Source: Candidatus Levyibacteriota bacterium (lineage in GTDB: Bacteria > Patescibacteriota > Microgenomatia > Levybacterales > UBA12049). From it: a stretch of DNA of 64,000 bases. This document shows positions 1 through 64,000 of the stretch, in pieces. How positions within the stretch are numbered: the stretch's first letter is position 1; the number at the start of each line of letters is the position of its first letter. The notes under the pieces are model-generated. The model was not told the DNA's origin and made no database searches. It worked only from the letters and a program-made list of their open reading frames with translations. The DNA lies in contig JACOXT010000004.1 of the NCBI GenBank assembly GCA_016182235.1, positions 28,537-92,536 on the forward strand. The letters are read 5' to 3'. A program made the position numbers and the translations under genes.

Positions 1-1
1 T

Positions 2-664
2 GTTCCTCTCGGAATAGACTCTGACAAATATAGTCCCGAAAATATAGCTGAAAAACGAAAAGAATGGAGAAACAAATTGCTCCCTGAAGATCTTCGATCA
101 AGTCTTAATTTCTATATGGTTGGAAGAATTGCTCCCCAAAAAAATCAATTAAACGCTGTCAAAGCATTCTGTGAGGCAATTAGAAAAACCGGAGATAGAA
201 ATCTAACTATGTCTATTTTTGGTGGCCCATTAGATAATAACACCTACTATAATGAACTAAAAGAATTTATAAAAACTCAACCAGAATATATACAAAGAAG
301 AATTTTATTCCATGGTGTTGTAGACGGAGAAATAGCTCATGCAGTAGGAGATATATTCGTTGGTCCTTCTATTTGGGAAACGTTCTTTCTTGCCGCAGCA
401 GAGGCAATGGCTAGCGGGAAACCAACGATTATTTCAGATAAGGCCATATTAAAAGAAGTTGCCGGAAAAGGCTCAATCTTTGTATCCGACTCTAAAATCG
501 ATAAGATAGCAGATTCCATAGCTATAATGGCAACAAATCCTGATTTTAGAAGCTTCTCCTCGCAGTATAATAAAAAAAGGGCATGGAAAAATTTTACATG
601 GGGAAAATCTGCCCAAACACTCGACGATGTGTGGAACAAGCTGAAGAAAAATAATATTGCATGA
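2..664 (+). CDS. GT4-family (GT-B) glycosyltransferase, C-terminal part; 5' end outside window
   Basis: The frame is open from nt 2 (VPLGIDSDKYSPE...). It has an E-x7-E motif (WETFFLAAAEAMASGKP) typical of retaining GT4 enzymes. The track start at 77 is an internal TTG. Confidence 0.8.
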   Translation, partial: VPLGIDSDKYSPENIAEKRKEWRNKLLPEDLRSSLNFYMVGRIAPQKNQLNAVKAFCEAIRKTGDRNLTMSIFGGPLDNNTYYNELKEFIKTQPEYIQRRILFHGVVDGEIAHAVGDIFVGPSIWETFFLAAAEAMASGKPTIISDKAILKEVAGKGSIFVSDSKIDKIADSIAIMATNPDFRSFSSQYNKKRAWKNFTWGKSAQTLDDVWNKLKKNNIA

Positions 665-1878
665 CATACAATATCATTAGCAAGTGTTATGGTTTAAGCA
701 CTAAAAACCTTATCCAAAACTCGACTAGATTTGGACTTTTAGCTGCCTCTCCAACAAATCTAGAAAGCAAAGCAAAAAACTATACTTCTCTTTTTACACG
801 CGATATTGGAGTTTCTTCCTTGGGAATCCTTTCTTCTCAAAACCAAAAACTAATTGATATTCTTAGGACTTCTTTAATTACGCTTACTGAATCTCAATCT
901 AAATTAGGTCAATTTCCTTTTTACTATATACCAGAAACTAAAACAGTAAGATGGTGGGCTCCGGGAGCAATCGATAGTACGCTATGGTGGTGTATAGCTT
1001 TTTTAAATTACTATAAATCTACTAACGACAAGCAATTCTTCGATAAATACAACTCCAATCTAGAAAAAGCTTTCACTTGGCTAACTTATCAGGATACCAA
1101 TAACGATAGTCTTTTGGAACAAGGGGAAAGTGCAGATTGGGCAGATGAAATGCCTCGCCACGGAACAGTTCTCTACTCTAATACTCTATGGTATTGGCTC
1201 GTAAAATTAAGGGCAGAAGTAGAAAAACGCAATGATTTAATACCTCTACAAACAGAAATTTATGAATCTTTTAACACATTGTTCTGGACACACAAGCAAG
1301 AAGACAATACTCTTAATTATGTTCCAGAAAATAATTTTACATTAAAGAACGTTTATTCAAAGGGGGTCATAGAATATACAAATACTCATGCCGTCTTTCT
1401 TCCTTATTATTTTGGATTTGTTTCATACAAGTCTTTCGAAATGAGATGCGATGTGTATGCAAATATTTTGGCGTGTTTAGTTGGTCTTGCAGATGAAATA
1501 AAAGCCAAGCTTATTACTGATTTTATTATAAGAAGTGGAAGCAATCTTCCTTACCCAGTAAAGGCTCTTTACCCACCTATTTATCCAGGCGAAAACGATT
1601 GGAAAGAGCAAATGAGTAAAGGAAGACAAAATTATCCATGGCAATATCATAACGGAGGCATATGGCCATATATCGGAGGTTTCTGGGTAAAATGGCTTTC
1701 AATTTACGATAAAGAAATTGCAAAAAAAGAACTGCAGAAATTAGCTCAAGCTAATAGCCTTAATCATTGGGAATTCAATGAATTTTTGCATGGTCAACTT
1801 GGAACCCCAATGGGAATCCCTTTACAATCATGGAATATGGCAATGTTTATTGAGGCATACAAATCTACTATTGAATAG
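661..1878 (+). CDS. Six-hairpin glycoside hydrolase, GH100 alkaline/neutral invertase-like or GDE_C-like
   Basis: Motifs LFTRDIGVSSL, PGAIDSTLWWCIAF, GESADWADEMPRHG and YHNGGIWPY resemble (alpha/alpha)6 invertase/debranching families as I recall them. There is a 4-nt overlap with the upstream GT gene. Confidence 0.55.
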   Translation: MTYNIISKCYGLSTKNLIQNSTRFGLLAASPTNLESKAKNYTSLFTRDIGVSSLGILSSQNQKLIDILRTSLITLTESQSKLGQFPFYYIPETKTVRWWAPGAIDSTLWWCIAFLNYYKSTNDKQFFDKYNSNLEKAFTWLTYQDTNNDSLLEQGESADWADEMPRHGTVLYSNTLWYWLVKLRAEVEKRNDLIPLQTEIYESFNTLFWTHKQEDNTLNYVPENNFTLKNVYSKGVIEYTNTHAVFLPYYFGFVSYKSFEMRCDVYANILACLVGLADEIKAKLITDFIIRSGSNLPYPVKALYPPIYPGENDWKEQMSKGRQNYPWQYHNGGIWPYIGGFWVKWLSIYDKEIAKKELQKLAQANSLNHWEFNEFLHGQLGTPMGIPLQSWNMAMFIEAYKSTIE

Positions 1879-1891
1879 ATTCCCAAATGAC

Positions 1892-2875
1892 ATGACTGAA
1901 AGCATTGAGAATCTTGCAAAAATTGACGTAACTCCTAAAGCACTCGTAATTGAGAATGAAGGCCTAAAAAAGGCTGTATGGGTGCTGTCTGATATTGACG
2001 GGACTGTTAATGATGAAGGGGAAATAGAAAGCGAAAGGATATACACAATTGAACCAGCAAAAGAGGCCTTTAGGGAGCTTGAGCAAAGAGGCATAAGCGT
2101 AGGACTTATTACGGCTAGAAGTTTTGCAGAAGCAGAAGAATACCAAACAAAATTATTAATATCAGGAAACATTGTTTGCGAAGACGGAGCAGTTATTGTG
2201 CTACCTAAATCCGCATCCACCAGAAACATGAGCGAACTGATTAAATTTGGAAAAATCGAAACTCATGAGGGAAGAGTTGTGCTTCTGCCAAAAGGAGACT
2301 TAGAAAAATCACCCATCACAACAGAAGATATAAAAAACTTAATTGAAGAAGTAGAATTATCAACAAAAACAAGGATAATTTCCTCATGCACAAGTGCACC
2401 AGACGAATTAAGGGTTGCTGCAAAACATGCGACACTTGAAGCTGCAAAATTAAGCCAAGACAGGCTAGCTTCTGCTTATGCAGTAAATTTAACAGAAGAG
2501 CAAAGAGAATTAGCTAAGGATCTATCTGACTCAAAGGGAATACGTACGTTTACAAATCCTGTTGACAAGATAACAATGTTTTTTCCTAAAGGCGTAAACA
2601 AAGGTCATGCTGTTGATATTTTACTTGAAATAACACCCCTACTTTACCCCTCTCTAAACGTTGAAGGAACATTCTTAATAGCAATTGGAAACAACAACAA
2701 TGACTCACCGTTCTTAAAAAAAGCAGACATAGCAGTAGTTGTAAGGAAGAAAAATGGAGATCTAGCTATCTTACCTGAAAATATTCCTCAAGGAACAATA
2801 ATTCCAAATGCCCCATTTAGCCATGGGGTCAAAGAAGCAGTCTCCCAAATACTAGAAGCACTAAAACCTAATTAA
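1892..2875 (+). CDS. HAD-IIB sugar-phosphate phosphatase (SPP/MPGP/Cof-like)
   Basis: HAD motif I is VLSDIDGTVN, motif II is GLITARS and motif IV is GNNNNDSPF. I moved the start to the in-frame ATG at 1892, because the track start at 1778 would overlap the upstream gene by about 100 nt. Confidence 0.7.
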   Translation: MTESIENLAKIDVTPKALVIENEGLKKAVWVLSDIDGTVNDEGEIESERIYTIEPAKEAFRELEQRGISVGLITARSFAEAEEYQTKLLISGNIVCEDGAVIVLPKSASTRNMSELIKFGKIETHEGRVVLLPKGDLEKSPITTEDIKNLIEEVELSTKTRIISSCTSAPDELRVAAKHATLEAAKLSQDRLASAYAVNLTEEQRELAKDLSDSKGIRTFTNPVDKITMFFPKGVNKGHAVDILLEITPLLYPSLNVEGTFLIAIGNNNNDSPFLKKADIAVVVRKKNGDLAILPENIPQGTIIPNAPFSHGVKEAVSQILEALKPN

Positions 2876-2889
2876 GTTGAGAAAAAACA

Positions 2890-2950
2890 ATGCAGATCAT
2901 TGATTTTAAAAAATTCAATAAATCTTCCTAAAAGAACTCATCGATGTGCT
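2890..2950 (+). repeat. Copy A of the hexokinase 5'-end repeat (decayed, frameshifted)
   Basis: An ATG at 2890 is followed 34 nt later by the exact core CTTCCTAAAAGAACT (2924-2938). The core is shared with copies at 3744-3758 and 4634-4648. Confidence 0.75.
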
Positions 2951-3067
2951 GGTAAAAGGATGACTTCTCTTAATCTAATATAATCTTTTAAGTCCAAATT
3001 TATCTATTTCATCTCTTATGTATGTTGTTCAGATACATACCTTTAGCGCAAGCTAATCGTCAGATAG

Positions 3068-3625
3068 ATGTCAGTAATAAGTCAAGCTATCCATCTGTAT
3101 ATACTTTATTATTCCCATATGCATATGGAAAATAAATCTGACTGGTCATCAAAAGAATCATTAAAGACTTTATCTACGCAAGCAAGAAATGAGGTACAAA
3201 AAATAACAGAAGCTCTTGTCCCGATAGATAGAAAAGTCGACAAGAAATCACCCCTTAATGAAAGAGCTAGGCAAAATTTAGGGTTCTTAAATGAATTATT
3301 AAATAAAGCGCCATTTTTACGAGAATATCTCACGCGTACAGGTAAGCAGATTATATTATCTAAAGCCTTCAATCCTTGGACTATTATTCCTATGCCGGAT
3401 ATAGCAATAGCCGACAGAACTTTAAGTAATAATGTAGGCTTTGATTCTCAAGGAGTTGTGATGTCATTCTTTAGTGATGCTGGATACAGGAAAAGAGTTC
3501 CATTATCAATTGGTTGGCTTGATACCTATTTTGAGACAGGGCATGCTGGAGCGTTGAGTCTTAAAAAGTTTGCAGACACAAGCAGAGAATCTTTGCTTAA
3601 AAAAATAGTTGCAGGAATTAAATAA
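3068..3625 (+). CDS. Hypothetical protein (orphan cassette ORF)
   Basis: A 185-aa ORF with no motif I recognise, bracketed by repeat copies A and B. The true start may be an internal Met (MHMENK...). Confidence 0.4.
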   Translation: MSVISQAIHLYILYYSHMHMENKSDWSSKESLKTLSTQARNEVQKITEALVPIDRKVDKKSPLNERARQNLGFLNELLNKAPFLREYLTRTGKQIILSKAFNPWTIIPMPDIAIADRTLSNNVGFDSQGVVMSFFSDAGYRKRVPLSIGWLDTYFETGHAGALSLKKFADTSRESLLKKIVAGIK

Positions 3626-3709
3626 TCACAACATTTCCTAATTTTCTACAAGACCTAAAATATTCTCTGAGGGAAAGAACTCATTCTTCCCCTAACCCTC
3701 AGTAAACCA

Positions 3710-3834
3710 ATGAAATTAAATATCTTAAAACCATTCAACAAAACTTCCTAAAAGAACTTCAACGGGCAAGCGGGCAAAAAGATAGTGTCAGCATTTCTGT
3801 CAAAAAAATACTTGACAGATTAAATGACGCCTGA
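3710..3834 (+). pseudogene. Copy B: truncated, frameshifted 5' fragment of a hexokinase-like gene
   Basis: About 79% identical to the first ~60 nt of the hexokinase gene at 4599, with a 1-nt deletion. The shifted frame reads NFLKELQRASGQKDSVSISVKKILDRLNDA and then a stop. Confidence 0.7.
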
Positions 3835-3840
3835 TAAGAT
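3812..3840 (+). promoter_or_regulatory. Sigma70-like promoter of the Phd-VapC operon (near-leaderless)
   Basis: TTGACA (3812-3817), a 17-nt spacer, then TAAGAT (3835-3840). The ATG lies 8 nt after the -10 element and no SD is visible. Confidence 0.6.
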
Positions 3841-3848
3841 ATCCTTCT

Positions 3849-4121
3849 ATGATTACCCCAGGCATTATCACAACTAGACAAATACTTAGAAGTTATAAAG
3901 AGATATTTGAAAGAGTCAAGAAAACCAAAGAGCCTCTTATTGTTGTAAGCAAGAAAAAACCACAAGTTGCTATTGTGAATCTGGATGACCTGGAAGAACT
4001 TAAAAAGCTTAAGAATAAAAGATCTACAAAAGCTCTATTAGACTTAGCAGGACTAATCCCAAAGGGAAGCGGCTTACCTTCTGATTTGTCTGAAAAGCAC
4101 AATGAATACACTTGGGATTAG
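3849..4121 (+). CDS. Type II antitoxin, Phd/YefM family
   Basis: 90 aa. The pattern ITTRQILRSYKEIFERVKKTKEPLIVVSKKKPQVAIVNLDDLEEL is typical of Phd/YefM N-domains. It overlaps the downstream PIN gene by 20 nt. Confidence 0.75.
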   Translation: MITPGIITTRQILRSYKEIFERVKKTKEPLIVVSKKKPQVAIVNLDDLEELKKLKNKRSTKALLDLAGLIPKGSGLPSDLSEKHNEYTWD

Positions 4122-4572
4122 TAATCCAATTGTTGTAGGCGATACCGATGGGCTTATCGCCATTATCCACGCGGAGGATAAGAATCATATTAAAGCAAAA
4201 GAGACAGTTTTAAGACTACTGCAAAATGATATCCAAACTTTATTTCCTTTAACCTGTATCGTTGAGACTGTTACGACTTTAAAACGAAAACTCAATAGCA
4301 CAACTCTTGCTGAGCTTGTAGTAGATAGAATTACAAATGGAACAATTACGATCGAAGATGTTGATATCAAACTCCTTTCTAGTGCTTTAGTTATATTTGA
4401 CCTAAAAGGCTCCAAGCAAAACACTTTGTTTGACGCAATTGTTGCTGCAACTGCTAAAAAACATAAATCAGAGTTTATTTTCTCTTTTGACAAATGGTAT
4501 GAGAAATTAGGATTTAGACTGGCTGTTGATTTGCAAAAACAGCTCCAAGGAACAAGTACGAGAAAGAATTAA
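4102..4572 (+). CDS. vapC: PIN-domain toxin, VapC-like
   Basis: The N-terminus has an acidic D-T-D pattern (VVGDTDGLIAI) and there is a C-terminal DAIVAATAKKH motif. The gene is paired with the antitoxin. Confidence 0.7.
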   Translation: MNTLGISNPIVVGDTDGLIAIIHAEDKNHIKAKETVLRLLQNDIQTLFPLTCIVETVTTLKRKLNSTTLAELVVDRITNGTITIEDVDIKLLSSALVIFDLKGSKQNTLFDAIVAATAKKHKSEFIFSFDKWYEKLGFRLAVDLQKQLQGTSTRKN

Positions 4573-4598
4573 GTGAGGAAAATCTTACGAGATGAAAA

Positions 4599-5702
4599 AT
4601 GAAACTTAGTACATTAAAAACCATCCGGCAAAACTTCCTAAAAGAACTCCAAGATGCAAATATAGGCAGGAAGAATAGCCTTGCTTTTATTGTTAATGAA
4701 ATTCCCAAAATTCCTCTTGTAGAAAATGGGAAAAGATTTCAGGTTTTGGTTGTCGGAGGAAGTATTTGCAAAAAAGCAATTCTTGTTAAGAAAGATAATG
4801 AGCTTGAGGTTGTTAAGAATGAAACAGCTAAACAACCTTCTTTTAATAATGAATTAGTTTTTTTGGAATTTATAGAAAAGAATCTTGAAGACAACATTAA
4901 CATTTTGGCTTTAAATTTTGCTTATCCCCTAAAACCCATCTTTATAAATAAAAAGCTTGACGGAATCCTTATAAAAGGTTCTAAGGAAAATTCTTTTGGT
5001 AATCTTGTTGGCAGAAAGATCGGAGAGGAGATAGAAAAATATGTACTTCAAAAAAATGGCAAAAAAATAATTGTCTCTCTGGCAAACGATACTATCTGTC
5101 TTCTGCTTTCGGGATTAACAAAATTTTCATGGGATAATCTTGCCGCAGGAATTGTCGGAACAGGACTTAACTTTGCGATATTTAAAAACAAAAACAAATT
5201 GGTTAATTTGGAGTCTGCAAATTTTGATAAATTCCCAAAAACAAAGGAGACACAAATTATAGATAGAGAATCAAATAATCCCGGAGGTTGGCTTTTTGAA
5301 AAAGAAACAACAGGCGCATATCTTTATAAACATTTTAATATAATCCTAAAAGCAAAAAATCTCCCATTCTCGCCTATCAATTCGACGGAAGATCTAAATG
5401 CTTTATGCTCTAAAAATATTCCCAAGATTTCCAAAATTGCACAAGACCTTTTAAATCAATCCGCTCAATTGGTTGCTTGTCAAATAGCCGGAATAACTGC
5501 ATTCAAAAAACCCCACTTCGCTAAAGCTTCGAGGGGCAAGCAAAATATGGTTTTTGTTATGGAAGGAAGTTTGTTTTGGAAAGGAAATAATTATAAAAAA
5601 ATAGTCAAAGAAACTGTTAGAAAATTAGTACCAGAATATAAAGTTGAATTTGTAGAAATAAAACAAAGCGGTATAATGGGCGGCGCAAAACTAATATGTT
5701 AA
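4599..5702 (+). CDS. Hexokinase-family sugar kinase (actin-fold ATPase)
   Basis: Motifs LALNFAYPL, LANDTICLLLSG, GIVGTGLNFA and EGSLF resemble hexokinase_1/2 domains. It contains a GC-rich insert at 5511-5541. Confidence 0.7.
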   Translation: MKLSTLKTIRQNFLKELQDANIGRKNSLAFIVNEIPKIPLVENGKRFQVLVVGGSICKKAILVKKDNELEVVKNETAKQPSFNNELVFLEFIEKNLEDNINILALNFAYPLKPIFINKKLDGILIKGSKENSFGNLVGRKIGEEIEKYVLQKNGKKIIVSLANDTICLLLSGLTKFSWDNLAAGIVGTGLNFAIFKNKNKLVNLESANFDKFPKTKETQIIDRESNNPGGWLFEKETTGAYLYKHFNIILKAKNLPFSPINSTEDLNALCSKNIPKISKIAQDLLNQSAQLVACQIAGITAFKKPHFAKASRGKQNMVFVMEGSLFWKGNNYKKIVKETVRKLVPEYKVEFVEIKQSGIMGGAKLIC

Positions 5703-6064
5703 TTTATTCAATGCCTCATTAACAAATCCATCTGCTTTTGTATTTTCCTCCCGAGGAATATGTTTATAATAAATAGGCAAAGTTATCTGCGCTTCCCTAT
5801 CTCTAATGGAAAAAAGTAAATTGCGAAGATCAGAATTTTTAACCTTGAAAACCCCTATTATTTGATAACAAACTAGTTTTGAATCAAGACCATTGCAGCA
5901 ATCACCGCTTTATATTCCGCAACATTATTGGTGGCAACTCCAATTGTCTTTCCAAAGCCACCAATCTTCTCTTCTTTACCATTTGTTATATATACTCCAA
6001 TTGCGGCAGGACCAGGATTTCCTCTTGCTCCTCCATCAGTAAATATTTTTATACTATCAATCAT
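5691..6064 (-). pseudogene. rnhA: RNase HI-like gene disrupted by a frameshift and short deletion
   Basis: The N-terminal part (MIDSIKIFTDGGARGNPGPAAIGV...TNNVAEYKAVIAA) stops at a TAG at 5873-5875. The C-terminal part (DSKLVCYQIIGVFKVKN...HIPREENTKADGFVNEAL) continues in another frame down to a TAG at 5691. Confidence 0.6.
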
Positions 6065-6170
6065 ATTATTTATTTTATCATAATTGACTTGTGGTTCGAA
6101 TAAATTTTCTCCTTGACCAAAAGCCCAAAAGTATGGTTCTTTGAAAAATAGATGGAGAGAAATGTGAAAT

Positions 6171-6656
6171 TTAGCGTGGCTTAACAACAAGAACTCTATC
6201 CCTGCCCTCTCCCTGAGATTCTGAAATTACCTCTTTGTCATCTTGAAGCTCCAAGTGAATAACTCTTCTCTCCCAAGACTTCATTTCCGGAATAATAATT
6301 TCTTTATTTTCCGACAGAACTCTTTCCTTGGTTTCTTGAGCCAGACTTTTTAGCCACTCTATTCTATTTTTTTTGTAATCCCCAACCTCCAAAGATACAC
6401 GAATAAATCTTCCTAATTTTTTAGCAATGCATAAAGAAAGTACAAGCTGCAATCCCTCCATAGTATCACCGTGATACCCAATTACAATTCCTGTATCTTT
6501 TGTATCCAAAATTATATCAACGCTTTCGCTTTCTTTATCCAGCACAGAATCGGTGCTGGATTTGTTCTCCAATATGTCAAATTTACCGTCAATATTCAAA
6601 AGCCCGAAGAGTTCGTCTGCAACAGTTTTTATAACTTTTATTTCTTTTTTATCCAT
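6171..6656 (-). CDS. jag: Jag/SpoIIIJ-associated RNA-binding protein (KH + R3H)
   Basis: The C-terminus is R3H-like (ERRVIHLELQDDKEVISESQGEGRDRVLVV). The gene lies immediately downstream of yidC with a 19-nt overlap. Confidence 0.8.
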   Translation of the reverse strand: MDKKEIKVIKTVADELFGLLNIDGKFDILENKSSTDSVLDKESESVDIILDTKDTGIVIGYHGDTMEGLQLVLSLCIAKKLGRFIRVSLEVGDYKKNRIEWLKSLAQETKERVLSENKEIIIPEMKSWERRVIHLELQDDKEVISESQGEGRDRVLVVKPR

Positions 6657-7471
6657 GAACTTAACCCTCCCAACCCCATAATTTTATATTGCTGTATGAT
6701 ACCAAAAATCGTGAACGTATTCCAGTATAAAGCAAGTCCTACGGGAAATTGCCATGAGAAAAATCCAACCATAAGGGGCATTAGATACATCATTTGACTT
6801 TGCATGGCGCTCATTGCGTCTGACGTAGTTTCTTTTTCTTTTTTCTCTTTAGGCGAATCCGATGGATAAGGCTTTACTGGTTTTCCCGCCATCATTTTTG
6901 ACTGAACAAATGTCAGAAAAGCTGTAACAACGGGGATTGACAAAAGCACCAATCCATACTGACCAAACTCCGATGGCTTACTAGCTAGGTTTAAACCTAA
7001 AAAGCTGGGATCCGGCATTTTCTGTAAGTCTGGTAAAAATGAATAGACGAGATCATTAATACGCCCTAGTCCTGATTTTGCATCAAAAAAAGCGAAAATT
7101 ACCTGATACAAAGCGAAAAAAACCGGAATTTGAATCAGAGCGGGTAAACATCCAGCTGCTGGATTTATGCCGTGCTCTTTAAAAAGCGCCATTTGCGCTT
7201 TTGCAAAGTTTTGCTGATCTCCCTTGTGTTTTTGTTTCAATCTATCCAAATGGGGTTTTAGCTCTGACATTTTTGAAGTAGAACGAAGCTGAGCAGACAT
7301 TAAGGGCCATATCAAAACCCGAATTATAGCAGTTAAGGCAATAATTGAAAGCCCAAGCGATCCCGGAATGCCCAAAAAGTTAAACCCGTGGATCAGGACA
7401 ACCATTACGTTAATAATGGGAACAAAAAATAATGTGTTAAATAAAGAAACTATTAATGAAAAAGGGTTCAT
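6638..7471 (-). CDS. yidC: Membrane protein insertase YidC
   Basis: A 277-aa multi-TM protein with MSELKPHLDRLKQKHKGDQQ and GCLPALIQIPVFFALY motifs, in conserved rnpA-yidC-jag synteny. Confidence 0.9.
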   Translation of the reverse strand: MNPFSLIVSLFNTLFFVPIINVMVVLIHGFNFLGIPGSLGLSIIALTAIIRVLIWPLMSAQLRSTSKMSELKPHLDRLKQKHKGDQQNFAKAQMALFKEHGINPAAGCLPALIQIPVFFALYQVIFAFFDAKSGLGRINDLVYSFLPDLQKMPDPSFLGLNLASKPSEFGQYGLVLLSIPVVTAFLTFVQSKMMAGKPVKPYPSDSPKEKKEKETTSDAMSAMQSQMMYLMPLMVGFFSWQFPVGLALYWNTFTIFGIIQQYKIMGLGGLSSWIKKK

Positions 7472-7478
7472 TCAAAAT

Positions 7479-7817
7479 TTATTTTAGGCGATTTATGAGC
7501 CTTGCTTTTTCCAAAACTCCTCTTATCTGTAAATCAATTTTGTTATTGGTTTTATTTAGAATTTCTTTCTTTACTATAAAAAGCATATCTTGCCCGCTAA
7601 TTATATCTTTATTCAAGTCAATAAGAATTGATCTAAAAATTCTTTTGATTTTATTTCTCACAGTACTCCTTTTGTCAATTTTCTTTGAAACTACAATCCC
7701 AAACCTATTTACAATTAATCCGTTTCCTTTTACTTTTAGCACAAAAAAGGGGGTGGAAAAAAAATTGGAATTATAAAATCCTACCCCCCTAGGAAGACGG
7801 TTTTGTCTTTTAAACAT
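7479..7817 (-). CDS. rnpA: Ribonuclease P protein component
   Basis: 112 aa and basic, with an FKRQNRLPRG start and the family's typical KKxxxxAVxRNxxKR-like region (SKKIDKRSTVRNKIKR). It sits between rpmH and yidC. Confidence 0.85.
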   Translation of the reverse strand: MFKRQNRLPRGVGFYNSNFFSTPFFVLKVKGNGLIVNRFGIVVSKKIDKRSTVRNKIKRIFRSILIDLNKDIISGQDMLFIVKKEILNKTNNKIDLQIRGVLEKARLINRLK

Positions 7818-7827
7818 TTTGTCCTGC

Positions 7828-7962
7828 CTAAATGGACACCTTTCCCCTTCTTTTTAATCTTCTTCTTTTAAGAGTTTTTTGTCCCCCATGAGATCGCATT
7901 TTTACCAAAAAACCGTGCTTTCTTTTTCTTTTTACTTTTTTTAATTTTACAAATTTCTCCAT
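7828..7962 (-). CDS. rpmH: 50S ribosomal protein L34 (not in ORF track; too short)
   Basis: Manual translation gives MEKFVKLKKVKRKRKHGFLVKMRSHGGQKTLKRRRLKRRGKVSI (44 aa). This carries the L34 signature KRKRxHGF..RM....G..vL.RRR.KGR. Confidence 0.9.
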   Translation of the reverse strand: MEKFVKLKKVKRKRKHGFLVKMRSHGGQKTLKRRRLKRRGKVSI

Positions 7963-8075
7963 ATAAAAATTATAACAAATCCATAACGCCTTTTAAAGTG
8001 GCAAAAAAAGATATAGTCTTATCTACTTTATCCGTCTTGACAAAAAGTTATCCACATAGTTAAACTTCTTGCTAC
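7963..8075. promoter_or_regulatory. rpmH-dnaA divergent intergenic region with DnaA boxes (oriC/dnaA promoter candidate)
   Basis: A perfect TTATCCACA box lies at 8048-8056. Weaker boxes are TTATCTACT at 8019-8027 and TTATCCGTC at 8028-8036. Confidence 0.65.
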
Positions 8076-9437
8076 ATGGTGAATGAAGAAAACTCCATTT
8101 TTTGGAAAAAAATTTTAGGAGAAATAGAAACAGAAATATCCAAAGCCACGTATCTAACACTATTTAAGTCAACTGCGTTGTTGTCTTTGGAAAACGGTGT
8201 TGCTTCGATTGCCGCCCCTTCAACCATGATCATAGACCTTCTCCAGAAACGCTTTTACCAAACGATAAAGCGTACTGTGGATAAACATACCGGCTTTGAT
8301 ACGAAAATACTATTCGTCCCAAAGGTCATCCCCATCCCATCAGGACAGAATACGAAAACCCCAAAAGAAGAAGCTCCTCTTTTTGTACATATCGAGAAAA
8401 AACCAACCATGGTAGGACACCTTCCCGGAGTGCGTCCAGACTATACTTTTCAAACAATGGCTGTTTCCTCAAGCAACCAACTCGCTTATGTCTCAGCCAC
8501 AACGGTCGCAAAAAAAATAGGCAGCTCCTACAACCCTCTTTTTATGTACGGCCCTGTTGGCGTTGGAAAAACTCATCTGATGCAGGCAATTGCAAACGAG
8601 GTTTATAAAAACAATCCCGAAAAAAAAATAATTTACATTACAAGCGAGGGGTTTACCAATGAAGTGGTTGAGGCGATAAGAAACAACGACACGTCAAGAA
8701 TGAAAAGAAGATTTAGGAGTATTGATCTTTTGATTGTAGATGATGTTCAGTTCTTTGCCGGAAAAGAAAAGGTTCAGGAAGAGCTTTTCCACACCTTCAA
8801 CATCCTTGTTGACGCGGGCGCACAAATCGTCCTTTCATCTGATCGCCCGCCGATGGAAATAAAAAAACTGGAAAAAAGGCTTTCATCTCGATTCTCCGGC
8901 GGTCTTACTGTTGACATTGAAGCTCCGGATTTTGAACTTAGATCCGCAATTTTACTCATCAAGGCAAAAAAACACGGTGTTGATTTGCCAATAGATGTGG
9001 CTAAGAAAATTGCCGAAAAAACTAATGACTCAAGAGAGCTCGAGGGACTGCTTGTCAGGGCAATTACAATATCCAAAACAAATGGGATCAAGATAACCAC
9101 AGACACAATAGATAAGACCTTAGATGAGGGGGATGGAGAAAGACACCGCTTCTTTCGTCCGGATGACATCATAAGAAATATTTGTTCTTTCTACAACATC
9201 AAGCCTACCCTTATGAAGGGGCCAAAAAGAGAAGCTCGTCTCGTGAAGGTAAGACAAATCACAATGTATATTCTTAAAAAAGAACTGGCCCTTAGCTTTG
9301 TCGAAATAGGAAACATCCTGGGAGGAAGAGATCACACAACAATTATGCATGGCGTTACCAAAATAGAAGGACTTCTGTTGAATAATTCTTTTTCTGAGGA
9401 AATGCTGAGGATAAAGTCTTTATTAAGAAACGCGTGA
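8076..9437 (+). CDS. dnaA: Chromosomal replication initiator DnaA
   Basis: Walker A is GPVGVGKTHL, followed by LLIVDDVQFF, the sensor region and a C-terminal HTH (GGRDHTTIMHG). Confidence 0.95.
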   Translation: MVNEENSIFWKKILGEIETEISKATYLTLFKSTALLSLENGVASIAAPSTMIIDLLQKRFYQTIKRTVDKHTGFDTKILFVPKVIPIPSGQNTKTPKEEAPLFVHIEKKPTMVGHLPGVRPDYTFQTMAVSSSNQLAYVSATTVAKKIGSSYNPLFMYGPVGVGKTHLMQAIANEVYKNNPEKKIIYITSEGFTNEVVEAIRNNDTSRMKRRFRSIDLLIVDDVQFFAGKEKVQEELFHTFNILVDAGAQIVLSSDRPPMEIKKLEKRLSSRFSGGLTVDIEAPDFELRSAILLIKAKKHGVDLPIDVAKKIAEKTNDSRELEGLLVRAITISKTNGIKITTDTIDKTLDEGDGERHRFFRPDDIIRNICSFYNIKPTLMKGPKREARLVKVRQITMYILKKELALSFVEIGNILGGRDHTTIMHGVTKIEGLLLNNSFSEEMLRIKSLLRNA

Positions 9438-9579
9438 GAAAACTAACCGGCTCTTCTTATCTTGTTATTAACCACCTCTTCCACAAGATATCCACATTTT
9501 TTCCTTCTTTCAGCCTTGCTTTTTTCCACTTTTCCATATACACTACTACAACTACAAGATTATAAATATAAGTAAATAA
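9438..9579. promoter_or_regulatory. dnaA-dnaN intergenic region with DnaA-box-like sites and an AT-rich tract (alternative oriC candidate)
   Basis: ATATCCACA lies at 9488-9496 (1 mismatch) and a TTTTCCACT-like site near 9532. An AT-rich stretch precedes the dnaN start. Confidence 0.45.
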
Positions 9580-10722
9580 ATGAAAGCTTCCTTTCTTTTA
9601 CAAAACCTTTCTAGGAGAATATCTTTTGTTAATCATGCTGTTTCGGCAAAAAGCCAACTCCCAATTCTTCTTAATTTCCTAATCGAAGCAAAAAAAGGAA
9701 GGTTAATAATAAGCGCAACGGATCTGGAAATTGGTATAGTAGCAGAAGTTCCGGCAAAAATAGAAGAAGAGGGCAGCGTAACAATTCCGGCAAAAGCAAT
9801 TACAGAGCTAATATCGGTAGCCCCAATAGAGAAAATAACGCTCCAAACCAAACCCGAGGGGCTTTTTTTGACAGGAGAAAGAGTAAAGACAACTTTTCAG
9901 ACAATGCCCACAGATGAGTTTCCCAAGCTTTATGGAGACAAAGGTTCAGAGCTAATAAGGCTTAAAAGAAATACGATTGACAAAGAATTTTCAAGGGTTG
10001 TTTTTGCGGCAAGTCAAGACGCAGAAAGACCAGCCCTTTCTGGGGTTTTGATAAAAGAGGGAGAGTCAATGAGTAAAGAGGGGTTTTCTCTTGTTGCGAC
10101 CGATGGGTATAGGCTGTCTTTACAAAGGGAAGCTTTGGGAGGTACTAAAAAGAAAAAAACCACAGATGCCTCAATGATTGTGCCGTCCCGAGTTATTAGG
10201 GAGCTTATTTTAATGAATAAGGAGGCTTCGGAAGGGGGCGACATAGGCGTTTACGTACCGCAAGAAACCAACCAGGTGATATTTTCTCAAAACGACGTAA
10301 CCATTGTGGGAAGGCTTATTGAGGCGGAATTTCCTAATTTTGAAAAAATAATCCCACAAGATTATTCAACAAAAACCATCTTTGAGAAAGAAGCCCTGCA
10401 AAGAGCTGTTAAAGCAAGCTACGTGTTCGCACGGCAAACCGCAAACATAGTAAAGCTTTCGATCATGAAAGATAAGATAGTTGTTTCCGCCAATGCTCCT
10501 TCTTTCGGAAGTAGCGTTATGGAAGTGGACGCAAAAACAACCGGCGAGGAGAATGAGATCGCTTTTAGCGTGCGTTACCTTTTGGATTTTTTTTCAAATA
10601 TCGACGGGGAGGAAGTTTCATTTGAAATGACCGGCCCGTTAAATCCCGGAGTTTTTAAAATAGTAGGGGATGATACATACCTGCATCTAATAATGCCAAT
10701 TCGGATACAACAAGAGGCCTAG
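9580..10722 (+). CDS. dnaN: DNA polymerase III beta sliding clamp
   Basis: 380 aa, directly downstream of dnaA. It has three-domain clamp-like motifs (LVATDGYRLS, MPIRI C-terminus). Confidence 0.9.
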   Translation: MKASFLLQNLSRRISFVNHAVSAKSQLPILLNFLIEAKKGRLIISATDLEIGIVAEVPAKIEEEGSVTIPAKAITELISVAPIEKITLQTKPEGLFLTGERVKTTFQTMPTDEFPKLYGDKGSELIRLKRNTIDKEFSRVVFAASQDAERPALSGVLIKEGESMSKEGFSLVATDGYRLSLQREALGGTKKKKTTDASMIVPSRVIRELILMNKEASEGGDIGVYVPQETNQVIFSQNDVTIVGRLIEAEFPNFEKIIPQDYSTKTIFEKEALQRAVKASYVFARQTANIVKLSIMKDKIVVSANAPSFGSSVMEVDAKTTGEENEIAFSVRYLLDFFSNIDGEEVSFEMTGPLNPGVFKIVGDDTYLHLIMPIRIQQEA

Positions 10723-12257
10723 GGGGTTGGTTGTGATGGGATAAGGGTTGGGGTGGGGGTTGGGGCGCTGCAACTTCTTATAAAAAGACCAGACTTAAAA
10801 TAGTACTGAGGTATCGCGCAATCATATACTCGCTTTTTGCTAGCATCAGCTGGCGAATATTCTATACAAAAGCCATGTTCAATGATACACACATTTGGAT
10901 CATCAAAGCAGCTATTGTAACTTGGGTTTTTGTCGCAAGCTATAATGCCATTCGTACACTTATCAACACAACTTGCCGTTATGGTAATCCCCTCCTCCCT
11001 GCTGTGATACTCGGCAAGATTCCTGGCGCATGCATTGCCATCGGCCACCATTATGTTGTTGCCGTTGGGGTCAGAGCAGTCAACCCCAAACAACTGATGA
11101 CCCTGACCGCCATCTCTTCCGGCAAGAAAGATTATGAGAAAAACAATTATGATGATTAAAATTATAACCCCAATTACAATCCATCCCACTGGATTTGACA
11201 CCAAAGCCCCAACACCTGTGGCTACAGCTCTTCCTGCGGCCATTCCGGCCTGAACAGCAAGTCTTCCCCCGATTCTCGCTATTCCCCTTCCTGCGCCGCC
11301 ACCCCCTCTTCCAAAAGTTCTTCCCAGAAATCTTCCCGCTCTGGTTGATTGGGAGGGGATGCGCGTAAGATTCGCGGGTCTTGATTCTTCCTGCTGGATT
11401 TTCCGTAAGATCCTAGAAATGTTTTGTGAGCTGGGCTTATCTTCCCTTTCCTCAGGCTTTATTTGTTCGCCCGAGTTTTTTTCATGCGAAAGAAGATTAT
11501 GTGAGTTTGTCTTTTCCGGGTGATCTTTTGCAAATTTTGACCACTCATGTTTCTTAATGGCATTACCAACCTCTTCCATAGAATAGTTTCCGCCACCTTT
11601 TTTTAGAAAGTCACTTCTCGCAACAACATGTTCTTCGATAGTTTTGTTTAACCTTATTATCGCGGGGTCGTTCTCGGGATTTTTATAAATTTTTTTCTTT
11701 TCCCTGTCGTATCTTTCCAGCCTTTTTGCGTACTTTGGGTTATCTCGGTATGTCTTTTGGGCATCTTTTGATAGCGAGGGGAGATCCTCGTTTTCTAAAG
11801 AACCATAAAGATAGTCTAGCCCCTCCTGTGAAGAAAAATCTTTTCCGGGATTTTTTTCAAGCCAATCTTTTTTAAGTTTTTCCTCAATTTTTTTATAGTC
11901 TTTATCGTCTTGGATAATCTTTGGGCGCTCAAGAAACATTGCGGCAAGAACAGGAACACCTGCTAGAGATTGCGGAACGTTAGATAGATCAACCGAGCCA
12001 TTTTTTTGCATTTGGATATCCTCATGCTGGCTCCTAAGATAATAATAGGTATCAGCTATTTCTTTCCCGATCCAGATGTCGGGATCTATGTTTTTCTGCC
12101 TTGCCCACCTATAGAATTCTTCTGGAGTTCCTATGCCAAGAGCTTCGGGGTATTTTCTTGAAAAGTTCTGCCATTCAAATGTTTTAGCGTCGGCTTCCTT
12201 GGGGCGTTCTCTTATAAACCTCTCGATTTGGGCAAAGTTTCTGATTTGTGGATCCAT
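10719..12257 (-). CDS. Hypothetical single-pass membrane protein with a Gly/Arg-rich juxtamembrane segment and a Cys-rich C-terminal ectodomain
   Basis: 512 aa. The G/R-rich segment is RTFGRGGGGAGRGIARIGG, followed by a TM helix (WIVIGVIILIIIIVFLIIFLAG), a C-rich tail and a PT linker. It is the last gene of the T4SS-like operon. Confidence 0.5.
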   Translation of the reverse strand: MDPQIRNFAQIERFIRERPKEADAKTFEWQNFSRKYPEALGIGTPEEFYRWARQKNIDPDIWIGKEIADTYYYLRSQHEDIQMQKNGSVDLSNVPQSLAGVPVLAAMFLERPKIIQDDKDYKKIEEKLKKDWLEKNPGKDFSSQEGLDYLYGSLENEDLPSLSKDAQKTYRDNPKYAKRLERYDREKKKIYKNPENDPAIIRLNKTIEEHVVARSDFLKKGGGNYSMEEVGNAIKKHEWSKFAKDHPEKTNSHNLLSHEKNSGEQIKPEEREDKPSSQNISRILRKIQQEESRPANLTRIPSQSTRAGRFLGRTFGRGGGGAGRGIARIGGRLAVQAGMAAGRAVATGVGALVSNPVGWIVIGVIILIIIIVFLIIFLAGRDGGQGHQLFGVDCSDPNGNNIMVADGNACARNLAEYHSREEGITITASCVDKCTNGIIACDKNPSYNSCFDDPNVCIIEHGFCIEYSPADASKKRVYDCAIPQYYFKSGLFIRSCSAPTPTPTLIPSQPTP

Positions 12258-12260
12258 AGG

Positions 12261-14258
12261 CTACTCTTTGGGTTTTTGCTGGTCAAATTGCGTGGCGTTG
12301 GTTTGCAGACTAGGCGGAAAATCATTGATAATTGTTGGTTCGGGCTGGGGCTTACTTGATGGAAAAAGTTTTTCTCTTAGTTCCTCAATGCTCTGCCGAG
12401 AAGATGTGTTGGTAGGGGGAGTTTGGGGTGGGTTATTCTGGTTGGATGGAGTCTCAGGGGGCGGTGGCTGGGGTAATGCCTCTTCTCTTTCTTTTATATC
12501 TTGCGGATTTGTTGTTGCGAGAGTTTTTTCAAAAGGTGCCGCAACTATTTTTATTGCCACATGGGACTGTCCGGCGAAAAATAATCCTTCGCCAACATCA
12601 ACCGCAAGAAGAAGCTCTTTTTCTCCTTTTGAGAGGTAAAATATTTGGGTTACCATGTCTATCTCGGTCGGACTCTGCTTTAGAAGAACTTGAATAGAAG
12701 AATTAGACAATACGGCTTTGCCATAGTCTGTCGAAAGAAAATCCTGAACATCCTGGGTGGCTGTTGTTAACGCCAGATAATACTTGCGTGCCCTTTTGGC
12801 AATCCCATACACGAAAGAGGCAGAATCTGGGTATTTCATCAAATGCCATGCCTCGTCTAAAATAAGAAGTCTTTTCTTAAGGCTGGACCTAACCCTTGTC
12901 CAAACAAAATCCAAGATAATATGCATCGCAATTGACCTAAGATTGTCCTCAAGTCCCCGGATTGAGAAAACAGTAAATGGATTGGTAATATTAAAATTTG
13001 ATTGCTGATTAAATATTCCGGAAAGTGATCCTTTTATGAATTTTTCCAAACGAAGCGCGAGTTCTTGGGCACGGCTTTCTTCCATTCCAAGTAAAACCTT
13101 GTATAAGTCCTCAAGAAGGGGCGGAGTTCTTTTTTGGGTTGACGGATCTATCGTTATACCTTTTTGTCTGTATGTCTCAACCAATGCCCTGTCTAAAATA
13201 GCATCATAGGCGGGGTCAAGGTCTCCCATTACAATTTTAAGAAGCCCATGAAGAGACAGAATCTTAAGCCCCAGCTCGTTTTCTTCTTCTTTGTAAAGCC
13301 CAGCCAGATCAAAGGGGTTAATTTTTATAGGGGATGTTGGGGTAAATACCACATATTCCCCCCCAAGGGTTTTTGTTATAGCCTCATACTCTCCCTCGGG
13401 GTCAATGATTATAATTTCTGTTCCAAACATAAATTGACGCATTGCCTCTAGTTTTATAAGAAAAGACTTTCCGGATCCGGATTTTCCAAAAACAACTTCG
13501 TTGGCGTTTTCAAGCGTAAACCTGTCAAACACAACAAGAGATCCGTTTTGCTGGTTAAGCCCATACATGATTCCCTTGTCTTGGGAGAGCGTTGCTGAAG
13601 TAAAAGGGAAGGTTGACGCAAGAGACGTAGTATCCATATTTCGGGCTATAAACAGATTGTCTACTCCAAGAGGTATGGTTGACTTGAACCCGGCCTCCAT
13701 TTGTAGGGTTGCCCTTTTTGGCAGTATAAGAAGAGAAGCAAGAATGGATTCAAGTCTTTTTGAGGCCTGTTCAATCTCGGGAAGATCTTCGCCATAAAGA
13801 GTTACATACAGACTCATCTGGAAAAATCGCTCAACTCCTTTGGCTAGTTCTTCGGCAAGATTTAACGCGTCATCTAGAGCAGCCTGAACTTTCGCGTCAG
13901 GCACAAGCCCCTGATCAACCTGAGAAGCGATAGTTGCTTCCATTTCCGCGGTTTTACGCCTTATATCAGATAAGACATCCGTAGATGACGTTGGGTATAC
14001 AAACATAGATATGTTAAGAGAATGATTAAAGTCAATAAGGGGAGACAGCCAGTTTGGGGAGACATAGCGAGGATAACCTACGATAAAAAAGGTTTTATAA
14101 AAGTTTTGACCTACTCTTATAAAATTAAAATCCACTTCAACTGAGGATGGCGCTATAACGTCAACAATTGAAACCATTCCTTTCTCAAGGTAAACTAGGG
14201 GTGAATTGGAAGCGCTCTTGTTTTGAGCGGATGTTTTTTTATTATTTTTGAAAAACAT
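12261..14258 (-). CDS. VirB4/TraC/PrgJ-like type IV secretion ATPase
   Basis: Walker A is FGKSGSGKSFLIK and Walker B is RLLILDEAWHLM. Size and N-domain pattern fit VirB4. The C-terminal tail is Pro/Gln-rich. Confidence 0.85.
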   Translation of the reverse strand: MFFKNNKKTSAQNKSASNSPLVYLEKGMVSIVDVIAPSSVEVDFNFIRVGQNFYKTFFIVGYPRYVSPNWLSPLIDFNHSLNISMFVYPTSSTDVLSDIRRKTAEMEATIASQVDQGLVPDAKVQAALDDALNLAEELAKGVERFFQMSLYVTLYGEDLPEIEQASKRLESILASLLILPKRATLQMEAGFKSTIPLGVDNLFIARNMDTTSLASTFPFTSATLSQDKGIMYGLNQQNGSLVVFDRFTLENANEVVFGKSGSGKSFLIKLEAMRQFMFGTEIIIIDPEGEYEAITKTLGGEYVVFTPTSPIKINPFDLAGLYKEEENELGLKILSLHGLLKIVMGDLDPAYDAILDRALVETYRQKGITIDPSTQKRTPPLLEDLYKVLLGMEESRAQELALRLEKFIKGSLSGIFNQQSNFNITNPFTVFSIRGLEDNLRSIAMHIILDFVWTRVRSSLKKRLLILDEAWHLMKYPDSASFVYGIAKRARKYYLALTTATQDVQDFLSTDYGKAVLSNSSIQVLLKQSPTEIDMVTQIFYLSKGEKELLLAVDVGEGLFFAGQSHVAIKIVAAPFEKTLATTNPQDIKEREEALPQPPPPETPSNQNNPPQTPPTNTSSRQSIEELREKLFPSSKPQPEPTIINDFPPSLQTNATQFDQQKPKE

Positions 14259-14260
14259 AT

Positions 14261-14893
14261 TTAGGTAGTTTTTTTAACAATAGGAAATTCGAAATTGCCA
14301 GCGGCTTGATTTATGTGTTCGTATTCCCCGTTATATATTTCGTAAAACAGTCTTACCAAGTCTTCTTTTCCAAGCGTTTTTGCTTGTAAGCCAATTCGCC
14401 CCAATTGTGAATGTATAGACTCTCCTTTAATAGAAAGCCTTGCTTTTGCAGTTTTGAAGAAACTTCCCTGATCTTGTCCTAAGCCTGCCTCCAGGGAAGA
14501 GTGTGAACAAACTATATAAAATTTCTTATCTAAAACAGTATTTATGGTAACAAGTTCCTGTATAAAATCGCGATATTGTTTTATATGGCTTTTTAAAAGA
14601 GGATTCTGGCTTTCCGTAATTTCGTCGTCTAAAAGCTTAAGATATGACGATATATCGACCTTTTTACTTAGGACAACTATTTGGATAGGAAAAGACAGGG
14701 AGTTTAGAAGAGACGAATAAGAGAGCACTTTTGAGTCCTGCTCCTCTTTGGACAAAAGAGCAAAATTAGTCGCTTCAACTTCAATAATCAAACAGGCATT
14801 TCCAGAAGACAGTAAAACGACATTGTCTATAATATCCTGAATCTCAATAAATTTTTGGGTCGTTGTTCGAATTTTTTGGGCAGTTTTTTTCAT
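14261..14893 (-). CDS. Hypothetical protein resembling a VirB4 N-terminal domain, without ATPase motifs
   Basis: 210 aa. FIEIQDIIDNVVLLSSGNACLIIEVEATNFALLSKEEQ parallels the start of the adjacent VirB4-like protein. There is no Walker motif. Confidence 0.4.
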   Translation of the reverse strand: MKKTAQKIRTTTQKFIEIQDIIDNVVLLSSGNACLIIEVEATNFALLSKEEQDSKVLSYSSLLNSLSFPIQIVVLSKKVDISSYLKLLDDEITESQNPLLKSHIKQYRDFIQELVTINTVLDKKFYIVCSHSSLEAGLGQDQGSFFKTAKARLSIKGESIHSQLGRIGLQAKTLGKEDLVRLFYEIYNGEYEHINQAAGNFEFPIVKKTT

Positions 14894-14913
14894 AGTTTCG
14901 ACAAGCTCACTAT

Positions 14914-16113
14914 TTATTTGTCTCCAAAAAGGGATTTCCTAAGTTCCTCTCTTGTGTCTATGGATACGACTTCAAGAGGCATAATTATGTCACCTTTTAC
15001 CGTAATTTCTACGGCATCGAACTTGTGAATTTTCCTTGGGTCTTCAAATTCAATAGTGTAAATGCCGTTTATCAATGGGGTCGCGGAAATAAACCTGCCT
15101 AGCTCATTGGTCTTGAATGCCCTGACAGGATTTCCTTCCTTGTCCTTGACCTCAACCAAAATATTTGCCAGCATATTATCCCTTGAATCTTTTACAATAC
15201 CCGTTACGAGATTTGGGGCGCTTGGAGTTATTGGCAGACCTATATTTTTACCCATGTTTTGAGGTATGCGTATTACATTTTTAGTTTCTGTTTTTGGCAC
15301 AGCAGTAGAGGGAGTAAAGACATTCTTTGGTTTTGTCTCCATTTTTTGTCTTAGGGATAACAGCTCTTGTGCGAGTTGTTCTTTTTGAGAGTTTACTTCC
15401 TGGAGTTTGCTTTCCAGCTCTGAAACTTTTTTATGAGAGAGGTCTTCAGATTGTTTTTGCTCAGTTTGTTTTTGGACAACGGGAATTTGGATCTTTATGG
15501 GTTCGGGAGGTTTTTCTAAAATTGTAGGTATTTGGGGTTTATTTACTAAAGACTTTGGATTGTTAGCCTTCATGGGGGCGGGGGTAGGCGGATTGATAAA
15601 CCTGGGCATGGGTTGATTTTTGGGCGAAGGGGCAATGGCTTTTTGGCTAGCGGAGGTTAAATTGGAAAGAGACGCCAGAAAATTTGCTTCCTTGTCGTCT
15701 AATTTGTTTCCGGGATGTCTAGGAAGAGACCGAAGATACATTTTTAATCTGTCGTTATCGGAGGGTGGCAATTTTTTTATTTCTTTTTTTTGAGCTGGAT
15801 GAATGCTTGGGAAATAAAGTTGTCCTCCTGCTTTTTGATAAACAAATTGGGTTGGACTAATAAGAGCTTTAATAAAATGAGATATCATAGCATCAAGCGG
15901 ACGGCCCTCAACAGGTAAATATGCAAGGCTTATTCCCACGACCGCGAAAAAAACCGAGATTGGAAATTTAATGATAAAAAAAATTGGCATTTGCAAAATA
16001 AGCCATGCAAAAACAATACCTGTTATCAGATAGCTAAACTGCTTTATTGTCATATTGCCGATTAGCTTGAATTGAAATCCCGTTACGTCTTGAGGAATAG
16101 GATGATCTTCCAT
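14914..16113 (-). CDS. PrgI/VirB3-like membrane protein fused to a coiled coil and a carboxypeptidase-regulatory-like beta domain
   Basis: The N-terminus (IPQDVTGFQFKLIGNMTIKQFSYLITG plus 2 TM) looks like the PrgI family. The C-terminus (TGIVKDSRDNMLANILVEVKDKEGNPV) looks like a CarboxypepD_reg fold. Confidence 0.6.
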   Translation of the reverse strand: MEDHPIPQDVTGFQFKLIGNMTIKQFSYLITGIVFAWLILQMPIFFIIKFPISVFFAVVGISLAYLPVEGRPLDAMISHFIKALISPTQFVYQKAGGQLYFPSIHPAQKKEIKKLPPSDNDRLKMYLRSLPRHPGNKLDDKEANFLASLSNLTSASQKAIAPSPKNQPMPRFINPPTPAPMKANNPKSLVNKPQIPTILEKPPEPIKIQIPVVQKQTEQKQSEDLSHKKVSELESKLQEVNSQKEQLAQELLSLRQKMETKPKNVFTPSTAVPKTETKNVIRIPQNMGKNIGLPITPSAPNLVTGIVKDSRDNMLANILVEVKDKEGNPVRAFKTNELGRFISATPLINGIYTIEFEDPRKIHKFDAVEITVKGDIIMPLEVVSIDTREELRKSLFGDK

Positions 16114-16214
16114 ACAAACAGCATATATCGTGAAAAATTAGATTGCAACCCCTACAAAATATATCAAATCTAATAAATTATAAGTGTTTCTGTGAAAAAT
16201 GATAGAATGAAGCA

Positions 16215-16877
16215 ATGATCTATTTACTTTTACTATTTTTGGAAATCGCTTTGTTGTTTTTTCTTTCGCGCGCAGTGAGCCAGGCTCTTTCCCGATTCTT
16301 ATCCATACAAATTTTATCTTTTATTTTTTTGCCCGGGGTTATAATCCATGAGCTGTCCCATATGTTAGTCGCGTCAGTTTTGTTTGTCAGGGTAGGGGAT
16401 ATGGAGTTTTCTCCAAAAATTACAGAAGGAAAGCTCAAGTTGGGGAGTGTGGCAATCGCAAAAACCGACCCAGTAAGAAGGGCAATAATAGGCTTTGCGC
16501 CTGTTTTCACAGGCGTCTTAATAATTCTTGGAATTATATACTTTTTTTCCAATAGCTTCTTGCTCTTTCAGGAAAACCAAATATACATGACGGTATTTAT
16601 GGTTTTGGCAATCATTTATATTTTGTTTGCAATTTCAAATACTATGTTTTCAAGCAGGAGTGATATGGAAGGGACATTAGAGCTTATTATAGTTTTTTTG
16701 GTAATTTTTGCAGTTCTTTATTTTCTTGGCTTTCGTGTTCCTGTTTCTTTTTTAGAATATTTAAATACACCAGGTATCGTAAAGCTTTTCAAAGAAGCAT
16801 GTCTATTTCTTTCCGCGCCGATCGCAATAGACTTTGTTATATTAAGAGGAATTAAGCTTTTTAGAAAAGAATTATGA
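16215..16877 (+). CDS. Polytopic membrane protein with an HExxH motif (putative metalloprotease)
   Basis: 220 aa with about 5 TM helices. GVIIHELSHMLVA sits at a membrane boundary. The gene is embedded, on the opposite strand, in the pilin cluster. Confidence 0.5.
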   Translation: MIYLLLLFLEIALLFFLSRAVSQALSRFLSIQILSFIFLPGVIIHELSHMLVASVLFVRVGDMEFSPKITEGKLKLGSVAIAKTDPVRRAIIGFAPVFTGVLIILGIIYFFSNSFLLFQENQIYMTVFMVLAIIYILFAISNTMFSSRSDMEGTLELIIVFLVIFAVLYFLGFRVPVSFLEYLNTPGIVKLFKEACLFLSAPIAIDFVILRGIKLFRKEL

Positions 16878-16889
16878 ATCCAGCGCCTC

Positions 16890-17216
16890 TCAGCAGCCGA
16901 ATCCAAATGTTTTAATGCAGGGGACTTGAGTGACTTCGAATATAAGGTTTCGTATGAAAAAAGAAAATAGAACAAGCAAAAGCCCCACAATTGCAAATAT
17001 AAGCGTGTTTCTTGCCGATTCAAGAACTTTTGGATCTCCCGCAGAATGCATATACTTATAACCGCTAAAAATTATAAATACCAATGAAGTAATTCCCACA
17101 AACATTAAAAGAGCATTTATGATATTTAAGAAAACAGCAGGAATACAAGAAAGGGTGGCAACGCCATTCTCAACACAGTTAATTTTTAAAAATTCATCCC
17201 ATTGAAACTGAGGCAT
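16890..17216 (-). CDS. T4SS pilin-like protein (VirB2/TrbC-like), paralog 1
   Basis: Two-TM hairpin with the shared motif FSGYKYMHSAGDPKVLESARNTLIFAIVGLLLV. Confidence 0.7.
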   Translation of the reverse strand: MPQFQWDEFLKINCVENGVATLSCIPAVFLNIINALLMFVGITSLVFIIFSGYKYMHSAGDPKVLESARNTLIFAIVGLLLVLFSFFIRNLIFEVTQVPCIKTFGFGC

Positions 17217-17285
17217 AATTTAAGACTAGCAGAGAGAAAGCAAAAAAACAATAGTCTACAAAAAGCGTTTGATAAGCAAGAGAAG

Positions 17286-17750
17286 CTAGGAAGTAGGAGC
17301 AACTATTTTTGGAATCTTTAGATCAGTAAGGCTCAAATCGAAGGCCGCAAGAACAAGAGAAACAATAAAAATTGCCAGGAAAACAACTATAAGTCCGACT
17401 ACAGCGGCGATAATATGGTTTCTTGCCGCCTCAACTTGATCTTTTTCTCCTCTTGAAGTTATCCACTTTACCCCTCCATATAAGAGATACAAAAGTGCAA
17501 TAACAACAGCAATTACTATAATGGCAATTACTATATTGCCTAGTGTTTTAGAAGTTTGGTTTCCACCAATTGCACATAAGACATCAAGAAAGGGATTAAC
17601 TTCTTTACCGGGTCCGACTCCAACACACGGATCCACTTCTGTTTGCGCAAATGCGGGAAAAGCTAAAAGAGGATAAAGGAATGAAGCTTGAATAAAGAGA
17701 AATAATTTCTTCATTAAATTTATAGTAGAGGGTGTTTTCGCATTTGTCAA
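17286..17750 (-). CDS. T4SS pilin-like protein, paralog 2 (likely start at MKKLFLF, nt 17714)
   Basis: It has a signal peptide plus the motif YGGVKWITSRGEKDQVEAARNHIIAAVVGLIVV. Confidence 0.7.
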   Translation of the reverse strand: MTNAKTPSTINLMKKLFLFIQASFLYPLLAFPAFAQTEVDPCVGVGPGKEVNPFLDVLCAIGGNQTSKTLGNIVIAIIVIAVVIALLYLLYGGVKWITSRGEKDQVEAARNHIIAAVVGLIVVFLAIFIVSLVLAAFDLSLTDLKIPKIVAPTS

Positions 17751-17764
17751 GGGGTATCTTAGCT

Positions 17765-18097
17765 TTAATTTGACCCCAAAAGCTTTATTCCAAAAAATCC
17801 TCCTAAAAGACTTAATATAAATATTGTGAAGAAGATAACAAGTAACCCAATAATCGCGTATCTTAATCTTTCTCTGCCGTGAGCGAATCTTTCTTTATCT
17901 CCTCCTGATGTCATCATGTTGAATCCTGCAAGGAAGATGCTATAAACAGAAAAAATAAGCGCAGCAAGAATCAAAAATTCGATGACAACAGCAATGATAT
18001 TTTGGCCTCTTGGGAAAAGCCCGCCAGTCGGCACACCAGTTGGCAAGCCGATATCTATATTCGGAAATCCCGGTATTGAAAACGCAATCTTTTCCAT
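17765..18097 (-). CDS. T4SS pilin-like protein, paralog 3
   Basis: Carries the motif LAGFNMMTSGGDKERFAHGRERLRYAIIGLLVI. Confidence 0.65.
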   Translation of the reverse strand: MEKIAFSIPGFPNIDIGLPTGVPTGGLFPRGQNIIAVVIEFLILAALIFSVYSIFLAGFNMMTSGGDKERFAHGRERLRYAIIGLLVIFFTIFILSLLGGFFGIKLLGSN

Positions 18098-18098
18098 A

Positions 18099-18195
18099 TG
18101 ATTAATGATTGATGATTTCTGATTAATGAAAAAAATAATTATATTTTCTCAATTCTATATTCTTAAATCTTTAATCATTAATCTTAAATCAATTC
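18099..18195. repeat. Inverted pair of heptamer arrays forming a hairpin between two pilin genes
   Basis: The left arm is TGATTAA/TGATTGA/TGATTTC/TGATTAA (18099-18126). The right arm is TCTTAAA/TCTTTAA/TCATTAA/TCTTAAA/TCAATTC (18161-18195). The arms are mutually complementary. Confidence 0.8.
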
Positions 18196-18199
18196 AGTC

Positions 18200-19450
18200 C
18201 TACGGATTGAATCCGGGTATATGCAAAATATCCACTCCAATTACCTGAAGTATTACAAATGAGAATATGATAAACAAAAGCCCGATGATTGCGGATAATA
18301 GCTGGCCTCGAGCCGCCTGAAGAGCTTCCGGATTTCCCTGAGATGCTATGAATCTATATCCTGAAAGAATAATCAAGATTAATGCAATTCCTCCGGCCAA
18401 CCCCAAAACTATGCTATATATACGAGTTACAAAGTCCTTAGGTTGTGTACTAATACCGCCAATCGCTGTGTTAATTGTTCTGCATATTTTGTTATCATCA
18501 TTCTCGTCGGTCGGATTTCCATTCTCGTCAACCCATTCAGTGCAAACAGCAGCATTAGTCGGCGCAATATAAATATCGAAATTTACACACTTATATCGGG
18601 TGACATTATCTTCTACCGCAAATCTGCAGACTTTTCCCTCGGGACAGTTGTTTTTGCCCGGATCGCACTCAGATGTTCCCGGAGGGGCAGGTCGACAACA
18701 AAACTGTCCATTACAATCATCGCTTTTTCCTAAAAGTAGTGCGCCAGCAAAGATTGGACATTCGGAGGCTTTATTAACACAGATATCAGGAGAACTGCAA
18801 GTCACAAGAGTTTTTTGGCAGCATATTTCAGATTTACCACAATAATTTTCTCTTGGTCCCAGCGAATTTCCTCCATCGTTGCGACATTCTCCTTCTGATG
18901 CACAATAATTAGGAGATAGGCAAGCCGTTCCCGGATCTGGCGGAGCTGGTTGGCAGCATATTTCAGGACTCTCACATTTCTTATCTACTAGTGGACTTCC
19001 GTTATTTGTTTTACATTCATCACTTGATGTGCAATAATTGGGGACTGAACACAATTGTTGAATTGGAATTGGGGTGGGGGTGGGGGTAGGAGTAGGGGCA
19101 TCAGCACATTGTAAGGCGTTGCAAAAATTACTGCAGCATTGATTGTTTTGTATACATCCCTTGCCGTTTGATTGGCAGAATGGAGTTGGAGTAGGCGTAG
19201 GTTTGCCGGTTGGGGTGGGAGTGAGTGTTGGAGTAGGAGTTCGTGTGGGCGTTGGGGTCCCGAATTGGTGGGGACAGCTATTGTTCGGATCATCGCAATA
19301 CTGTCCGAAGTCATCTCTTAGACACTGGTCGTTAGGGGAGCATGTGTCAGCGCCGCAGTTGCCATTACAGTGACTTGCTTGCGCGGAATTTACAGGAACT
19401 AAAAAAAGAAGTAAAAACAAAAACAAACCAAATAATACCTTAATCTTCAT
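18200..19450 (-). CDS. Secreted Cys-rich modular protein with a C-terminal T4SS pilin-like domain (pilin fusion)
   Basis: It has a signal peptide, PT linkers, and three CxxP(N/D)xC...EC...(I/F)CC(Q/R)P modules. The C-terminal motif is LSGYRFIASQGNPEALQAARGQLLSAIIGLLFI. Confidence 0.7.
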   Translation of the reverse strand: MKIKVLFGLFLFLLLFLVPVNSAQASHCNGNCGADTCSPNDQCLRDDFGQYCDDPNNSCPHQFGTPTPTRTPTPTLTPTPTGKPTPTPTPFCQSNGKGCIQNNQCCSNFCNALQCADAPTPTPTPTPIPIQQLCSVPNYCTSSDECKTNNGSPLVDKKCESPEICCQPAPPDPGTACLSPNYCASEGECRNDGGNSLGPRENYCGKSEICCQKTLVTCSSPDICVNKASECPIFAGALLLGKSDDCNGQFCCRPAPPGTSECDPGKNNCPEGKVCRFAVEDNVTRYKCVNFDIYIAPTNAAVCTEWVDENGNPTDENDDNKICRTINTAIGGISTQPKDFVTRIYSIVLGLAGGIALILIILSGYRFIASQGNPEALQAARGQLLSAIIGLLFIIFSFVILQVIGVDILHIPGFNP

Positions 19451-19451
19451 G

Positions 19452-19898
19452 TTATTCAGTTCTATCTCCTACCATACGAATTATTCCGTCTGATTTATCC
19501 ACAAAAACCTCTATGGTGTAATCCGGAATTTCCGGTGATCGAAGATAATATGGATTATCTAGCGTCATACCAAATATCCACATTTCTTTTTTTGCACGTT
19601 CTTTATACAAGGGGGGTATGCGGTAAGAGGTTTCTTCTTTTTTTACATATTCTACTTTTCCCGGATGTTTTTGAAGGACGATATCTATTGCTTCCTCGCA
19701 GGATATCTCTCCATCAACTGATTGGTAATTAGAACAAAGGTTAGAGTAAACATTATTTTGTGAATTGGTTGGCTGAATAATGGCTGGTTGATTTGGGATA
19801 TTGGTTTCTTGAGGTTTTGTATTATTTGTCCATAGGAGAAAAACTACTATTACAATAACAGTCAAAAGAATAAATACAAGAATATTTGTTCTTCCCAC
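19452..19898 (-). CDS. Membrane-anchored hypothetical protein (possibly PepSY-like)
   Basis: An N-terminal TM helix. EISCEEAIDIVLQKHPGKVEYVKKEE vaguely resembles PepSY. Confidence 0.35.
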   Translation of the reverse strand: MGRTNILVFILLTVIVIVVFLLWTNNTKPQETNIPNQPAIIQPTNSQNNVYSNLCSNYQSVDGEISCEEAIDIVLQKHPGKVEYVKKEETSYRIPPLYKERAKKEMWIFGMTLDNPYYLRSPEIPDYTIEVFVDKSDGIIRMVGDRTE

Positions 19899-19936
19899 AT
19901 ATTTATAGTAGTAGACCCAAGAAAGAATTGCAATAT

Positions 19937-20785
19937 CTAAAGAGTGTGTGGCAAGTGGTGCTTGAAGGAGTTTTTGTTGGCATAATCAATAATTTTTTGC
20001 GCGTTTGGAAAACCAATTTTGGAAATTTCTGAAATAGTCATTTTTTTATCAAAATAAAGAAACAAAACATTGTCAGCCTCTTTGTATGAAAATCCAAATT
20101 CACCTTCATCGCTTTGTCCCTCCCAAAGCCCTGCGGTTGGAGGCTTGTCAATTATATTTTGTGGGATTTTAAGATATCTGGCAAGTTGATAAACTTGCGT
20201 CTTATATAGGTGCTGTATGGGTTCAAAATCAGACGCCTCATCTCCATGACGAGTGAAATATCCTAAAAGATGCTCAGATTTGTTTTCTGTTCCCGCGACA
20301 AGGCAATTGTGTTTCTTGGCAAGATCAAAAAGAATAATCATTCTTACACGAGCCATGATATTGCCGAGACGGATACGGTTCACCTCGGAGGAGTCATTTC
20401 GCAACACCTCGAAGGTGGCCGACTCGCCCGGCGAAGCCTTGGCGAAGCGGGGATGGACTCCTTCGAGGTGGGATTGGAACGCCCTCACCATAGGTTCAAT
20501 AGACAGTTCATAAATATTTTCTTTTGGAATCTTTGCTTCTTTTAAAATCGGCTCTATCTCATTAAAATAAGATTTAAAATAATAAAGATGTGCGACGAAA
20601 ATGTTTTGAGGGGCAAGAACTTCTCTCAAAAGATAAAAACTGGTTGTTGAGTCAATTCCGCCTGACATTCCTATAACAACCTTTTCAAAACCACTATCTT
20701 GCAATGTCTTTCTAATAAAGGAGGTAATTTTGTTTGTTTCGGCAAAAGGATTTATGTTAAGTAGATTGTTGTTCAATTGTTTCAT
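19937..20785 (-). CDS. nadE: NH3-dependent NAD+ synthetase
   Basis: PP-loop SGGIDS (VIGMSGGIDSTT) and the C-terminal family pattern. It carries an in-frame GC-rich palindromic insert at 20405-20470. Confidence 0.85.
   Translation of the reverse strand: MKQLNNNLLNINPFAETNKITSFIRKTLQDSGFEKVVIGMSGGIDSTTSFYLLREVLAPQNIFVAHLYYFKSYFNEIEPILKEAKIPKENIYELSIEPMVRAFQSHLEGVHPRFAKASPGESATFEVLRNDSSEVNRIRLGNIMARVRMIILFDLAKKHNCLVAGTENKSEHLLGYFTRHGDEASDFEPIQHLYKTQVYQLARYLKIPQNIIDKPPTAGLWEGQSDEGEFGFSYKEADNVLFLYFDKKMTISEISKIGFPNAQKIIDYANKNSFKHHLPHTL
20405..20470. repeat. GC-rich palindromic element, long form, inside nadE
   Basis: 11-bp inverted repeats: CACCTCGAAGG at 20405-20415 and CCTTCGAGGTG at 20460-20470. 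The core CCCGGCGAAGCCTTGGCGAAGCGGGG is at 20427-20452. GC content is far above the surroundings. Confidence 0.8.
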
Positions 20786-20825
20786 TGTTGTCGCTCGTTT
20801 CGCTCGCTCATTGTTATATTGTTAG

Positions 20826-20857
20826 CAATGGAGCAATGTAACAATGCAACAATGATA
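20826..20857. repeat. Octamer array CAATGNNN x4 in the nadE 5' leader
   Basis: CAATG starts at 20826, 20834, 20842 and 20850. On the nadE mRNA strand this reads CATTGTTG CATTGTTA CATTGCTC CATTGCTA. Confidence 0.75.
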
Positions 20858-20864
20858 GTGGAAA

Positions 20865-21524
20865 CTATAAGTATAGTTTCTTTTGTATTATATACTCTTC
20901 AATCTTTTCCGGCACGAGGACGGTTATTGACTTTCCTTCTTTAACTCTTTTTCGTACTTCAGTGGATGAGATGTTAATTGGAATGAAATGTAGCCAAATT
21001 AGCTTCCCACCTCGAAGGTGGCCGAATGGACTCCTTCGAGGTGAACGAATGTGTCTCGAAACTATTATTAATCCAAACTTTTCTATTATTTCTCTCCAGT
21101 TCTTCCATTTTTTAAAATCTTTTATATTATCAGAACCGATTATCCAAAAGAAATGGTCACTTGGAGATTGTTTTTGCAAAGTTTTTAGAGTGTCAATAGA
21201 ATAACTCGTTGATTGTTTTCTAAGTTCTAGATCAGAGACTTCTATGTCTCTTTCGTCATTCTGGCTTGTCCAGAATCTCTTATTGCCGCTAGGGATTCTG
21301 GAGTCGCTCCGCTCCCCAGAATGACGTTTATAAAGTTCATTTGCTAGTAATTTTGCCATTTCGAGTCTGTGGCGAGAGATTGACATTTTTTTAGCAAAAG
21401 GGTGAATTCTCGCAGGCATCAGTATTACTTTTTGGATTATTTGAGATTTCAAAAGACATCTGGCAATTGCTAAATGACCATTGTGCGGGGGATCAAAGCT
21501 GCTACCCAAAATAGCGGTGTTCAT
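20865..21524 (-). CDS. nadD: Nicotinate-nucleotide adenylyltransferase
   Basis: GSSFDPPHNGHLAIA (HxGH motif) and ISSTEVR (the ISST motif). It contains two in-frame palindromic inserts. Confidence 0.85.
   Translation of the reverse strand: MNTAILGSSFDPPHNGHLAIARCLLKSQIIQKVILMPARIHPFAKKMSISRHRLEMAKLLANELYKRHSGERSDSRIPSGNKRFWTSQNDERDIEVSDLELRKQSTSYSIDTLKTLQKQSPSDHFFWIIGSDNIKDFKKWKNWREIIEKFGLIIVSRHIRSPRRSPFGHLRGGKLIWLHFIPINISSTEVRKRVKEGKSITVLVPEKIEEYIIQKKLYL
21008..21043. repeat. GC-rich palindromic element, short form, inside nadD
   Basis: It has the same 11-bp arms as the nadE element (CACCTCGAAGG 21008-21018, CCTTCGAGGTG 21033-21043) with a 14-nt loop. Confidence 0.8.
21254..21326. repeat. 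Nested palindromic element (CGTCATTCTGG ... CCAGAATGACG) inside nadD
   Basis: The outer 11-bp inverted repeats are at 21254-21264 and 21316-21326. Inner sub-hairpins include CTGGCTTGTCCAG. It is translated in frame as HSGERSDSRIPSGNKRFWTSQNDE. Confidence 0.75.
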
Positions 21525-21583
21525 GGTTTGTGCTTATTTTAACCCGTTTGGCCAATATTGGCAAGACGAAACAAGTTTAAAAT

Positions 21584-21646
21584 AATAGACGGTAGAAGAT
21601 GGAGGATAGAAGGTGGTATTTTGAAGATAGAAGATTGAGGATAGAC
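21584..21646. repeat. Purine-rich heptamer array (9 units), left arm flanking the four-helix-bundle ORF
   Basis: The units are AATAGAC GGTAGAA GATGGAG GATAGAA GGTGGTA TTTTGAA GATAGAA GATTGAG GATAGAC. Confidence 0.85.
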
Positions 21647-21648
21647 TA

Positions 21649-22011
21649 CTAAAAGGTTTTCCAGTTGTTTCGAAGATTAGTAAGTTTTCCTCCTAATAAC
21701 AGGTATCTATTGATAAGGTCGTTGCAAAAATTCTTTTCCCAAAAAACTAAATCTCTTGCCAAGCTGATATGGACTTCCATTTCATTACAAGATCCAATTG
21801 CTGAATCTAAATGCAGCTTGAATTGTTTATCAAATCTTCTTTTTGCCCAACCTTCTGCAATATTTGCAGGAACAGATTTAGAGGCTTTTCTTAACTGCAA
21901 GCCAAGGTCATTCCTTTCAAATAGGGGAAGTTTATTAACATTTCTATTAACTGTAAGAGCTAATTCGTAGGCTTCTTTATACACTTCCAAATCTCTAAAG
22001 CTCTTGATCAT
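21649..22011 (-). CDS. Four-helix-bundle protein (23S rRNA intervening-sequence protein family)
   Basis: 120 aa. FRDLEVYKEAYELALTV and ANIAEGWAKR motifs are typical of this family. Confidence 0.8.
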   Translation of the reverse strand: MIKSFRDLEVYKEAYELALTVNRNVNKLPLFERNDLGLQLRKASKSVPANIAEGWAKRRFDKQFKLHLDSAIGSCNEMEVHISLARDLVFWEKNFCNDLINRYLLLGGKLTNLRNNWKTF

Positions 22012-22026
22012 AAATAGAGTTTATAG

Positions 22027-22089
22027 TTTCTACCTTCCATCTTCAACCCTCAAAGTACTATCTTCTACCTTCTACTTTCTATCGTCTAA
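22027..22089. repeat. Pyrimidine-rich heptamer array (9 units), right arm, inverted relative to 21584-21646
   Basis: The units are TTTCTAC CTTCCAT CTTCAAC CCTCAAA GTACTAT CTTCTAC CTTCTAC TTTCTAT CGTCTAA. The reverse complement aligns unit by unit with the left arm at roughly 75% identity. Confidence 0.85.
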
Positions 22090-22202
22090 TCTCTGTCAGG
22101 TTCGCGGTCAGAAAAAAGTCAAGCTATTTAAGGAGTTTGGGAGTAGACTGCGGGCCATGATCCTTCGACAAGCTCAGGATCATACTGAACGGAGTTGAAC
22201 GT

Positions 22203-25200
22203 ATGAAACAGGAATTATTGAACCAAACCTTGACAAGCCCACCTCAAACACCCTATTCTAGGGATGGAGCTATTTTTATGGAGGTAGTGAAAGATATGCC
22301 TAATTCCGCAAACCAACCCAAAAACCCAGAGAGAACAGAAAATAGGCCTTTAGATAAAGTAAGGGTAGAAGTAAACAACACATCCAAAAAAGAAGAAACT
22401 TCTTCAAAATCTCCCCAGTCAGTTTCCGAAGAAAAGAAGGGGTCTCCTGTCGAAGCAAAAATTACAAAAGTCGATTCTAAAAAAATAGATAATGAGGAGT
22501 TAAGAAAAGAATGGCATAAAGTATTTACACCAGAAGAGTTAAAAAATCCCGATACAAGATCAACTATAGAATTAGCTATCAAACTGGGCTATAGTCCTGA
22601 GAGCATTACATCAAAAGGCCCATTGGAATTTAAAGCAAAAGATGTTATCGCAAATGCTTTACTTGATGATCAACAGCGCATTGAGAAGGCTGAAGAACTG
22701 CTTGGGCGATCTTTGTCAATAAAACAACGAGAATTACTTCTGAAAGCACACTATGCATCAAAAGGTAAGACTGGTAAAGATGGTCGTGGGGCAGGAGTGT
22801 TCAATTTAGAAAGAAAACAACTTGCAGAAGAAGCAAGGATACTTAGTAACGAAGAAGGTTTTACTGACAAAGAAAGACGTATACTTATTGAAGCTGGTCT
22901 AGCAGCAACTCTTATTCCTAATATCTATACGGATCCCACTTTGCAACTTATTGCCGAACAATACATTAATGAGGTAAACCGTATAAATGCAACTAATCCA
23001 AGTGAACATGTAGACCCCAATTTTCTCATTCGACTAATGACTGATGTTGAAAGACGAGCTCGTGACGGCCTAGTAGACAGAACGCAAGCACTAAATCTAC
23101 TAAATGAATTTCAAACCATATTTGCTGATGAGAATCCTGCTCAAGGAGAGAGCCCTTTGACTAGAGAGATTAATCTAATCAAAGGTCTGCAAGGACAAGA
23201 CAGAAGGGATGCATTACTTAATTTATTGAGGGCTTATCCTCCCCTGAGTGCTCCTTTACCGCACGAAATTATAGAATTAACAATGGAGGATGATGAATCC
23301 TTTGAATCCTTAGTCAATAGAATTGTTTCTCTTCCACTTGACAAAGAGACCTCTGACTATACTCTCGGACTCTATGGCTCAGGAAATCTTGAAACGATTA
23401 GCGATGCACTTACTCAAAAATTAGATACTGAGACAGATCCCGATGAGAGAGATAGACTTAGTAGGTTAAAAGATAGATTTAATCTGGCTACAGAATCATT
23501 TACTTTAACCCACAATATGAATACTCGAATAGTCACTGGAGAAATACAGGAATTTATTCGTACCGCGGAAAGAATTCTACCCCCTCATCTTAATTATCTT
23601 CAAAAATTAAACGGTGTAAGCGAAGCGATGAGAATTTATGAAGAAACCTATGATAGATATCTTGCAAAGTATGGATGGATGTATCCTTTTGCATCAGTAC
23701 TATTGCATTACGAAGTTTTCAGCAAGCTAAGAGAACTAAATGATGCGGGGGGGCTTGGCGTAGCAAAGGCAATGGATGGGGAACTAAGATTAATAAAACT
23801 GGAAGAGTGGGAGTTAAGAAGAGCATATAATATAGCAAGAAAATTTTATAACAATACATTTAGATCATCAGAAAAAGTTGCTACCGGGACAGTCCCTCGC
23901 AATATGGAAGGTGAGGAGAGACAGGAAATATTGGCAGAAATCCAAGACGCGATAGATTCAGGAAACACAAATAAAGAGGCTTTACTTAGAAATGAACTGG
24001 CTGACGCTGAAGAAAGGGGACAATCTAGGTATTCTTCTTTTGCGTTAGAATCAGCTGCCAGAATTATGAATCCAATACAGCTTCTTATATATCGTTTTCA
24101 AATAGCGGGTGAGGAACATGGATTGGTTTTCCTTAAAAAAGCAAAAGAGTACTATCTAGAATTTTTGAGACATAACTATAAACTTGGAATAAATAAAATA
24201 ACCACTCTTGGTGGGGTAAACGTTGAAGAGATGGAGGTTGGAGGAGTATTTGGGGTTTCAGGATTCTATAGTTCATGGAGAACAGAAAATATCGCCATAA
24301 GCCAGATGAAAGTTAATATTGGTGGACAGGAATTAACAATAAGAAGATGGTTAGCGGAAACTACATATGAAATTGAACAAGCTAATACGGCATTCAAAGA
24401 TGCAGGGCAGAATAGACAGTTAAAGCATAACGCGCAAGTACAATTAGCTGATGCCCTAAAGCCCCTTATTGATAATGTTCATGTTGGATTAGGCATGTTG
24501 TTAAGACAGCCAGCTTTTGGTGGTGAAATAGGTTATGAAGCAAGAAAGTTACTATGGGAGAAAATTGTGAAAGGAAATGATCCAGCAAACAATAATCCAA
24601 GGGAAGGAAATCTAGATGTAGCAATAAACTATTTAACAAAGTTAAAAATTCAGGATGGAAGTATAAGATCACTAGAAGAAATTAAATCAAGTGGTGGAAA
24701 TTATTGGGACGTTCCTTCAGGAGACCCATTGACGACTCCATGGGAAATACTGAGAAGAAAAATTCTTTTGCAACATCAGAAAAATATTAGGAAATCGTTT
24801 GATACTAATGTCAATTTAATTCCTGATCAAGATTTTGATGCAAATGAAACTCGTTTAATACTTACAATTAAAGAAGAAGGCAGAAAGCTCGCTCAACATC
24901 TGGCCGACATATCATTTCCATATGTACCCTTCATGAATGACGCGCCTTTCGAAATTTTTGATTATACGCTGGCAGGAGACGAGGTTTATAGAAGAAGGGC
25001 AGGAGGAGATATACCTAGCTATTTTGAAGGGTCTAACGCGTTTGTGGCTATTGTTGATAATCCTGGCGGAATTGGTGATGAAAAAGCAATGGAGAATTTC
25101 CTTAAGCTTGAAAGAGGAGTTGAATCTCCTCAAGGACGACCAGATGCCCAAAGAAGAACATACCCACTTTTTAAAGCTTGGCTAGAATGGGTAATGACCA

Positions 25201-25502
25201 AGCCTGGACAAAGACAAGAGCAATTTAAAGCGATTAAGCAAACATTATTACATCCTACCTCTGAAGCACAGGAACATTCAGGTATGGAGGCAATGTCAAT
25301 AAATGAAGAACAAGCAAGAAAGTTTATAGACCATGCTGTATTAGCAAACTTTTTGAATGAGGAGCTGGCAGATGAGCTAAAAAAGGAAAAAAATCTTAAA
25401 TTTGTAGGTATGCTTTGGGCACTCTTTAGAGATATGTTTATTACAGTTATTCCTGCAGCTGTCGTATATAGCTTTGGTAAAGAGGTATTGAAAACAAAGT
25501 GA
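22203..25502 (+). CDS. Large hypothetical protein (1099 aa) with a C-terminal TM anchor
   Basis: A long uninterrupted ORF, mostly helical and charged, with no motif I recognise. The C-terminal hydrophobic helix is FVGMLWALFRDMFITVIPAAVVYSFG. Confidence 0.6.
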   Translation: MKQELLNQTLTSPPQTPYSRDGAIFMEVVKDMPNSANQPKNPERTENRPLDKVRVEVNNTSKKEETSSKSPQSVSEEKKGSPVEAKITKVDSKKIDNEELRKEWHKVFTPEELKNPDTRSTIELAIKLGYSPESITSKGPLEFKAKDVIANALLDDQQRIEKAEELLGRSLSIKQRELLLKAHYASKGKTGKDGRGAGVFNLERKQLAEEARILSNEEGFTDKERRILIEAGLAATLIPNIYTDPTLQLIAEQYINEVNRINATNPSEHVDPNFLIRLMTDVERRARDGLVDRTQALNLLNEFQTIFADENPAQGESPLTREINLIKGLQGQDRRDALLNLLRAYPPLSAPLPHEIIELTMEDDESFESLVNRIVSLPLDKETSDYTLGLYGSGNLETISDALTQKLDTETDPDERDRLSRLKDRFNLATESFTLTHNMNTRIVTGEIQEFIRTAERILPPHLNYLQKLNGVSEAMRIYEETYDRYLAKYGWMYPFASVLLHYEVFSKLRELNDAGGLGVAKAMDGELRLIKLEEWELRRAYNIARKFYNNTFRSSEKVATGTVPRNMEGEERQEILAEIQDAIDSGNTNKEALLRNELADAEERGQSRYSSFALESAARIMNPIQLLIYRFQIAGEEHGLVFLKKAKEYYLEFLRHNYKLGINKITTLGGVNVEEMEVGGVFGVSGFYSSWRTENIAISQMKVNIGGQELTIRRWLAETTYEIEQANTAFKDAGQNRQLKHNAQVQLADALKPLIDNVHVGLGMLLRQPAFGGEIGYEARKLLWEKIVKGNDPANNNPREGNLDVAINYLTKLKIQDGSIRSLEEIKSSGGNYWDVPSGDPLTTPWEILRRKILLQHQKNIRKSFDTNVNLIPDQDFDANETRLILTIKEEGRKLAQHLADISFPYVPFMNDAPFEIFDYTLAGDEVYRRRAGGDIPSYFEGSNAFVAIVDNPGGIGDEKAMENFLKLERGVESPQGRPDAQRRTYPLFKAWLEWVMTKPGQRQEQFKAIKQTLLHPTSEAQEHSGMEAMSINEEQARKFIDHAVLANFLNEELADELKKEKNLKFVGMLWALFRDMFITVIPAAVVYSFGKEVLKTK

Positions 25503-25549
25503 TTTCTCGTAGGACTTCTTAGATCAGTCTTTATATCTTGAATTCTTAC

Positions 25550-27172
25550 TTAACGAAACATGCGTTTGAGTACTCCTTGTATTCCTTCAGCCTTAGTAGG
25601 AGAAGGCAATTTAGATTTATAGGCAACTATTGTCCCTACAGTTTCCCTACCTATTCCAATCGCACCTCCGACTGGTGCAAAAGCAGATCCGGTCTCAACC
25701 TTTGGAGCCTTGAGCATAGCTTTGAGCATGTTGACGACATTCGGCGTCATAAGAATAATGCCAAGCCCAATTAAAGCTCCGATATGATCTTCGTTGGCGC
25801 GGGCTCCAATAAGAGGAGGAACGAACAAGGTATTTTCCGGAAATCCGCCAAAAGCTGCCATAAATACTTTTCCAAGTAAAAACATGGCAATTACAGCAGG
25901 AAATGCGGCGAGATTTGCGATCAAATCTCGGAACCATCCTCCAACATTTATCGGACTTCCAGGAATTAATCCGCCAATAATCCAAAATGGTGCTAAGATA
26001 ACATCAATTAATATATGAACATAAGCAAAAAGAAGAGTAAACCAAAGTCTAAAAAGAGCAATTAAAAGTGCAATTGAGATTATTATAAAAGCAAGAAATC
26101 CAACAAACGTACCTAGTACTACGTGAAGCATTTTGAATAGTATATCTGCAACTGCATTTGTTGCTACATTTTCTATATTGGTAATCCAATTAAGAGGGTT
26201 CCACCATGTGCCTCCTTCGCCTGCACCAGGAAGAGCCACACCAACAACTACTTTAGACACAAATGTAGAAAAACTATTTAAAAAAGGGTCATAAAAATTT
26301 GCAAGAACTTCACTAATTGCTAGAGAAGGTTCTTCTATAAGCCTCCACATTCCACCATAAGCATTTCCTCCTCCTGCGCCAACTTCTGCTGCTGCTGAGA
26401 AAGGATTAGTTTTTTGTGAAAGTTGCGTAGGAAGACTTTTGTCTAATCCAGCGGAATCAACAATAAGATTACCAATTACATGAGTTGATACATACATCAT
26501 GTCTATCAAAAACCCCGCTATAGCATAGGAAAAAGTTACAAGAAGTATGCCGATTATAATTTTGGGTATCTGGTTTTGGATAGACATTACAGTTCTAGGA
26601 TCAATTTTTACTCTAAGCATAATTGCGAGTCCTATAACAACAAATACCAAAACAAAGAAAAGATAAACGATATTTCTAAATCCTTCCCACACCCTTAGAA
26701 GTGGTTTAAGTCCTTCAAACCCAGTTCCTGTTTGAGCATAAGCTATTTTTGAAATACCGAAATTCTGCGCCAGATATTGAAAATAGTCGCCGGTACGAAG
26801 AGGGGGAGTATAAAGAGAGGCTATCAAATTGTTCATTCCTCCAATTGCTCCTCCAATCTCTCCTTTTTCCAAATCCCCTTTTGGCAAAAAACCAATTTTT
26901 CCTGTTTTCGGATCAGCTCCAAGGCAGGTGCCTTTGGGATTTGTAGGATCAATGCCTGAAATCTGGCAGGAAAGCGCGCTTGCTACCTCAATCATCACAG
27001 TCTGAGTCCAGTTATGTAAGTTATTTGGAACTTCGGGGTTGGTATTGGGAGGTGGAGGATTTATTCGGGGAAGCTCTTGAGCATTGACTGAAGTAGGAAG
27101 TAGGAAGTATGAAGTAAGAAGTAAGAGAGCAGAGAAAATGAAAACAAAAAGGAGTCGGGCAGGAATTTTCAT
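25550..27172 (-). CDS. VirB6/TrbL-like polytopic membrane protein
   Basis: 540 aa with a signal peptide and then at least 6 TM helices. The size and topology match T4SS channel subunits found next to VirB4 in Gram-positive/CPR loci. The assignment rests on context and topology only. Confidence 0.5.
   Translation of the reverse strand: MKIPARLLFVFIFSALLLLTSYFLLPTSVNAQELPRINPPPPNTNPEVPNNLHNWTQTVMIEVASALSCQISGIDPTNPKGTCLGADPKTGKIGFLPKGDLEKGEIGGAIGGMNNLIASLYTPPLRTGDYFQYLAQNFGISKIAYAQTGTGFEGLKPLLRVWEGFRNIVYLFFVLVFVVIGLAIMLRVKIDPRTVMSIQNQIPKIIIGILLVTFSYAIAGFLIDMMYVSTHVIGNLIVDSAGLDKSLPTQLSQKTNPFSAAAEVGAGGGNAYGGMWRLIEEPSLAISEVLANFYDPFLNSFSTFVSKVVVGVALPGAGEGGTWWNPLNWITNIENVATNAVADILFKMLHVVLGTFVGFLAFIIISIALLIALFRLWFTLLFAYVHILIDVILAPFWIIGGLIPGSPINVGGWFRDLIANLAAFPAVIAMFLLGKVFMAAFGGFPENTLFVPPLIGARANEDHIGALIGLGIILMTPNVVNMLKAMLKAPKVETGSAFAPVGGAIGIGRETVGTIVAYKSKLPSPTKAEGIQGVLKRMFR
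27090..27124. repeat. Heptamer array GAAGTAG x5 inside the VirB6-like signal-peptide region
   Basis: The units are GAAGTAG GAAGTAG GAAGTAT GAAGTAA GAAGTAA. On the minus strand they are translated as LLLTSYFLLPTS. Confidence 0.85.
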
Positions 27173-27209
27173 TCTTTCTTAGTTTGGATTATTCTTTCAC
27201 AAAAGTCAA

Positions 27210-27228
27210 GCGGAGAGGGCGAGATTCG
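27210..27228 (-). repeat. Orphan 19-nt copy of a tRNA-Ser 3' end (T-loop to discriminator)
   Basis: The reverse complement CGAATCTCGCCCTCTCCGC is identical to 29347-29365 of tRNA-Ser(UGA). It lies 6 nt downstream of the GIY-YIG stop. Confidence 0.8.
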
Positions 27229-27234
27229 CCACGG

Positions 27235-27525
27235 TCATTCGACGTGGCGTCCCGTCGGATGACGGGACGGACCCCCTCTTTTTATAATATCACGGTACTG
27301 TTGTTTTAGCATACGTATACCCTCTGTAGATTTCAGATACTTTTCTCTTCTGATCGCATCACTCTTCAACAGATAAGCTTCATAGCCAATAAGCTTAACA
27401 GGTCTGGAACTTTTTGTTGATTTAACTTTACCGCTTTGATGATCTTTAATTCTTAGTCGTAAATCGTTTGACTGGCCTTTATAAATATTTCCACTTGATA
27501 ACATCAGGAAATAAACATAGTGCAT
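27235..27525 (-). CDS. GIY-YIG domain protein (UPF0213-like small nuclease)
   Basis: It has YVYFLMLSSGNIYKGQSNDLRLRIKDH (GIY...YxG) and an REKYLK motif. Its start codon is 2 nt from the tRNA-Ser(GGA) 3' end. Confidence 0.8.
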   Translation of the reverse strand: MHYVYFLMLSSGNIYKGQSNDLRLRIKDHQSGKVKSTKSSRPVKLIGYEAYLLKSDAIRREKYLKSTEGIRMLKQQYRDIIKRGGPSRHPTGRHVE

Positions 27526-27526
27526 G

Positions 27527-27613
27527 CGGTGAGGGAGGGATTCGGACCCTCGATAGTCTTACGACTATGCACGCTCTCCAAGCGTGTCGATTCAACCGCT
27601 CTCGCACCTCACC
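27527..27613 (-). tRNA. tRNA-Ser(GGA)
   Basis: The acceptor is GGTGAGG/CCTCACC and the anticodon stem-loop is CACGC-TTGGAGA-GCGTG. It has a long variable arm and the T-loop GGTCCGAATCC. CCA is not encoded. Confidence 0.85.
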
Positions 27614-28052
27614 TTATTATTTTTTTGGCTTCTTGCCAAACTTTTTTGTCCGATGGGTAAGTCAGTCTTTTTTCAACCACATCTATTGGCAGCCATTCAA
27701 CATTTTCCATCTCCAGATCATGCTTACTTATATCGCCAGAAACATATTTCATTAGAAAATAATACACTTTTTTCTTGATTGTCTCATTCTGAAATTTAAA
27801 CCAATATTCTACCGGAGTTAGAGCCTTAATAATTTTCGCATCAACTCCTGTTTCTTCTCTGACTTCCCTAAGTGCTGCTTCCTCTTTTGTTTCTCTTCTT
27901 GATTCCTGATTCCTAATTCCTGATTCCTTCTTATCGATTAATCCTTTTGGAAAAACCCATCCATGATGTTGAGAGTGCTGCGCAACCAAAATAAATGTCT
28001 GGCCACTTTCTTTTTTATAAACTACTCCTCCAGCTGAAAATTGAAATTTCAT
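27609..28052 (-). CDS. NUDIX hydrolase
   Basis: The Nudix box is split by an insert: FPKGLIDKKE-[SGIRNQESRR]-ETKEEAALREVREETG. The stop codon overlaps the tRNA-Ser(GGA) 5' end. Confidence 0.8.
   Translation of the reverse strand: MKFQFSAGGVVYKKESGQTFILVAQHSQHHGWVFPKGLIDKKESGIRNQESRRETKEEAALREVREETGVDAKIIKALTPVEYWFKFQNETIKKKVYYFLMKYVSGDISKHDLEMENVEWLPIDVVEKRLTYPSDKKVWQEAKKIIR
27899..27926. repeat. Heptamer array TGATTCC x4 inside the NUDIX gene
   Basis: The units are TGATTCC TGATTCC TAATTCC TGATTCC. Confidence 0.85.
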
Positions 28053-28054
28053 AG

Positions 28055-28129
28055 TGTCCCCGGCGGGAGTTGAACCCGCAAATCTTCAGGTTCGGAACCT
28101 GACGCTCTATCCAATTGAACTACGAGGAC
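28055..28129 (-). tRNA. tRNA-Arg(CCG)
   Basis: GTCCTCGTAGTTCAATTGGATAGAGCGTCAGGTTCCGAACCTGAAGATTTGCGGGTTCAACTCCCGCCGGGGACA. The anticodon loop is TTCCGAA. Confidence 0.85.
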
Positions 28130-28136
28130 TCCAATG

Positions 28137-28222
28137 CGGAGAGAGTGAGATTCGAACTCACGGTCGCCTAAGGCGACAGCGGTTTTCGAAACCGCCGCAC
28201 TCGTCCACTATGCGATCTCTCC
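28137..28222 (-). tRNA. tRNA-Ser(CGA)
   Basis: The acceptor is GGAGAGA/TCTCTCC and the anticodon loop is TTCGAAA. It has a long variable arm and the T-arm GTGAGTTCGAATCTCAC. Confidence 0.85.
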
Positions 28223-28241
28223 CATTTTCGACTTTCTTTGG

Positions 28242-28314
28242 TGTGCCCGGTGGGAGTTGAACCCGCAATCGCTGGGTCCGCAACCCAGTGCTCTATCCAT
28301 TAAGCTACGGGCAC
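28242..28314 (-). tRNA. tRNA-Arg(GCG), with a C-A mismatch in the T stem
   Basis: GTGCCCGTAGCTTAATGGATAGAGCACTGGGTTGCGGACCCAGCGATTGCGGGTTCAACTCCCACCGGGCACA. The anticodon loop is TTGCGGA. Confidence 0.7.
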
Positions 28315-28315
28315 A

Positions 28316-28432
28316 GAGAGTAGAAAACAGAAAGTAAAAAGCTGAAGGTAGATTATTGGAAATGTTTAACTCCATCCTCTAGCTTCTATCATCAAAATAC
28401 TATCTTCTACCTTCCATCTTCCACCGTCTATT
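28316..28432. repeat. Heptamer-array hairpin without cargo (6 purine-rich units, 12-nt spacer, 9 pyrimidine-rich units)
   Basis: The left arm is GAGAGTA GAAAACA GAAAGTA AAAAGCT GAAGGTA GATTATT (28316-28357). The right arm is CTCCATC CTCTAGC TTCTATC ATCAAAA TACTATC TTCTACC TTCCATC TTCCACC GTCTATT (28370-28432). The right arm closely matches the reverse complement of 21584-21646. Confidence 0.85.
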
Positions 28433-28469
28433 TTATCCTATTGCAGATTATGAAGCAAATTTGACTAGA

Positions 28470-29096
28470 TTAACTTGTCTTTTCCAGGGGGAAATTGCGG
28501 GATAGCCAATCGCCGGATTTCTCCATGAATGTTGGTTTTATATATTCCCTATACGGAAGATAGGGGAGTAAGGCTGTCTTAATATGTTCTCGATCTACAT
28601 TCCCAAGCGTCAATGTTAATTCGCCGGGAATAAATGAATGAGTTCGTATATGAACAACATCTACTCCCTCTCTTTTTTTAAAGTAGAAGTCATATAATTC
28701 CTGCCAGAGGAAAAAATGATCCTCTATTGTTAGTCCTTCTGTACTTATTCTATAGCGGAAATTTGAAGGCGGAACCGTATTTAAGGCAAAAGCGACAAAC
28801 ACTAAAGACGCAACAACAAGCATCAAGAGGTATTGAGAAAATAGAAAAAGAATAATTTCAATAAGAAGCATTATTAGAATACTTGTTAAATAATATTGAC
28901 TGCCTCTTTTTCTAAAAGGTCTCCCGGGAGCACTCCACTCAAGTAGTGTTTTAATCTCATGTAGGTTATCGTCATGATGAATATTTTTAGTTTGCTGAGG
29001 ATCATTTTTGTCAACTTGAGGCTCAGAAAGCTCGAGAGGCTCTTTGGGGAGATCCAAGGGCTCTTTTGGAAGAAAAGGTTGTTCTTGAGCAGCCAT
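28470..29096 (-). CDS. Hypothetical 2-TM membrane protein (PH-like C-terminal domain)
   Basis: 208 aa, with an N-terminal repeated PKEPL(D/E)L, a central TM hairpin and a soluble C-domain. Confidence 0.5.
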   Translation of the reverse strand: MAAQEQPFLPKEPLDLPKEPLELSEPQVDKNDPQQTKNIHHDDNLHEIKTLLEWSAPGRPFRKRGSQYYLTSILIMLLIEIILFLFSQYLLMLVVASLVFVAFALNTVPPSNFRYRISTEGLTIEDHFFLWQELYDFYFKKREGVDVVHIRTHSFIPGELTLTLGNVDREHIKTALLPYLPYREYIKPTFMEKSGDWLSRNFPLEKTS

Positions 29097-29164
29097 ACAT
29101 TTATAGTATAGCAGTATTTAGTATTAGTCAAGATAAGAGAATGATGATATAATAAGTTTGTCTG

Positions 29165-29254
29165 GGAGGAGTCGCATAGCTTGGTCAATTGCGAGGGTTT
29201 GCTAAACCCTTGAGCAATAAAATGCTCGCGTGGGTTCGAATCCCACCTCCTCCG
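29165..29254 (+). tRNA. tRNA-Ser(GCU)
   Basis: The acceptor is GGAGGAG/CTCCTCC and the anticodon loop is TTGCTAA. It has a long variable arm and the T-arm GTGGGTTCGAATCCCAC. Confidence 0.85.
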
Positions 29255-29277
29255 CTTCACCCCGCTAAGCGGGGTAG

Positions 29278-29364
29278 GGAGAGGTCGCATAGTGGCCGAG
29301 TGCGGATGTCTTGAAAACATCTAAGATAGTAATATCTTCGCGAGTTCGAATCTCGCCCTCTCCG
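29278..29364 (+). tRNA. tRNA-Ser(UGA)
   Basis: The acceptor is GGAGAGG/CCTCTCC and the anticodon stem-loop is GATGT-CTTGAAA-ACATC. It has a long variable arm and the T-arm GCGAGTTCGAATCTCGC. Confidence 0.85.
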
Positions 29365-29390
29365 CCCTCAATTTCTGCTAAACTGATTCC

Positions 29391-30077
29391 GTGAATATTC
29401 TTGATCTTATTTTTCCCAAATACTGTGTTAATTGCGGAAAGCAAGGAGAATATATCTGTACTAACTGTTTTTCCTTCATTTCATTTGATGTTTCGATGAT
29501 TTGCCTTGTCTGCGGAAGACCCACAATTGACGGGTTAACTCATCCAAGATGCCAAGGGAGATACGTAATTGATGGCGCTTTTGCGGCCCTTTCTTATAAA
29601 GGAATTGTTAAAAAGCTTATTTATCAATTTAAGTACAAGCCTTATTTATCTGATCTTAAAGATTCTTTAGTTGACCTTTTTTATGAAGCAATTATTCAGA
29701 ATGAAATTTTCCAGAAGATATATGAAAATAAACCAATTCTTGTACCAATTCCTCTTCACAAGACACGATTGAGGAATAGGGGATATAATCATGCCCAGAT
29801 TTTAGCAACTGGTCTTTCTGAAAAGTTAAATCTTGAGGCACTAGATTTACTAGAGAGAAATCGGGAAACCAAGTCTCAGTTTGGATTGGATTTAAAAAAA
29901 AGAAAAGAAAATTTAAAGGACGCGTTTATTCTCAATACTAAATACCCGCCTACCGGTAAGAATCTGTTATTGGTTGATGATATTCTTACAACAGGCTCAA
30001 CACTTTTTGAAGCGGCAAAAGAGCTTAAGAAAAAAGGAGTAAAAAGGGTTTGGGGACTAACTCTAGCAAGAGGTTAA
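29391..30077 (+). CDS. comFC: ComF-family phosphoribosyltransferase-domain protein
   Basis: An N-terminal double Cys zinc ribbon (CVNCG...CTNC, CLVCG...HPRC) and a PRTase motif (LLLVDDILTTGSTL). The start codon is GTG. Confidence 0.8.
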   Translation: MNILDLIFPKYCVNCGKQGEYICTNCFSFISFDVSMICLVCGRPTIDGLTHPRCQGRYVIDGAFAALSYKGIVKKLIYQFKYKPYLSDLKDSLVDLFYEAIIQNEIFQKIYENKPILVPIPLHKTRLRNRGYNHAQILATGLSEKLNLEALDLLERNRETKSQFGLDLKKRKENLKDAFILNTKYPPTGKNLLLVDDILTTGSTLFEAAKELKKKGVKRVWGLTLARG

Positions 30078-30826
30078 TCACGTTTTTTATGCCCATTTAA
30101 CTTAAAATAATTTATAGTTTCAGATATTCTATCAGTTACAATGTCTTTAATTCCAGCTTGATTGAAAAGTCTTAGGCCAGCATCGTTATTTATTACTCCT
30201 GCCATAACATTAAAGCCATTTTTTTCAAAGCGCGCTTTTAGTTTGAGCAACCTTCCTCTTGCGACTAGAGCTCTAAAAAATGTTTGGCTTCCGGGAATAC
30301 TATCAAGCCAGCCTAGAAAAATTCCATAGCTTTTTGGAGGCCTTTTTATAAAAGAGTATCTTGGGAAACGTAAAAATTGGTCTACCCTAAGTTTTGGATA
30401 GTAAGATTGCGCGCTTAATGAGTTTTTGAGAATAAAAGAAAACCCGACAACGTGAATTTGAGACCATAATTTTTTTTCCCGGGTTTTTTTAATAATAGCA
30501 TCAATCAGAAGCGGAGAAGATGATTTAACTTCCAGAAAGAATTCCGCTTGTTTCTGTGGGATATACTCAAAAAGCTCATCTAGCGTCAAAAGTTCTTCTG
30601 CGGCGTGCTTTCGCATTTCTAGAAGATCAGAGAATTTTGTATCTGAAATCTTAACACTTACGCCATTCAGCCTTAATTTGTTATTATGATTTACAACTAC
30701 TTTGTTATCGGATGTTAAACGCAAATCACACTCAATTCCTTCTGCGCCTGCCTTAATTGCGGCATCAAAAGCTCGTATTGTATTTTCTTGGTAAAGCTTG
30801 CTATAACCCCTATGGGCAATTATCAT
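30074..30826 (-). CDS. Glycerophosphodiester phosphodiesterase
   Basis: The GDPD signature is IIAHRGYS...ENTIRAFDAAIKAGAEGIECDLRLTSD. Confidence 0.8.
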   Translation of the reverse strand: MIIAHRGYSKLYQENTIRAFDAAIKAGAEGIECDLRLTSDNKVVVNHNNKLRLNGVSVKISDTKFSDLLEMRKHAAEELLTLDELFEYIPQKQAEFFLEVKSSSPLLIDAIIKKTREKKLWSQIHVVGFSFILKNSLSAQSYYPKLRVDQFLRFPRYSFIKRPPKSYGIFLGWLDSIPGSQTFFRALVARGRLLKLKARFEKNGFNVMAGVINNDAGLRLFNQAGIKDIVTDRISETINYFKLNGHKKRD

Positions 30827-31500
30827 GTTGTAAAGTCCAGTGCCTTTAGTGAGGCAGACTTCTTTTTATAATTGTATCTTTTAATAATAAAGTAAATAAG
30901 AGCCATTATCAATAGGATTATTGCTCCAACAAACAAACTATCACCAAAAAATCTTTTATACGCTTCTTCTCCCAAATAGAAGATCAGAATATCCGGAAGA
31001 CTTGCAATAAGCGTTGCTGCGGCAAATTTTTTGTAAGAAATTTTTGTAAATCCGGCAATATAGCTTGAAAAATCAATAACCGGCACTGTAAATAGTCTTA
31101 ATGCAACGATAGCTAAGAATTGTTTTTTAGTAGACATTTGTTTTTCAAGTTGGCGAATTTTCTGAAGAGGAATAAATTTTGCGACTAAAGGCTCTCTATA
31201 CTTTCTCGCAAGCCAAAAGGCAAGAGATGTACCAATAAATATTCCAGTTACTGTGTAAACATAAGTATTGAACCATCCCAATAACGGAACCAAAGCAAAA
31301 GATACAATTCCTCCCGGGATAAAAGGGAAAACTATGCCTATGATCCTGATTAAAACAAGGGAAAATGCCGCGATATAAAGATGCTCTTTGGTAAAAGTGG
31401 TTTCGGCCAGTTTGTATGGATTGATAAATATAAAAAAGGCCAATAATAAAGAAAGTGCTATTAGCGCGAGAATACTAATAGCAATATATTTTTTCCTCAT
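30823..31500 (-). CDS. DedA/VTT (TVP38/TMEM64)-family membrane protein
   Basis: 225 aa, multi-TM, with an FPFIPGG-type motif (IVFPFIPGGIVSF). Confidence 0.65.
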   Translation of the reverse strand: MRKKYIAISILALIALSLLLAFFIFINPYKLAETTFTKEHLYIAAFSLVLIRIIGIVFPFIPGGIVSFALVPLLGWFNTYVYTVTGIFIGTSLAFWLARKYREPLVAKFIPLQKIRQLEKQMSTKKQFLAIVALRLFTVPVIDFSSYIAGFTKISYKKFAAATLIASLPDILIFYLGEEAYKRFFGDSLFVGAIILLIMALIYFIIKRYNYKKKSASLKALDFTT

Positions 31501-31651
31501 CTTTTAATTGTAGCACAGTTTTAAGTGATCGATCCAATCATGAAAATTTTATCAGCTGGTAGGTTAGTTTGGGACTTGGACCTTTTTATATAATTTAAGC
31601 TGATAATTATGAAGAAAGAAATTCGAGGCTAATTTGAGGCTATTTGTACTA

Positions 31652-31680
31652 TTGACTTTGAGTAGGAAATCGTATACAAT
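31652..31680 (+). promoter_or_regulatory. Sigma70-like promoter of ssrA
   Basis: TTGACT (31652-31657), a 17-nt spacer, then TACAAT (31675-31680). The mature 5' end of tmRNA lies 11 nt downstream. Confidence 0.65.
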
Positions 31681-31690
31681 TCATGTTCTT

Positions 31691-32048
31691 GGGGATGAAC
31701 TGATTCGACGAGAATGCACTTTAAAAAACAGCAAGCCGACATTGATTGAAAGTCGTAAAACTCAATCAAAATATAAATGCTAACGATCAAAATCGTTATG
31801 CGTTCGCTTACGCCTAATAACGTTTAGGGAACTGTTTATAGAGTCTTTTCTCAATGGGACTTTATAAGCATAAATACAGTTGAGAAATAGTAAGGAAAGT
31901 TGGTTTTTGTCCTTATCGAATTTATAAACCTTGGTGTTATTGATTCTTGTTGATTAGAAAAAAATAGCGCGACTCAAAATAATCAACTAAGCTTGTAGAA
32001 GTTTTTAATGTAAATTCTTGGACTCCGGTTCATTGCCGGACATCTCCA
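31691..32048 (+). ncRNA. ssrA: tmRNA (SsrA)
   Basis: The 5' end is GGGGATGAACTGATTCGACG. The 3' end has a tRNA-like T-arm (TCCGGTTCATTGCCGGA) and acceptor CATCTCC-A, with a G3-U pair. The tag ORF at 31779-31817 is GCT AAC GAT CAA AAT CGT TAT GCG TTC GCT TAC GCC TAA TAA, giving ANDQNRYAFAYA. Confidence 0.9.
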
Positions 32049-32052
32049 CACA

Positions 32053-32081
32053 AACCCTGATTTTAAAAGATCGGGGTTTTT
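32053..32081 (+). terminator. Rho-independent terminator after ssrA
   Basis: A 9-bp stem (AACCCTGAT / ATCGGGGTT, including one G-U pair) with an 8-nt loop, followed by a T run. Confidence 0.6.
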
Positions 32082-32344
32082 AGTTGTCTTCTTTTTGTCT
32101 TTATTCTGTCAAGCCGAACTATTTTTTCTCTGATAAATTCAAAAATATGGAAAGAAGTCCAGAATTGAGGTCTTCGGTAATAGAAGTACCCCAGGAAATA
32201 AAAGATCCTGCAAAACTAAGTGAACCTTTTCCACAAGAGAAAAAGGCAATCGACGAAATTTTTACACTAAATCGGGAAATGGCAGAGTTTTACCGAAGAA
32301 ATGGTATGGGAGAGGGTGTTAATTGGTAGTTAAAAATAAAACGG

Positions 32345-32785
32345 TTAAATAGCGTCGCTTAATTCCTGTTCTTCTTCTCTTTGTATGTCTTTTCTTTTGA
32401 TCGCCTCTTTTTTGTCAAACTCTTTTTTTCCTTTTGCTAAAGCCAGTTCGACTTTTATAAGATGGGAAGTTGTATATAGGGAAATTGGCACAATAGCCAA
32501 ACCTTGTCCTTCAGTTTTTGATTTAAGAGCAATAATTTCTCTTTTGTGAAGGAGCAGTTTTCTCGTACGCCTCTCATCATAGCCCTCGGGACGTGCAAAT
32601 TTATAAGGAAAGATTTTTGCATTTATAAGATATGCCTCGCTTCCCAGAATTTTGACATGGCTTCCTGTTAAATCCGCATGGCCAAGCCTCACAGCTTTGA
32701 CCTCGGCTCCAAAAAGATTTATTCCAGCCTCAAATTTCTCCAAAATCCGATAGTCATAAAATGCCCGTCTATTCGTAATTTTCAT
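32345..32785 (-). CDS. smpB: SsrA-binding protein SmpB
   Basis: ITNRRAFYDYRILEKFEAGINLFGAEVKAVR and a basic C-terminal tail. Confidence 0.9.
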   Translation of the reverse strand: MKITNRRAFYDYRILEKFEAGINLFGAEVKAVRLGHADLTGSHVKILGSEAYLINAKIFPYKFARPEGYDERRTRKLLLHKREIIALKSKTEGQGLAIVPISLYTTSHLIKVELALAKGKKEFDKKEAIKRKDIQREEEQELSDAI

Positions 32786-32803
32786 GTTTTATAATACTTT
32801 AAA

Positions 32804-34234
32804 CTATTTGCCTATAATTATCAAAGCATCAGATGGCGACGAGGGGTTAAGGTCAGAAGATGAGGATGTGACTGTATAACTTTTCATAAGATCTTTTTTG
32901 AGTAGATCTAGAAAATTGCTTTTATCTTTTTTTACTTTGATGGTCACTCCTATATAATTATAATTGTCAGCATTTTCCGTTGAAACGACATTATAGCCAA
33001 GTTCTTTTAATATTTTTCCCCCTTTTCCCGCTGTGCCTTCAATTCCGCTGCCATTTGCAACAGAGATAGAAAGCTTACCTCTATCAATGCCATCTTTTAC
33101 CGTATCGACTTGAGAAAGCCCATTATTTATCTTAGCCAATAAATCTTGAATTTGTTTTTCTTCTTTTGATCCTTTTTCAAACTTCTCTTGGTTTTCTTGA
33201 AGTATCTTTTGTGCGGAAAGATATGAATCTCGGGCATAATTCCTATTCAGATCCAAAAGGCTTTGACCCTCATCAAATTTTTTTTCTGCCTGTGGATAGA
33301 TTTCATTAAAAAGAGCATTAGCTTTGGCGTTATTTTGGTTTTTTATGGCGCTTAAAATACTAGATATGAGAATAATTGTGATAACGATAGAGATTATTAA
33401 AAAGACTATTTTTTTTGGGTTAGATTTAAAACTCAGTCGTTTAATCCAAGAGCGAAATAGCGAAGGATAGTTGTCTATAAAAAGAGATACACTCTTCGTT
33501 ATCCCTAGTGACTTCCTAAGCTCGTCTCCGCCAGCCATATATGGATTGTAAACAGGCTGTATGTTAGACTGATCCTCATCAGATATAACTGCCGTTTGGT
33601 CAACAGCTTTAGGCTTATTATATTTAATAATAATTGCGGCTAGTCTTCCATCTTCGGTTTTATGTATTTTGGGGGCAAGTTGTTCTGTGGCATCAGACGG
33701 AAGGTTTTTCTCTAGGCTCGAAAAAAGATCGTCTGGGGAGATAATTTCTGAGAAAGCATCCGTTCCCAATACTATTAGATCATTGTCCTTAACAAGCCCA
33801 GAAGAAGAAGCAATATTGTCGGTATTCTCATCGGAGGAGCTCAAAATCTTGCCAAGTTTTCCTTCTCTTAGGAGAAGTACATTTCCCTTGCCCAATATAA
33901 AAGTATATAAAATATCTTCCCTAAAAAAACAACAAACAAAAGAGATAATTATTCCGCTTTTAACTTTTTCAAAAGTAGCAGAAATTGCATGTTTAATAGA
34001 TTCTAAATCTTTGGTTTCCGTAGAAAAGAATTCCTGTTCGAGCTTATCCAGTAAACTCTTGCCCAATATATTTAGAGAACCTAAATCATTGTCTTCACCA
34101 AGCTTAGTTTGATCTTGATTTCCGACCTTTTCAATAGACAGAGCTACAAAGAGTTTTCCGGCGTTATAGACTTGAGACCAAGAAGCTAGCCTTGGTGTTG
34201 CGACGATTTTCGAGAAAGATATACTAGCGTCCAT
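32804..34234 (-). CDS. Membrane protein with a cytoplasmic N-domain and an extracellular C-terminal LytR_C domain
   Basis: A central TM helix (IVFLIISIVITIILISSILSAI). The C-terminus (LSISVANGSGIEGTAGKGGKILKELGYNV...ADNYNY...ALIIIGK) matches the LytR_C pattern. Confidence 0.6.
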   Translation of the reverse strand: MDASISFSKIVATPRLASWSQVYNAGKLFVALSIEKVGNQDQTKLGEDNDLGSLNILGKSLLDKLEQEFFSTETKDLESIKHAISATFEKVKSGIIISFVCCFFREDILYTFILGKGNVLLLREGKLGKILSSSDENTDNIASSSGLVKDNDLIVLGTDAFSEIISPDDLFSSLEKNLPSDATEQLAPKIHKTEDGRLAAIIIKYNKPKAVDQTAVISDEDQSNIQPVYNPYMAGGDELRKSLGITKSVSLFIDNYPSLFRSWIKRLSFKSNPKKIVFLIISIVITIILISSILSAIKNQNNAKANALFNEIYPQAEKKFDEGQSLLDLNRNYARDSYLSAQKILQENQEKFEKGSKEEKQIQDLLAKINNGLSQVDTVKDGIDRGKLSISVANGSGIEGTAGKGGKILKELGYNVVSTENADNYNYIGVTIKVKKDKSNFLDLLKKDLMKSYTVTSSSSDLNPSSPSDALIIIGK

Positions 34235-34241
34235 TGTTTAC

Positions 34242-34478
34242 CTAAAGTATAACAAAGGCTCCCAAAAAAAGCGAAGCAGCAGCAATAATATTAATTATGG
34301 CTAGCGTCTCAAATAAAACTTCGGCATGAGGGAGATTAAGAATTTGACTCATTGCTCTTACTTGAGTAAAAATAACGACGCTAAAGATCAAATAAAACCC
34401 AATAATTATAAGAGTAACGATTTTAACAAAAAGAACTGGCTGAAAAAAATTAGCAAAATCTAAAGAATTAAAATCCAT
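34242..34478 (-). CDS. Small 2-TM membrane protein
   Basis: 78 aa with two hydrophobic helices. Its start is adjacent to the upstream gene's stop. Confidence 0.45.
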   Translation of the reverse strand: MDFNSLDFANFFQPVLFVKIVTLIIIGFYLIFSVVIFTQVRAMSQILNLPHAEVLFETLAIINIIAAASLFLGAFVIL

Positions 34479-35134
34479 TATTTTGCCTTTCCTATAAGGT
34501 CTCCGATTATATGAGTTGCTTCTCTTGGTTTTGGAACTGCTGTTGCTTCAAAATTAATTTCTGTTCCTGCTGTTTGGACAAAAAGATTGCCGTAATTAAA
34601 AAGAGTGGGAATAAATCCGGATTGAGTATAATTTACATCCTGAACATGACTAAGTTTAGTTACTGCAATATTATGTATCACAATATCTGAATAATCTATA
34701 TCAACGACGCGTTCTGAGGTAACGATAAATACATTATAAAACCAATGCAAGAAATTTACGAACACAAAAGAAAATACGATTAGATAATAAAAAAGAATAT
34801 AGACAGTCATGAAATGGCTTGCAATAGGAGAAGAAAGAATTCGTATCTCAAACAAGGAAGAAAATATTGCAATTATTAAAGGTATAAAAATAAGAACAAT
34901 ACTTATAGCTATCCAATATAAATTTGTTATAAAATGAGACCTTAAAAATAAGATAATAACCTCACCTTGTTTTTGAGTCTGAAACGTGACTCCTTTAGGA
35001 TCCTTACAGAAAGAGGAGAAAATATTCATATGCGGTCCATCTTGCTTTAACAATGAAAACAATTTCAATCCTCCAACATGCTTTTTTATTATATCTCCTT
35101 TATGGTTTTTTGGAGCAACGAAAATATCATTCAT
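34478..35134 (-). CDS. Hypothetical membrane protein (bPH/YdbT-like topology)
   Basis: 218 aa with a TM hairpin and then a soluble beta-rich C-domain. Confidence 0.45.
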   Translation of the reverse strand: MNDIFVAPKNHKGDIIKKHVGGLKLFSLLKQDGPHMNIFSSFCKDPKGVTFQTQKQGEVIILFLRSHFITNLYWIAISIVLIFIPLIIAIFSSLFEIRILSSPIASHFMTVYILFYYLIVFSFVFVNFLHWFYNVFIVTSERVVDIDYSDIVIHNIAVTKLSHVQDVNYTQSGFIPTLFNYGNLFVQTAGTEINFEATAVPKPREATHIIGDLIGKAK

Positions 35135-36852
35135 TTCTTTTCAATATTATACAATGGCGATTTTATAGAGACATATCCCGGTGCTCTTAGATTAAAAATC
35201 TGCTTGAATTCTGATCCGGAAATAGAAATACTACCCTTATTAGTATTGAATATTACATCCGCTGTTTTTCCATCTGTTGAGTACGTTACAGATACAGATG
35301 AGATAGAGTTAACGGATCCTCCGGAAGCGCTGTCAGCCAAACCTTTTACTTCTGCCATAGAATATGGATTACCGCCCCAGCAGGAGGTTGTTATGGGGGT
35401 AATGCGTCCATTGTCAACGCCACTTTTGTTTTGGATTAGGAAGCTATTTAAAACATCAGACATTTCTTCCAAAGTAAGCCAAGGATGAGAATGGCCGCAG
35501 TTAGCTGAGTTTATGTTGTAATTTTGAGTATACCAACCTTTATAAAACCATGGGCTCCCCGCTAATTTTTCGTAAGCGCCTCCTGTCCATGTATCTTTAT
35601 TTCCTGAGGTTGTATCCCAACCAGAATTGTTGCTATAGCCTCCTGTTGTAGATGAATATTGAGCATTTGGCCCGCCTTCCAAGACCCATCCTCGAGTTTG
35701 ATTTACCGCGTCTTCCCAGTTACCGCCCTTATTGATATCTTTGTAGACTTGACATGATTCTGTCGCACATATTGAGCTTCCTGATCTTATAGCATAAGTT
35801 CGCGCCGCTACCGCTTGAGCCTTCAAAGCTTCCATTGGAAATGAATTTGGCATTTCATAAATTCGCTTCATGTATTCATCCTCAAAACTACGATCTCCAA
35901 AACCTATGACATTTATAGTTGCTGGAACTCCATAGCTTTTGTTGATTGTTGCGCCAGGATAATAAAAAGACAAAATCTGCTCTGCAGATTGTCCTGCCTC
36001 AGCGCGTCCTTTTGCTCCGTATTGACTCATCCCGTTTCTGTGAGTAAAAGCGCCAAAGGAAAAAGCTGCGAATGCCGGAGAAAATCCAGGATTGAAGTTT
36101 GGGGATGCATTAGGATCATCAGCTAAAGGAACGTCACCAACTGAAGTTGTAAAAGTTCCGGATTTAGCAGAAAGTATTTCCTGCTGTTTTGCAGTAAGTT
36201 GAGCAATCTGACCTGATAAAGTTGATTGATAGGCTTTTGCGCCGGATACAATTTTCCCAATTTTTGTAGATTCATCATCAAGGGTTGCTTTTACAGAAAC
36301 AAGATTTTTTTGTTCAGTTTCTAGATTTTTTCTTTTAGTTTCCAAATCAAGAATAGAAAGAGCTATGTTTGTGATAGTTGCTTTATCTTGATCTGTAAGG
36401 ACTCTTTGATACGTTAAAACCTTTGTAATTTGAGAAGCAGAGCCTTGTGATAAAAATGCCAAGACAGGAGAGTTATAGTAACTTTTGATGTAGAAATCGC
36501 GGATAGTACGATTTAAAATTTCTTCTTGTTTTGTCAGATTTTTATAACCTTCGTTGATATTTTTTTCTTTTACCAAAAGATCCTGTTCAATTGTATCTAC
36601 TCGATTTTTGATTTCATTAATTTGAGACTGCATGGAGAGTAGCTGGGATTCCAAAGGTTGAGTTGCTTTGACAGACATATCATAGGCTTTCTGAATATCC
36701 GAAAGACATCTTCCAATTGCCTCTAGATTAAGAGTATTGGGGTTGGAGCAATTAGATTCTTCTCCGAAAACAGTTAAACTAAAAAACGGGGAAGAGAAAA
36801 AGATTGACATAAATAGGAAAATTATCAATGTAATTCCTGATACCTTTTTCAT
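35131..36852 (-). CDS. SpoIID/LytB-domain protein with an N-terminal coiled coil
   Basis: HRNGMSQYGAKGRAEAG and ALKAQAVAARTYAI are SpoIID signatures. It has a signal peptide and a long coiled-coil N-region. Confidence 0.8.
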   Translation of the reverse strand: MKKVSGITLIIFLFMSIFFSSPFFSLTVFGEESNCSNPNTLNLEAIGRCLSDIQKAYDMSVKATQPLESQLLSMQSQINEIKNRVDTIEQDLLVKEKNINEGYKNLTKQEEILNRTIRDFYIKSYYNSPVLAFLSQGSASQITKVLTYQRVLTDQDKATITNIALSILDLETKRKNLETEQKNLVSVKATLDDESTKIGKIVSGAKAYQSTLSGQIAQLTAKQQEILSAKSGTFTTSVGDVPLADDPNASPNFNPGFSPAFAAFSFGAFTHRNGMSQYGAKGRAEAGQSAEQILSFYYPGATINKSYGVPATINVIGFGDRSFEDEYMKRIYEMPNSFPMEALKAQAVAARTYAIRSGSSICATESCQVYKDINKGGNWEDAVNQTRGWVLEGGPNAQYSSTTGGYSNNSGWDTTSGNKDTWTGGAYEKLAGSPWFYKGWYTQNYNINSANCGHSHPWLTLEEMSDVLNSFLIQNKSGVDNGRITPITTSCWGGNPYSMAEVKGLADSASGGSVNSISSVSVTYSTDGKTADVIFNTNKGSISISGSEFKQIFNLRAPGYVSIKSPLYNIEKK

Positions 36853-36936
36853 ATAATACGCTGATTATATCAAATTACATTAATCATTAGGTTTCAAGTT
36901 GCAAAAAATAAAGATAGCTGATATTATAGGGGCATT

Positions 36937-37527
36937 ATGGATAATCAATTCCAGCCACCTCTGGCTCAAGCTAATTATCCTAATCAGGGATCAGGTAAAT
37001 CAAAAAAGTTTTTGTTCATAGTCATTTTTTTACTGCTTCTTCTTGGTGTTGGTTATCTGGTTGTTCAATATTTTCTTCCTTCAAAAAACGAAACAAAATC
37101 TTTAACTATTACGCCAACTCCAACAGAATATCAATTTCCAACAGATACCCCAACTCCGCAGGCGACTCCTACAGCTAGCCTAAAACCAACTACAGGCCCC
37201 ACAACAAAACCAACGACAAACCCAGTTGATCAAGCGTCAGGATTGGATAGAAGCACATTAAGTGTGGAAGTGCAGAATGGCAGCGGAGAAGCTGGGGTAG
37301 CTGCTAAGGCATCGGATATCCTTAAAGGCTTTGGTTATAAAGTTGCCTCAACCGGCAACGCAGATAATTATGATTATCAAGATGTAACAATTCAGGTTAA
37401 AAGTACAAAAAGCAAATATCTCACTCTTCTTAAGAAAGATTTAGGATTTAGCTACACAGTTGGTACAACTTCTGCTGATTTGTCTTCAGAATCAACCGCA
37501 GACGCACTGATTATTATTGGAAAGTAA
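36937..37527 (+). CDS. LytR_C-domain membrane-anchored protein
   Basis: A TM helix, a PT-rich linker, then LSVEVQNGSGEAGVAAKASDILKGFGYKV...ADNYDY...ALIIIGK. Confidence 0.7.
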   Translation: MDNQFQPPLAQANYPNQGSGKSKKFLFIVIFLLLLLGVGYLVVQYFLPSKNETKSLTITPTPTEYQFPTDTPTPQATPTASLKPTTGPTTKPTTNPVDQASGLDRSTLSVEVQNGSGEAGVAAKASDILKGFGYKVASTGNADNYDYQDVTIQVKSTKSKYLTLLKKDLGFSYTVGTTSADLSSESTADALIIIGK

Positions 37528-37586
37528 CTTCAAATCATAGGACAATTTTTGTTTCCTTTTTATTTCTTTTTTGCTAAAATATATCT

Positions 37587-38225
37587 ATGTTGGAGGTTAT
37601 TCCTGGGATTTTGGAGAAAGAGTGGAGTGAGATTGAGAGAAAGATAAATCTCGTAAAGTCATTTGCCAGGACAATACATATAGATATTATTGACGGAAAA
37701 TTTGCTCCGAATACCACTTTTCTTGACCCAACCCCATTTGCCAAATATGCCAAAGAATTAACATTGGAAATTCACATGATGGTTGAAAATCCTATTCAAT
37801 ATCTCAAGCCCTTTGCAGACGCTGGGTTTAGACGTTTTTTGGGACACGTTGAGAGAATGAATAATCAAGAAGAATTTGTAGCACAAGGAGAGCTTTTGGG
37901 GGAAGTAGGACTAGCGATTGATGGGCCAACCACCCTTGATGCCATTAAAGTTCCGTACAGAGATCTGGATTGCATCCTGGTAATGACAATAAAAGCTGGG
38001 GAGTCTGGTCAAGTCTTTGTTCAGGACAATTTGAAAAAAGTAGAAATTATTCGCAAAGCTTCGAATGATGTTCCTTTTTCGATTGAGGTTGATGGTGGGA
38101 TAAGCGATAAAACAATAAGTGAGTCAAAAAATAAAGGAGCAGTTCGTTTTGTCGCAAATAGCTTTATTTTTCAAAGTCAAGACCCCCACAATCAATTCAA
38201 CCTTCTTAAAAAATGCTTGGAATAG
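37587..38225 (+). CDS. rpe: Ribulose-phosphate 3-epimerase-like protein
   Basis: IHIDIIDGKFAPNTTF, HMMVENP and VDGGI motifs of the Rpe TIM barrel. Confidence 0.75.
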   Translation: MLEVIPGILEKEWSEIERKINLVKSFARTIHIDIIDGKFAPNTTFLDPTPFAKYAKELTLEIHMMVENPIQYLKPFADAGFRRFLGHVERMNNQEEFVAQGELLGEVGLAIDGPTTLDAIKVPYRDLDCILVMTIKAGESGQVFVQDNLKKVEIIRKASNDVPFSIEVDGGISDKTISESKNKGAVRFVANSFIFQSQDPHNQFNLLKKCLE

Positions 38226-38530
38226 ACATAGTATATTTGCCGGAATTTGAAGCTAGGATGAAGAACGTTTCTCTTGAGAAAGTTTTTTTACAAGTTGAAC
38301 TCTCTCAAAACAAAACTTCGGAAAATTTGGCTGGAATCTTTGCTGCAAAGGAAGCTTTTTTTAAGGCACTGGGTAAGAAAGCAAATTGGCTAGATGTTTG
38401 GATAGAGAAGAATAAATTCGGTATGCCGAGCCTTCACTCAAATATTGTTAATCCCTCTTATAATATGGAAGTTAGCATTTCTCATAAGAACAAATATGCC
38501 ATATCAGTAGTTTTCATATGGAAACATTAA
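38213..38530 (+). CDS. acpS: Holo-ACP synthase (4'-phosphopantetheinyl transferase)
   Basis: GIDIV at the N-terminus, AAKEAFFKALG, and SISHKNKYAISVV. It overlaps the downstream fusion gene by 13 nt. Confidence 0.8.
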   Translation: MLGIDIVYLPEFEARMKNVSLEKVFLQVELSQNKTSENLAGIFAAKEAFFKALGKKANWLDVWIEKNKFGMPSLHSNIVNPSYNMEVSISHKNKYAISVVFIWKH

Positions 38531-40971
38531 TTGACCTTTTGCCTCTTTTTAAAAAAAGAGGCAAAAAAGAAGTTTTTATATATAGAACCGGAATTCGAAG
38601 ATTCACATTTAGTTATAGACAGCTTTATGATTTGTCTCTTAAAATGGCATCTTATCTTGAAGAGCGGGGGATTAAAAAAGGAGATCGAGTTGCGCTTTGG
38701 GCGCCGAATAGTCCTTTTTGGGCTGTTTGTTTTTTCGGAATTTTATTAAAAGAGGCAATTGTTGTGCCAATTGATTTTGCATCCGGTAAACAAAGAGCGC
38801 AAAATATAATTAGGCTTTCAGGCTCAAGTTTTGTCATAGAAAGTAACTATAAATTTGAAAAGTTAAGTGGAATAAAAAGTATTGCAATTGAGGATCTGGA
38901 TTTTTTATTAAGGAATATTTCTTCTAAGTATAATTTTCCAAAACCTAAGCCAAATGATATCGCTGAAATTGTTTATACTTCCGGAACAACTGGCAATCCA
39001 AAGGGAGTTGAGCTTAATCATAAGAATCTTGTGACGAATATTTTGCAGGCGGAGCATCACATTCGTTTTCCGTCTCGGTTTTCATTCCTTTCAGTTTTGC
39101 CTCTTTCTCATTTATTTGAGCAGACTGCTGGATTTCTAACTCCTTTACACAGAGGAGATAAAATTGTCTACCTTCGAACCATAAAACCCTTGGCAATCAT
39201 GGAAGCATTTTCCCAAGAAAATGTTGCGGCAATGTTGGTTGTTCCGCGACTTTTACTTCTTCTTAAGAATTCAATTGAAAGAGAATTTGATTCGCTAGGT
39301 TTGAGAGGATTTTTAAATATCAATATCTTTAAAAAAATACTCTCTTATCCTGTTCATAGAAAAATAGGATCTAATTTTCAAATGTTTATCTCAGGAGGAG
39401 CGGGTTTGCCAACGGAGACTTACAGATTCTGGAATAGCATGGGGTTTAGGGTAGTTGAGGGATACGGCCTGACTGAATGTTCACCAATAGTTTGCGCCAA
39501 CACATTTGATAAACAAATTCCGGGGTCTGTCGGAAAGCTAGTCAAAGGCGTGAAAGTAAAGGTAGATAATGGAGAACTTTTGGTAAAAGGGGATAATGTT
39601 TTTTCAGGATATTACCGCAATGACAAAGAAACAGAGAAGGCTTTTAATAAAGACGGCTGGTTTAGAACAGGAGATTTAGCAAGTTTTGATAAGGAAGGGA
39701 ATATTTATATTAAAGGAAGGAAAAAAGATGTAATTATAACTCCATCCGGTGTCCATGTGTATCCGTTGGAGGTTGAAGAAGTACTAAATCACATAAGTGG
39801 AGTAAAAGAGTCTTGCGTTTTTGGTCTAAATAGAGGAAAAGGGGAAGAAACTCATGCCGTTTTGCTTCTTAATGACCCCAATGTCAATCCCTCAAAAATT
39901 ATTCAACTTGCCAATGAGAAACTTGATCCTTTAGCTCAAATTGAAGGCTTCTCCGTATGGAAGGATTATGATTTCCCAAGAACAACTACTCTTAAGGTCC
40001 AAAAATTTAAAGTTCTGGAAGCGGTATCGGGCAAAGTCAATGGGAATGATCCAAATCTCAAAGATGCCCTCGTCTCCCTTCTTTCTACGATGAGTAAAAA
40101 GCCAGGTGCAGATATACGAGAAAATTCAATATTAACTACAGATTTAGGATTAGACTCTATTTCAAGGCTCGAGCTTATTAACTTTTTGGAGCAGGAATAC
40201 CGTCTTGATTTGGAAGATTCAAATATTGATCAATATACCACAGTTTCTGATTTACGTCGGATGCTTGAGAAAAGAGGGGACCAGAAAAAAAAGTCAGGCT
40301 TGTGGTTTTGGACCAATAACAAGAGAGGGCGAATCCTTAGGAAATTTTTAGATAAAATATTTCACATACCCATCTCACATTTGTTTTTTGACTTAGAAGT
40401 TATAGGACTTTCCAATTTGAAAAACATAAAACCCCCTGTTGTTTTTATTTCAAATCATGTAAGTTATTTAGACCAGCCTGCTATTATGTTTGCTTTGCCG
40501 TCTATTTGGCGCTACTCAACTGCAAGCGCGGTACGGGAAGAATTCTTCTTTAATAGGGAAAATGAGTCTTTATTCCATAAACTTCTTTTTCCCTATACTA
40601 TATTTGCTTTTAATGGTTTTTTATTACCGCAAAAAAGCGGATTCAGAAAAAGCCTGTCATTTATGGGAAAACTCATTGATAACAACAGGAATATTCTGGT
40701 TTTTCCAGAAGGAACCAGATCAAAAAACGGAGAAATTTTACCTTTTATGCATGGTTTAGGAATTATCGTAAAGGAATTACAAGTTCCCTTAGTCACAATT
40801 AGAATTATAGGGATGGAGAAAATTTTTCCTAGAGGAAAATTTTTCCCAAAAAAAGGGAAATGTTTCATTGTTATTGGAAAAGCTTTAAATTTTACAACCG
40901 AAACGCCAAGTGAAATTGTTGAAAAATCGCGAAGAGCGATACTTTCCTTAGGTAATAAACTTGACATATAG
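38518..40971 (+). CDS. Tri-domain fusion: acyl-AMP ligase (FadD/AasS-like), acyl carrier domain, and PlsC-type lysophospholipid acyltransferase
   Basis: AMP-binding motifs are YTSGTTGNPKGV, GYGLTECSP and GWFRTGD...GRKKDVI. The carrier-domain motif is DLGLDSISRLEL. The acyltransferase motifs are NHVSYLD (HX4D) and FPEGTRS. Confidence 0.85.
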   Translation: METLIDLLPLFKKRGKKEVFIYRTGIRRFTFSYRQLYDLSLKMASYLEERGIKKGDRVALWAPNSPFWAVCFFGILLKEAIVVPIDFASGKQRAQNIIRLSGSSFVIESNYKFEKLSGIKSIAIEDLDFLLRNISSKYNFPKPKPNDIAEIVYTSGTTGNPKGVELNHKNLVTNILQAEHHIRFPSRFSFLSVLPLSHLFEQTAGFLTPLHRGDKIVYLRTIKPLAIMEAFSQENVAAMLVVPRLLLLLKNSIEREFDSLGLRGFLNINIFKKILSYPVHRKIGSNFQMFISGGAGLPTETYRFWNSMGFRVVEGYGLTECSPIVCANTFDKQIPGSVGKLVKGVKVKVDNGELLVKGDNVFSGYYRNDKETEKAFNKDGWFRTGDLASFDKEGNIYIKGRKKDVIITPSGVHVYPLEVEEVLNHISGVKESCVFGLNRGKGEETHAVLLLNDPNVNPSKIIQLANEKLDPLAQIEGFSVWKDYDFPRTTTLKVQKFKVLEAVSGKVNGNDPNLKDALVSLLSTMSKKPGADIRENSILTTDLGLDSISRLELINFLEQEYRLDLEDSNIDQYTTVSDLRRMLEKRGDQKKKSGLWFWTNNKRGRILRKFLDKIFHIPISHLFFDLEVIGLSNLKNIKPPVVFISNHVSYLDQPAIMFALPSIWRYSTASAVREEFFFNRENESLFHKLLFPYTIFAFNGFLLPQKSGFRKSLSFMGKLIDNNRNILVFPEGTRSKNGEILPFMHGLGIIVKELQVPLVTIRIIGMEKIFPRGKFFPKKGKCFIVIGKALNFTTETPSEIVEKSRRAILSLGNKLDI

Positions 40972-41048
40972 ATAGAAAAAGTGCCAAACTAAAAATAAAG
41001 ATATATGCCTGAAGAAGGAACTTGGCAGGAAGGAGGTGATAACTAAGT

Positions 41049-41234
41049 ATGGCGGAAGAAAGAATGATTCACCCCAATCCAGGGAAAATTTTCATGATAT
41101 TTGGTGTTCTAGCTATTGTCTATGGGATTATAAATTATTTCATGATGGCTATGAATTGGTCTCCGTATGCGTCATGGATTGTGGGTGGAGTTATTTTAAT
41201 TTTGGTCTCCTGGGCAATTAAATCAAAGATATAA
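41049..41234 (+). CDS. Small 2-TM membrane protein
   Basis: 61 aa with two hydrophobic helices. Confidence 0.4.
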   Translation: MAEERMIHPNPGKIFMIFGVLAIVYGIINYFMMAMNWSPYASWIVGGVILILVSWAIKSKI

Positions 41235-41237
41235 CTG

Positions 41238-43445
41238 CTAATTGTTTTTTATTAGGCTAGTTGATTTGGGAACAAAATTACAGTTGACAAGATTTTCTGT
41301 TCCTTGCATAAAATATTCTTCTCTTCCTAAGCATTTTTTCTTCACTACGCTAGACGGTATAACTATCTTGGTATTTTCTGAATTAGCAATAAGGTTAGTC
41401 ATTATATTATTCCAAATTGGCGCTGCGCCTGTGATGCCGGAAGCAAGATTTTGACTCATTGGAGAATTATCATTATTTCCTACCCATACGCCAACGACAT
41501 AGTGAGGCGTGTAGCCGATAGTCCAGTTATCTCTTTTATTGTCTGAGGTTCCTGTTTTAACTGAGACATTGTGGTTTGGAATATTAAGTGGAGAGTTGGA
41601 GCCAAATTCCATTTCGCGCGCTTTGTTATCAGAAAGAATATCTGAGATAATAAAAGCGACTCCCGGGTCAACCACCTCTTGTTTTTCGCTATTTGACGGA
41701 TCTTTTTTCTCCTCTAGTATATTTCCCTGCGAATCAGTAAGTTTAAGAATTGGATTAAGATCAACCCTATATCCGCCATTTGCAAGAACGCCATATACAG
41801 TCGCCATATCTATCATTTTTACCTCGGCTCCTCCTAATGTGATTGCTAAGCCGTAAGAATTTGGGTCTTTCCATGTTGTAATCCCCATCTCTCGGCCCAG
41901 ATTAACCATCGTTGGTATTCCAATTTTTGAAAGAACTTTTATGGCTGGAATATTTATTGAATTCCCCAAGGCTTGCCTTAACGTTACTAATCCATGGAAC
42001 TTGCCATCATAGTTAACAGGTGAGTATGGAGGGCTGCCCAGAGTTCTGTATGTAATAGGGCTGTCGTCAAGAATTGTCGCGGCAGTAAATCCTTGAGTAA
42101 GAGCAGCGGCATAGGTTACGACTTTTATGCTTGATCCTGGTTGTCGAAGCGCAGTAGTTACGTTAAAATTCCCAACATTAGGTTCTTGGTAGTCGCGGCT
42201 TCCAACCATTGATATTATGTCTCCATTCTTGGGATTAGTAACAAGGGAAGCTCCGTTTGTTAGATTAAGATACTCATTTTTTTCTACTTCTGCTTTTAGA
42301 ATTTTTTCGACCATTTCTTGTGTTTTAAGATCAATACTTGTTATCACTCTAAGTCCGCCTTTCTCGACCATCCCCAATCCATATTTTTTAACAAGATGCT
42401 CTTTCACATACATAACAAAATGAGGAGCGTGAATCGGGACCTCTTTATTAAAAAAAACAAGTTTTTCTTTAATAGCGTCTTCTTTTTGTTTAGAATTTAT
42501 ATATCCCAATTGGTTCATTTTTGTCAAAACTTCCACTTGACGTTTTTTCCAAAGATTTTGGGATTCTCCATATGGAGAATAAAGAGTTGGGGCTCTTGTT
42601 AATCCTGCTAAAAACGCACTTTGGGCAAGATTAAGATTCTTTATTGGTTTATCGAAATATACCTCAGCCGCAGAAGCAGCGCCCCAAGCAGTCCCTCCAT
42701 ATGGAATACGATTAAAATACATTTCCAGGATTTGATCTTTTGTATAGATTCTCTCTGCCCAAAATGCTAAGATTATTTCTTTAATTTTTCTTTTTACGCT
42801 GATTTCAGAAGTTAGTAAAGTTGATTTAATGAGCTGTTGAGTGATGGTCGAACCTCCTTGCAAGGGTTGTCCTGATAAATCAGCGATTGCTGCTCGAATA
42901 ATTGCAGAAATATCAAAGCCTGAATTGGAATAAAAGTTTTTATCTTCAGCTGCAATTGTGGCTTGCTGTAGATAGATAGAGATAGACTCTAAGGGCACTA
43001 AGGTTCTATTTTGACTTGTGTAGATTTGGTAAAGTAGAGTTCCATTTCTATCAAATAACTTTGTAGTAAGAGGAGCCTCCTGAAAATCCAACTCCTTGGG
43101 ATGAGGCAGTTCTTGTAAGAAAAGAATTAAAAGTAGCGGAAGGAAAACAAAAATAAAAGAGAAAATAGAGCCAATAACAAAATACTTAATTTTATATCTA
43201 ACAGGCAAAGGGAAGATGTTGATTTCTTTTACTCGTCTTTTACTTTTTGTTTTTAAACCAAGAGTTTTTTTGCGGCTTAATCCAAACTTTATCTTAATCT
43301 TTAAAATTAGCTTAAAGATTTTTTTTGTTGCCCTAGAGACAAACTTGAATATAAATATAGTAATATCTCCAGTGCCAATAAGGATTTTTATAAATAAAGC
43401 AAGAATATTAACAATGATATCCATATTTGAAAGGAATAGAGCCAA
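41238..43445 (-). CDS. Class A penicillin-binding protein (PBP1A-type glycosyltransferase/transpeptidase), copy 1
   Basis: GT51 motifs are AAEDKNFYSNSGFD, GGSTITQQL and RKIKE. The TP motifs are SSIK (SxxK) and KTGTS. Confidence 0.9.
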   Translation of the reverse strand: MALFLSNMDIIVNILALFIKILIGTGDITIFIFKFVSRATKKIFKLILKIKIKFGLSRKKTLGLKTKSKRRVKEINIFPLPVRYKIKYFVIGSIFSFIFVFLPLLLILFLQELPHPKELDFQEAPLTTKLFDRNGTLLYQIYTSQNRTLVPLESISIYLQQATIAAEDKNFYSNSGFDISAIIRAAIADLSGQPLQGGSTITQQLIKSTLLTSEISVKRKIKEIILAFWAERIYTKDQILEMYFNRIPYGGTAWGAASAAEVYFDKPIKNLNLAQSAFLAGLTRAPTLYSPYGESQNLWKKRQVEVLTKMNQLGYINSKQKEDAIKEKLVFFNKEVPIHAPHFVMYVKEHLVKKYGLGMVEKGGLRVITSIDLKTQEMVEKILKAEVEKNEYLNLTNGASLVTNPKNGDIISMVGSRDYQEPNVGNFNVTTALRQPGSSIKVVTYAAALTQGFTAATILDDSPITYRTLGSPPYSPVNYDGKFHGLVTLRQALGNSINIPAIKVLSKIGIPTMVNLGREMGITTWKDPNSYGLAITLGGAEVKMIDMATVYGVLANGGYRVDLNPILKLTDSQGNILEEKKDPSNSEKQEVVDPGVAFIISDILSDNKAREMEFGSNSPLNIPNHNVSVKTGTSDNKRDNWTIGYTPHYVVGVWVGNNDNSPMSQNLASGITGAAPIWNNIMTNLIANSENTKIVIPSSVVKKKCLGREEYFMQGTENLVNCNFVPKSTSLIKNN

Positions 43446-43545
43446 AATCGATCTTAAGCTGTAGAATTATACAACAAATATAACTTATTTGAATAGATGG
43501 TAAATTTATATTATCTAAGGCTTATAGTAGGGAAATATAAGGTAT

Positions 43546-45735
43546 TTAGTTAGGGGCAGAGGTGGGATTTTGTTCTCCGGTTGGGGTGGGATGAGGACAA
43601 GTTATACAGTATGGTTCGCCAGCTGCGTCGTTTATTAAAACTACTTCTTTTTCTTCAATATTCTCTGTTTGGTTTGGCTTTGCAAGATCCTGAGTTGTTT
43701 TATCTATTCTAACTTTTTGTAGTCCTTCTTCCTGTTTTTTGGGCTCAGTGCCTTTTAGGAAATATTCAAATCTAGTTTCACATTTTTCCCCATCCGATTT
43801 AGGAAGAAGCCCCGAAATTGAGCAGATACTCTTTTGGATGACGTTTGGCGGCCGCGGCAGGGGTTCTATAGGCTTGTCTTTCAAAAGATAAGTCATGATC
43901 TCGTTCCAAATTGGTGCTGCCCCTGTAACTCCGGAGGTAAGTCTACCCATGGGGGTGTTGTCATTGTTGCCAACCCAAACAGCAACCACAAAAGAAGGAG
44001 TATAGCCAATAGTCCAATTATCGCGAAGGTCATTGGTGGTTCCGGTTTTTACAGAAACAGTTCGGTCTGGTATTCGAAGGGATGAGTTTGACCCAAAGGC
44101 CATCATGCGTGAGTTATTATCAGCTAGAATATCAGAAATAATAAAAGCAACGCCTTCGGGAAGAACTTTCTTACCAAAAATTGGAGAAGAAAGAGGTTTA
44201 TATTCTTCCAGAACTTTTCCGCGACTATCGGTAATCTTAAGAATTGGATGAAGATTAATTCTATACCCTTGATTTGCAAAGACTGCGTAACTTTCTCCCA
44301 TATCAAGCATGGTAACTTCTCCTCCTCCCAAAGTTAGAGAAAGTCCGTATCTGTCAGGATCGTCAAAACTAGTAATTCCCATAGCCGACGCAGTTGAAAT
44401 CATGCTTTGTATGCCGTTAAGCTTTAGCATCTTCACTGCAGGGATATTTATAGAATTTCCCAAAGCATAACGCATCTGAACTACACCATGCCAATTCCCG
44501 TCATAATTGACAGGACAATAGTTTTTACCATCCAGAGTCGGAAAGCAGACAGGAGCGTCGATAAAAGGAGTCGCGGCAGTGTATCCTTTTATGAGTCCTA
44601 CAGCATAATTAACAGGTTTTATCGAAGATCCAGGCTGACGAAGCGAAAGAACAACATTTACATTGCCGTCTATTGAGTCGTCAAAATAGTCCCGGCTTCC
44701 AACCATTGCCAAAATTTCTCCAGTTCCCGGGATAGTCACCAAGGCTGCTCCATTGGTAACATGATAGCCGGCAAGCTCTTCAATATTTTTTTTGACAGTT
44801 TTTTGGGCGAAATCTTGAATTTCATAGTCAAGGCTTGTAATAACGTTTAACCCCCCCTCTTCTACTAGTTTTTCGCCGTACTTTTTGACCAACAGATCTT
44901 TTATATAAAGAACAAAATGGGGAGCAAGAATATTGTCATAAGCTGGCTTAAATTTAAGCTTTTGCTTTAGAGCTTTTTCTTTCTGAGAGACTGTTATATA
45001 TTTTTGCTCGTACATTTTGTTAAGAATTAGGGTTTGGCGTTTTTTGGCAAATTCCGGATGAGCCCCATATGGAGAGTTGGTAGTTGGAGATTCGGGTAAC
45101 CCAGCCAAAAGAGCGCTCTCTGCAAGATCTAAGCTGCTTGTTGACTTACCAAAATACGTTTGCGCTGCTGCTTCAATTCCCCAGGCAGTCCCCCCATATG
45201 GAACTTGATTAAGATACATTTCAAGTATTTTGTCTTTTGGATAGATTGCTTCAGTTACAAAAGATAAAATAACTTCTTTAATCTTTCTTGAGATAGTTCT
45301 CTCTGGAGTTAACAAACTGTTTTTGACTAATTGTTGGGTTAAAGTAGATCCGCCTTGAAGCTCTCTACGAAATATTATTGAAACTAAAGATCTAGAAATA
45401 GCTCGAAAATCTATTGCCCCATGAGAGTAGAAATCTTTGTCTTCAATAGCAATAGTTGCTTCACGCACATGTTTTGGAATTGACGATAGCGGAATAAATT
45501 TTTGATTTCTTGAGGAGTAAATGGAGTAGAGAAGACGTTTATTTCTGTCAAAAATTTGAGTAGATTGTGCGAAATCTAGGCTATTTAACTTTGTGGGAAA
45601 AGGTAAATCTTTTAAAATGAAAAGATAAAAAAGCATTGAAATCGTAACAAAAGCAATTAGTAAAAACCATAGCTTCTTTTTTAAGCGCAACGAAAAGATA
45701 CTTTTGTTTTTTTTCGAGTGCGGGAAGCTTTGCAT
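43546..45735 (-). CDS. Class A penicillin-binding protein, copy 2
   Basis: GT51 motifs are AIEDKDFYSHGAID, GGSTLTQQL and RKIKE. The TP motifs are SSIK and KTGTT. Confidence 0.9.
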   Translation of the reverse strand: MQSFPHSKKNKSIFSLRLKKKLWFLLIAFVTISMLFYLFILKDLPFPTKLNSLDFAQSTQIFDRNKRLLYSIYSSRNQKFIPLSSIPKHVREATIAIEDKDFYSHGAIDFRAISRSLVSIIFRRELQGGSTLTQQLVKNSLLTPERTISRKIKEVILSFVTEAIYPKDKILEMYLNQVPYGGTAWGIEAAAQTYFGKSTSSLDLAESALLAGLPESPTTNSPYGAHPEFAKKRQTLILNKMYEQKYITVSQKEKALKQKLKFKPAYDNILAPHFVLYIKDLLVKKYGEKLVEEGGLNVITSLDYEIQDFAQKTVKKNIEELAGYHVTNGAALVTIPGTGEILAMVGSRDYFDDSIDGNVNVVLSLRQPGSSIKPVNYAVGLIKGYTAATPFIDAPVCFPTLDGKNYCPVNYDGNWHGVVQMRYALGNSINIPAVKMLKLNGIQSMISTASAMGITSFDDPDRYGLSLTLGGGEVTMLDMGESYAVFANQGYRINLHPILKITDSRGKVLEEYKPLSSPIFGKKVLPEGVAFIISDILADNNSRMMAFGSNSSLRIPDRTVSVKTGTTNDLRDNWTIGYTPSFVVAVWVGNNDNTPMGRLTSGVTGAAPIWNEIMTYLLKDKPIEPLPRPPNVIQKSICSISGLLPKSDGEKCETRFEYFLKGTEPKKQEEGLQKVRIDKTTQDLAKPNQTENIEEKEVVLINDAAGEPYCITCPHPTPTGEQNPTSAPN

Positions 45736-45769
45736 TGTAGTATAATAGCATGATATTTTTGGGCTTACA

Positions 45770-46729
45770 ATGTTAGAACTTAACTGGGTTGATTACATAT
45801 TAATAATAATTTTGATTGTATATGCCTTTGAAGGATATTCTGTTGGATTTCTTAGTGCTTTTTTAGATTTAGTAAGTTTGATTGTATCTTTCGTTGTGGG
45901 GTTGAAGTTTTATGGATTTTTTGCAAATATTTTAATTGATAGATTATCTATTCCCCAAGGCTTTTCAAACGCGATAGGTTTTTTTATCGCGGCGCTTCTC
46001 ACAGATGTTATTATTAAAGCCTTGATAAGGAAATTTTTTGCCCCTCATCCTACAATGTTTAAAGATTTAAATCATGTAATGGGGGTTTTCCCTGGGGTTT
46101 TATCTGCGACAATTCTTCTTTCTTTTTTATTGACTTTAATTGTTGCACTTCCTGTATCTTCGTATGTCAAAAACTCTACTTTCTCGTCTAAGATGGGTAA
46201 ATTCCTGGTTTCCAATACTCAGGGCCTTGAGAAAGATATTAATGAAGTCTTTGGGGGAGCAGTTAATGAGACTATCAATTTTTTGACAGTTGAGCCTAAA
46301 AGCAATGAAATATTAAGCCTAAACTTTAAAACTGCAAACTTCAGCATAGACAGAAATGCGGAAAACGACATGTTTAATCTTATAAATAAAGAGAGAGTGA
46401 ATCGAGGAATAAAACAGCTTGTATTTGACGATAAGCTAAGAGATGTTGGAAGATCGCATTGTAAAGACATGTTTGAGAGGGGCTACTTTTCACACTACAC
46501 CTTGGAAGGAAATTCTCCTTTTGACAGGATGGAAGAGGAGAATATTGTATATAGTCAGGCCGGAGAGAACTTAGCTCTTTCTCCAAATACTGATCTCGCG
46601 ATGCAAGGACTGATGAATAGTGAAGGCCACAAAGCAAATATATTGTCTTCGGATTTTGGAAGAGTAGGAATTGGAGTAATAGACGGAGGGATATATGGAG
46701 AAATGTTTTGTCAGGAATTTACGGATTAA
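45770..46729 (+). CDS. CvpA-like membrane domain fused to a CAP/SCP (YkwD-like) domain
   Basis: The N-terminus has 4 TM helices and begins NWVDYILIIILIVYAFEGY. The C-terminus has HCKDM, FSHY...G, ENL and GHKANIL motifs of CAP domains. Confidence 0.65.
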   Translation: MLELNWVDYILIIILIVYAFEGYSVGFLSAFLDLVSLIVSFVVGLKFYGFFANILIDRLSIPQGFSNAIGFFIAALLTDVIIKALIRKFFAPHPTMFKDLNHVMGVFPGVLSATILLSFLLTLIVALPVSSYVKNSTFSSKMGKFLVSNTQGLEKDINEVFGGAVNETINFLTVEPKSNEILSLNFKTANFSIDRNAENDMFNLINKERVNRGIKQLVFDDKLRDVGRSHCKDMFERGYFSHYTLEGNSPFDRMEEENIVYSQAGENLALSPNTDLAMQGLMNSEGHKANILSSDFGRVGIGVIDGGIYGEMFCQEFTD

Positions 46730-47736
46730 GACTGAGGTTCTTTAATAAAATAATAAACTGTTTCTGGCCTTATTTCTGGTAATTTAATTTGATCTTTTGC
46801 TACTCTTTGTGCAATTACTTCTGGTTTTGGTTTCTTAGCATCGTGTTTTTGCAGAATGTCAAGCTTATCCTGAGAAGCTTTTTCCAAAAGTTCTGAATCG
46901 TAAATATATGCAACCATGCTTTCGCAAATATCCTCATCCGTATTCTGCTTGGCATAATAATTAATGCATTGTTCAGGTTGAAGAGGAAACCGCCATTGTG
47001 GCGCCATTTCACCAGTGTTTTTGTGAAAGTAAACTTTCTTTTTTCCATCTGGAGATTCCTTAAGCTCCCATTCATTAGGATAGGAGTCACAAAGTTCCCA
47101 TTTGAACTTTTCATTCCATTCTTTTCTAAAACCATCTACTATTAGGTGAGTTAATTCATGGGTAAGTGTTCCTTCAAAATTAGAAGCTTTCTGTATTCTA
47201 TGAGGCTCAAAAGACATTCCTCTTGGAAATAATCTAAACGTTTTCCATCTAGACCAAGAATTTCCATTAGCAGGATACTTATTTGGATCTCCCAAAAGAC
47301 TAGGTTCCTGATGATCTTCTATCAAGATCCATCTTAAGTTATTGAGTATTTGGGGAAATCTTGATCCAAGCTCTTGTAGAGCCTTCTTAGCTTCCTCTAT
47401 ATGTCTTTCAGTAAAAGGTTGTTCTTCGTTCCAATTATAAAGAGTTATAGGAGAATTATCGATGGTAAATTCAACTTGTTCATTAGGTTGTCCTTTTTTT
47501 CTCCAATACTCAGTCAGAAACCAATCTTTACTTTCTCTTTCTTTTCTTACCATTTGTATAATATCTTGGTCTTTTCTGGGTTTATTTTCCTGCCCTTTAA
47601 TCGTAACGGGTGAAATGCGCCACTGCTCATAGACAGCTTTTTTTTGATCATATGTTTGTTCGTAGGTGAAAGGGAGCGGGGCTAGTTCTTGGTTTGCCAA
47701 TTCTGTTTCCATAATTATATTGCATAAGTATATCAA
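46726..47736 (-). CDS. Hypothetical protein with an HExxH motif (putative metallopeptidase)
   Basis: GTLTHELTHLIVDGF. No signal peptide is seen. The start may be the internal METEL (nt 47712). Confidence 0.45.
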   Translation of the reverse strand: MIYLCNIIMETELANQELAPLPFTYEQTYDQKKAVYEQWRISPVTIKGQENKPRKDQDIIQMVRKERESKDWFLTEYWRKKGQPNEQVEFTIDNSPITLYNWNEEQPFTERHIEEAKKALQELGSRFPQILNNLRWILIEDHQEPSLLGDPNKYPANGNSWSRWKTFRLFPRGMSFEPHRIQKASNFEGTLTHELTHLIVDGFRKEWNEKFKWELCDSYPNEWELKESPDGKKKVYFHKNTGEMAPQWRFPLQPEQCINYYAKQNTDEDICESMVAYIYDSELLEKASQDKLDILQKHDAKKPKPEVIAQRVAKDQIKLPEIRPETVYYFIKEPQS

Positions 47737-47778
47737 CAGCTATGCTATTTTGCTATATTTGCAAGTTTGTTTCGACTA

Positions 47779-47807
47779 TTGACAAGTCAATGTACATCTT
47801 GTACACT
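47779..47807 (+). promoter_or_regulatory. Sigma70-like promoter of the second antitoxin-VapC operon (near-leaderless)
   Basis: TTGACA (47779-47784), a 17-nt spacer, then TACACT (47802-47807). The ATG lies 9 nt after the -10 element. GTACA direct repeats occur in the spacer. Confidence 0.55.
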
Positions 47808-47816
47808 AAGATCATT

Positions 47817-48107
47817 ATGAAGAATGTTTTATCCGCAACTGAAGCTAGAAACAGGTTTTTTGAGATGTTAGATATAGTTAAGGATAAGGGGGAAGAGTTT
47901 GTCGTTGAAAAGGACGGTAAGCCAATTGTTAAGGTCTCACCCGCAATTAAAAAAAGAGATCCAGAAGAAATAGATAAGATTCTCAGAGAAGTAAGGGAGA
48001 TTTTTGGTAAAAAGAAAAGGAAATATTGGTCTGTTATAGATACTCCAGCGTGGAAAAAGAAAGAAAGAAGATATTTAGAAAGACTATCCAAAGGAATAAT
48101 AGATTGA
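47817..48107 (+). CDS. Type II antitoxin, Phd/YefM-like
   Basis: It begins MKNVLSATEARNRFFEMLDIVKDKGEEFVVEKDGKPIVKV. I moved the start to the ATG downstream of the promoter. Confidence 0.7.
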   Translation: MKNVLSATEARNRFFEMLDIVKDKGEEFVVEKDGKPIVKVSPAIKKRDPEEIDKILREVREIFGKKKRKYWSVIDTPAWKKKERRYLERLSKGIID

Positions 48108-48508
48108 AAGCTATTGTTTTAGATACAAATATTTTAATAGACAATGTTCATGGTTTTGTACCATGGGTTGATTCCCTACAGAAAAGAGAACATGAATACC
48201 GCTTAATTTTACCAACAATTGTTGTAGCGGAATATCTAACTGCTAGGCAAGTAGAAACAACCGAAGGATATGAGAGGTCAAAAAGATATCTTTCTCTTTT
48301 TGAAAAGATGGACCTAACAGTAGAAATTGCCGAAATATTAGGTCAAATTCTAAGACGTAAGACTTATTCGCAAGGAGCAAATACGGCTGATTTAATTATT
48401 GCCTCAACTGCCATTTACCTAGATGGAGAACTTGCTACTAATAACAGAGCTGATTTTGCTAAAATCCCTGACTTGCGTTTATTTGATCCAAAAAAGTTGA
48501 AAAACTAA
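48104..48508 (+). CDS. vapC: PIN-domain toxin, VapC-like (probable TTG start overlapping the antitoxin stop)
   Basis: It reads (L/M)KAIVLDTNILIDN...TADLIIASTAI. The TTG at 48104 gives a 4-nt overlap with the antitoxin TGA. Confidence 0.7.
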   Translation: MKAIVLDTNILIDNVHGFVPWVDSLQKREHEYRLILPTIVVAEYLTARQVETTEGYERSKRYLSLFEKMDLTVEIAEILGQILRRKTYSQGANTADLIIASTAIYLDGELATNNRADFAKIPDLRLFDPKKLKN

Positions 48509-48509
48509 C

Positions 48510-49616
48510 ATGAATCTGTCAACAATAGAAAAAGTTAATGTTTCCGGTAAAAGGGTTTTTGTGAGAGCGGATTTGGATGTTCCTCTTTCCGAGACACGAG
48601 ATTCGCAACACGAGACACGAAAAATTGAGGATGAGACGAGGTTGAGAGCTGTGATGCCGACAATTGAGTATCTTCTGGGGCATAGAGCAAAGGTTATTGT
48701 TGGAGGACATTTGGGGAGACCGGAAGGATTTGATAAGAGTTTAAGCCTTGAGCCAGTCGCGAAATGGTTAAGTATTAAGTATAAAGTATTAAGTATAAAG
48801 TATGGAAAACGCGGGGAATTTGACGGGTGGGAAATAACTCCAGATCTTTTCATTCTGGAGAACTTAAGATTTTATAAAGGCGAGGAGGCCAATGATCTTA
48901 ATTTTGCAAAAAAACTGTCAAGCTTGGCAGACGTTTATGTTAACGACGCGTTTGCGATGTCGCATAGAAATCATGCCTCAATTGTCGGGATAACAAAATT
49001 TCTGCCTCATTATGCTGGTTTTCATTTGGCAAAAGAAATAGAAATGTTAGGTAAAGCTATGGATAATCCAAAGAGACCGCTTGTTGTAATTATAGGAGGC
49101 AAAAAAATTGAAACTAAGCTTCCGTTAGTTCATAGGATGCATGAAATTGCCGACTATGTGCTTGTTGGGGGAAAAATTGCCCAAGAATCCAAAGTTCTTC
49201 TGAAAGAACAGCACTCAAAATTAACCGGAAAGAAATCAGTGCTTTTAGTTGCAGATTCCAACAGTGACAAGTCAGACATAACAGAACAAGATGCTGAAAA
49301 TTTTTTGCAAATCATTAATACAGCGCGTACTGTTATTTGGAATGGAAGTATGGGGATAATAAGTGAAAAGCGAAAAGTGAAAAGCGAAAAGAATGATACA
49401 GAGAGGGGAACGCGCTTGATCGCTAAGGGCATTATGGAGAGCGGCGCTTATTCTGTGGTTGGCGGAGGAGATACGGTTGAATTTTTAAATAAACTGGGAA
49501 TTTTAGATAAATTTTCTTTTACCTCAACAGGCGGAGGAGCAATGCTAGCGTTTTTAAGTGGTGAAAAACTTCCAGGCATCGAAGCCCTGTTAAATAACGG
49601 GCTATATCACGCTTAA
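48510..49616 (+). CDS. pgk: Phosphoglycerate kinase, with three in-frame heptamer-array inserts
   Basis: Motifs are VRADLDVPL, LENLRFYKGEE, FAMSHRNHAS, GGKKIETKL, WNGSMG and GGGD(T). Inserts lie at 48591-48618, 48769-48803 and 49361-49388. Confidence 0.9.
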   Translation: MNLSTIEKVNVSGKRVFVRADLDVPLSETRDSQHETRKIEDETRLRAVMPTIEYLLGHRAKVIVGGHLGRPEGFDKSLSLEPVAKWLSIKYKVLSIKYGKRGEFDGWEITPDLFILENLRFYKGEEANDLNFAKKLSSLADVYVNDAFAMSHRNHASIVGITKFLPHYAGFHLAKEIEMLGKAMDNPKRPLVVIIGGKKIETKLPLVHRMHEIADYVLVGGKIAQESKVLLKEQHSKLTGKKSVLLVADSNSDKSDITEQDAENFLQIINTARTVIWNGSMGIISEKRKVKSEKNDTERGTRLIAKGIMESGAYSVVGGGDTVEFLNKLGILDKFSFTSTGGGAMLAFLSGEKLPGIEALLNNGLYHA

Positions 49617-52079
49617 ACACCAGGACTGTCCTTCCCGATCGGGGATTTTTGAGCATTCTTTTCTTACAGTTGTCTTATTTCTGTCCCAATCCAAGATTCC
49701 ATTTCCAATTTGCTTAAAGCAAATTTCTCTATTTTGGGAATCAGTTAATAGACAAAAATCAATCATTTTCTGCATATTTCCTACAAAACGATAAGACAGT
49801 GAAGACACAACTCCTCCAACGCAAACATCTTTAAAGTGTTCCGAAGGCATCAAATCGCAATCCTTCTTCATAGTTTCTAGCGATTGCGTAAATCCGACTT
49901 GGTTTGTTCCTATGGTTCTAAAACACCTGTCTTGATATTCTTGCGGAATTTGCAGACAAAGATCCGCAACTTTTTTCCAATCCTGGTTGCTAATTATAGA
50001 AAAATAGGAACTTTGATATTGCCAGCAGAGAGATTGATATTTTTCTTCCAAGACATTGCATGGATAGAAGGGATCGTCTTTTTTGATATAGCGACTCACA
50101 TGATCAAAAGAGGTAGAGGATGAGGAATTTTCCATAAATACTCCCGTATAACATCTTTCTTTGTGTTCCTGGTTTGAAATTGAATCGCAGAGTTTTAAAG
50201 ATTCCTTAAGTTCCATTTCCGTTACAAACATTGCGGCATGTCCCATGCCGTGAAGACATTCGTTAAATTCAATAGGCTTTTGATAGTCGTTTTCACTTCC
50301 GCAAACTTTGGCAAAATTCGCATTTGAATTTCGCTTTAAATATGCCTCAAGCGTCCCGTGGTAACATCCTCCATGGCAAGTTGAATCGCACTGAGCATAA
50401 ACTTTGGAAATACTTTGCTGTTTCTCATATTCAAGGCGGGAAAGATAGTGTGTTGTCTCGTGGCAGCGTGCATAAACTTCAGTAAATTGTTCATTTTCTT
50501 TAAAAATATTAAGCGTTTTAGCTAACCCGAACTGACTGTACAAAACATCTGCTGCTTTCTTATAACATCCATCGCGGCCGTCTGATTCATAACACGTCTT
50601 CATAACCTTTCTGGTATATGAGTTAATAGCCTCAGAAGCCAGTTTTGGAGGAAAATTAATTTGCGCTTGTCGATTGTATTCCTTAATTAGCCTTTCAATA
50701 TGCTCAAGGCACTCTTTTTGACCAAAACCTACGCCATTACATACTTGAAGGGATTTCTCAGACCAGCCGGGAACTTCTTGGAAAACCAACTCTCCGGCCG
50801 CAGACTTAATGCATTTTGCTATGAATTCATCTACTCCGATTTTTTGACATCCTGTAATTATTTGTTGTGTATTACCAGTTGAAGCTAATGAAAATCCCAA
50901 AGAGTCAATGCATGCATTTTTAAATGGGCTGGAATTTGAATTAATACAGACTTTCACGACTTCGTCAAACCCCATCTTATATCTTCCCATCAAAAGGGAA
51001 GACTGATTTCTTCCGCAGGCAAATGAATAGGAATAGCCATATTTTCTCTCGAGAAAGTTACAAGGATAGTATGGATCATTGTTTTTGAAAAAGGTATCGG
51101 GCGCAGATCTTACAAATTCCATAAATACTCCGTCAAAACAATATTCATTGCCTGATGTTAATTTGCGGCATGTGATAAGTGCTTTTTCTAAATCAGAAGT
51201 TCTGTAAAAAGATGCAATCCCATGTCCAATGCCATGAATACAGCTTGCTGCCGGACCGGTAATTGTTCCCGCTTGCGAGCTTAATTTAAGACACGCATCT
51301 TGCGCGTCTAATAAATGATCTAAATTTTTAGCAAAAGCCTTGTCCAAAAATCCGTGATAACAACCAAATGCAAATTTGGCTGAGCAGTCAGAAATACCGT
51401 TAAAACCTTTTTGTTCATAAATTAAAATGCCGGATAAATGAGCAAGATCATGAATGTTGCCAGTTGATCCTGCCTCATTGCCGAAGACATCTTGTATATA
51501 TTTCCAAGAAGCTGATGGTCCATTTGCCTTGGCAATTTCCGTCAGAGTTTTGGATTGAGCATCATAGACACTGTTTTTAAATGTTTCTTTATTTGGCAAT
51601 TGACTTTGTTGTACGGATTTAGGCTTTGGCTTAAATAGATTTTTTACTTTATTTACTATATTATTAATAAAACTTTTAAATTTAGTTAGAATATTATTAG
51701 GCGGAGAAGATGGCTCCTCAGGCTTGTCTTCATCTACAACAATTATAACTCCTCTCATATGGGGAAAGTTGTGATCATGGTATTTCCATTCTCCGGCCTT
51801 TGTTGGTTTGAATGTCCATGATTCTTCTGGATCAATATTTTTCCTAGGGTCAAGCTCGGGATATATTTCGTGAGTTGGGTGGACATTACTCGCAGGCCAG
51901 CGTGGCTTGGTGTCTTTATTCACAAAGATTACAGTCGAATCCGTATCGATCATGATCTCTGAAGGAGTAAAGCCGTTTTCATTCATCTCTATAATCCTAA
52001 CTTCAGAGTGAGCTGAAGTGTTTATGGGTAAAATTAGGGATGCTATTACAAATACCAGCAGAAGGAGTATTTTTTTCAT
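49602..52079 (-). CDS. Secreted protein: cupredoxin-like N-domain plus two copies of a Cys/His-motif domain
   Basis: It has a signal peptide. The cupredoxin-like segment is FVNKDTKPRWPASNVHP...WKYHDHNFPHMRGVIIV. The motif series CYHG / C(I/L)HG(I/M)GH / GVFME / DP(Y/F)YPCN then occurs twice. Confidence 0.6.
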   Translation of the reverse strand: MKKILLLLVFVIASLILPINTSAHSEVRIIEMNENGFTPSEIMIDTDSTVIFVNKDTKPRWPASNVHPTHEIYPELDPRKNIDPEESWTFKPTKAGEWKYHDHNFPHMRGVIIVVDEDKPEEPSSPPNNILTKFKSFINNIVNKVKNLFKPKPKSVQQSQLPNKETFKNSVYDAQSKTLTEIAKANGPSASWKYIQDVFGNEAGSTGNIHDLAHLSGILIYEQKGFNGISDCSAKFAFGCYHGFLDKAFAKNLDHLLDAQDACLKLSSQAGTITGPAASCIHGIGHGIASFYRTSDLEKALITCRKLTSGNEYCFDGVFMEFVRSAPDTFFKNNDPYYPCNFLERKYGYSYSFACGRNQSSLLMGRYKMGFDEVVKVCINSNSSPFKNACIDSLGFSLASTGNTQQIITGCQKIGVDEFIAKCIKSAAGELVFQEVPGWSEKSLQVCNGVGFGQKECLEHIERLIKEYNRQAQINFPPKLASEAINSYTRKVMKTCYESDGRDGCYKKAADVLYSQFGLAKTLNIFKENEQFTEVYARCHETTHYLSRLEYEKQQSISKVYAQCDSTCHGGCYHGTLEAYLKRNSNANFAKVCGSENDYQKPIEFNECLHGMGHAAMFVTEMELKESLKLCDSISNQEHKERCYTGVFMENSSSSTSFDHVSRYIKKDDPFYPCNVLEEKYQSLCWQYQSSYFSIISNQDWKKVADLCLQIPQEYQDRCFRTIGTNQVGFTQSLETMKKDCDLMPSEHFKDVCVGGVVSSLSYRFVGNMQKMIDFCLLTDSQNREICFKQIGNGILDWDRNKTTVRKECSKIPDREGQSWCLSVI

Positions 52080-52124
52080 CGTCTTATTATTGCATAAAAT
52101 TAGATGCGAAGAAATTATGAAGAT

Positions 52125-54824
52125 TTAATAGCCAAAGACTTTACCCAGGGAGTTATTCCAGAGTAGTTCTAATAAGCTAATTGATGTTGAGACTCCTTGA
52201 GTTCCAGAAGGTGTCGGATAGGAATAAGATTCGGAAGGTGTACCATAGGAAGGAGTGCCGTATTCTGGTGTCCCGTAAGATGGAGTTCCATAACTTGGGG
52301 TTCCATAGCTTTCAGAAGGAGTGCCGTAGGATGGCGTACCATAAGTTGGAGTTCCATATGTTGGTGAGGGATAAGAGTAGCTGGTTCCTGGCGTTGGATA
52401 GGCATACCCTGTAGATGGAGAGGGATAACTAGTATCAGAGGGCGTTGGATAGTAATAGGTGTTTGGCGTTGGGTAATAGTATCCGCTTCCGGGTGTCGGG
52501 TAACCGTAAACCGGGCTTTGATCGCTTCCTCCTGGTGTTGGGTAACCGTATGCTCCGCCGGGTGTTGGGTAGTAATACGGAGTTTGGTATACAGTACTTG
52601 GTGTTGGATAATTTGATGTTGGCGAAGTATATCCACTACCTGGTGTGTAATACGGGCTGGTATATGTTCCACCGGGCGTGTAGTAGGAAGGAGAATAGTA
52701 AGAAGGCGTTAAGTAGTTTGGAGTTATGTAAGGCGTGTAATAGCTTGGGCTTGTATACGTTGATCCAGGAGGAGGTGTGTAATAAGTAGGCGATGAATAA
52801 GGGGTGTAGTAGGAAGGAGTTGGATAAAAGCCAGGTGTGTAATATGAAGGGGTAGGATAGCTTGCCGGCGAGTAATAGCTAGGAGACGTATATGTTGATC
52901 CTGGAGGAGGAGTGTTGTAGGAAGGAGAGGTATAAGCGATAGGGGATGTGTATGTTGGAGGCGTTGGGTATGTGCCTGGAGTATAGTAATTCGGTGTTGT
53001 ATAGCGAGGTGGCGGCGTATAGTATGAAGGCGTTGTATAGTTTGATCCTACAGGGGGAGTATAGTAAGTTGGAGTTGTATAAGTTGGAGGAGTGAAATAA
53101 ACAGGTGTAGTATAGCCGCCCCCGGTGTATGGCGTGTAATACTGAGGTGTTGTATATGGTGGGGGTGTTGAATAGGTCGGAGTAGTATAGTTGGAAGATA
53201 TACCACCTTGACCGGGAGTATAATAGTAAGGTGTTGAATATTGTGGAGGTGTGTAATAATAAGGAGTAGTATAGCCGCTTCCTACCGGAGGAGTATAATA
53301 AGTTGGACTTGCATAGCTTGGTGTTGGATACTCACCGGTTGGCGTAGTATAGTTGCCCCAAGGAGTATAGTAATTGGGGGTTGGGTAATTTGATCCCGAT
53401 GGAGGCGTTTGATAAGAAGGTGTTGAATACATGCCTGGCGTGTAGTATTGAGGCGTTGTATAAGTCGATCCTGTTGGCGGGGTATAATAAATGGGTGTTG
53501 TATAAAAACTGGTTGTTGGCGGAGTCGCATAAGCTATATCACTGGGCGGTGTATAATATGTTCCGGGAATATAAGATTCGGGGGGTCTTGGAGAATTTGG
53601 ACTAAAGCCTTCGCATCCTCCCGGATTGTCCGAACAATAATCATAACATGCTGCAGGAGATGTGCATCCACCCATTGACTCAATAGGCTCATGCGTTACT
53701 TGGTCTCCGGGGGTGTAGTAAAGATATGGATTGTAACTGTCGGTTGGTCTGGAAGTAGTAGCATCAAAGCCAGGGCAGACGCTTGCCCCATTCACAAGAT
53801 TATCCTTACAATAGTCATAACATTCTCCAGGAGTTGAACAATTTCCCATCTCCGGCCGAGATTCAAAATGAGCAGATAGAATATCTGTTGCGATACCTAT
53901 TGGTGGTTGATCTTGACAAGAAGAACCATTCCAGAACTTGTCAGCTCCTACGCAATTAATCGCTTCTTGTGTTTGAGTTGGTAGGGTGCAAACACCGCCC
54001 GGGCCGTGTTGCTCGCCATTTGGACAAACTAGAGAAGCATAAACTCCGTTTGAGCCGGGCGAATAACTTCGGCAATCTTGTGGGTTTTGATCGCAGTATG
54101 TTCTGCAGCTTTCTTCACTAGTGCATCCGCCAGGACCGCTAAACGATCCGCCATCTGTTGGGGGATAGGTGTTGCAAAGAGAGAAATTAGCTGGATCGGA
54201 ACAGAAGGCAGAACATGTCTCAGCACTCTGACAGCCCCCTGGTCCTTCGGTGGTATTACCTCCCAATAACCCGACTTGACTAGCAAAATCTGAACAAGAT
54301 TGGCTGTTAGCTGGATTGTCACAGAAGGTTGCACAAGAATCTAATGAGTCACAACCCAATACATCTTGGGCGATTTCCAGAAATTCAGGCTTGTCTGGAT
54401 TTTCTGTATATCCACCTGTGATTTCATTTCTTTTCGCCCAAGCATCGCAAGCTTCATGGTTTTCCGTCTTAGAACAGAAATCCAAACATGTATCTTTGGA
54501 GTCACAACCGAACTCGTCTTTTGCGCTTTCTAAAAGCTCACTGTCATATGTGACTGGATTATCTTTATAAAAACCATGCTCTTTGGCAAACGTACTGCAA
54601 CTGTTATAGTTGACAGGGTCTTCACAATAGTTGGTGCAAGTATCAATATCGTTGCATCCGCCTAGTTCTTCAATAGGAAACGAAAATTCGGAGGAAGGAT
54701 CTGGAGAAACCTCGGGTGAGGGAGTTTGGGAGAAAACATTAGTTGCTACGAAAAACAACAAGGCTAAAGTAATGCTTGTTATAGTCAAAAATTTAATTAA
54801 ATTAGGCCGTAAAATAGTTGTCAT
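52125..54824 (-). CDS. Secreted protein: about 7 four-Cys modules followed by a roughly 480-aa Tyr/Thr/Pro-rich repeat region
   Basis: It has an N-terminal signal/anchor. The modules fit GGCxSxExCxxYCxDPxNxxxC. A long YYTP / TPSYGTP low-complexity tract follows. Confidence 0.6.
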   Translation of the reverse strand: MTTILRPNLIKFLTITSITLALLFFVATNVFSQTPSPEVSPDPSSEFSFPIEELGGCNDIDTCTNYCEDPVNYNSCSTFAKEHGFYKDNPVTYDSELLESAKDEFGCDSKDTCLDFCSKTENHEACDAWAKRNEITGGYTENPDKPEFLEIAQDVLGCDSLDSCATFCDNPANSQSCSDFASQVGLLGGNTTEGPGGCQSAETCSAFCSDPANFSLCNTYPPTDGGSFSGPGGCTSEESCRTYCDQNPQDCRSYSPGSNGVYASLVCPNGEQHGPGGVCTLPTQTQEAINCVGADKFWNGSSCQDQPPIGIATDILSAHFESRPEMGNCSTPGECYDYCKDNLVNGASVCPGFDATTSRPTDSYNPYLYYTPGDQVTHEPIESMGGCTSPAACYDYCSDNPGGCEGFSPNSPRPPESYIPGTYYTPPSDIAYATPPTTSFYTTPIYYTPPTGSTYTTPQYYTPGMYSTPSYQTPPSGSNYPTPNYYTPWGNYTTPTGEYPTPSYASPTYYTPPVGSGYTTPYYYTPPQYSTPYYYTPGQGGISSNYTTPTYSTPPPYTTPQYYTPYTGGGYTTPVYFTPPTYTTPTYYTPPVGSNYTTPSYYTPPPRYTTPNYYTPGTYPTPPTYTSPIAYTSPSYNTPPPGSTYTSPSYYSPASYPTPSYYTPGFYPTPSYYTPYSSPTYYTPPPGSTYTSPSYYTPYITPNYLTPSYYSPSYYTPGGTYTSPYYTPGSGYTSPTSNYPTPSTVYQTPYYYPTPGGAYGYPTPGGSDQSPVYGYPTPGSGYYYPTPNTYYYPTPSDTSYPSPSTGYAYPTPGTSYSYPSPTYGTPTYGTPSYGTPSESYGTPSYGTPSYGTPEYGTPSYGTPSESYSYPTPSGTQGVSTSISLLELLWNNSLGKVFGY

Positions 54825-55084
54825 TTACTTACTACAAAAGGATTTTTATACGTGTCAAATGGATTAACGTATTGAGTTTCTTTAGCAAACGGGTTTTTAT
54901 ATTCGGTTTTAAGCTTAACTTGTGCTTTTTTCTCAAGAAGCGGGGACGTAGGAAGCCCTGGAACTTTAATAACTCCCAAAAGAAAACCAATTGCAACAAT
55001 AAGGAGCGTAACTAATATTCCTATTCTGACTGACTTTTTCTTAAATACTCCTCCGACAACCTCTCTATTCAACTGATTATCCAT
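54821..55084 (-). CDS. Small membrane-anchored protein with three NPF motifs
   Basis: 87 aa with one TM helix. The C-terminus is YKNPFAKETQYVNPFDTYKNPFV. There is a 4-nt overlap with the downstream gene. Confidence 0.45.
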   Translation of the reverse strand: MDNQLNREVVGGVFKKKSVRIGILVTLLIVAIGFLLGVIKVPGLPTSPLLEKKAQVKLKTEYKNPFAKETQYVNPFDTYKNPFVVSK

Positions 55085-55151
55085 TTTGGTTAATATATTA
55101 ATTAAAGAACTGTTTATTCTAATTTGTCAAGCTGGTAAATTGAAGCTAAAA

Positions 55152-56324
55152 TTAGTTAGATAGATTGGAGATCTGACCAAAACACTGATTGTTAAAAGGA
55201 GATTCGATTTTTTGACAGAGCATTTGTTTTTGGTTTACGTCAATTGGATCTGAGGCAATTTGCCCAATTACTCTTTGGTAGCATTCATCTTTTAGGTGAG
55301 GAGGGACATTTTGACAGATAAATATTGCTTCGTCTCGACCTCCAACAGAGTAAAATGATCCGGCATTAACAACCAAACAATCATCGTACCAATCTTGTCC
55401 TTCTTGTTGGCAAAGCTCAAATGATTTTGCAGGATCTCCTAGGGTCAGAGGATGGATTTGTCTTGCGACATTATCCATGCACCAAGCTTCATATTCTTCA
55501 TTTTCAACCGTTTGGCAAAGCTCTGATGTTTTGACTATGTCTCCGTTGTTCATTTGGTAGATTCTTGCTGCCTGATTTAGCCAGCAGCCTCTTTGATATT
55601 TTTCGGGAAAAGCATTACAGGGGAAATAAGGGTCATCTGATATCCAGTCTCGTATTTGTTCTTTACCCGTACCCCAATCATGAACACCAAAAAGATTTTC
55701 CATAAAAGCGCCGTTATGGCAGGACGATAAGGCTTCAGGAAACTGAGCTTCTTTTTCATAGAGCTCATCGCAAGTTGTGAGTGCCTTGGGCAATTCATAA
55801 TTCCACATGGCAAGTATTGAGTGTCCGGCGGCATGGACACATTGAAAATAACGAACAGAAGACTCCTTGCATTTGTCAGTCATCTTTTCAATTGCTTCAA
55901 ATCCCTGGTCTGAGGCTGCCTCAATTATTGTTCCGTGATAACATGCGTAGAGAAAATAGTCTTTGCATTTGAGAATCGAATCAGCGCCGTATTTTTTGTA
56001 AGCAAAAAATCCGATTTGATGTACGACTAAATGTCCCTCTCCTGTATGAGGAAGAGGAGAATGTTCTAGGATTTCTAGGGCTTCCTCCACATCTACTCTT
56101 TCAACGAGTTTCCTTGCAGCCTTTAGTCTTTTTTCTTGATCTTTAGGATCTAATATATCTTTCATCTCCGGAACGTCTTTATAAGAGGTTGAAGTTATTT
56201 GAGTTTCTGCAATAGGTGCGGACTTAATAAGGGTTTTGCTCCACTTATTAATCGATGGGGTTGCGTTTACTATTCCAGCCAATAAACCGCCTAACAAAAT
56301 AATTATAACTATCTTTTTTATCAT
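55152..56324 (-). CDS. Secreted protein with a single copy of the Cys/His-motif domain (paralog of 49602-52079)
   Basis: It has a signal peptide and the motifs ACYHGTIIEA, CVHAAGHS, CHNGAFMEN and DDPYFPCN. Confidence 0.6.
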   Translation of the reverse strand: MIKKIVIIILLGGLLAGIVNATPSINKWSKTLIKSAPIAETQITSTSYKDVPEMKDILDPKDQEKRLKAARKLVERVDVEEALEILEHSPLPHTGEGHLVVHQIGFFAYKKYGADSILKCKDYFLYACYHGTIIEAASDQGFEAIEKMTDKCKESSVRYFQCVHAAGHSILAMWNYELPKALTTCDELYEKEAQFPEALSSCHNGAFMENLFGVHDWGTGKEQIRDWISDDPYFPCNAFPEKYQRGCWLNQAARIYQMNNGDIVKTSELCQTVENEEYEAWCMDNVARQIHPLTLGDPAKSFELCQQEGQDWYDDCLVVNAGSFYSVGGRDEAIFICQNVPPHLKDECYQRVIGQIASDPIDVNQKQMLCQKIESPFNNQCFGQISNLSN

Positions 56325-56416
56325 TGAGTCAGAACTCGCAAATTAATTATACATTTTCTGATATAACTGTAAATACCCTCTTGTCCCTAAGTTTTTAAAC
56401 CCTTATACTATATTAT

Positions 56417-57499
56417 ATGATTCGGGTTGCGATTAATGGATATGGAAGGATAGGCAGAGTTGCTCACAGAGTAATTTTGGAAAAGCATTCCTCAGAAATT
56501 GATGTTGTTGCTATAAATGCCGGTTCTTCTACTGATATAAAAGGATGGATGTACCTGCTTCGGTATGATTCTTCGTATGGAATACTTCAGAATCATACCT
56601 TGAATTTCCAATTTCCAATTTCCAATTTCCAATCAAATCAAAATAATCAATTTTCAAATGTTCAAAATAGAGATGACTATATTGGCTCACTTATCATTGA
56701 CAGCAAAAAGATTCCGGTATTTTCGCAGAAGGACCCGAGTCTTTTGCCTTGGCGAGATTTAAATGTCGACGTAGTCATTGAGTCAACCGGGCATTTTACC
56801 ACAGAAGAAAAGCTTAAGACTCATATTACAGCTGGAGCGAAAAAGGTACTTTTGTCAGCTCCGGCAAAAGGTGGAGAAGTTTCGACTTATGTCCTCTCGG
56901 TCAATGATAAGGATTATAAAGGAGAGTCTCTTATAAATAATGCCTCATGTACAACAAATTGTATTGCGCCAGTTGCTAAGATAATGGTTGCTAATTTTGG
57001 AGTGGAGAAGGCAATGATGACGACAATTCATGGCTATACATCTGACCAAAGACTCCAAGACGGGGGGCATAAAGACTACAGGCGTGCGCGGGCGGCAGGA
57101 GAAAATATTGTTCCAACATCAACCGGAGCAACAATCGCGGCAAGTGAAGGAGTTCCGGAGCTTAAGGGAATATTTTCTGGATTGGCAATTAGAGTTCCGG
57201 TTCCGGTTGGGTCACTTTCGGATTTTACCTTTCTTCTTAAAAAAAATACAACTGTTGAAGAGATAAATGAAGTAATGAGAAGCGAAGCTCAAAATCCTAC
57301 ATATAATGGTATATTAGAAGTAACAGAAGATCCAATTGTTTCTTCAGATATAATCGGTAACTCTCACTCCTCAATCGTTGATTTGTCTCTTACTCAAGTT
57401 GTCGGCGGAAACATGGCTAAAGTTATTGCCTGGTATGACAACGAGTATGGATATGCAAATAGATTGGTGGAAGAAGTAGTTATGGTTGGAAAATCATAG
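56417..57499 (+). CDS. gap: Glyceraldehyde-3-phosphate dehydrogenase, with an in-frame heptamer-array insert
   Basis: Motifs are INGYGRIGR, the catalytic SCTTNC, WYDNEYGY. An insert of about 25 aa (LNFQFPISNFQSNQNNQFSNVQN) follows LLRYDSSYG. Confidence 0.9.
   Translation: MIRVAINGYGRIGRVAHRVILEKHSSEIDVVAINAGSSTDIKGWMYLLRYDSSYGILQNHTLNFQFPISNFQSNQNNQFSNVQNRDDYIGSLIIDSKKIPVFSQKDPSLLPWRDLNVDVVIESTGHFTTEEKLKTHITAGAKKVLLSAPAKGGEVSTYVLSVNDKDYKGESLINNASCTTNCIAPVAKIMVANFGVEKAMMTTIHGYTSDQRLQDGGHKDYRRARAAGENIVPTSTGATIAASEGVPELKGIFSGLAIRVPVPVGSLSDFTFLLKKNTTVEEINEVMRSEAQNPTYNGILEVTEDPIVSSDIIGNSHSSIVDLSLTQVVGGNMAKVIAWYDNEYGYANRLVEEVVMVGKS
56604..56668. repeat. Heptamer array ATTTCCA x4, then degenerate (A/T)TCAAAT-like units, inside gap
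   Basis: ATTTCCA is exact four times (56604-56631). The 7-nt periodicity then continues in degenerate form to about 56668. Confidence 0.85.
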
Positions 57500-57500
57500 G

Positions 57501-57570
57501 TGTCATGCCGAACTAGTTTCGGCATCTAGTTTTTTCAGGAATAAGATCCTGAAACAAGTTCAGGATGACA
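57501..57570. repeat. Nested palindromic element (TGTCAT ... ATGACA) between gap and the kinase-like gene; includes a terminator-like hairpin
   Basis: The inner hairpin is ATGCCGAA-CTAGT-TTCGGCAT (57505-57525), followed by a T6 run. A second hairpin is TCAGG...CCTGA. The outer arms are TGTCAT (57501-57506) and ATGACA (57565-57570). Confidence 0.7.
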
Positions 57571-58194
57571 AGAATAATTATGTTTACTCCTATTTCTCTG
57601 CCCAATATTAAAAACATCACTGTTTCAGGTCGAATTGGCTCTGGTACAACGACTCTTGCAAAGGGTTTGTCAAAAGCTCTAGGATGGTCACTTCTTGAAG
57701 GAGGAGTGTTATTTGAGAAAATTCATAAAGAGATCTTAAATGACAAATCAGAACTAGCAGTAGATGCCCGGCCGGATAAATTTGATCTTGAATACGAAGA
57801 GAAAATAAAAAAGATGTTAAAAGACGCAAAAAATCAGATTATACAAAGTCACTTAGCTGGCTTTGACGCACAGGGCATGGAAGGTGTTTTTAAGATTTTA
57901 GTGCTATGTACAGATGATGAGGGAAATGACAAGACTGGGATTAGAATAGATAGATTAGTCAACAGACGAGGTGTTTCAATCGAAGAGGCAAAAGAAGATG
58001 TTCTAATGAGAGAAAAACGTAACTTAGATAAATGGCGAAAGCTTTATGCAGAAGGGGATTCTAATTGGGTATATTGGGACAGAAAGTATTATGATCTTGT
58101 GATCAATACCTACTCCCACAATCAAGACGAGACTCTAAAAGTAGCTCTTAAGGCAATTGGGTTGAAGTATCGACAGCCCTCAATTGAGGTCTAG
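57565..58194 (+). CDS. Cytidylate-kinase-like P-loop kinase
   Basis: The P-loop is VSGRIGSGTTTLAK. The size and pattern fit the cytidylate kinase-like family. The start may be the Met at 57580, since 57565 lies inside the palindromic element. Confidence 0.6.
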   Translation: MTRIIMFTPISLPNIKNITVSGRIGSGTTTLAKGLSKALGWSLLEGGVLFEKIHKEILNDKSELAVDARPDKFDLEYEEKIKKMLKDAKNQIIQSHLAGFDAQGMEGVFKILVLCTDDEGNDKTGIRIDRLVNRRGVSIEEAKEDVLMREKRNLDKWRKLYAEGDSNWVYWDRKYYDLVINTYSHNQDETLKVALKAIGLKYRQPSIEV

Positions 58195-59068
58195 GCTCCC
58201 TACAGATAATAACAGGCAATTTTCTTAAAGGACCATTTGAGGTTTGGAAAAATCTGTAATCCAGAGGTGGATTCACTGTGACAAGAGTTCTAGAGACTCC
58301 GTTGAAATTTCTTTCTACTAGATTTCTTTGTTCGTCATTCATTCCTCCTTCGTAACCAGCATGATATCCAAAAAAGGCAAAAACTCCATCGGGCTCTAAG
58401 CATTTTACCAAAGTTTCCAGATCTAATAAGTCGTTTACGCTTCGTTCATCCTCGGATAGTGGAAATGTGTCAGAAATAATAATATCAAATTTTTTTCCTT
58501 CTCCTGCTAATCTTCTAGTTTCCTCAAATGCATCTCCTTCTATAACTTCAATTCCTACATTGAGCCCTCTAAATATACCCCCAATTTCACTAGTGGCTTT
58601 AGCTCTAGATATGGTAGTCTGTTTTTGTCTCCAAGTTGTATTGGCGTAATTGGCAACTTTTCTATTAAGTTCAATAACAGTATAGCTACCGCCTAAGTCC
58701 CTTAGATAATCCATAACCTGCGTAGCTATTAAACCTAATCCAAATCCTCTTTCTAAGACCCTCACGTCTTTTTTGTCACCAAGTTCCTCAAATGCTTCAA
58801 ATGCTTTACGAACTGTTTCCTCTGCCCAAGGTTTTTGACAGGAATCCATTACCTCATCTTGATCTCCTATCCAAAGCCTTACGCCTGCTGAATATTCATA
58901 GATATTTCCTTCTCCATCAACAGCCGTTCCATGTCGATATCTCGAAATATCTTGCGGCGCGTTTCTCCACTTCTCAACCAGTACCTCTCTGGGCGTTAGC
59001 TTTTCGGCTTGCCCACTATCGAAGGAAGCTTCAGTTGGTATGCATGCTGGTTGCGCTTCGCTATTCAT
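58148..59068 (-). CDS. Class I SAM-dependent methyltransferase / spermidine-synthase-like fold
   Basis: Motif I is VLERGFGLGLIA, and an acidic DIIISDTF follows. The 3' end overlaps the convergent kinase-like gene by 47 nt. Confidence 0.55.
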   Translation of the reverse strand: MNSEAQPACIPTEASFDSGQAEKLTPREVLVEKWRNAPQDISRYRHGTAVDGEGNIYEYSAGVRLWIGDQDEVMDSCQKPWAEETVRKAFEAFEELGDKKDVRVLERGFGLGLIATQVMDYLRDLGGSYTVIELNRKVANYANTTWRQKQTTISRAKATSEIGGIFRGLNVGIEVIEGDAFEETRRLAGEGKKFDIIISDTFPLSEDERSVNDLLDLETLVKCLEPDGVFAFFGYHAGYEGGMNDEQRNLVERNFNGVSRTLVTVNPPLDYRFFQTSNGPLRKLPVIICREPRPQLRAVDTSTQLP

Positions 59069-59190
59069 ATAATATATTAATTATAGCATGGATAGGATAC
59101 TTAGAATAAGTCCCTTATTCTATAGTCTTTTATGCGTAAAGTCAATGACCATTGATAATTATTAGATTTGGTGATATATTTAGGGCGCTT

Positions 59191-60444
59191 ATGAAAGTAG
59201 CTGATGCAATGTCAAGGCAAGTCGATTATGTATCTTTGGATGCTAGACTAAAAGATGTTGCGAAACTTATTTTTGGACGAGGAGTAAATGGAGTTCCTGT
59301 TGTAGATAATAAGAAGAAATTAATAGGTTTTGTTACCGAGAAAGATATACTCTCTAAATTTTATCCCTCAATGCAAGAATACGTAGAAGATCCATTTCAT
59401 TCTTCGGATTTTGAGATTATGGAAGGGAAGATAGATGAAATTCTTGAAATGCCAGTAGATAGAATAATGAGTAAGAATCCCGTTACCGTAAATGCGAATA
59501 CGCCGCTTCTTAAAGCACAGTCTATAATGTTTGTAGAAAAAGTTGGAAGACTTCCTGTTGTAGACAAGGAGAATAAGTTAGTTGGAATAATTTCAAAAGG
59601 AGATATATTCAAGGTAATGGTAGGAGAAAAACTCCCTTTAGAGGAAGATGAGAAATTTCATGATTGGTTGTCTCGAAGATACGATCTTATTATTGATCAA
59701 AAAGTAAGACTTTCCAAAGAGATTCCAGATTTAACAAAGAAGCTTAAGGATCTAAATGTAAAAACTATTATTGATATTGGTTGTGGTACCGGCGTACACA
59801 CTGTAGCACTTGCCCAAGAGGGTTTTGAAGTGTTGGGGATGGATAGAAGTAGCAGAATGATTGATGAGGCTCGAATGAAATTGAAATCTTTTTCCAAGCA
59901 AGTATATCAAAAAATAAAATTTATAAGTAAAGATTACAAGAACTTAGATAAGTTATTAGATGAAAGGTTTGACGCTGTAATATTTATGGGGTCTGCGCTT
60001 GCCCACGTAGAAGATCCTCAGCAGACATTAAAAGAAGTAAGTAAAATTCTTAATAATAATGCTGTAGTAATATGTCAGATTACAAATTACGAGAAAGTTT
60101 TGAAATTAAACAAAGGATTCATGGACTTCAATATTAGAAATTCTCCGCATTCAAATGATGATAGAGAGGCGTTTTTAAGATTTTTTGACGAGGGAGCTGA
60201 AGGTTTTTTGTCACAAAACGTAAGCGTTTTTACTAGAATCTCGAAAAAATGGACGTTTAGAGGCTTGAGATCTATGCGGGTATATCACTTGACTAAGGAC
60301 AAAATAACATCTTTTCTCAAAAATATCAATTTCTCGGATATTAAATATTATGGTGGAGAAAAGGGGTTTTTCTACGATAATTTATTTAGAACACCTTTCA
60401 AAGAGTTAGAAAGTGACGTACTAACTGTGGTTGCGAGAAGATAA
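59191..60444 (+). CDS. CBS-pair domain fused to a class I SAM-dependent methyltransferase
   Basis: It has two CBS repeats (GVPVVDNKKKLIGFVTEKDI, RLPVVDKENKLVGIISKGDI) and MTase motif I (IIDIGCGTGVHT). I chose the ATG at 59191 (MKVADAM). Confidence 0.7.
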   Translation: MKVADAMSRQVDYVSLDARLKDVAKLIFGRGVNGVPVVDNKKKLIGFVTEKDILSKFYPSMQEYVEDPFHSSDFEIMEGKIDEILEMPVDRIMSKNPVTVNANTPLLKAQSIMFVEKVGRLPVVDKENKLVGIISKGDIFKVMVGEKLPLEEDEKFHDWLSRRYDLIIDQKVRLSKEIPDLTKKLKDLNVKTIIDIGCGTGVHTVALAQEGFEVLGMDRSSRMIDEARMKLKSFSKQVYQKIKFISKDYKNLDKLLDERFDAVIFMGSALAHVEDPQQTLKEVSKILNNNAVVICQITNYEKVLKLNKGFMDFNIRNSPHSNDDREAFLRFFDEGAEGFLSQNVSVFTRISKKWTFRGLRSMRVYHLTKDKITSFLKNINFSDIKYYGGEKGFFYDNLFRTPFKELESDVLTVVARR

Positions 60445-61063
60445 TATGCTAAAGACAAAATATTTATTCTTTTTGCTGTTATTCTTTTTAAGTTTCTGGG
60501 TTTTTGTCTCAGTTGATAAGTCACATGCGCAGGAAGACACTAACATGGTTCCTTCTCCAACACCTCAAGTACAAAATACAGTAGAATACGAACTTCCTTA
60601 TCCAGGACTTTTGCCTGATAATCCTTTATATTTTCTTAAAGTAATAAGAGATAGAGTTGTAAGTTTTCTCATATCTGATCCCAAGAAAAAAGCGGAATTT
60701 AATTTACTCCAAGCTGACAAAAGACTAAATGCCGGCTTGTATCTCTTTAATTCTGCAAAGTCGGGTACTGTCCAGAACCCGACAAAGGAAAATGAGAAGA
60801 AAATAAATCTAGCAATCTCGACTATTTCAAAAGCTGAAAATTATTTTTTCGAAGCGATCTTAGAAATTAATAAAGCAAAGACTCAAGGAATAGATATAAC
60901 TAATCTAGCGGGAAGACTTTTAACATCTTCCGAAAAACACCAAGAAATAATAATATCTTTGGAAAAAAGATCAAAAGGAAACATTAAGGAAAGTTTGATG
61001 GGGGAGCGAAAAAGGACAGAGAGTTTTGAAAAACAGGTTAGAGAGATTTTGTTAGGAAAATAG
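60431..61063 (+). CDS. Secreted hypothetical protein
   Basis: 210 aa with a signal peptide and a helical body. YELPYPGLLPDNPLYFLK is a motif common in small CPR secreted proteins, as I recall. Confidence 0.5.
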   Translation: MREDNMLKTKYLFFLLLFFLSFWVFVSVDKSHAQEDTNMVPSPTPQVQNTVEYELPYPGLLPDNPLYFLKVIRDRVVSFLISDPKKKAEFNLLQADKRLNAGLYLFNSAKSGTVQNPTKENEKKINLAISTISKAENYFFEAILEINKAKTQGIDITNLAGRLLTSSEKHQEIIISLEKRSKGNIKESLMGERKRTESFEKQVREILLGK

Positions 61064-61177
61064 GAATAAAGCTTGTATTTTGAGAACATTTTTTCCTCTT
61101 GTTATTTTTTAAAACAGCCAAAAAACTAAACTGAGGCTAAAAAAACTACTGATCTTTTTTGATACACAAATTTCTAG

Positions 61178-61206
61178 TTGACATAGTAGATTTAGTGTTT
61201 TAATAT
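61178..61206 (+). promoter_or_regulatory. Sigma70-like promoter of nrdR-nrdJ
   Basis: TTGACA (61178-61183), a 17-nt spacer, then TAATAT (61201-61206). Confidence 0.6.
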
Positions 61207-61214
61207 ACTTATGA

Positions 61215-61229
61215 ACACTATTAGTAGTG
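61215..61229 (+). promoter_or_regulatory. NrdR-box-like palindrome
   Basis: ACACTATTAGTAGTG (inverted repeat CACTA-n4-TAGTG) sits just downstream of the -10 element. It resembles the NrdR box consensus acaCwAtATaTwGtgt. A weaker ACATAGTAGATTTAGTGT lies at 61181-61198, about 33 nt centre to centre. Confidence 0.45.
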
Positions 61230-61248
61230 CTTGAGCGTTAACAAGTTT

Positions 61249-61698
61249 ATGAAGTGTCCTTACTGCGGATCGAAAGATACAGAAGTAGTTGAAACACGCG
61301 CAAGCGAAGATTTAGATATTATTAGAAGAAGAAGAGAGTGTTTAAAATGTCAAAAAAGATTTACAACATACGAGCGGATTGAAAATATTAATTTGGTCGT
61401 CATTAAAAAAGACGGAAAAAGAGAGCAATTCGACAGAGATAAACTAAAAAACGGAATAATAAGAAGTTGCGAGAAAACAAAGGTCTCAATAGAGCAGATT
61501 GAAAAGATAGTTACGGAGATCGAGAGGGAATTAAGAAGCGCGGATTCAGTTGAGGTAGAAAGCAAAAAAATCGGCCAGATGGTAGCAGGAAAACTAAAAA
61601 AGATTGACAAAGTTGCGTATATTAGATTTTCAAGTGTATTTAAGAGGTTTGTTGACGTAGAGGATTTTGAGAAAGAAGTCAGGAGGCTAATAAAATAA
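61249..61698 (+). CDS. nrdR: Transcriptional repressor NrdR
   Basis: The zinc ribbon is MKCPYCGS...CLKCQKRFTTYE, followed by an ATP-cone. I moved the start to the ATG at 61249; the track used an upstream TTG. Confidence 0.9.
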   Translation: MKCPYCGSKDTEVVETRASEDLDIIRRRRECLKCQKRFTTYERIENINLVVIKKDGKREQFDRDKLKNGIIRSCEKTKVSIEQIEKIVTEIERELRSADSVEVESKKIGQMVAGKLKKIDKVAYIRFSSVFKRFVDVEDFEKEVRRLIK

Positions 61699-61700
61699 TT

Positions 61701-64000
61701 ATGAAGCTTGATGGAATAAGGGGAAAAGTATTTTTGGACAGATACGCTCTCAAGGGAGTGAAGGGTGAGCTTTTGGAGCATACGCCCCCTCAGATGTGGA
61801 AAAGGGTTGCTCGCGGAATTGCCCAGAACGAAAAACCAAAAGATAGAAAGTATTGGGAGAAAAAGTTCTACTCGGTTATGGAAGATTTCAAATTCGTACC
61901 CGGGGGAAGGATACTATCAGGCGCCGGAACAAAATATCAGGTAACTTATTTTAATTGCTTTGTAATCCCGTCCCCTAAAGATTCAAGAGAGGGTATTGTG
62001 GATTCTCTTAAGCAGTTAATTGAAATCCAGTCCCGCTCAGGAGGAGTAGGGCTTAATCTCTCATCTCTTAGGCCCCGAGGAGCTCGGGTCAAAAAGGTAA
62101 ATGGGACTTCTTCAGGTCCTGTTACTTGGGCCGGGCTTTTCTCATACGCGACACATGACGTAGTCCAGCAGGGAGGGACAAGACGAGGCGCGACAATGCT
62201 TATGCTTTGGGATTGGCATCCCGACATAGAAGAATTTATAACAGTCAAACAGGACCCATCTAAAATTAACGGAGCAAATCTTTCAGTTTGTATATCTGAT
62301 AGCTTTATGGACGCGGTTAAAAAAGATAAGAATTGGGATTTAGTCTATCCGGATTTAGATGATCCTAATTATGATTCGAAATGGAATGGCGAGATAGACG
62401 AATGGCGTAAAATGAATGGTAAAGTAAAAGTATATAAAACGGTTAAGGCTAAGTATCTTTGGAATCTTATATGTACAGCCGCATGGAGATCTGCAGAGCC
62501 GGGGCTTCATTTCCTAGAGCGCTCCAACAAAAGATCAAATACAGCGTATTTTGAGAAATTAATTGCCACAAATCCGTCACTTAGAGCAGGAACTCGAGTT
62601 TTGACCAAAGAGGGAATTTTTCCAATAGAAGAATTAGAAGGTAAAAAAATTGTTGTTAAGAATTTAGACGGTAAATGGGCCAATGCAGAGTGTTTTTTAT
62701 CTGGGGAAAATAAGGAACTTTATAAAATAACACTTAATAATGGCAAAGAGATATTTGCAACAGCTGAGCATAAATGGCCTGTTCTTCTTGTGGGCGGAGG
62801 TTTTGGTAAAGTTGCAACAGATAAATTACTGACAGGCAATATTTTGCCTTTTCCAAAAACAGAGGATATCCAGTTTAATGCAAGAACAACTTTTTCAAAA
62901 GAAGAAGGATTTATGCTTGGTTGGTTATATGGGGACGGATGGATTTCAATTAGAGGGATAAAAGCTAAAGTTGATACTCTGCCGTTTCCTTATAAGAATT
63001 CTTTTATGGGGCCAACTAATATTCGCAATTTTTCTCCTGAACCCATATTGTCGATTAATAGCATATCTTCTATTCATCACGATATCCATAAGGAAGATAA
63101 AAAAGCAGTTTATTCGAAAAAGAAAGAAGAATGGGTATTTGGTTTTCTTTTTTCAGAAGAAGATGAGGCTTTGGCAGGTAGAATAGAAAGTCAAGTAAAT
63201 AAACTTAAAAGAGTGAAAAGTAATCTGAGGAAAGCAAGCGGTAATACGTATACTATACAAGTTACATCTTTGGAATTTGCAGAAAAACTTGCTTCCCTTT
63301 ATGGAGTTGGTAAAAAAGAAAAAGGATTGCCGTCATCTGTTTGGGGATCAGGAAGTGATTTTATTAAAGGGTTTGTGGATGGGTTGATAAGCTCCGATGG
63401 GTTTATTGCTAGGAATGCAAATAGGATTATTCTTACAACCAAACACAAGAAGATAGCTGAGGATTTTTCTGACCTCTTAAGCTTCTACGGTATTAAAAAT
63501 AATATTAGAAGAAGTGAATCTGAGAATATCAAGTTTCCGAATGGAAAAAAGTATTACAGAACCTATGAGAGATATGATGTAAGCATAGATGGGCATAACG
63601 TAGTCCAGTTTGGCAAGATTTTTAAATTATCTCATCCAAGAAAGCAGAGAAATCTTCAAAGAATAATAAGCGAATATACATCATCACGCAAATCACCAGA
63701 TGAAGAGTTGATACGAATAAAGTCAGTTGAAAAAACCAACATAAGAGAAAATGTATGGGACGTCTCTGTTTATGATGATGCACACTGTTTTTACATTAGT
63801 CATTGTATTACTGGCAATTGTGGCGAACAGCCCCTTGGGGCTTGGGCTGTTTGTAATTTAGGGGCAATGAATTTGGCCGCTTATGTCGGGAACGGTAAAT
63901 TTGATTATAAAAATTTTGGCCTTGATCTAAAGGTAGCACTTCGATTATTGGATAACGTTATTGATCAAACATATTACTTCTTCAAGGAGAACGAAAAGTG
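61701..64000 (+). CDS. nrdJ: Class II (B12-dependent) ribonucleotide reductase NrdJ, 3' end outside window, interrupted by an intein
   Basis: By manual translation the frame is open from the ATG at 61701 to the window end. Motifs are FLDRYALK, TYFNCFV, GGVGLNLSSLRPRGA and GGTRRGA. The active-site motif NP|CGEQPL is split at 62576/63819. Confidence 0.9.
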   Translation, partial: MKLDGIRGKVFLDRYALKGVKGELLEHTPPQMWKRVARGIAQNEKPKDRKYWEKKFYSVMEDFKFVPGGRILSGAGTKYQVTYFNCFVIPSPKDSREGIVDSLKQLIEIQSRSGGVGLNLSSLRPRGARVKKVNGTSSGPVTWAGLFSYATHDVVQQGGTRRGATMLMLWDWHPDIEEFITVKQDPSKINGANLSVCISDSFMDAVKKDKNWDLVYPDLDDPNYDSKWNGEIDEWRKMNGKVKVYKTVKAKYLWNLICTAAWRSAEPGLHFLERSNKRSNTAYFEKLIATNPSLRAGTRVLTKEGIFPIEELEGKKIVVKNLDGKWANAECFLSGENKELYKITLNNGKEIFATAEHKWPVLLVGGGFGKVATDKLLTGNILPFPKTEDIQFNARTTFSKEEGFMLGWLYGDGWISIRGIKAKVDTLPFPYKNSFMGPTNIRNFSPEPILSINSISSIHHDIHKEDKKAVYSKKKEEWVFGFLFSEEDEALAGRIESQVNKLKRVKSNLRKASGNTYTIQVTSLEFAEKLASLYGVGKKEKGLPSSVWGSGSDFIKGFVDGLISSDGFIARNANRIILTTKHKKIAEDFSDLLSFYGIKNNIRRSESENIKFPNGKKYYRTYERYDVSIDGHNVVQFGKIFKLSHPRKQRNLQRIISEYTSSRKSPDEELIRIKSVEKTNIRENVWDVSVYDDAHCFYISHCITGNCGEQPLGAWAVCNLGAMNLAAYVGNGKFDYKNFGLDLKVALRLLDNVIDQTYYFFKENEK
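62577..63818 (+). mobile_element. Intein (414 aa) with a LAGLIDADG homing-endonuclease domain
   Basis: It starts SLRAGTRVLTKEG (Ser1) and has block B TAEH. The DOD motifs are LGWLYGDGWI and FVDGLISSDGFI. It ends ...ISHCITGN, followed by the extein Cys+1 (CGEQPL). Confidence 0.85.

Follow-up and report, generated by a model that had tools for sequence, protein, structure and literature searches.

Much of bacterial diversity belongs to the Candidate Phyla Radiation (CPR, Patescibacteria), whose members live in attachment to other cells and have envelopes that consist mostly of proteins of no known function. Among these bacteria, 35 Microgenomates-enriched families, mostly hypothetical, have been reported (Méheust et al. 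2019; PMC6744442). We investigated a gene in a 64,000-nucleotide stretch of DNA (the window) whose 899-aa product appears, from its sequence, to be secreted and to belong to the cell envelope; the organism is an uncultured Levybacteria bacterium of the CPR from groundwater. The protein has a Cys-rich head, a long Tyr-rich tract and a short C-terminal element, and its gene lies next to one for a small membrane protein with Asn-Pro-Phe (NPF) motifs; we refer to the two genes as the cassette.

A described protein with a similar layout is Sbi of Staphylococcus aureus, which likewise has, one after the other, a signal peptide, small N-terminal helical repeat domains, a Pro-rich region and a Tyr-rich C-terminal region, carries no LPXTG and is associated with the envelope non-covalently (PMC3378709). 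However, the two show no sequence similarity, the helical domains of Sbi are free of disulfides and its Tyr-rich region is short, and Sbi is associated through lipoteichoic acid and lacks a co-encoded NPF membrane partner. LPXTG adhesins (ClfB/MSCRAMM, internalins) share the head, the low-complexity stalk, the C-terminal signal logic and Sec export, but the protein described here is without LPXTG, a membrane-spanning hydrophobic segment or sortase linkage; a sortase-anchored LPXTG wall protein was rejected, as an LPXTG-like pentapeptide and a C-terminal span of ~20 residues are both absent.

Plant extensins/HRGPs resemble the protein in being secreted, extended and rich in Pro, Ser, Thr and Tyr. 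Extensins are O-glycosylated and cross-linked through Tyr; the protein described here, however, is bacterial, has no Ser-Pro3-5 blocks and no linked peroxidase, and an extensin-type repeat was rejected with 0 SPPP blocks and no Lys in the tract; Y-x-Y, a cross-link motif of extensins, does occur there 10 times. A collagen-like repeat (0 runs of three G-x-x in the protein) and a repeat of the RNA polymerase II CTD type (0 heptads Y[ST]P[ST][ST]P[ST]) were rejected as well. The (S/T)YGTP units at the end of the tract recall the xSYGAP units of resilin-like proteins, and mussel foot proteins and resilin, too, are built from short degenerate repeats containing Tyr and Pro. In the mussel proteins Tyr chemistry provides cohesion or cross-links (PMC4220933). 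The mussel proteins are Lys-rich, however, whereas the tract has no Lys, and there is no chitin-binding domain here and no tyrosinase nearby. The tract also combines predicted disorder and near absence of charge with regularly spaced aromatic residues in a background of S, T, G and P, as do FG-nucleoporin and FUS domains, and this analogy suggests multivalent aromatic cohesion. The latter domains are, however, intracellular and eukaryotic and use Phe-Gly or [G/S]Y[G/S] motifs, and the resemblance is one of composition.

Eukaryotic EH domains are cytoplasmic EF-hand pairs without disulfides that dock Asn-Pro-Phe peptides. The small membrane protein likewise presents a repeated NPF peptide in a flexible tail, on which a small helical domain likely docks, and since no homology was detected the likeness is an analogy only.

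The gene, its assembly and its family

The gene is real and intact (Table 1). Its start overlaps the stop of the 87-aa gene by the 4 nt that the original prediction had given (read as ...AAATGA...), and the alternative-frame ORFs, which that prediction took for artefacts, are by-products, because all of them lie inside a frame conserved to homologues at E = 1e-179. A signal peptide is found in all family members; AlphaFold2 (AF2) places a helix at aa 9-30 in this region, and the (A/S)-Q junction that follows is common to the homologues, so that cleavage probably occurs between VFS and Q. The signal peptide and the conserved junction, together with distant members in which the module array is fused to Laminin_G_3 or Big_13 domains, agree with the extracellular place proposed earlier, and the 899-aa protein is probably exported.

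Table 1. Features of the locus, with window positions and the basis of each assignment.
Feature	Position	Strand	Basis
Whole gene for secreted protein, 899 aa	52125..54824	-	ORF list and translation, ATG to stop
Signal peptide, aa 1-32	54729..54824	-	Basic n-region R6/K11, hydrophobic core, ...VFS then Q; read from sequence
Core head, aa 50-252, five 4-Cys modules and following helices	54069..54677	-	64-sequence alignment, AF2, phmmer
Small 4-Cys domain, aa 267-303, C-x11-C-x11-C-x11-C	53916..54026	-	Conserved GPGG and W298
Module 6, CSTPGECYDYCKDNLVNGASVC	53775..53840	-	Specific to 7-module subclade
Module 7, CTSPAACYDYCSDNPGGC	53613..53666	-	Module pattern
Y-x-[S/T]-P tract, aa 405-874	52203..53612	-	Pattern vs shuffles, predicted disorder, orthologue colinearity, independent contig
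C-terminal element, aa 875-899, TQG-VS-T... and amphipathic helix aa 884-896	52128..52202	-	Consensus, AF2
Partner gene for an 87-aa membrane protein with one TM segment (aa 21-39) preceded by basic residues	54821..55084	-	ORF list
Partner NPF region, aa 61-87, EYKNPF-AKETQ-YVNPF-DT-YKNPF-VVSK	54824..54904	-	22-partner alignment, 69-locus motif listing
p390, secreted Cys/His-rich helical-repeat protein, upstream neighbour	55152..56324	-	CYHG..., CVHAAGH..., CHNGAFMEN...
p825, signal peptide, cupredoxin domain and two p390-like domains, downstream neighbour	49602..52079	-	Cupredoxin_1, E = 1.8e-8
Best promoter-like site, TTTACA-16-TATAAT, upstream of p390	56346..56373	-	Consensus match only; site count not above shuffles

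It is very improbable that the 1.4-kb tract, and hence the length of 899 aa, results from assembly collapse or expansion, the outcome that the original prediction had named as its refutation, or from chimerism. An independent Logan contig (run SRR12113430) is 100% identical to window positions 52548..55285 (2,738 nt), of which 1,017 nt belong to the tract. The DNA repeats of the tract are only 60-80% identical and have no long exact copies; the tail, 495 aa long here, has colinear counterparts of 401-564 aa in 19 orthologues of separate MAGs; and the frame stays open throughout and closes with the conserved tail of the family. What speaks for an artefact is that the Logan contig stops inside the tract at aa 759, so that the last ~420 nt, the hardest to assemble, rest on this assembly and on the matching orthologue architecture; that a Daviesbacteria orthologue has an in-frame TGA inside its tract; and that the 899-aa product is absent from the protein collection in which both neighbours are present.

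The protein has 181 close homologues in Microgenomates lineages, all named "hypothetical" (best match 66% identity, E = 1e-179), and phmmer with the core head retrieved 1494 cluster representatives at E <= 1e-3. When the 899-aa protein, the NPF protein and the two neighbours were scanned against Pfam, NCBIfam and PADLOC, Cupredoxin_1 in p825 was the only match; the NCBIfam hits seen in the family were chance matches (E ~ 1) to a Pro/Ala-rich linker of another member (P0050), not to the window protein. Neither the family profile nor the neighbours gave a meaningful match in sequence searches of the PDB, exact look-ups of the 899-aa product and p390 gave no record, and a cluster look-up of ten distant members gave no names. 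By these searches the family is large and unnamed. The Microgenomates and Patescibacteria literature on cysteine-rich, tyrosine-rich or NPF-motif proteins does not describe it, and our literature search found no published account of the role of the widespread pair of NPF protein and Cys-module protein.

The cysteine head and the flanking genes

The protein contains 32 Cys. Seven C-x5-C-x3-C-x6-10-C modules start at aa 57, 107, 158, 198, 234, 329 and 387, against a mean of 0.07 and a maximum of 2 in 5000 shuffles of aa 1-420, and four extra Cys (aa 267/279/291/303) are spaced by exactly 12. In the family, (T/I)FPIxELGxC and five or more modules come after the signal peptide, and here they occupy aa 47-251; all 20 of the 20 Cys in the core head are invariant in the alignment of 64 sequences. 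The structure of a Cys module, a check proposed earlier, was predicted by AF2 as two short helices (pLDDT 84-94); with a pTM of 0.33 for the head, single modules are modelled with confidence and their mutual arrangement is not. The head is acidic, with 57 D/E vs 14 K/R and a net charge of about -43.

The four Cys of each module are invariant, and the C-x3-C pair sits on one helix face. These features would also suit modules that bind metal (Zn, Cu or Fe-S) and that form, with the cupredoxin neighbour, an extracellular metal or redox system in which Tyr is possibly redox-active. We regard this explanation as unlikely. The number of Cys is even in every domain, there is no conserved His in the modules of the 64-sequence alignment, the signal peptide indicates Sec export, that is, export in an unfolded state, and an MdbA-like oxidoreductase and VKOR, which form disulfide machinery, are enriched in CPR bacteria (PMC6744442). 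The Cys of the head are probably paired as disulfides.

The flanking genes bear on the same question. p390, which has no Pfam match and 358 homologues, every one named hypothetical, precedes the cassette in 28 Tyr-rich-subclade loci (52-86% identity), and a strong match to p825 (38-74% identity) lies downstream in at least 20 loci of that subclade. That Cys/His-rich genes, one with a cupredoxin domain, flank the cassette and are conserved only in the Tyr-rich subclade favours the metal system; however, most cassettes (those of the 5-module subclade and the distant members) have no p390 or p825 neighbours. Although the Cupredoxin_1 fold match is significant, p825 also lacks the type-1 Cys ligand: aligned to amicyanin, it has Asp for Cys92 and Phe for His95, with the first His and the Met kept. 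Its metal site is non-canonical, and p825, considered as a possible Tyr oxidase partner, does not have the full type-1 copper ligand set His-Cys-His-Met. The promoter-like site upstream of p390 could possibly be the start of a four-gene transcript. A phage or defence element was rejected (no PADLOC match, housekeeping context).

The tyrosine-rich tract

The original prediction of four-Cys modules followed by a Tyr-rich tract is borne out by the module counts given above and by unit counts, each compared with shuffles. Residues 421-899 consist of Y (22%), P (22%), T (21%), S (13%) and G (9%), and the ~470-aa tract is 87% Y/P/T/S/G. Between aa 405 and 876 there are 73 units ending in [S/T]-P, and 70 of these have the form Y-x-[S/T]-P, a number that compares with 8.2 +/- 2.6 (maximum 21) in composition-matched shuffles. 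Units of 5 aa (xYYTP) alternate with units of 9 aa (PxGSxYTTP), and (S/T)YGTP units stand at the end. The tract has no K, H or C and only 11 charged residues in 472; Tyr recurs about every 4.5 residues, with an autocorrelation peak at 5. AF2 finds no secondary structure in it (pLDDT 31-50), in line with the unstructured tract proposed earlier. For the repeat architecture at the DNA level, another check proposed earlier, TRF reported only three arrays of about 2 copies each.

One could assume that the tract is a passive spacer driven by composition, with function wholly in the head. The lack of predicted structure would fit this, as would the sister subclade, which fills the same position with quite unlike linkers of low complexity (P/Q/S/T-rich) and with small Cys motifs. 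However, members of the subclade can be aligned along the tract unit for unit, at lengths of 401-564 aa, the motif is far more frequent than expected (70 vs 8), and the tract has changed fewer amino acids than the head despite saturated silent sites: the tails of the orthologues are 66-82% identical to the window tail, vs 44-47% for shuffled tails, and pN is 0.12-0.17 in the tail vs 0.22-0.26 in the head. By these sequence comparisons, purifying selection acts on the tract no less strongly than on the folded head. Because of this strong selection a purely passive spacer fits poorly, and we consider it improbable, at much the same low level as metal binding and if anything a shade lower. The earlier interpretation stood as regards export, the unstructured tract, the ORF artefacts and the 87-aa partner; it is to be corrected in that the tract, colinear and length-conserved, is neither a loosely evolving repeat nor a mere spacer. 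It did not mention the C-terminal VQG motif and helix, the deep conservation of the cassette, the two flanking proteins or the large family.

No glycosyltransferase, tyrosinase, laccase, oxidase or sortase adjoins the gene within the window. The tract may be modified by O-glycosylation or Tyr cross-linking, as proposed earlier, and it would serve as a stalk that is disordered, cohesive or modified.

Proposed tethering to the envelope

The partner is 100% identical to HYT07_03765 of a Levybacteria MAG, and its NPF-bearing peptide, EYKNPFAKETQYVNPFDTYKNPF, is probably extracellular, judging by the topology read from its sequence. In 22 aligned partners the Y, the three N-P-F and the Q are invariant, while the head proteins are only 51-74% identical. 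A same-strand TM protein of ~80 aa with at least three NPF lies directly upstream of the gene with a 4-nt overlap, and partners in general are single-pass proteins of ~80 aa with 3-5 NPF motifs. A scan with a 14-sequence alignment retrieved related loci. Wherever a related locus extends upstream of the Cys-module gene (about 80 checked, distant members among them), the partner gene precedes it, mostly with an ATGA overlap, and this adjacency supports the 87-aa gene as the partner. Motif matching recovered it in 69 of 73 loci (two of the four misses are cut at the 5' end) and tblastn in all 73, with the exact 4-nt overlap in 44. The NPF gene is kept in 5/5 distant members (GC 41-63%), and since three of these five are without the C-terminal helix, the partner goes with the module array. 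As far as gene order and conservation can tell, the cassette is deeply conserved as a unit of two genes, of which the 899-aa gene is the second. The acidic head and the Lys-rich tail of the partner are complementary in charge, and the head probably docks on the NPF anchor. For the small protein a RiPP precursor was rejected (TM helix present, modifying enzyme not linked).

The C-terminal element of the window protein, TQGVSTSISLLELLWNNSLGKVFGY, has the (V/T)QG-x-(S/T) motif and helix of the Microgenomates branch; the family consensus is V-Q-G-[VAI]-[ST]-T-x-[RK]-x-[FL][FL]-Q-x-[IL][LW]-D-[FL][LF], and the VQG motif with an amphipathic helix (AF2 pLDDT 60-68) terminates nearly all close relatives. 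The motif is followed by about 12 hydrophobic-rich residues and, in 59% of tails, by K/R in the last three residues, and its place after a low-complexity stalk is that seen in LPXTG proteins. This might be a new sorting signal, with the protein covalently attached to the wall by a dedicated sortase-like or exosortase-like enzyme; a sortase is present in more than half of CPR genomes (PMC6744442), and a sortase gene follows one distant cassette. However, LPXTG or PEP motifs are absent (LP.[TSA][GAN] has 0 matches in 899 aa), no NCBIfam sorting-signal model matches the tails even at E = 10, and no candidate sorting enzyme was found linked to the cassette. Only 16-21 residues follow the conserved Gly, with polar and charged positions among them, and the window tail has a mean hydrophobicity of 0.35 and ends in ...GKVFGY; for a transmembrane anchor the helix lacks both length and hydrophobicity. 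Across 684 kb of related DNA, Cys-module proteins (46 of them) alone carry the tail, and no other cargo does. Covalent sorting is thus quite unlikely, marginally less likely than a passive spacer.

We favour, with moderate confidence, a Sec-exported, disulfide-stabilised cell-envelope protein that is non-covalently tethered via the co-encoded NPF membrane protein. Under this model both proteins would be co-produced from one transcript, usually with translational coupling, and the larger one would be exported by Sec and lose its signal peptide. Its 32 Cys would form 16 disulfides through the MdbA/VKOR-type machinery of CPR bacteria, stapling seven helix-hairpin modules and one small knot into the acidic head. 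The module array would dock on the basic NPF peptide of the type-II membrane partner, which would create a non-covalent tether on the outside of the membrane. The uncharged 470-aa Y-x-(T/S)-P tract would stay unfolded as a wall-spanning, self-cohesive stalk or matrix, and it may carry O-glycosylation or Tyr cross-links; the terminal VQG and amphipathic helix could make a second contact, with the membrane surface, in oligomerisation or with another partner. The protein would serve in envelope structure or adhesion.

A broader reading, whose three parts share a single low estimate, is offered tentatively and as rather doubtful, though less so than metal binding. The NPF anchor and the disulfide-stapled repeat might constitute a widespread, hitherto unrecognised CPR envelope-tethering system in which peptide-in-repeat docking replaces sortase anchoring; the Levybacteria/Daviesbacteria branch might display on its surface a gel of 70 Y-x-T/S-P units, cohesive or Tyr-cross-linked; and this gel might owe its maturation to the Cys/His-rich proteins on either side, one with a cupredoxin domain, and serve in wall integrity or host attachment.

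The locus gives one hypothetical Microgenomates family a testable anatomy: a two-gene cassette with a candidate ligand (NPF x3), a new helical repeat that is probably stapled by disulfides, a conserved helix at the C-terminus and, in one branch, a regular, uncharged Tyr-rich tract. It thereby supplies handles on how ultra-small bacteria tether surface structures without classical anchors. If the tract is indeed cohesive or cross-linked, it would rank among the few bacterial counterparts of extensin-, resilin- or FG-like matrices.

Cysteine modules and their family

The 899-aa protein is a real feature and a member of a large undescribed family. Its gene is an intact open reading frame, and the seven four-Cys modules of the original prediction are borne out by C-x5-C-x3-C-x6-10-C units starting at aa 57, 107, 158, 198, 234, 329 and 387, against a mean of 0.07 and a maximum of 2 in 5000 shuffles of aa 1-420. 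Four extra cysteines with an exact 12-residue spacing (267, 279, 291 and 303) complete the total of 32. Conservation of the main frame in homologues (E = 1e-179) marks the alternative-frame ORFs enclosed in it as by-products, as had been supposed. The product has no entry in a collection of 15 billion proteins. That collection does include the two products encoded upstream, which match HYT07_03770 and HYT07_03765 from a Candidatus Levybacteria MAG at 100% identity, so the source annotation apparently left this gene out of its released proteins.

A search with the head, the N-terminal part carrying the modules, matched 181 proteins (best identity 66%) from Daviesbacteria, Levybacteria, Curtissbacteria, Gottesmanbacteria, Roizmanbacteria, Woesebacteria, Blackburnbacteria and Chisholmbacteria, all named "hypothetical" and none with a Pfam domain. 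An exhaustive phmmer search gave 1494 cluster representatives, with E <= 1e-10 for 1157, and literature searches found no description of the family or of its NPF partner. In the family alignment the first five modules show no variation in any of their 20 cysteines. One branch has 7 modules and a Tyr-rich tract (800-975 aa); the other has 5 modules, other small Cys motifs and P/Q/S/T linkers. Since one Daviesbacteria contig (L001) carries both cassette types, the second directly after a p825 homologue, the branches are paralogues and can be direct neighbours. Distant members have 7-10 highly regular modules of ~45 aa (GPGGC-x5-C-x3-C-x8-C-x2-FA-x3-G), in some fused to Laminin_G_3 or Big_13, domains typical of extracellular proteins. 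Many TPA "binchicken" MAG records with a Microgenomates-type cassette (L006-L080) are titled "uncultured Gammaproteobacteria", which looks like a placeholder or mislabel and not true taxonomy.

The AlphaFold2 model of the head (64-sequence alignment, mean pLDDT 76, pTM 0.33) predicts two short helices per module (pLDDT 84-94) with weak linkers, and no PDB neighbour was found by fold or by sequence. That the modules bind metal seems rather unlikely.

The Tyr-rich tract

The tail was expected to consist almost only of Tyr, Thr, Pro, Ser and Gly, and these make up 87% of residues 421-899. The tract (aa 405-874) is best parsed as 73 units, each ending in [S/T]-P, of which 70 have the form Y-x-[S/T]-P (8.2 +/- 2.6 expected from composition in shuffles). 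Five-residue xYYTP units alternate with nine-residue PxGSxYTTP units, and (S/T)YGTP units stand at the end. Lys, His and Cys are absent, and only 11 of 472 residues are charged. The tail model (21 sequences) has no secondary structure, with pLDDT 31-50 throughout the tract.

An assembly collapse or expansion would be a concern in such a region; however, the repeats are just 60-80% similar at the DNA level, and an independently assembled contig from run SRR12113430 is 100% identical over 52548..55285, although it stops inside the tract at aa 759. Moreover, in 19 complete orthologues taken from separate MAGs the tail measures 401-564 aa (495 here) and is colinear with this one at 66-82% identity (44-47% for shuffled tails). 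An artefact is therefore hardly credible. Because silent sites between orthologues are saturated (pS 0.67-0.86), pN is lower in the tract (0.12-0.17) than in the head (0.22-0.26) and the tails are colinear, the tract is old sequence under protein-level constraint, and we dismiss its reading as a fast-moving repeat. That it serves as a purely passive spacer we consider unlikely.

The L001 orthologue (also L024) carries one in-frame TGA within the tract, at codon 565, followed by 335 open codons up to the conserved VQG-type tail; its annotation gives 564 aa and, as another ORF, 156 aa. Sequencing error, recent pseudogenization and read-through are all conceivable.

Partner gene, C-terminal helix and neighbours

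A same-strand gene of ~75-95 aa precedes the homologue in every related locus with upstream DNA. The motif identifies it in 69 of 73 loci and tblastn in 73; of the four loci missed by motif, two are truncated at the 5' end. The exact 4-nt overlap occurs in 44 loci; the predicted overlap is present here as ATGA. In the partner, a basic N-terminus is followed by a single TM helix, a variable linker and the tail Y-x-NPF-x-K-x-(T/A)-QYVNPF-x-x-YKNPF, whose NPF residues are invariant whereas the large proteins share merely 51-74% identity. A TM + (NPF)3-5 gene is retained upstream in five of five distant members (GC 41-63%), three of which lack the C-terminal helix; the partner thus goes with the Cys-module array. 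In the distant cassette P0225, which has a sortase gene directly downstream, the large protein has neither LPXTG nor an amphipathic tail.

The C-terminus of nearly every complete Microgenomates member carries V-Q-G-[VAI]-[ST]-T-x-[RK]-x-[FL][FL]-Q-x-[IL][LW]-D-[FL][LF], the Gly being followed by 16-21 residues, and AlphaFold2 predicts a helix at aa 884-896. The tail matches no catalogued sorting-signal model and is restricted to this family in 684 kb of related DNA. Rather than a general sorting signal, it is therefore more likely a helix peculiar to the family that serves in docking or surface binding; a new covalent sorting signal is unlikely.

In the Tyr-rich branch only, two extra genes flank the cassette: p390 upstream in 28 loci (52-86% conserved), and p825 downstream with strong matches in at least 20. 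This distribution is suggestive of a link to the tract. In the p825 cupredoxin domain, Asp replaces the type-1 copper Cys ligand and Phe one His. Since the best promoter-like site precedes p390, all four genes may share one transcript. The genomic context is chromosomal and housekeeping, the window also carrying two class A PBPs, PGK and GAPDH. The CAP-domain membrane family in the table is described as occurring widely in CPR bacteria and almost nowhere else (Méheust et al., PMC6744442).

Coordinates of the cassette, its neighbours and related loci
Contig	Position	Strand	Feature
Window	6171..10722		Chromosomal origin region: KhpB/R3H, yidC, ~600-nt gap, dnaA, dnaN
Window	7472..8075		The gap; likely oriC
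Window	10719..19450		T4SS-like cluster: TraG/VirB4-type ATPase, PrgI-family protein, two T4SS_pilin-domain proteins, several no-match ORFs; GC 0.43 vs about 0.36
Window	22203..25502	+	1099-aa ORF; no Pfam match at all
Window	25550..27172	-	540-aa ORF; no Pfam match at all
Window	45770..46729	+	CvpA (Colicin_V) membrane domain fused to CAP domain; CAP-domain membrane family of Méheust et al.
Window	49602..52079	-	p825: secreted, Cys/His-rich; cupredoxin domain, then two p390-like domains
Window	52125..54824	-	899-aa protein
Window	54821..55084	-	87-aa NPF membrane partner
Window	55152..56324	-	p390: secreted Cys/His-rich helical-repeat protein; no family assignment
L001 (Daviesbacteria JACPKP010000006.1)	8001..10700		Orthologue with in-frame TGA
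L001	13396..15524		Second cassette, 5-module type: 88-aa NPF gene + 621-aa protein
L085	1953..2639		Sortase gene directly downstream of distant cassette P0225

A proposed tethered surface protein

Closest in layout is Sbi of S. aureus, which has helical N-terminal repeats, Pro-rich and Tyr-rich regions, no LPXTG and a non-covalent envelope association (PMC3378709). Sbi is no homologue, however, and lacks a partner gene. By motif counts we rejected LPXTG adhesins, extensins, mussel foot proteins, resilin, the Pol II CTD and collagen, whose defining motifs the protein does not match. FG-nucleoporin/FUS-like domains resemble the tract in composition and predicted disorder only.

We favour, by a modest balance, a mechanism in which the protein would be exported by Sec to the envelope, its head stabilized by 16 disulfides; CPR bacteria are enriched in MdbA-like and VKOR families (PMC6744442). 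The module array is acidic (net charge about -43) and may dock on the Lys-rich NPF peptide of its co-translated partner in the membrane, which would provide a sortase-independent tether. The uncharged, disordered Y-x-T/S-P tract, possibly O-glycosylated or Tyr-cross-linked, would form a wall-spanning, self-cohesive stalk or matrix, in this presumed orientation, and the terminal helix would provide a second contact. The general kind is that of tethered bacterial surface proteins with a low-complexity stalk, of which the 899-aa protein is a new variant whose function is now testable.

Follow-up and report, generated by a model that had tools for sequence, protein, structure and literature searches.

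In the coding regions of prokaryotes, selection generally acts against long SSRs (PMC3315296). Long non-triplet repeats are frameshift hazards, yet perfect 7-nt arrays are found in two energy-pathway enzymes of a reduced CPR genome. One of these arrays lies in a GAPDH gene of Candidatus Levyibacteriota. The analysis covered one 64-kb stretch of DNA (64,000 nucleotides, hereafter the window) and about 85 kb of related loci.

The GAPDH gene and its heptamer array

The array is hosted by a coding sequence of 360 aa on the forward strand (56417-57499), which the ORF and Pfam identify as type I GAPDH. Both GAPDH domains were matched above their cut-offs (Gp_dh_N, 4e-27, 94.8 bits versus 31.7; Gp_dh_C, 8e-54, 182 bits versus 24.4). 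The translation shares 100% identity with a protein named type I GAPDH in a Candidatus Levybacteria MAG, and its top match among solved structures is the T. maritima GAPDH (1hdg, 5e-100). NGYGRIGR (residues 7-14, the GxGxxG dinucleotide-binding motif) and ASCTTNC (residues 176-182, the SCTTNC catalytic Cys motif) are both present in the translation and are invariant across 64 GAPDH orthologues. The AlphaFold2 model of the array-bearing protein has a pLDDT of 82, and Foldseek matched it to solved GAPDHs at TM 0.84-0.91 (for 1hdg, 0.84 by query and 0.91 by target). Judged from its sequence and predicted fold, the gene is an intact, functional type I GAPDH. No Rfam family or tRNA overlaps it. A programmed-frameshift slippery site was considered and rejected from the sequence, as the ORF runs on without a break and the rest of the protein is encoded in the same frame.

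Four exact ATTTCCA units, as reported in the first-pass annotation, were recovered by exact search and TRF at 56604-56631 of the forward strand. TRF describes the array as AATTTCC at 56603-56633 (period 7, 4.4 copies, 100% match). Among periods of 5-15 nt, it is the sole exact tandem array of the window with at least 3 copies. The array is in frame and encodes N63-Q72 (NFQFPISNFQ). Because the unit is 7 nt, the frame can be kept only through the unit number. Consistently, when the array was lengthened or shortened by 1 or 2 units in silico, stops arose at codons 72-120, and an array with 1 or 7 units kept the frame. An assembly artefact was rejected, because assemblies made independently from separate samples (L163/L164 and L167) have the identical array.

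The array is followed by an A/T-rich tail (56632-56668, forward strand; S73-N84, SNQNNQFSNVQN), which was delimited by weak periodicity and homology and had been described as about five decayed units. TCAAAT-like hexamers occur in it at 56633, 56647, 56654 and 56662 (spacing 14, 7 and 8). Such decayed units are not significant in the window alone, since the lag-7 autocorrelation was 0.47 versus 0.37 in shuffles (p = 0.17), but a weak periodicity is seen at lags 7-9 (p ~0.05 at lags 8 and 9). In the orthologue L168, TRF finds period-14 repeats through the homologous tail, which provides indirect support. The tail is plausibly an older, decayed repeat sequence. It is homologous to the N[PS]NDQxSNVQN/VKT segment common to the AATTTCC and AAATCCG lineages described below.

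The insert in GAPDH is formed by the array and the A/T-rich stretch to 56668. Its length, claimed before as about 25 aa, was measured as a net +24 aa against 1hdg, where 35 aa of the query (residues 55-89) stand in place of 11 aa of the chain (residues 52-62), and as +23 aa against an insert-free relative (L082). Alignment to GAPDH structures places it in the NAD-binding domain, at a beta-hairpin. The array had been placed straight after YDSSYG, with the family pattern back at VFSQKDP. An insert is indeed found there, but ILQNHT intervenes before LNFQ, and the pattern is already back at about R85-D87 (RDDYIGSLIID). The residues that open the array (L62-Q65) are modelled by AlphaFold2 as the canonical first strand of the hairpin. 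The tip is predicted as coil (residues 66-79), with pLDDT below 50 at residues 69-76. When the 150 best of 1.84 billion representatives were compared, the match of most relatives was split into two stretches and resumed at query position ~90-93, and the Saccharibacteria and Daviesbacteria GAPDH genes among the matches listed have about 330-336 codons. A segment of comparable length across phyla, which would have spoken against an insert, is not present in the GAPDHs of other phyla. Sequence comparison therefore supports a lineage-specific insert.

Array units and loop lengths among the orthologues

Orthologue DNA was obtained for 12 close GAPDH orthologues, each by exact-protein look-up of an intact protein. 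Contig scans of genomes and metagenomes with the GAPDH protein listed mostly distant GAPDHs and at least 12 Levybacteria-like loci. In the comparison of presence and unit number proposed in the first-pass annotation, the array has four units in 10 of the 12 orthologue DNAs and 5-6 units in the other two (L081 and L085), and L082 has the canonical loop length and no array. The unit itself differs between lineages. Four AATTTCC units are exact in L163 and L167, carry 1-3 mismatches in L161, L166 and L168, and are split 2+2 by an 18-nt insert in L162. The related arrays of L171 and L169 read (AATTTCA AATTTCC)x2 and (AATTTCA AATCTCA)x2, respectively. Four exact copies of an altogether different unit are found in L165 and L170 (AAATCCG) and in L173 (AAGTTCA). 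The encoded peptide varies accordingly, for example NFQFPISNFQ, IKSEIRNPKSE or KFKVQSSKL. In L169, L171 and L085, TRF detected higher-order repeats that are exact at 14 nt, a signature of slippage or conversion. As in slippage-type microsatellites, identical units are arranged head to tail beyond chance, and relatives vary by whole or higher-order units.

The array keeps the frame in every one of the 12 orthologues, although out-of-frame alleles are unobservable in a sample retrieved through intact proteins. No in-frame 1-unit or 7-unit variant of the perfect array was found among 120 orthologue proteins. A perfect non-triplet repeat early in an ORF, in which a one-unit change shifts the frame and a change of one or two units truncates the protein, recalls the SSRs of contingency loci, and coding SSRs are a classic device of phase variation (PMC3315296). 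Gain or loss of one unit would then turn GAPDH on and off. Such a switch is highly improbable at this locus. Unlike contingency loci, the host is an essential enzyme of central metabolism, and both GAPDH and PGK (below) are central housekeeping enzymes, neither surface nor accessory proteins. Among the orthologues, retrieved as they were via intact proteins, no on/off variation in copy number was seen, and four copies are short for an efficient switch.

The loop lengths carry a period of seven residues. An insert of some kind is present at this hairpin in all of the 120 closest orthologues, and the loop lengths fall into groups of 19, 25-26 and 31-33 aa. These correspond to the canonical 12 aa plus steps of 7. 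Taken modulo 7, 58 of the 120 loops fall in class 5 (19, 26 and 33, or 12+7k) and 31 in class 4. Runs of at least three identical residues at lag 7 were detected in 32 of the 120 loops, compared with 2 at lag 6 and none at lag 8. A single step is seen when P0112/L172 is compared with L082, where HTLELK+SQNSNFK+DS stands against HTLELK+DD, exactly +7 aa. The tail is missing in the 31-32-aa loop class (L081 and L085).

The constant presence of an insert and the kept length classes could mean that selection favours the loop peptide as a surface appendage of GAPDH specific to this lineage, with a role in protein contacts or moonlighting, for example, and that the repeat is merely its origin. The tail N[PS]NDQxSNVQNR[DE]DY, conserved across lineages with different arrays, and the modelling of L62-Q65 as a canonical strand are consistent with this. 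However, the array residues shift from the aromatic and hydrophobic NFQFPISNFQ to the charged IKSEIRNPKSE, an unrelated peptide occupies the same loop in part of the orthologues, the predicted confidence over the loop is low, and L082 and other phyla do without the loop. Selection on the peptide is thus quite unlikely.

The unrelated peptide is that of a palindromic element, which was found in the same GAPDH loop in 15 of the 120 orthologues. In L001 the loop contains an in-frame 57-nt element that forms a hairpin from end to end (VILNAREGSGDSSASPQNDN), of a type found in other Levybacteria. Sequences resembling this element also lie directly 3' of the GAPDH gene of the window (57505-57566). 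In L162, L166 and L170, GC-rich inserts of 18-32 nt are nested within either the array or the tail.

These elements suggest an alternative in which the insert of the window is itself a small mobile or palindromic element (MITE- or RPE-like) that integrated in frame. The L001-type loops, the related-looking sequences 3' of the window gene, the nested GC-rich inserts and the precedent of in-frame RPE insertion in Rickettsia (PMC10969869) all speak for it. In contrast to the full hairpin of L001, no inverted repeat or palindrome was found when the array and tail were searched by folding. The two-unit 14-mer of the array has only two 2-mismatch matches elsewhere in the window, at or below chance, so that no dispersed copy is present in the 64 kb. 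Every array has its own unit, and the exact 14-nt sub-repeats and 7-aa length steps fit slippage better. Integration of an element is accordingly a very unlikely source of the window's insert.

The array was compared with the rest of the gene at the nucleotide level. The longest exact run in pairwise DNA comparison is a 58-nt block (56579-56636, forward strand) that covers ILQNHTL, the array and 5 further nt and is identical in L163, for which the next-longest run is 20 nt. Exact runs at the array reach 56 nt against L167 and 44 nt against L166, and L165 and L170 share one of 34 nt. Elsewhere in the gene, exact runs are typically 15-30 nt. The GAPDH genes of L163 and L167 are only 75-77% identical to that of the window, with a third-position identity of about 0.5, yet the array block is identical. 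Within the array the third-position identity is 1.0, versus about 0.5 gene-wide. When sequences were simulated with the observed identities per codon position (20,000 trials), the longest run was 19 nt on average and 50 nt at most, and the expected count of 58-nt exact runs was 1.4e-5.

The array had been interpreted as caught in the process of degenerating into ordinary coding sequence. Loops do arise from such arrays, but the perfect four-unit block is the most conserved DNA of the gene, and in other lineages a different unit is repeated four times just as perfectly (L165, L170 and L173), which does not support the idea of an array in decay. A perfect block shared across this divergence, together with equally perfect but different units elsewhere, points to homogenisation or re-expansion in place, or to constraint, rather than to one-way decay. 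The array types could be compared with the core phylogeny only within a star-like, saturated core, where pairs differ by about 0.16-0.18 (NJ tree, distances within versus between types). On this saturated core the nearest neighbour had the same array type in 39 of the 120 cases, versus about 28 expected by chance from the type counts, a pattern that fits vertical descent and an exchange of cassettes alike.

Constraint could also act on the nucleic acid, with the array selected as a site in DNA or mRNA that a protein reads in a 7-nt register, or as unstructured mRNA that affects translation or decay, and with the peptide as a by-product. In favour of this, the array is the most conserved DNA of the gene within subclades (runs of 58, 56, 44 and 34 nt), its third positions are invariant, and the copy number stays at 4 while unit and peptide change. 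The array and tail are also unusually unstructured, with an MFE of -1.3 kcal/mol (z = +2.15), and fold worse than 198 of 200 shuffles. However, a sequence-specific reader is disfavoured, because the unit is wholly different between lineages and between arrays of one genome. Moreover, no Rfam family overlaps the gene, the search for internal promoters and terminators at the array gave a single weak promoter-like match (9 of 12, 56619-56647), and L082 lacks any array. Homogenisation and the reading of the unit positions in all three phases can slow substitution without a nucleic-acid function. Selection at this level is therefore considered unlikely.

Period-7 arrays in the window and in phosphoglycerate kinase

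The heptamer period is not confined to GAPDH. At a TRF score of at least 38, the window has 8 period-7 arrays versus 0 in 40 dinucleotide shuffles, 5 period-14 arrays versus 0.33, and 2 period-21 arrays versus 0.05, and there are no arrays with periods of 8, 10 or 13. About ten different units occur, each array has its own, and the majority lie inside ORFs. The copy number in ORFs is 4.3-5.1 in 20 of the 24 TRF rows (the outliers are 3.6, 3.7, 6.7 and 8.0), and intergenic arrays have 3.6-7.7 copies. Copy numbers of 4.3-4.6 are seen in some intergenic arrays too, so that length is not limited by the frame constraint alone.

Three arrays lie in frame in the gene of phosphoglycerate kinase (PGK, 48510-49616), all on the forward strand. 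The first is an imperfect CGAGACA array (48590-48620), which coincides with an insert of 8 aa (SETRDSQHETRK). The second, of TTAAGTA, is exact at period 14 and brings no net gain in length (48768-48803). The third, of AAG(C/T)GAA, is also exact at period 14 and coincides with another insert of 8 aa after WNGSMG (49361-49391). Both inserts were measured relative to solved PGKs. In other Levybacteria, the third site is occupied by AAAATTA (L166) or ATAGCAA (L085), and has no heptamer array in L170, L002 and L083. An AAGTCAA array of 4.6 copies is found in an upstream PGK-annotated ORF of L169. The earlier suggestion that such arrays feed new loops into core enzymes is borne out by the inserts at two of the three PGK arrays and by the 7-aa steps of the GAPDH loop.

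Origin of the array and comparison with known repeats

The insert is probably a coding heptanucleotide microsatellite with adjacent older repeat-derived sequence at the tip of a surface beta-hairpin, that is, a slippage-born loop tolerated by a functional GAPDH. The generator would be a genome-wide bias of this lineage to 7-nt tandem duplication, most simply by replication slippage. Polymerase-footprint slippage has been hypothesised for the heptamer excess in bacteria (PMC4692102). In an essential ORF only net multiples of three units (21 nt, 7 aa) would survive. Since the frame is kept only by such multiples, the smallest surviving expansion would lead from about 1.4 to about 4.4 copies and add residues with a period of seven. 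Repeated steps of +21 nt, together with decay, could have lengthened the canonical loop to its present +23 aa. Within the array, slippage or gene conversion may keep the units alike while the unit drifts between lineages, as in concerted evolution. The loop peptide would then be a tolerated, largely disordered passenger and not a selected motif.

The slippage origin needs one extra assumption, because neutral concerted evolution would let the consensus of the array drift roughly as fast as mutations arise, whereas the array and 25 nt upstream of it are identical despite near-saturated third positions. This assumption could be recent recombination, constraint on the nucleotides, or selection on the peptide that acts through all three frames. 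A more far-reaching possibility is that Levybacteria, and perhaps other Microgenomates, maintain heptamer arrays of about four units at fixed sites of housekeeping genes (GAPDH and PGK). The arrays would be conserved or regenerated at the DNA or RNA level by a dedicated repeat-writing or homogenising process or a reader of the 7-nt register, with the peptides as by-products. This is suggested because the length and perfection of the array are kept across saturated synonymous divergence while the unit changes, and it is regarded as doubtful.

The slippage-born microsatellite has partial parallels in known systems. Heptameric SSRs are over-represented in bacteria according to Mrazek et al. (2007), as cited in PMC4692102, and examples are GGGAATC and GGGGAYT in Xanthomonas and Nostoc and the tandem heptanucleotide repeats of the cyanobacterium Calothrix PCC 7601 (PMC4692102). 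As in those SSRs, for which a slippage origin was also proposed, 7-nt units exceed the neighbouring periods in one lineage, and close relatives differ in length and sequence. However, bacterial heptamer SSRs (STRR) are mostly intergenic, with one or a few characteristic units per genome, whereas each Levybacteria array has its own A/T-rich unit and about four copies, and most of them lie in ORFs including essential enzymes. The TAACTGA repeats of Beggiatoaceae, Cyanobacteria and Bacteroidetes (PMC4679880) are likewise direct heptamer repeats of 2-6 copies, occasionally translated as 7-residue repeats. In contrast to the present arrays, they have a single conserved unit and lie mostly just 5' of start codons, where a regulatory role was proposed (PMC4679880). 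Their in-ORF cases are at protein termini, and the GAPDH array is in an internal loop of a core enzyme.

The tandem repeats of Borgs (PMC9879509) are similar in being perfect, in-ORF, lineage-specific and A-rich, with locus-unique units and new predicted disorder. Their in-ORF units are all divisible by three (PMC9879509), whereas the GAPDH unit of 7 nt gives a peptide period of 7 aa per three units. RPEs in Rickettsia housekeeping genes (PMC10969869) also show how selfish or neutral DNA adds a tolerated segment to metabolic enzymes whose function is kept, and the palindromic element in the GAPDH loop of other Levybacteria recalls them. Unlike RPEs, which are dispersed palindromes of ~150 bp with conserved peptides (PMC10969869), the window's insert is a non-palindromic, locus-unique tandem array.

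A literature search found no description of such coding heptamer arrays for Patescibacteria. The GAPDH locus offers a concrete, datable case of a mutational bias that makes new segments in conserved enzymes, with arrays held at about four copies, units swapped between lineages and 7-residue steps left in the protein loop as a fossil record. The rule of +3 units is simple and can be tested genome-wide. For annotation, ISNFQFP, EIRNPKS, KSQISNL and similar peptides in proteins of Patescibacteria are translated heptamers and not motifs.

The insert in the window GAPDH

The window is a contig of Candidatus Levybacteria (Patescibacteria/CPR) and encodes a type I GAPDH of 360 aa on the plus strand (56417–57499), with 100% identity to a protein named type I GAPDH in a Levybacteria MAG. 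Both GAPDH Pfam domains are found in this ORF, its translation contains the NGYGRIGR and ASCTTNC motifs, and its AlphaFold2 model superposes on solved GAPDHs with TM scores of 0.84–0.91. A mismatch-free, head-to-tail heptamer array, ATTTCCA x4, is located within the ORF (56604–56631, plus strand) and encodes N63–Q72 (NFQFPISNFQ). The first-pass annotation had read four exact units here, which was confirmed by TRF (56603–56633, period 7, 4.4 copies, 100% match). This is the sole exact array with at least 3 copies and a period of 5–15 nt in the 64-kb window. It is followed by an A/T-rich tail of 37 nt (56632–56668, plus strand) encoding SNQNNQFSNVQN.

The same annotation held that an extra segment of about 25 aa interrupts GAPDH at this point, and the alignments bear this out. 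The alignment with T. maritima GAPDH breaks after query residue 54 and restarts at residue 90, with 35 query residues at the site where the solved T. maritima structure has 11. A comparable segment is not general across phyla: when the 150 best-matching representatives out of 1.84 billion proteins were aligned, most relatives matched in two stretches, the second starting from query residues ~90–93. The GAPDH genes of Saccharibacteria and Daviesbacteria have about 330–336 codons, and a Levybacteria-like homologue (locus L082, 72% identical) is of canonical length (HTLELK-DD-AFVID). Judged by these alignments, the array-plus-tail segment is an insert. In the AlphaFold2 model it maps to a hairpin, in which the first array residues (62–65) form the first strand and residues 66–79 are coil, with pLDDT values under 50 at 69–76; the canonical strands appear again at 88–94 and 97–102. 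We take this hairpin to be exposed on the exterior of the NAD-binding domain in the GAPDH tetramer, the domain in which a surface loop had been predicted.

Another part of the protein also departs from the canonical sequence. Residues 34–40 (NAGSSTD, window 56516–56536) give INAGSSTD instead of the IND(L/P)xD of the cofactor pocket, which adds two residues and places Ser at the position of T. maritima Asp32. N34, A35, G36, S38, T39 and D40 are invariant and S37 nearly so in 64 Levybacteria sequences. Several of the top structural matches are NADP-using GAPDHs. The motif hints at a changed cofactor preference.

Lineage-specific units and seven-residue steps

Extra sequence is present at the GAPDH loop in 120 of the 120 closest proteins (75–87% identity), and many of these loops resemble translated heptamers, such as ISNFQFP from (ATTTCCA)3, EIRNPKS from (GAAATCC)3, KSQISNL from (AAATCTC)3 and KFKVQSS from (AAGTTCA)3. 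The arrays of 12 close orthologues were compared at the DNA level. AATTTCC x4 (the window unit in another register) is exact in the window and at the GAPDH loci L163 and L167 of other genomes, carries 1–3 mismatches in L161, L166 and L168, and in L162 is divided into two pairs by a GC-rich insert of 18 nt. The loop holds (AATTTCA AATTTCC) x2 in L171, (AATTTCA AATCTCA) x2 in L169, exact AAATCCG x4 in L165 and L170, exact AAGTTCA x4 in L173, and five to six imperfect units in L081 and L085. Therefore, units are alike within a genome and different between genomes, while their number is kept at four. Presence and unit number could be followed across orthologues as the first reading had proposed, with L082 lacking the insert and most arrays having four units. 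The arrays of L169, L171 and L085 contain exact higher-order repeats of 14 nt. Together with the likeness of units within a genome, they are the signature that concerted evolution or repeated re-expansion would leave.

The segment from YDxxYG to IGSLIID has modal lengths of 18–19, 25–26 and 31–33 aa in the 120 orthologues; 58 of them fall in class 5 mod 7 (canonical 12 + 7k) and 31 in class 4. HTLELK-SQNSNFK-DS (orthologue protein P0112, locus L172) is exactly 7 aa longer than HTLELK-DD of L082. At least 3 identical residues in a run were found at lag 7 in 32/120 loops, at lag 6 in 2 and at lag 8 in 0. When the window array was edited to 2, 3, 5 or 6 units, stops appeared at codons 72–120, whereas 1 or 7 units left the frame open, which accounts for the seven-residue steps.

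The tail and other inserts at the same hairpin

The weakest part of the first reading was that about five decayed units make up the tail. TCAAAT-like hexamers are spaced by 14, 7 and 8 nt, but the lag-7 autocorrelation of the tail (56632–56668) was not significant (p = 0.17; lags 8–9, p about 0.05). Three observations favour the reading indirectly. The tail is homologous to N[PS]NDQxSNVQN/VKT, which is common to lineages with differing perfect arrays, and is thus older than the arrays. TRF still detects period-14 repeats across the homologous tail of L168. Finally, the tail is absent from the 31–32-aa loop class (L081, L085), where no more than five or six imperfect heptamers are present.

Inserts of other kinds occupy the same loop. 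A palindromic element is translated in frame in 15 of the 120 orthologues and in L001 and L084, giving peptides of the VILxSE...DSS..PQND or CHPE... type (for example VILNAREGS..PQNDN and CHPERNEGS). The L001 insert (about 3170–3230) folds into one 57-nt hairpin. Two convergent terminator-like hairpins 3' of the window GAPDH stop codon (57505–57566; ATGCCGAAC..GTTTCGGCAT and ATCCTGAAC..GTTTCAGGAT) appear to be the same element type. A mobile element is nevertheless an improbable source of the window insert, because the latter is not palindromic (folding z = +2.15) and has no second copy elsewhere in the window. GC-rich inserts of 18–32 nt are nested in the heptamer array or tail of L162 (about 1700–1720, LLGGQA), L166 (about 620–650, SPRKADQPLAE) and L170 (about 735–770, SPLRQGFAGQA), and that of L166 forms two tight hairpins (z = -4.1). 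With so many kinds of insert, this hairpin evidently accepts added sequence very readily. In another CPR lineage (L093, GAPDH locus 1501–2544), a GTEGSEGAEGTEGK short-period repeat (GTEG/SEGA) at the same hairpin suggests recurrent permissiveness to repeat expansion.

Heptamer arrays in the lineage and their possible origin

With a TRF score of at least 38, the window contains 8 period-7, 5 period-14 and 2 period-21 arrays, versus 0, 0.33 and 0.05 in 40 dinucleotide shuffles; no such arrays were found in the window for periods 8, 10 and 13. The units are all distinct (ATGATTA, TCTTAAA, TTCTACC, GAAGTAG, TTCCTGA, CGAGACA, TTAAGTA, AAGCGAA, AATTTCC), and the majority of the arrays are within ORFs. 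About 80 kb of Levybacteria-like loci hold 21 period-7 arrays, roughly half being the GAPDH array, and 744 kb of other loci hold 18. Across these loci, ORF arrays have 4.3–5.1 copies in 20 of 24 TRF rows (outliers 3.6, 3.7, 6.7 and 8.0), and the few intergenic arrays have 3.6–7.7. The phosphoglycerate kinase (PGK) gene of the window (48510–49616, plus strand) carries three in-frame arrays (48590–48620, 48768–48803, 49361–49391), of which the first and third coincide with insertions of +8 aa in the alignment with solved PGKs. In other Levybacteria the third site holds AAAATTA (L166), ATAGCAA (L085) or no array (L170, L002, L083). An AAGTCAA x4.6 array is present within the PGK-annotated upstream ORF of L169.

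Based on one window and about 85 kb of related loci, we consider it fairly probable that slippage-born heptamers, extended in in-frame 21-nt steps and homogenised as a block, yield a tolerated peptide. Heptamer slippage would be common in the Levybacteria lineage. Because essential ORFs would tolerate only net multiples of 21 nt, the minimal surviving product would be about 1.4 + 3 = 4.4 copies (+7 residues). The +23-aa GAPDH loop would result from successive events and decay, with intra-array slippage or conversion keeping the surviving block homogeneous. The loop peptide would be a tolerated passenger, since lineages do not share its sequence and it is modelled with low confidence. The arrays are most likely a mutational by-product.

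The array is more conserved than its surroundings. The window gene shares 75–77% nucleotide identity with L163 and L167 (third positions 0.50–0.52), yet the array and the 25 nt preceding it match without a difference for 58 nt in L163 and 56 nt in L167. In 20,000 trials simulated from the observed position-specific identities, the longest identical run averaged 19 and never exceeded 50. By this comparison the perfect block is not young, so the proposed picture of an array in mid-degeneration is borne out only in part. L165, of the AAATCCG lineage, is equally close to the window overall (0.770), yet 3/7 positions of every unit differ. Possible explanations are selection on the peptide, effective since all three codon phases read every position of the unit, constraint at the nucleotide level, and loop-cassette recombination. 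Core-protein distances, star-like at about 0.16–0.18 for all pairs, give little phylogenetic signal to tell them apart. A nucleic-acid-level role is unlikely, and is entertained because array conservation exceeds expectation at diverged third positions.

The phenomenon is real and regular and apparently new, and the papers searched contained nothing that ties heptamer repeats, or tandem repeats in general, to Patescibacteria, Microgenomates or Levybacteria. It belongs to a known class, coding microsatellites generating low-complexity loops. A heptamer SSR excess in bacteria and a polymerase-footprint slippage idea have been published (PMC4692102), and selection in prokaryotic genomes is generally against long SSRs (PMC3315296). 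TAACTGA repeats of Beggiatoaceae and Cyanobacteria are also heptamers but mostly intergenic with a single unit (PMC4679880); Borg tandem repeats give rise to disordered stretches of protein, but every unit inside an ORF has a length divisible by three (PMC9879509); metabolic genes receive in-frame insertions of Rickettsia RPEs, but these are dispersed palindromes (PMC10969869). Unusual here are the non-triplet unit in essential enzymes, the four-unit rule and the lineage-specific unit replacement.

Further repeats were observed elsewhere. TTCCTGA x4.7 (27896–27928) is in frame in a NUDIX hydrolase ORF (27609–28052, minus strand; peptide ESGIRNQES), and GAAGTAG x4.9 (27090–27123) contributes some of the hydrophobic residues at the N-terminus of a 540-aa ORF without Pfam match (25550–27172, minus strand). 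Period-14 and period-7 repeats (28313–28352 and 28402–28423) lie between tRNA genes, in a cluster of six (Ser x4, Arg x2) plus tmRNA (tag ANDQNRYAFAYA) at 27526–29366 and 31691–32049. Long heptamer arrays lie where the GAPDH match ends on its 3' side, or just past it, in two other genomes: a Bacteroidetes MAG (L040, 3996–4089) has ATTCCTG x13.4 and the Levybacteria genome of L165 (2591–2708) has GTAGAAA x6.7 and TTCTATC x8. An 899-aa ORF (52125–54824, minus strand), located where GC content (0.45) and GC skew (0.36) reach their maxima for the window, combines a Cys-rich N-terminal part with a very long Tyr/Thr/Pro-rich low-complexity region of YYTPP-like repeats.

Follow-up and report, generated by a model that had tools for sequence, protein, structure and literature searches.

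The position immediately before the thiyl-radical cysteine, on its N-terminal side, is named by Dassa et al. (2009; PMC2677866) as the commonest intein site of ribonucleotide reductases (RNR). Inteins located at the radical cysteine of RNR are textbook knowledge and the site itself is not special; since it has already been described, the claim of an intein at the radical cysteine is an ordinary one. The nucleophile pair Ser1/Cys+1 is described as known from one intein, GOS-TerL, in which it is functional, and the oxoester-to-thioester step that follows from it has so far been documented for GOS-TerL only (PMC10189870, PMC11766414). The penultimate His is typical of its class of inteins and is not obligatory, being dispensable in several of them (PMC7664689, PMC4031507); on inteins lacking it, PMC4031507 lists Wang & Liu (1997) and Chen, Benner & Perler (2000) as its references 74-75. 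In the intein gp41-1, the hydroxyl of Thr at position G:5 promotes Asn cyclisation (PMC12245125).

Host gene and insertion site

The window, i.e., the whole 64-kb stretch of DNA analysed, comes from a metagenome-assembled genome and ends within the gene nrdJ, the frame of which extends from the ATG at 61701 to the window end over 766 codons with 0 stops (translation of 61701-64000). The sequence-only reading had described the frame as open to the window end and as missing from the ORF list; both observations were reproduced, and nrdJ is not listed because its frame runs off the window end. The following segments were delimited:

61249-61698, + strand: nrdR, encoding the NrdR repressor (Pfam Zn_ribbon_NrdR, ATP-cone)
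61701-62576, + strand: N-extein of NrdJ, aa 1-292, ending in LIATNP and aligned with T. maritima NrdJ as far as Pro321
62577-63818, + strand: intein of 414 aa (precursor aa 293-706), a HINT domain interrupted by a LAGLIDADG endonuclease (Pfam Intein_splicing, LAGLIDADG_3; NCBIfam intein_Nterm)
63819-64000, + strand: C-extein of NrdJ, truncated by the window end, starting with CGEQPLGAW; its first residue is Cys+1 (TGT, 63819-63821)

Pfam domains Ribonuc_red_lgN, Ribonuc_red_lgC, Intein_splicing and LAGLIDADG_3 were found in the interrupted NrdJ. A database protein of 1211 aa from a Candidatus Levybacteria MAG (P0001) shows 100% identity across all 766 window residues and runs on to a stop, adding the remaining 445 residues of NrdJ; the 3' end of nrdJ is known from this protein and not from contig DNA. 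After removal of the intein, the protein comprises 797 aa and contains no second insert; thereby NrdJ, for which the 3' end and possible further inteins had been left to be established, is complete. The precomputed Pfam list of P0001 includes PF12637 (TSCPD), and its C-terminus is a Cys-rich CxxC...CxxC tail. In the database, the protein is annotated only as 'hypothetical protein'.

Spliced P0001 scored 579.7 bits against the equivalog model TIGR02504 (NrdJ_Z; cutoff 399.95) and 355 against the class I model TIGR02506 (cutoff 341), while the part of NrdJ inside the window, comprising 352 extein residues and the intein, scored 294.9 against TIGR02504, which is below the cutoff. The spliced protein matches PRK08665 end to end in a single stretch, and its best match in PDB is T. 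maritima NrdJ (2e-75). By these profile matches, the interrupted host is the class II ribonucleotide reductase NrdJ, presumably adenosylcobalamin-dependent, of Candidatus Levybacteria (Patescibacteria/CPR), and the TIGR02504 score upholds the earlier assignment to class II. In spliced numbering, residues C86, N291, C293, E295 and C304 correspond in the alignment to C134, N320, C322, E324 and C333 of T. maritima NrdJ, the roles of which (thiyl Cys, Asn, Glu and redox Cys pair) we take to be established. According to this alignment, the active-site set of NrdJ is present, namely, the thiyl Cys of NPCGE, the Asn, the Glu and the redox Cys pair.

Across the junction, the alignment with T. maritima NrdJ is gap-free (STNPCGE, chain 318-324), so that Cys+1 corresponds to Cys322 of T. 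maritima and, as had been proposed, to the thiyl-radical cysteine. The sequence NPCGEQ is uninterrupted in 85 of the 120 nearest NrdJ homologues. Therefore, residues equivalent to the insert, the presence of which in intein-free homologues the sequence-only reading had named as evidence against an intein, do not occur between NP and CGE in these 85 proteins. The empty (intein-less) nrdJ site is ATTGCCACAAATCCG / TGTGGCGAACAGCCCCTTGG, and the junction peptide expected of spliced NrdJ, with the ...ATNPCGEQ... loop, would span IATNPCGEQPLGAW.

The likely true start of nrdR is the ATG at 61249 (MKCP...) as against the TTG at 61231 given in the ORF list. The same order nrdR-nrdJ was found in two related loci, L002 and L003, in which NrdR comprises 149 aa. 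Since nrdR ends 2 nt ahead of nrdJ, the two genes are probably co-transcribed as one operon, as judged from this spacing. A search with an NrdR-box consensus revealed no site near nrdR. No nrdB was found by Pfam in six ORFs of the 6.5 kb upstream. A gene for cob(I)alamin adenosyltransferase (Cob_adeno_trans) lies directly downstream of nrdJ in both syntenic loci, L002 and L003.

Intein anatomy and fold

The intein starts with SLRAGTRVLT and ends with HCITGN, the junction codons being CCG/TCA and AAT/TGT. The sequence-only reading had placed 414 aa between ...LIATNP and CGEQPLGAW and had recognised them as an intein with Ser1, TAEH, two LAGLIDADG motifs and a GN end; the length was recovered exactly and all of these elements were found. 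Conservation of single residues was calculated over 130 representatives of the intein family, which are metagenomic sequences. The intein contains:

62577-62615, + strand: block A, SLRAGTRVLTKEG, with the Ser1 codon TCA at 62577-62579; Ser1 in 128/130 representatives
62685-62705, + strand: A-x-C-x-x-S-G motif (A37, C39, S42, G43), conserved in the representatives
62742-62783, + strand: block B, GKEIFATAEHKWPV, with TAEH as intein residues 62-65; T62 (B:7), H65 (B:10), W67 (B:12)
62889-63686, + strand: LAGLIDADG endonuclease domain, approximately intein residues 105-370 (Pfam, AlphaFold2, Foldseek)
62904-62942, + strand: LAGLIDADG motif 1, LGWLYGDGW (114-122), with the catalytic D120, by sequence
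62961-63119, + strand: indel-rich loop of about 53 aa after motif 1 (residues 129-181), predicted to be disordered (pLDDT <50)
63360-63404, + strand: LAGLIDADG motif 2, FVDGLISSDGF (266-276), with the catalytic D274, by sequence
63750-63818, + strand: block F, NVWDVSVYDDAHCFY (D395, H403), and block G, SHCITGN (T412, G413, N414), by sequence

All catalytic positions of blocks A, B, F and G, the conservation of which the earlier reading had left to be checked, are conserved among the 130 representatives. The two sequences without Ser1 carry Cys. The motif following block A is retained at A37 (121/130), C39 (124/130), S42 (126/130) and G43 (119/130); in block B, H65 is present in all 130 representatives, W67 in 128 and T62 in 125, the remaining 5 having Ser. 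Blocks F and G show D395 in 129 representatives, H403 in 124, T412 in 126 and N414 in 129. The penultimate His (G:6) is absent and its position is occupied by Gly413; Gly is found here in 122 of the 130 sequences, and His in only 4. Of the features of class 1 inteins, Ser1, TxxH, Asp and His of block F, Asn414 followed by Cys+1, the HINT fold and in-frame insertion at a conserved site are present. Assignment to class 3, which has a Trp(B:12)-Cys(F:4)-Thr(G:5) motif and no N-terminal nucleophile, was considered and rejected: the intein has Trp67 and Thr412, but position F:4 is occupied by Asp395 and the first residue is Ser1.

The AlphaFold2 model of the intein (pLDDT 84.9, pTM 0.82) has as top Foldseek matches PI-PfuI (1dq3, E 5e-19), the TliVMA intein and PI-SceI; matches to I-DmoI, I-OnuI, I-SmaMI and I-SceI correspond to the double-domain LAGLIDADG fold (alpha-beta-beta-alpha-beta-beta-alpha). 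The structural match to PI-PfuI has a sequence identity of 12%. The Pfam match to LAGLIDADG_3 has an E value of 1.2e-8; both motif helices end in an acidic residue (D120, D274), and both of these residues are retained in 97/130 representatives. The loop after motif 1 is hypervariable or missing in homologues, and its dN/dS is 0.39-1.09. Repeats around it were limited to chance-level matches, and nothing pointed to a nested element.

No other inteins were found in the 64-kb window by tblastn with five intein types. The difference in GC content between intein (34%) and exteins (43%) was rejected as a sign of foreign origin, because the intein matches the local background of 33-34% and it is the exteins that are GC-richer.

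Distribution of the intein family

A word-indexed search for homologues of the intein alone returned 8 matches and missed the identical protein, and the exhaustive phmmer search was needed to reveal the family. Among 1.84 billion representatives, phmmer found at least 155 clusters at E<=1e-30. The N-terminal junction is NP/S in 136 of 140 cases and the C-terminal one TGN/C in 114 of 125; the residue following the intein is Cys in all 125 C-terminal junctions read. As far as these sequences indicate, the Ser1/Cys+1 pair together with the Thr-Gly-Asn end is a hallmark of at least 155 clusters of NrdJ inteins. A member of the family was also found in the complete phage genome MW202615.1, in a class II RTPR (GSNP/SLRKGT...GITGN/CAEI).

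The sequence-only reading had pointed to the missing penultimate His as a known variant, which agrees with the published record (PMC7664689; PMC4031507). Judged by the family alignment, the GN end is part of a family-wide Thr-Gly-Asn signature, ancestral and not a lesion of the window copy. The rarer feature is the Ser1/Cys+1 nucleophile pair, to which that reading had not drawn attention.

Selection and mobility

The dN/dS of the whole intein is 0.14 in comparison with the locus L001 and 0.11 in comparison with L002; values for the HINT parts are 0.05-0.12, and those for the HINT and endonuclease cores 0.05-0.15. The intein is under purifying selection. Synonymous divergence (pS) of the window from L001, the sole related locus from the scan of genome contigs, is 0.52 in the intein and 0.83-0.87 in the exteins. 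Compared with intein-free orthologues, the NrdJ exteins show 82-84% identity.

Of the 120 nearest NrdJ, 85 have no intein at this site; 33 others, in which the junction could be read, contain inteins of four unrelated types, which are spread among these proteins patchily, regardless of extein similarity. Inteins ending in ...SRG and followed by Cys also occur in relatives. L002 and L003, two syntenic loci with an identity of 95-98%, carry unrelated inteins at the same nrdJ site, and their homology stops exactly at the intein ends. Over the 600 nt that precede the intein they show 12-20 differences per 150 nt against a background of 0-3, and 8 differences occur in the first 41 nt downstream. 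Unrelated inteins in nearly identical loci, flanked by tracts that resemble co-conversion, point to ongoing homing at the nrdJ site in relatives. This pair provides a view of competing inteins swapping at one site, at nucleotide resolution and in near-identical CPR strains, and is a clean natural case of homing dynamics in uncultivated bacteria.

Proposed maturation and homing

The anatomy and fold of the insert, the family-wide conservation of its catalytic residues, purifying selection and the recombination signatures in relatives were observed. The insert is very probably a splicing intein of class 1 type with a homing LAGLIDADG endonuclease, located at the radical Cys of NrdJ and having an unusual residue set. 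Its splicing chemistry and endonuclease activity, as they apply to the window copy, are predicted from the sequence. The unspliced NrdJ precursor could not be active, because the finger loop with the radical Cys is interrupted.

Splicing would begin with the N-to-O acyl shift of Ser1 at the Pro(-1)-Ser1 bond, assisted by Thr62 and His65 of block B. The thiol of Cys+1 would then attack the oxoester with the formation of a branched thioester, a thermodynamically uphill step. Asn414 would be converted to succinimide without the penultimate His, presumably with the help of His403/Asp395 and the Thr412 hydroxyl, and the S-to-N shift would re-form the ...ATNPCGEQ... loop. The LAGLIDADG domain, with Asp120 and Asp274 intact, would cut intein-less nrdJ at the site, so that the intein may spread via gene conversion (homing).

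Pro at -1, Gly at G:6 and the uphill O-to-S transesterification are each known or expected to slow splicing. The Mth RIR1 intein presumably occupies the same NP/C site, with its inhibitory Pro at -1. The Ceu ClpP intein of Wang and Liu reportedly carries Gly at G:6 and splices poorly in E. coli unless this residue is changed to His. The invariance of Gly at G:6 in a large family under purifying selection implies built-in compensation.

The NrdJ inteins with Ser1...Thr-Gly-Asn/Cys+1 may represent a mechanistically distinct, uncatalogued subclass with its own catalytic solution, which we consider doubtful; in that case, the A-x-C-x-x-S-G motif, the Trp of block B and the Thr at G:5, with no His at G:6, would drive the uphill oxoester-to-thioester transfer and Asn cyclisation, with Cys39 perhaps serving as relay nucleophile or redox gate. 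Were this so, the supposedly one-off nucleophile pair of GOS-TerL would be a widespread natural strategy.

It is improbable that splicing follows a route similar to that of class 2, in which Cys+1 attacks the Pro(-1)-Ser1 bond directly (cf. Mja KlbA) and Ser1 has only a structural or hydrogen-bonding role, the uphill oxoester-to-thioester transfer being avoided. This route would account for O-to-S transesterification being unfavourable and on record for one intein only (PMC10189870, PMC11766414), and for the absence from the family of the conserved 'NX' His that activates Ser1 in Ser1/Ser+1 inteins, in place of which A-x-C-x-x-S-G is found. However, Ser1 is retained in 128/130 representatives, the exceptions having Cys, which is also a nucleophile, whereas known class 2 inteins carry Ala1; the Thr and His of block B, serving the N-terminal acyl shift, are invariant; and the mutational work on GOS-TerL, as summarised in PMC11766414 and PMC10189870, indicates passage through the oxoester.

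The intein could also be a decaying remnant incapable of splicing, nrdJ being in effect a pseudogene and dNTPs coming from another RNR or from the host cell, but this is very improbable. CPR bacteria frequently depend on host cells; the non-canonical G:6, the 53-aa disordered and near-neutral loop in the endonuclease domain and the annotation of P0001 as just a 'hypothetical protein' agree with it. At the same time, the frame is open across 1211 codons, all splicing residues are conserved across 130 clusters, and neither the low dN/dS of the HINT and endonuclease cores nor the close similarity of the exteins to intein-free orthologues fits with decay. For the family, the TGN end is an ancestral trait and no recent lesion, and nrdR is retained beside nrdJ, as is the gene for AdoCbl synthesis in relatives.

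Redox-controlled inteins are known from more than a single example. A conditional, e.g., redox-gated, switch, in which Cys39, Cys404 and Cys410 (124/130, 65/130 and 73/130 representatives, respectively) trap Cys+1 as a disulfide and NrdJ matures only under reducing conditions, has precedent (e.g., PMC6195587) and would involve a +1 residue that is itself the redox-active catalytic cysteine, but it is given very little credence, being purely inferential, with only moderate conservation of Cys404 and Cys410 and with the motif absent from other intein types at the same site.

Comparison with known systems

The intein shares its host family and insertion point with the contiguous RIR1 inteins of class I/II RNRs (InBase; PMC2677866; Pyrococcus-type NrdJ, PRK08332); in PRK08332, about 380 additional model positions lie exactly between the matches to Pro292 and Cys+1. 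The HINT and LAGLIDADG architecture is common to both, and the best structural match, PI-PfuI, is the RNR intein of P. furiosus. In sequence, the Levybacteria intein is not significantly similar to RNR inteins of solved structure, none of which was matched in the sequence search of PDB. It differs from the RIR1 inteins by Ser1 in place of Cys1 and by Thr-Gly-Asn in place of x-His-Asn, and the CPR subgroup to which the window belongs adds, within the endonuclease domain, the disordered loop of about 53 aa.

Among solved HINT domains, gp41-1 is the closest in sequence; it matches over the N-lobe (residues 5-69), the E value being 8e-4 with the engineered WCT variant (6riz) and 0.016 with the wild type (6qaz). 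Both inteins have Thr at G:5, their blocks B are alike (..EH.(F/W)P.), and a resemblance of blocks B and G to class 3 has also been noted for gp41-1 (PMC12245125). Unlike the Levybacteria intein, gp41-1 is a split mini-intein of a phage helicase with Cys1/Ser+1 and a Thr-His-Asn end. The need for Asn cyclisation without His at G:6 is shared with Ceu ClpP, the inteins of Chen, Benner & Perler (2000) and Ssp DnaE, which belong to other hosts and families.

The at least 155 clusters of contiguous, endonuclease-bearing inteins are natural test cases for the tuning of nucleophile pairs in the HINT domain and for splicing without the penultimate His, and possibly a source of new splicing tools. Their nucleophile pair is shared by GOS-TerL (Bachmann & Mootz 2015, as reported in PMC10189870 and PMC11766414), with which the comparison is one of descriptions. 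According to these reports, GOS-TerL also has Ser1/Cys+1, a pair that would entail oxoester-to-thioester transesterification in the Levybacteria intein as well, and, like the family of that intein, it lacks the 'NX' histidine of Ser1/Ser+1 inteins. GOS-TerL is described there as a naturally split mini-intein without an endonuclease, located in the large subunit of a phage terminase, whereas the Levybacteria intein is contiguous, bears a LAGLIDADG domain, resides in NrdJ and has no penultimate His.

The intein-bearing nrdJ gene and its host enzyme

Translation of positions 61701-64000 of the forward strand gave 766 sense codons and no stop, confirming the open frame split by 414 aa between NP and CGE that was described in the sequence-only reading; the frame is absent from the ORF list because it runs past the window end. 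All of the motifs named there, Ser1, block B TAEH, two LAGLIDADG motifs, the terminal GN and Cys+1 (the first C-extein residue), were read in the sequence. The junction codons are CCG/TCA on the N side and AAT/TGT on the C side (a slash marks the junction throughout).

Features of the nrdJ product
Residues 1-292, forward strand: nrdJ N-extein, ending in ...FEKLIATNP
62577-63818, forward strand, residues 293-706: intein of 414 aa, from SLRAGTRVLT to HCITGN
62961-63119, forward strand: predicted disordered loop of about 53 aa, 3' of LAGLIDADG motif 1, pLDDT <50, indel-rich
Residues 707-766, forward strand: nrdJ C-extein within the window, beginning with CGEQPLGAW

The window product matched Pfam models of both RNR large-subunit domains, Intein_splicing and LAGLIDADG_3, as well as NCBIfam models of B12-dependent RNR and intein_Nterm. 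Because T. maritima NrdJ (1xje) aligned without a gap at the junction (...STNPCGE...) and NPCGEQ is uninterrupted in 85 of the 120 closest database homologues, these intein-free NrdJ proteins have no equivalent residues between NP and CGE.

The 3' end of the gene is completed by P0001, a 1211-aa database protein ('MAG: hypothetical protein HYT07_03805, Candidatus Levybacteria bacterium') that is encoded on a 96 kb contig and is 100% identical to the window product along all 766 residues. Without the 414 intein residues it comprises 797 aa, intein-free orthologues being about 800 aa long. Spliced P0001 matches PRK08665 in a single end-to-end stretch (6-797 to 15-758/759), scores above the cutoff of the NrdJ equivalog TIGR02504 (579.7 vs 399.95 bits) and has T. 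maritima (Tm) NrdJ as its best solved-structure match (2e-75); in the alignment, C86, N291, C293, E295 and C304 pair with Tm C134, N320, C322, E324 and C333. By these matches, nrdJ carries one intein only and the host protein is a class II RNR, as assigned earlier; the suggested search for additional inteins gave none.

Gene context agrees with this host: nrdR stops 2 nt upstream of the nrdJ start, and a cob(I)alamin adenosyltransferase gene lies downstream of nrdJ in syntenic relatives. The gene order GAPDH - kinase - DUF5667 - nrdR - nrdJ is common to the window and the homologous loci L002 and L003. Two ORFs without a Pfam match, 55152-56324 (reverse strand, 390 aa) and 58148-59068 (reverse strand, 306 aa), sit among GAPDH, a cytidylate-kinase-like gene and a CBS-methyltransferase gene. 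A sigma-70-like TTGACA-17 nt-TAATAT is present upstream of nrdR, within 61179-61251, and the nrdR start is likely ATG 61249 (MKCP...) rather than TTG 61231 of the ORF list. Near nrdR, no match to an NrdR box consensus was detected.

Structure of the intein and residue signature of its family

All four splicing blocks were found in the window intein.

Splicing blocks and LAGLIDADG residues, with the number of sequences keeping each residue in the 130-sequence family alignment
Block A: Ser1 (128/130)
Block B: T62-A-E-H65-K-W67 (T62 125/130, Ser in 5; H65 130/130; W67 128/130)
Block F: D395 (129/130), H403 (124/130)
Block G: T412-G413-N414, then Cys+1 (T412 126/130, Ser in 4; G413 122/130; N414 129/130)
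LAGLIDADG: both acidic residues (97/130)

Both LAGLIDADG helices terminate in Asp (D120, D274). An AlphaFold2 model built from a 23-sequence alignment (pLDDT 84.9, pTM 0.82) is confident apart from residues 129-181. Foldseek against the PDB placed PI-PfuI, the P. furiosus RNR intein, first (E 5e-19), then the TliVMA intein, PI-SceI and PI-TkoII, with the free-standing LAGLIDADG enzymes I-DmoI, I-OnuI and I-SceI ranking below the intein endonucleases. None of the solved structures is a close match in sequence; the nearest is the gp41-1 intein N-lobe. For the intein as a whole, Nei-Gojobori dN/dS of the window against two homologous loci is 0.14 and 0.11; it is 0.05-0.12 in the HINT halves, about 0.15 in the endonuclease core and near neutral (0.39-1.09) in the disordered loop. 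This loop is hypervariable or missing in homologues (absent, for example, from the related protein P0019), and the sequence around it shows no sign of repeats or of a nested element. The wider family is shorter, with a median of 358 aa vs 414 aa in the window.

When 1.84 billion cluster representatives were searched exhaustively with phmmer, 155 clusters matched at E<=1e-30, and the number rose to 287 at E<=1e-10. In the best 147 clusters, the N junction is NP/S in 136/140, with Cys1 in 2/140, and the C junction is TGN/C in 114/125, SGN/C in 4/125 and THN/C in 4/125; in every case Cys comes directly after the C junction, and (G/S/A)E of the RNR catalytic loop comes next. These counts and the conservation across 130 sequences mark Ser1 and the penultimate Gly as hallmarks of a large intein family specific to NrdJ, not as quirks of the window copy. 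The complete phage genome MW202615.1 encodes a family member in a monomeric class II reductase (GSNP/SLRKGT...GITGN/CAEI). The motif A37-x-C39-x-x-S42-G43 (62685-62705) is conserved in 92-97% of the 130 representatives; it occupies the region of the 'NX' histidine in Ser1/Ser+1 inteins.

Proposed splicing pathway

Judged by its residues, the intein most likely follows the class 1 route. Ser1 would convert the Pro(-1)-Ser1 bond to an oxoester, and the N-extein would pass to Cys+1 as a thioester, a formally uphill oxoester-to-thioester exchange. Asn414 would then cyclise without the G:6 His, and an S-to-N shift would restore NPCGE. The Ser1/Cys+1 pair is called uncommon in a 2025 review (PMC11766414), and both that review and PMC10189870 describe a single example, the GOS-TerL intein. 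Absence of the G:6 (penultimate) His, proposed earlier to be a known variant, is indeed a recognised variation in the literature (PMC7664689; PMC4031507). In gp41-1, Asn cyclisation is helped by the hydroxyl group of the Thr at G:5 (PMC12245125); Thr412 is the corresponding residue here and is kept in nearly all family members.

Competing inteins and probable homing at the NP/CGE site

An intein occupies this site in 33 of the 120 nearest NrdJ proteins, and four unrelated types are scattered irrespective of extein similarity.

Intein types at NP/CGE
Type a, S...TGN: 18/33
Type b, C...SRG: 5/33
Type c, C...SFD: 2/33
Type d, C...HN: 8/33

The related proteins P0004 (type a, encoded in L002) and P0026 (type b, encoded in L003) have exteins 99.5% identical across 815 aa and inteins 29% identical. 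L002 (intein 3880-5127) and L003 (intein 3303-4406), from samples SRR22388262 and SRR22388339, are syntenic and 95-98% identical, with homology ending exactly at the intein boundaries. Upstream, substitutions number 12-20 per 150 nt along 600 nt, against a background of 0-3 per 150 nt; downstream, there are 8 within the first 41 nt, then 0 for >1 kb. Because the exteins are so similar, nearly all extein substitutions are synonymous. Such a pile-up is what would be expected for co-conversion in homing. Between the window and the homologous locus L001, synonymous divergence is 0.52 in the intein and 0.83-0.87 (saturated) in the exteins, which suggests, without proving, that the host-gene split predates the intein.

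Type c inteins (P0022, P0025) end in ...GIVSFD/CGEQ; the C-terminal Asp is the same atypical ending as in the Chy RIR1 intein. P0008 has two inteins, an S...TGN one at NP/C and a second of 425 aa (...VQQGG/CFSADSRIM...GFYTSN/SRRGAT) with a Ser-Asn end lacking the penultimate His.

SRG-type inteins were found at NP/CGE in P0021, P0023, P0026, P0030, P0117, P0129, P0130 and P0133, from Levybacteria, Blackburnbacteria and Anaerolineae; 8/8 end in ...(V/I)VSRG/CGEQ, the ORFs are intact, and the junction codons in L003 are TCA CGA GGA/TGT. Their last residue is Gly, at a position normally requiring Asn, Gln or Asp for cyclisation; for class 1 inteins, PMC7664689 gives these three C-terminal residues alone. 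They may be a more novel lead than the S...TGN family.

In P0121 and P0122 (...RCNP/S...ITGN/CVAGETQVEF...CTPDHRILTKRGW...QIIQA(stop)), an S...TGN intein directly abuts an apparent split-intein N-fragment; these would be two tandem inteins at one site, Cys1 of the second doubling as +1 of the first. P0125 (427 aa) retains exteins of just 11 N-terminal and 9 C-terminal residues (MTTYGITGHNP/.../CGEQCALTQ), and P0126 (391 aa) has no exteins and ends in CFTGTSV, without a terminal Asn. Both may be free-standing derivatives of the family, in which case they would be comparable to the HO endonuclease and VMA1 intein pair.

Comparison with known inteins

A literature search of limited scope found no report of RNR inteins in CPR bacteria, and a large intein family whose contiguous, endonuclease-bearing members combine Ser1/Cys+1 with a Thr-Gly-Asn end is apparently undescribed. 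The novelty rests on residue chemistry, not on the insertion site, and is relevant mainly to intein mechanists. The claim that the intein sits at the catalytic cysteine was supported, though such siting is ordinary: the insertion point, just before the thiyl-radical cysteine, was described by Dassa et al. (PMC2677866) as the most frequent intein site in RNRs, and PRK08332, the NCBIfam model of Pyrococcus-type NrdJ, has about 380 extra positions exactly there, placing the insert of Pyrococcus-type NrdJ at the same site as the window intein.
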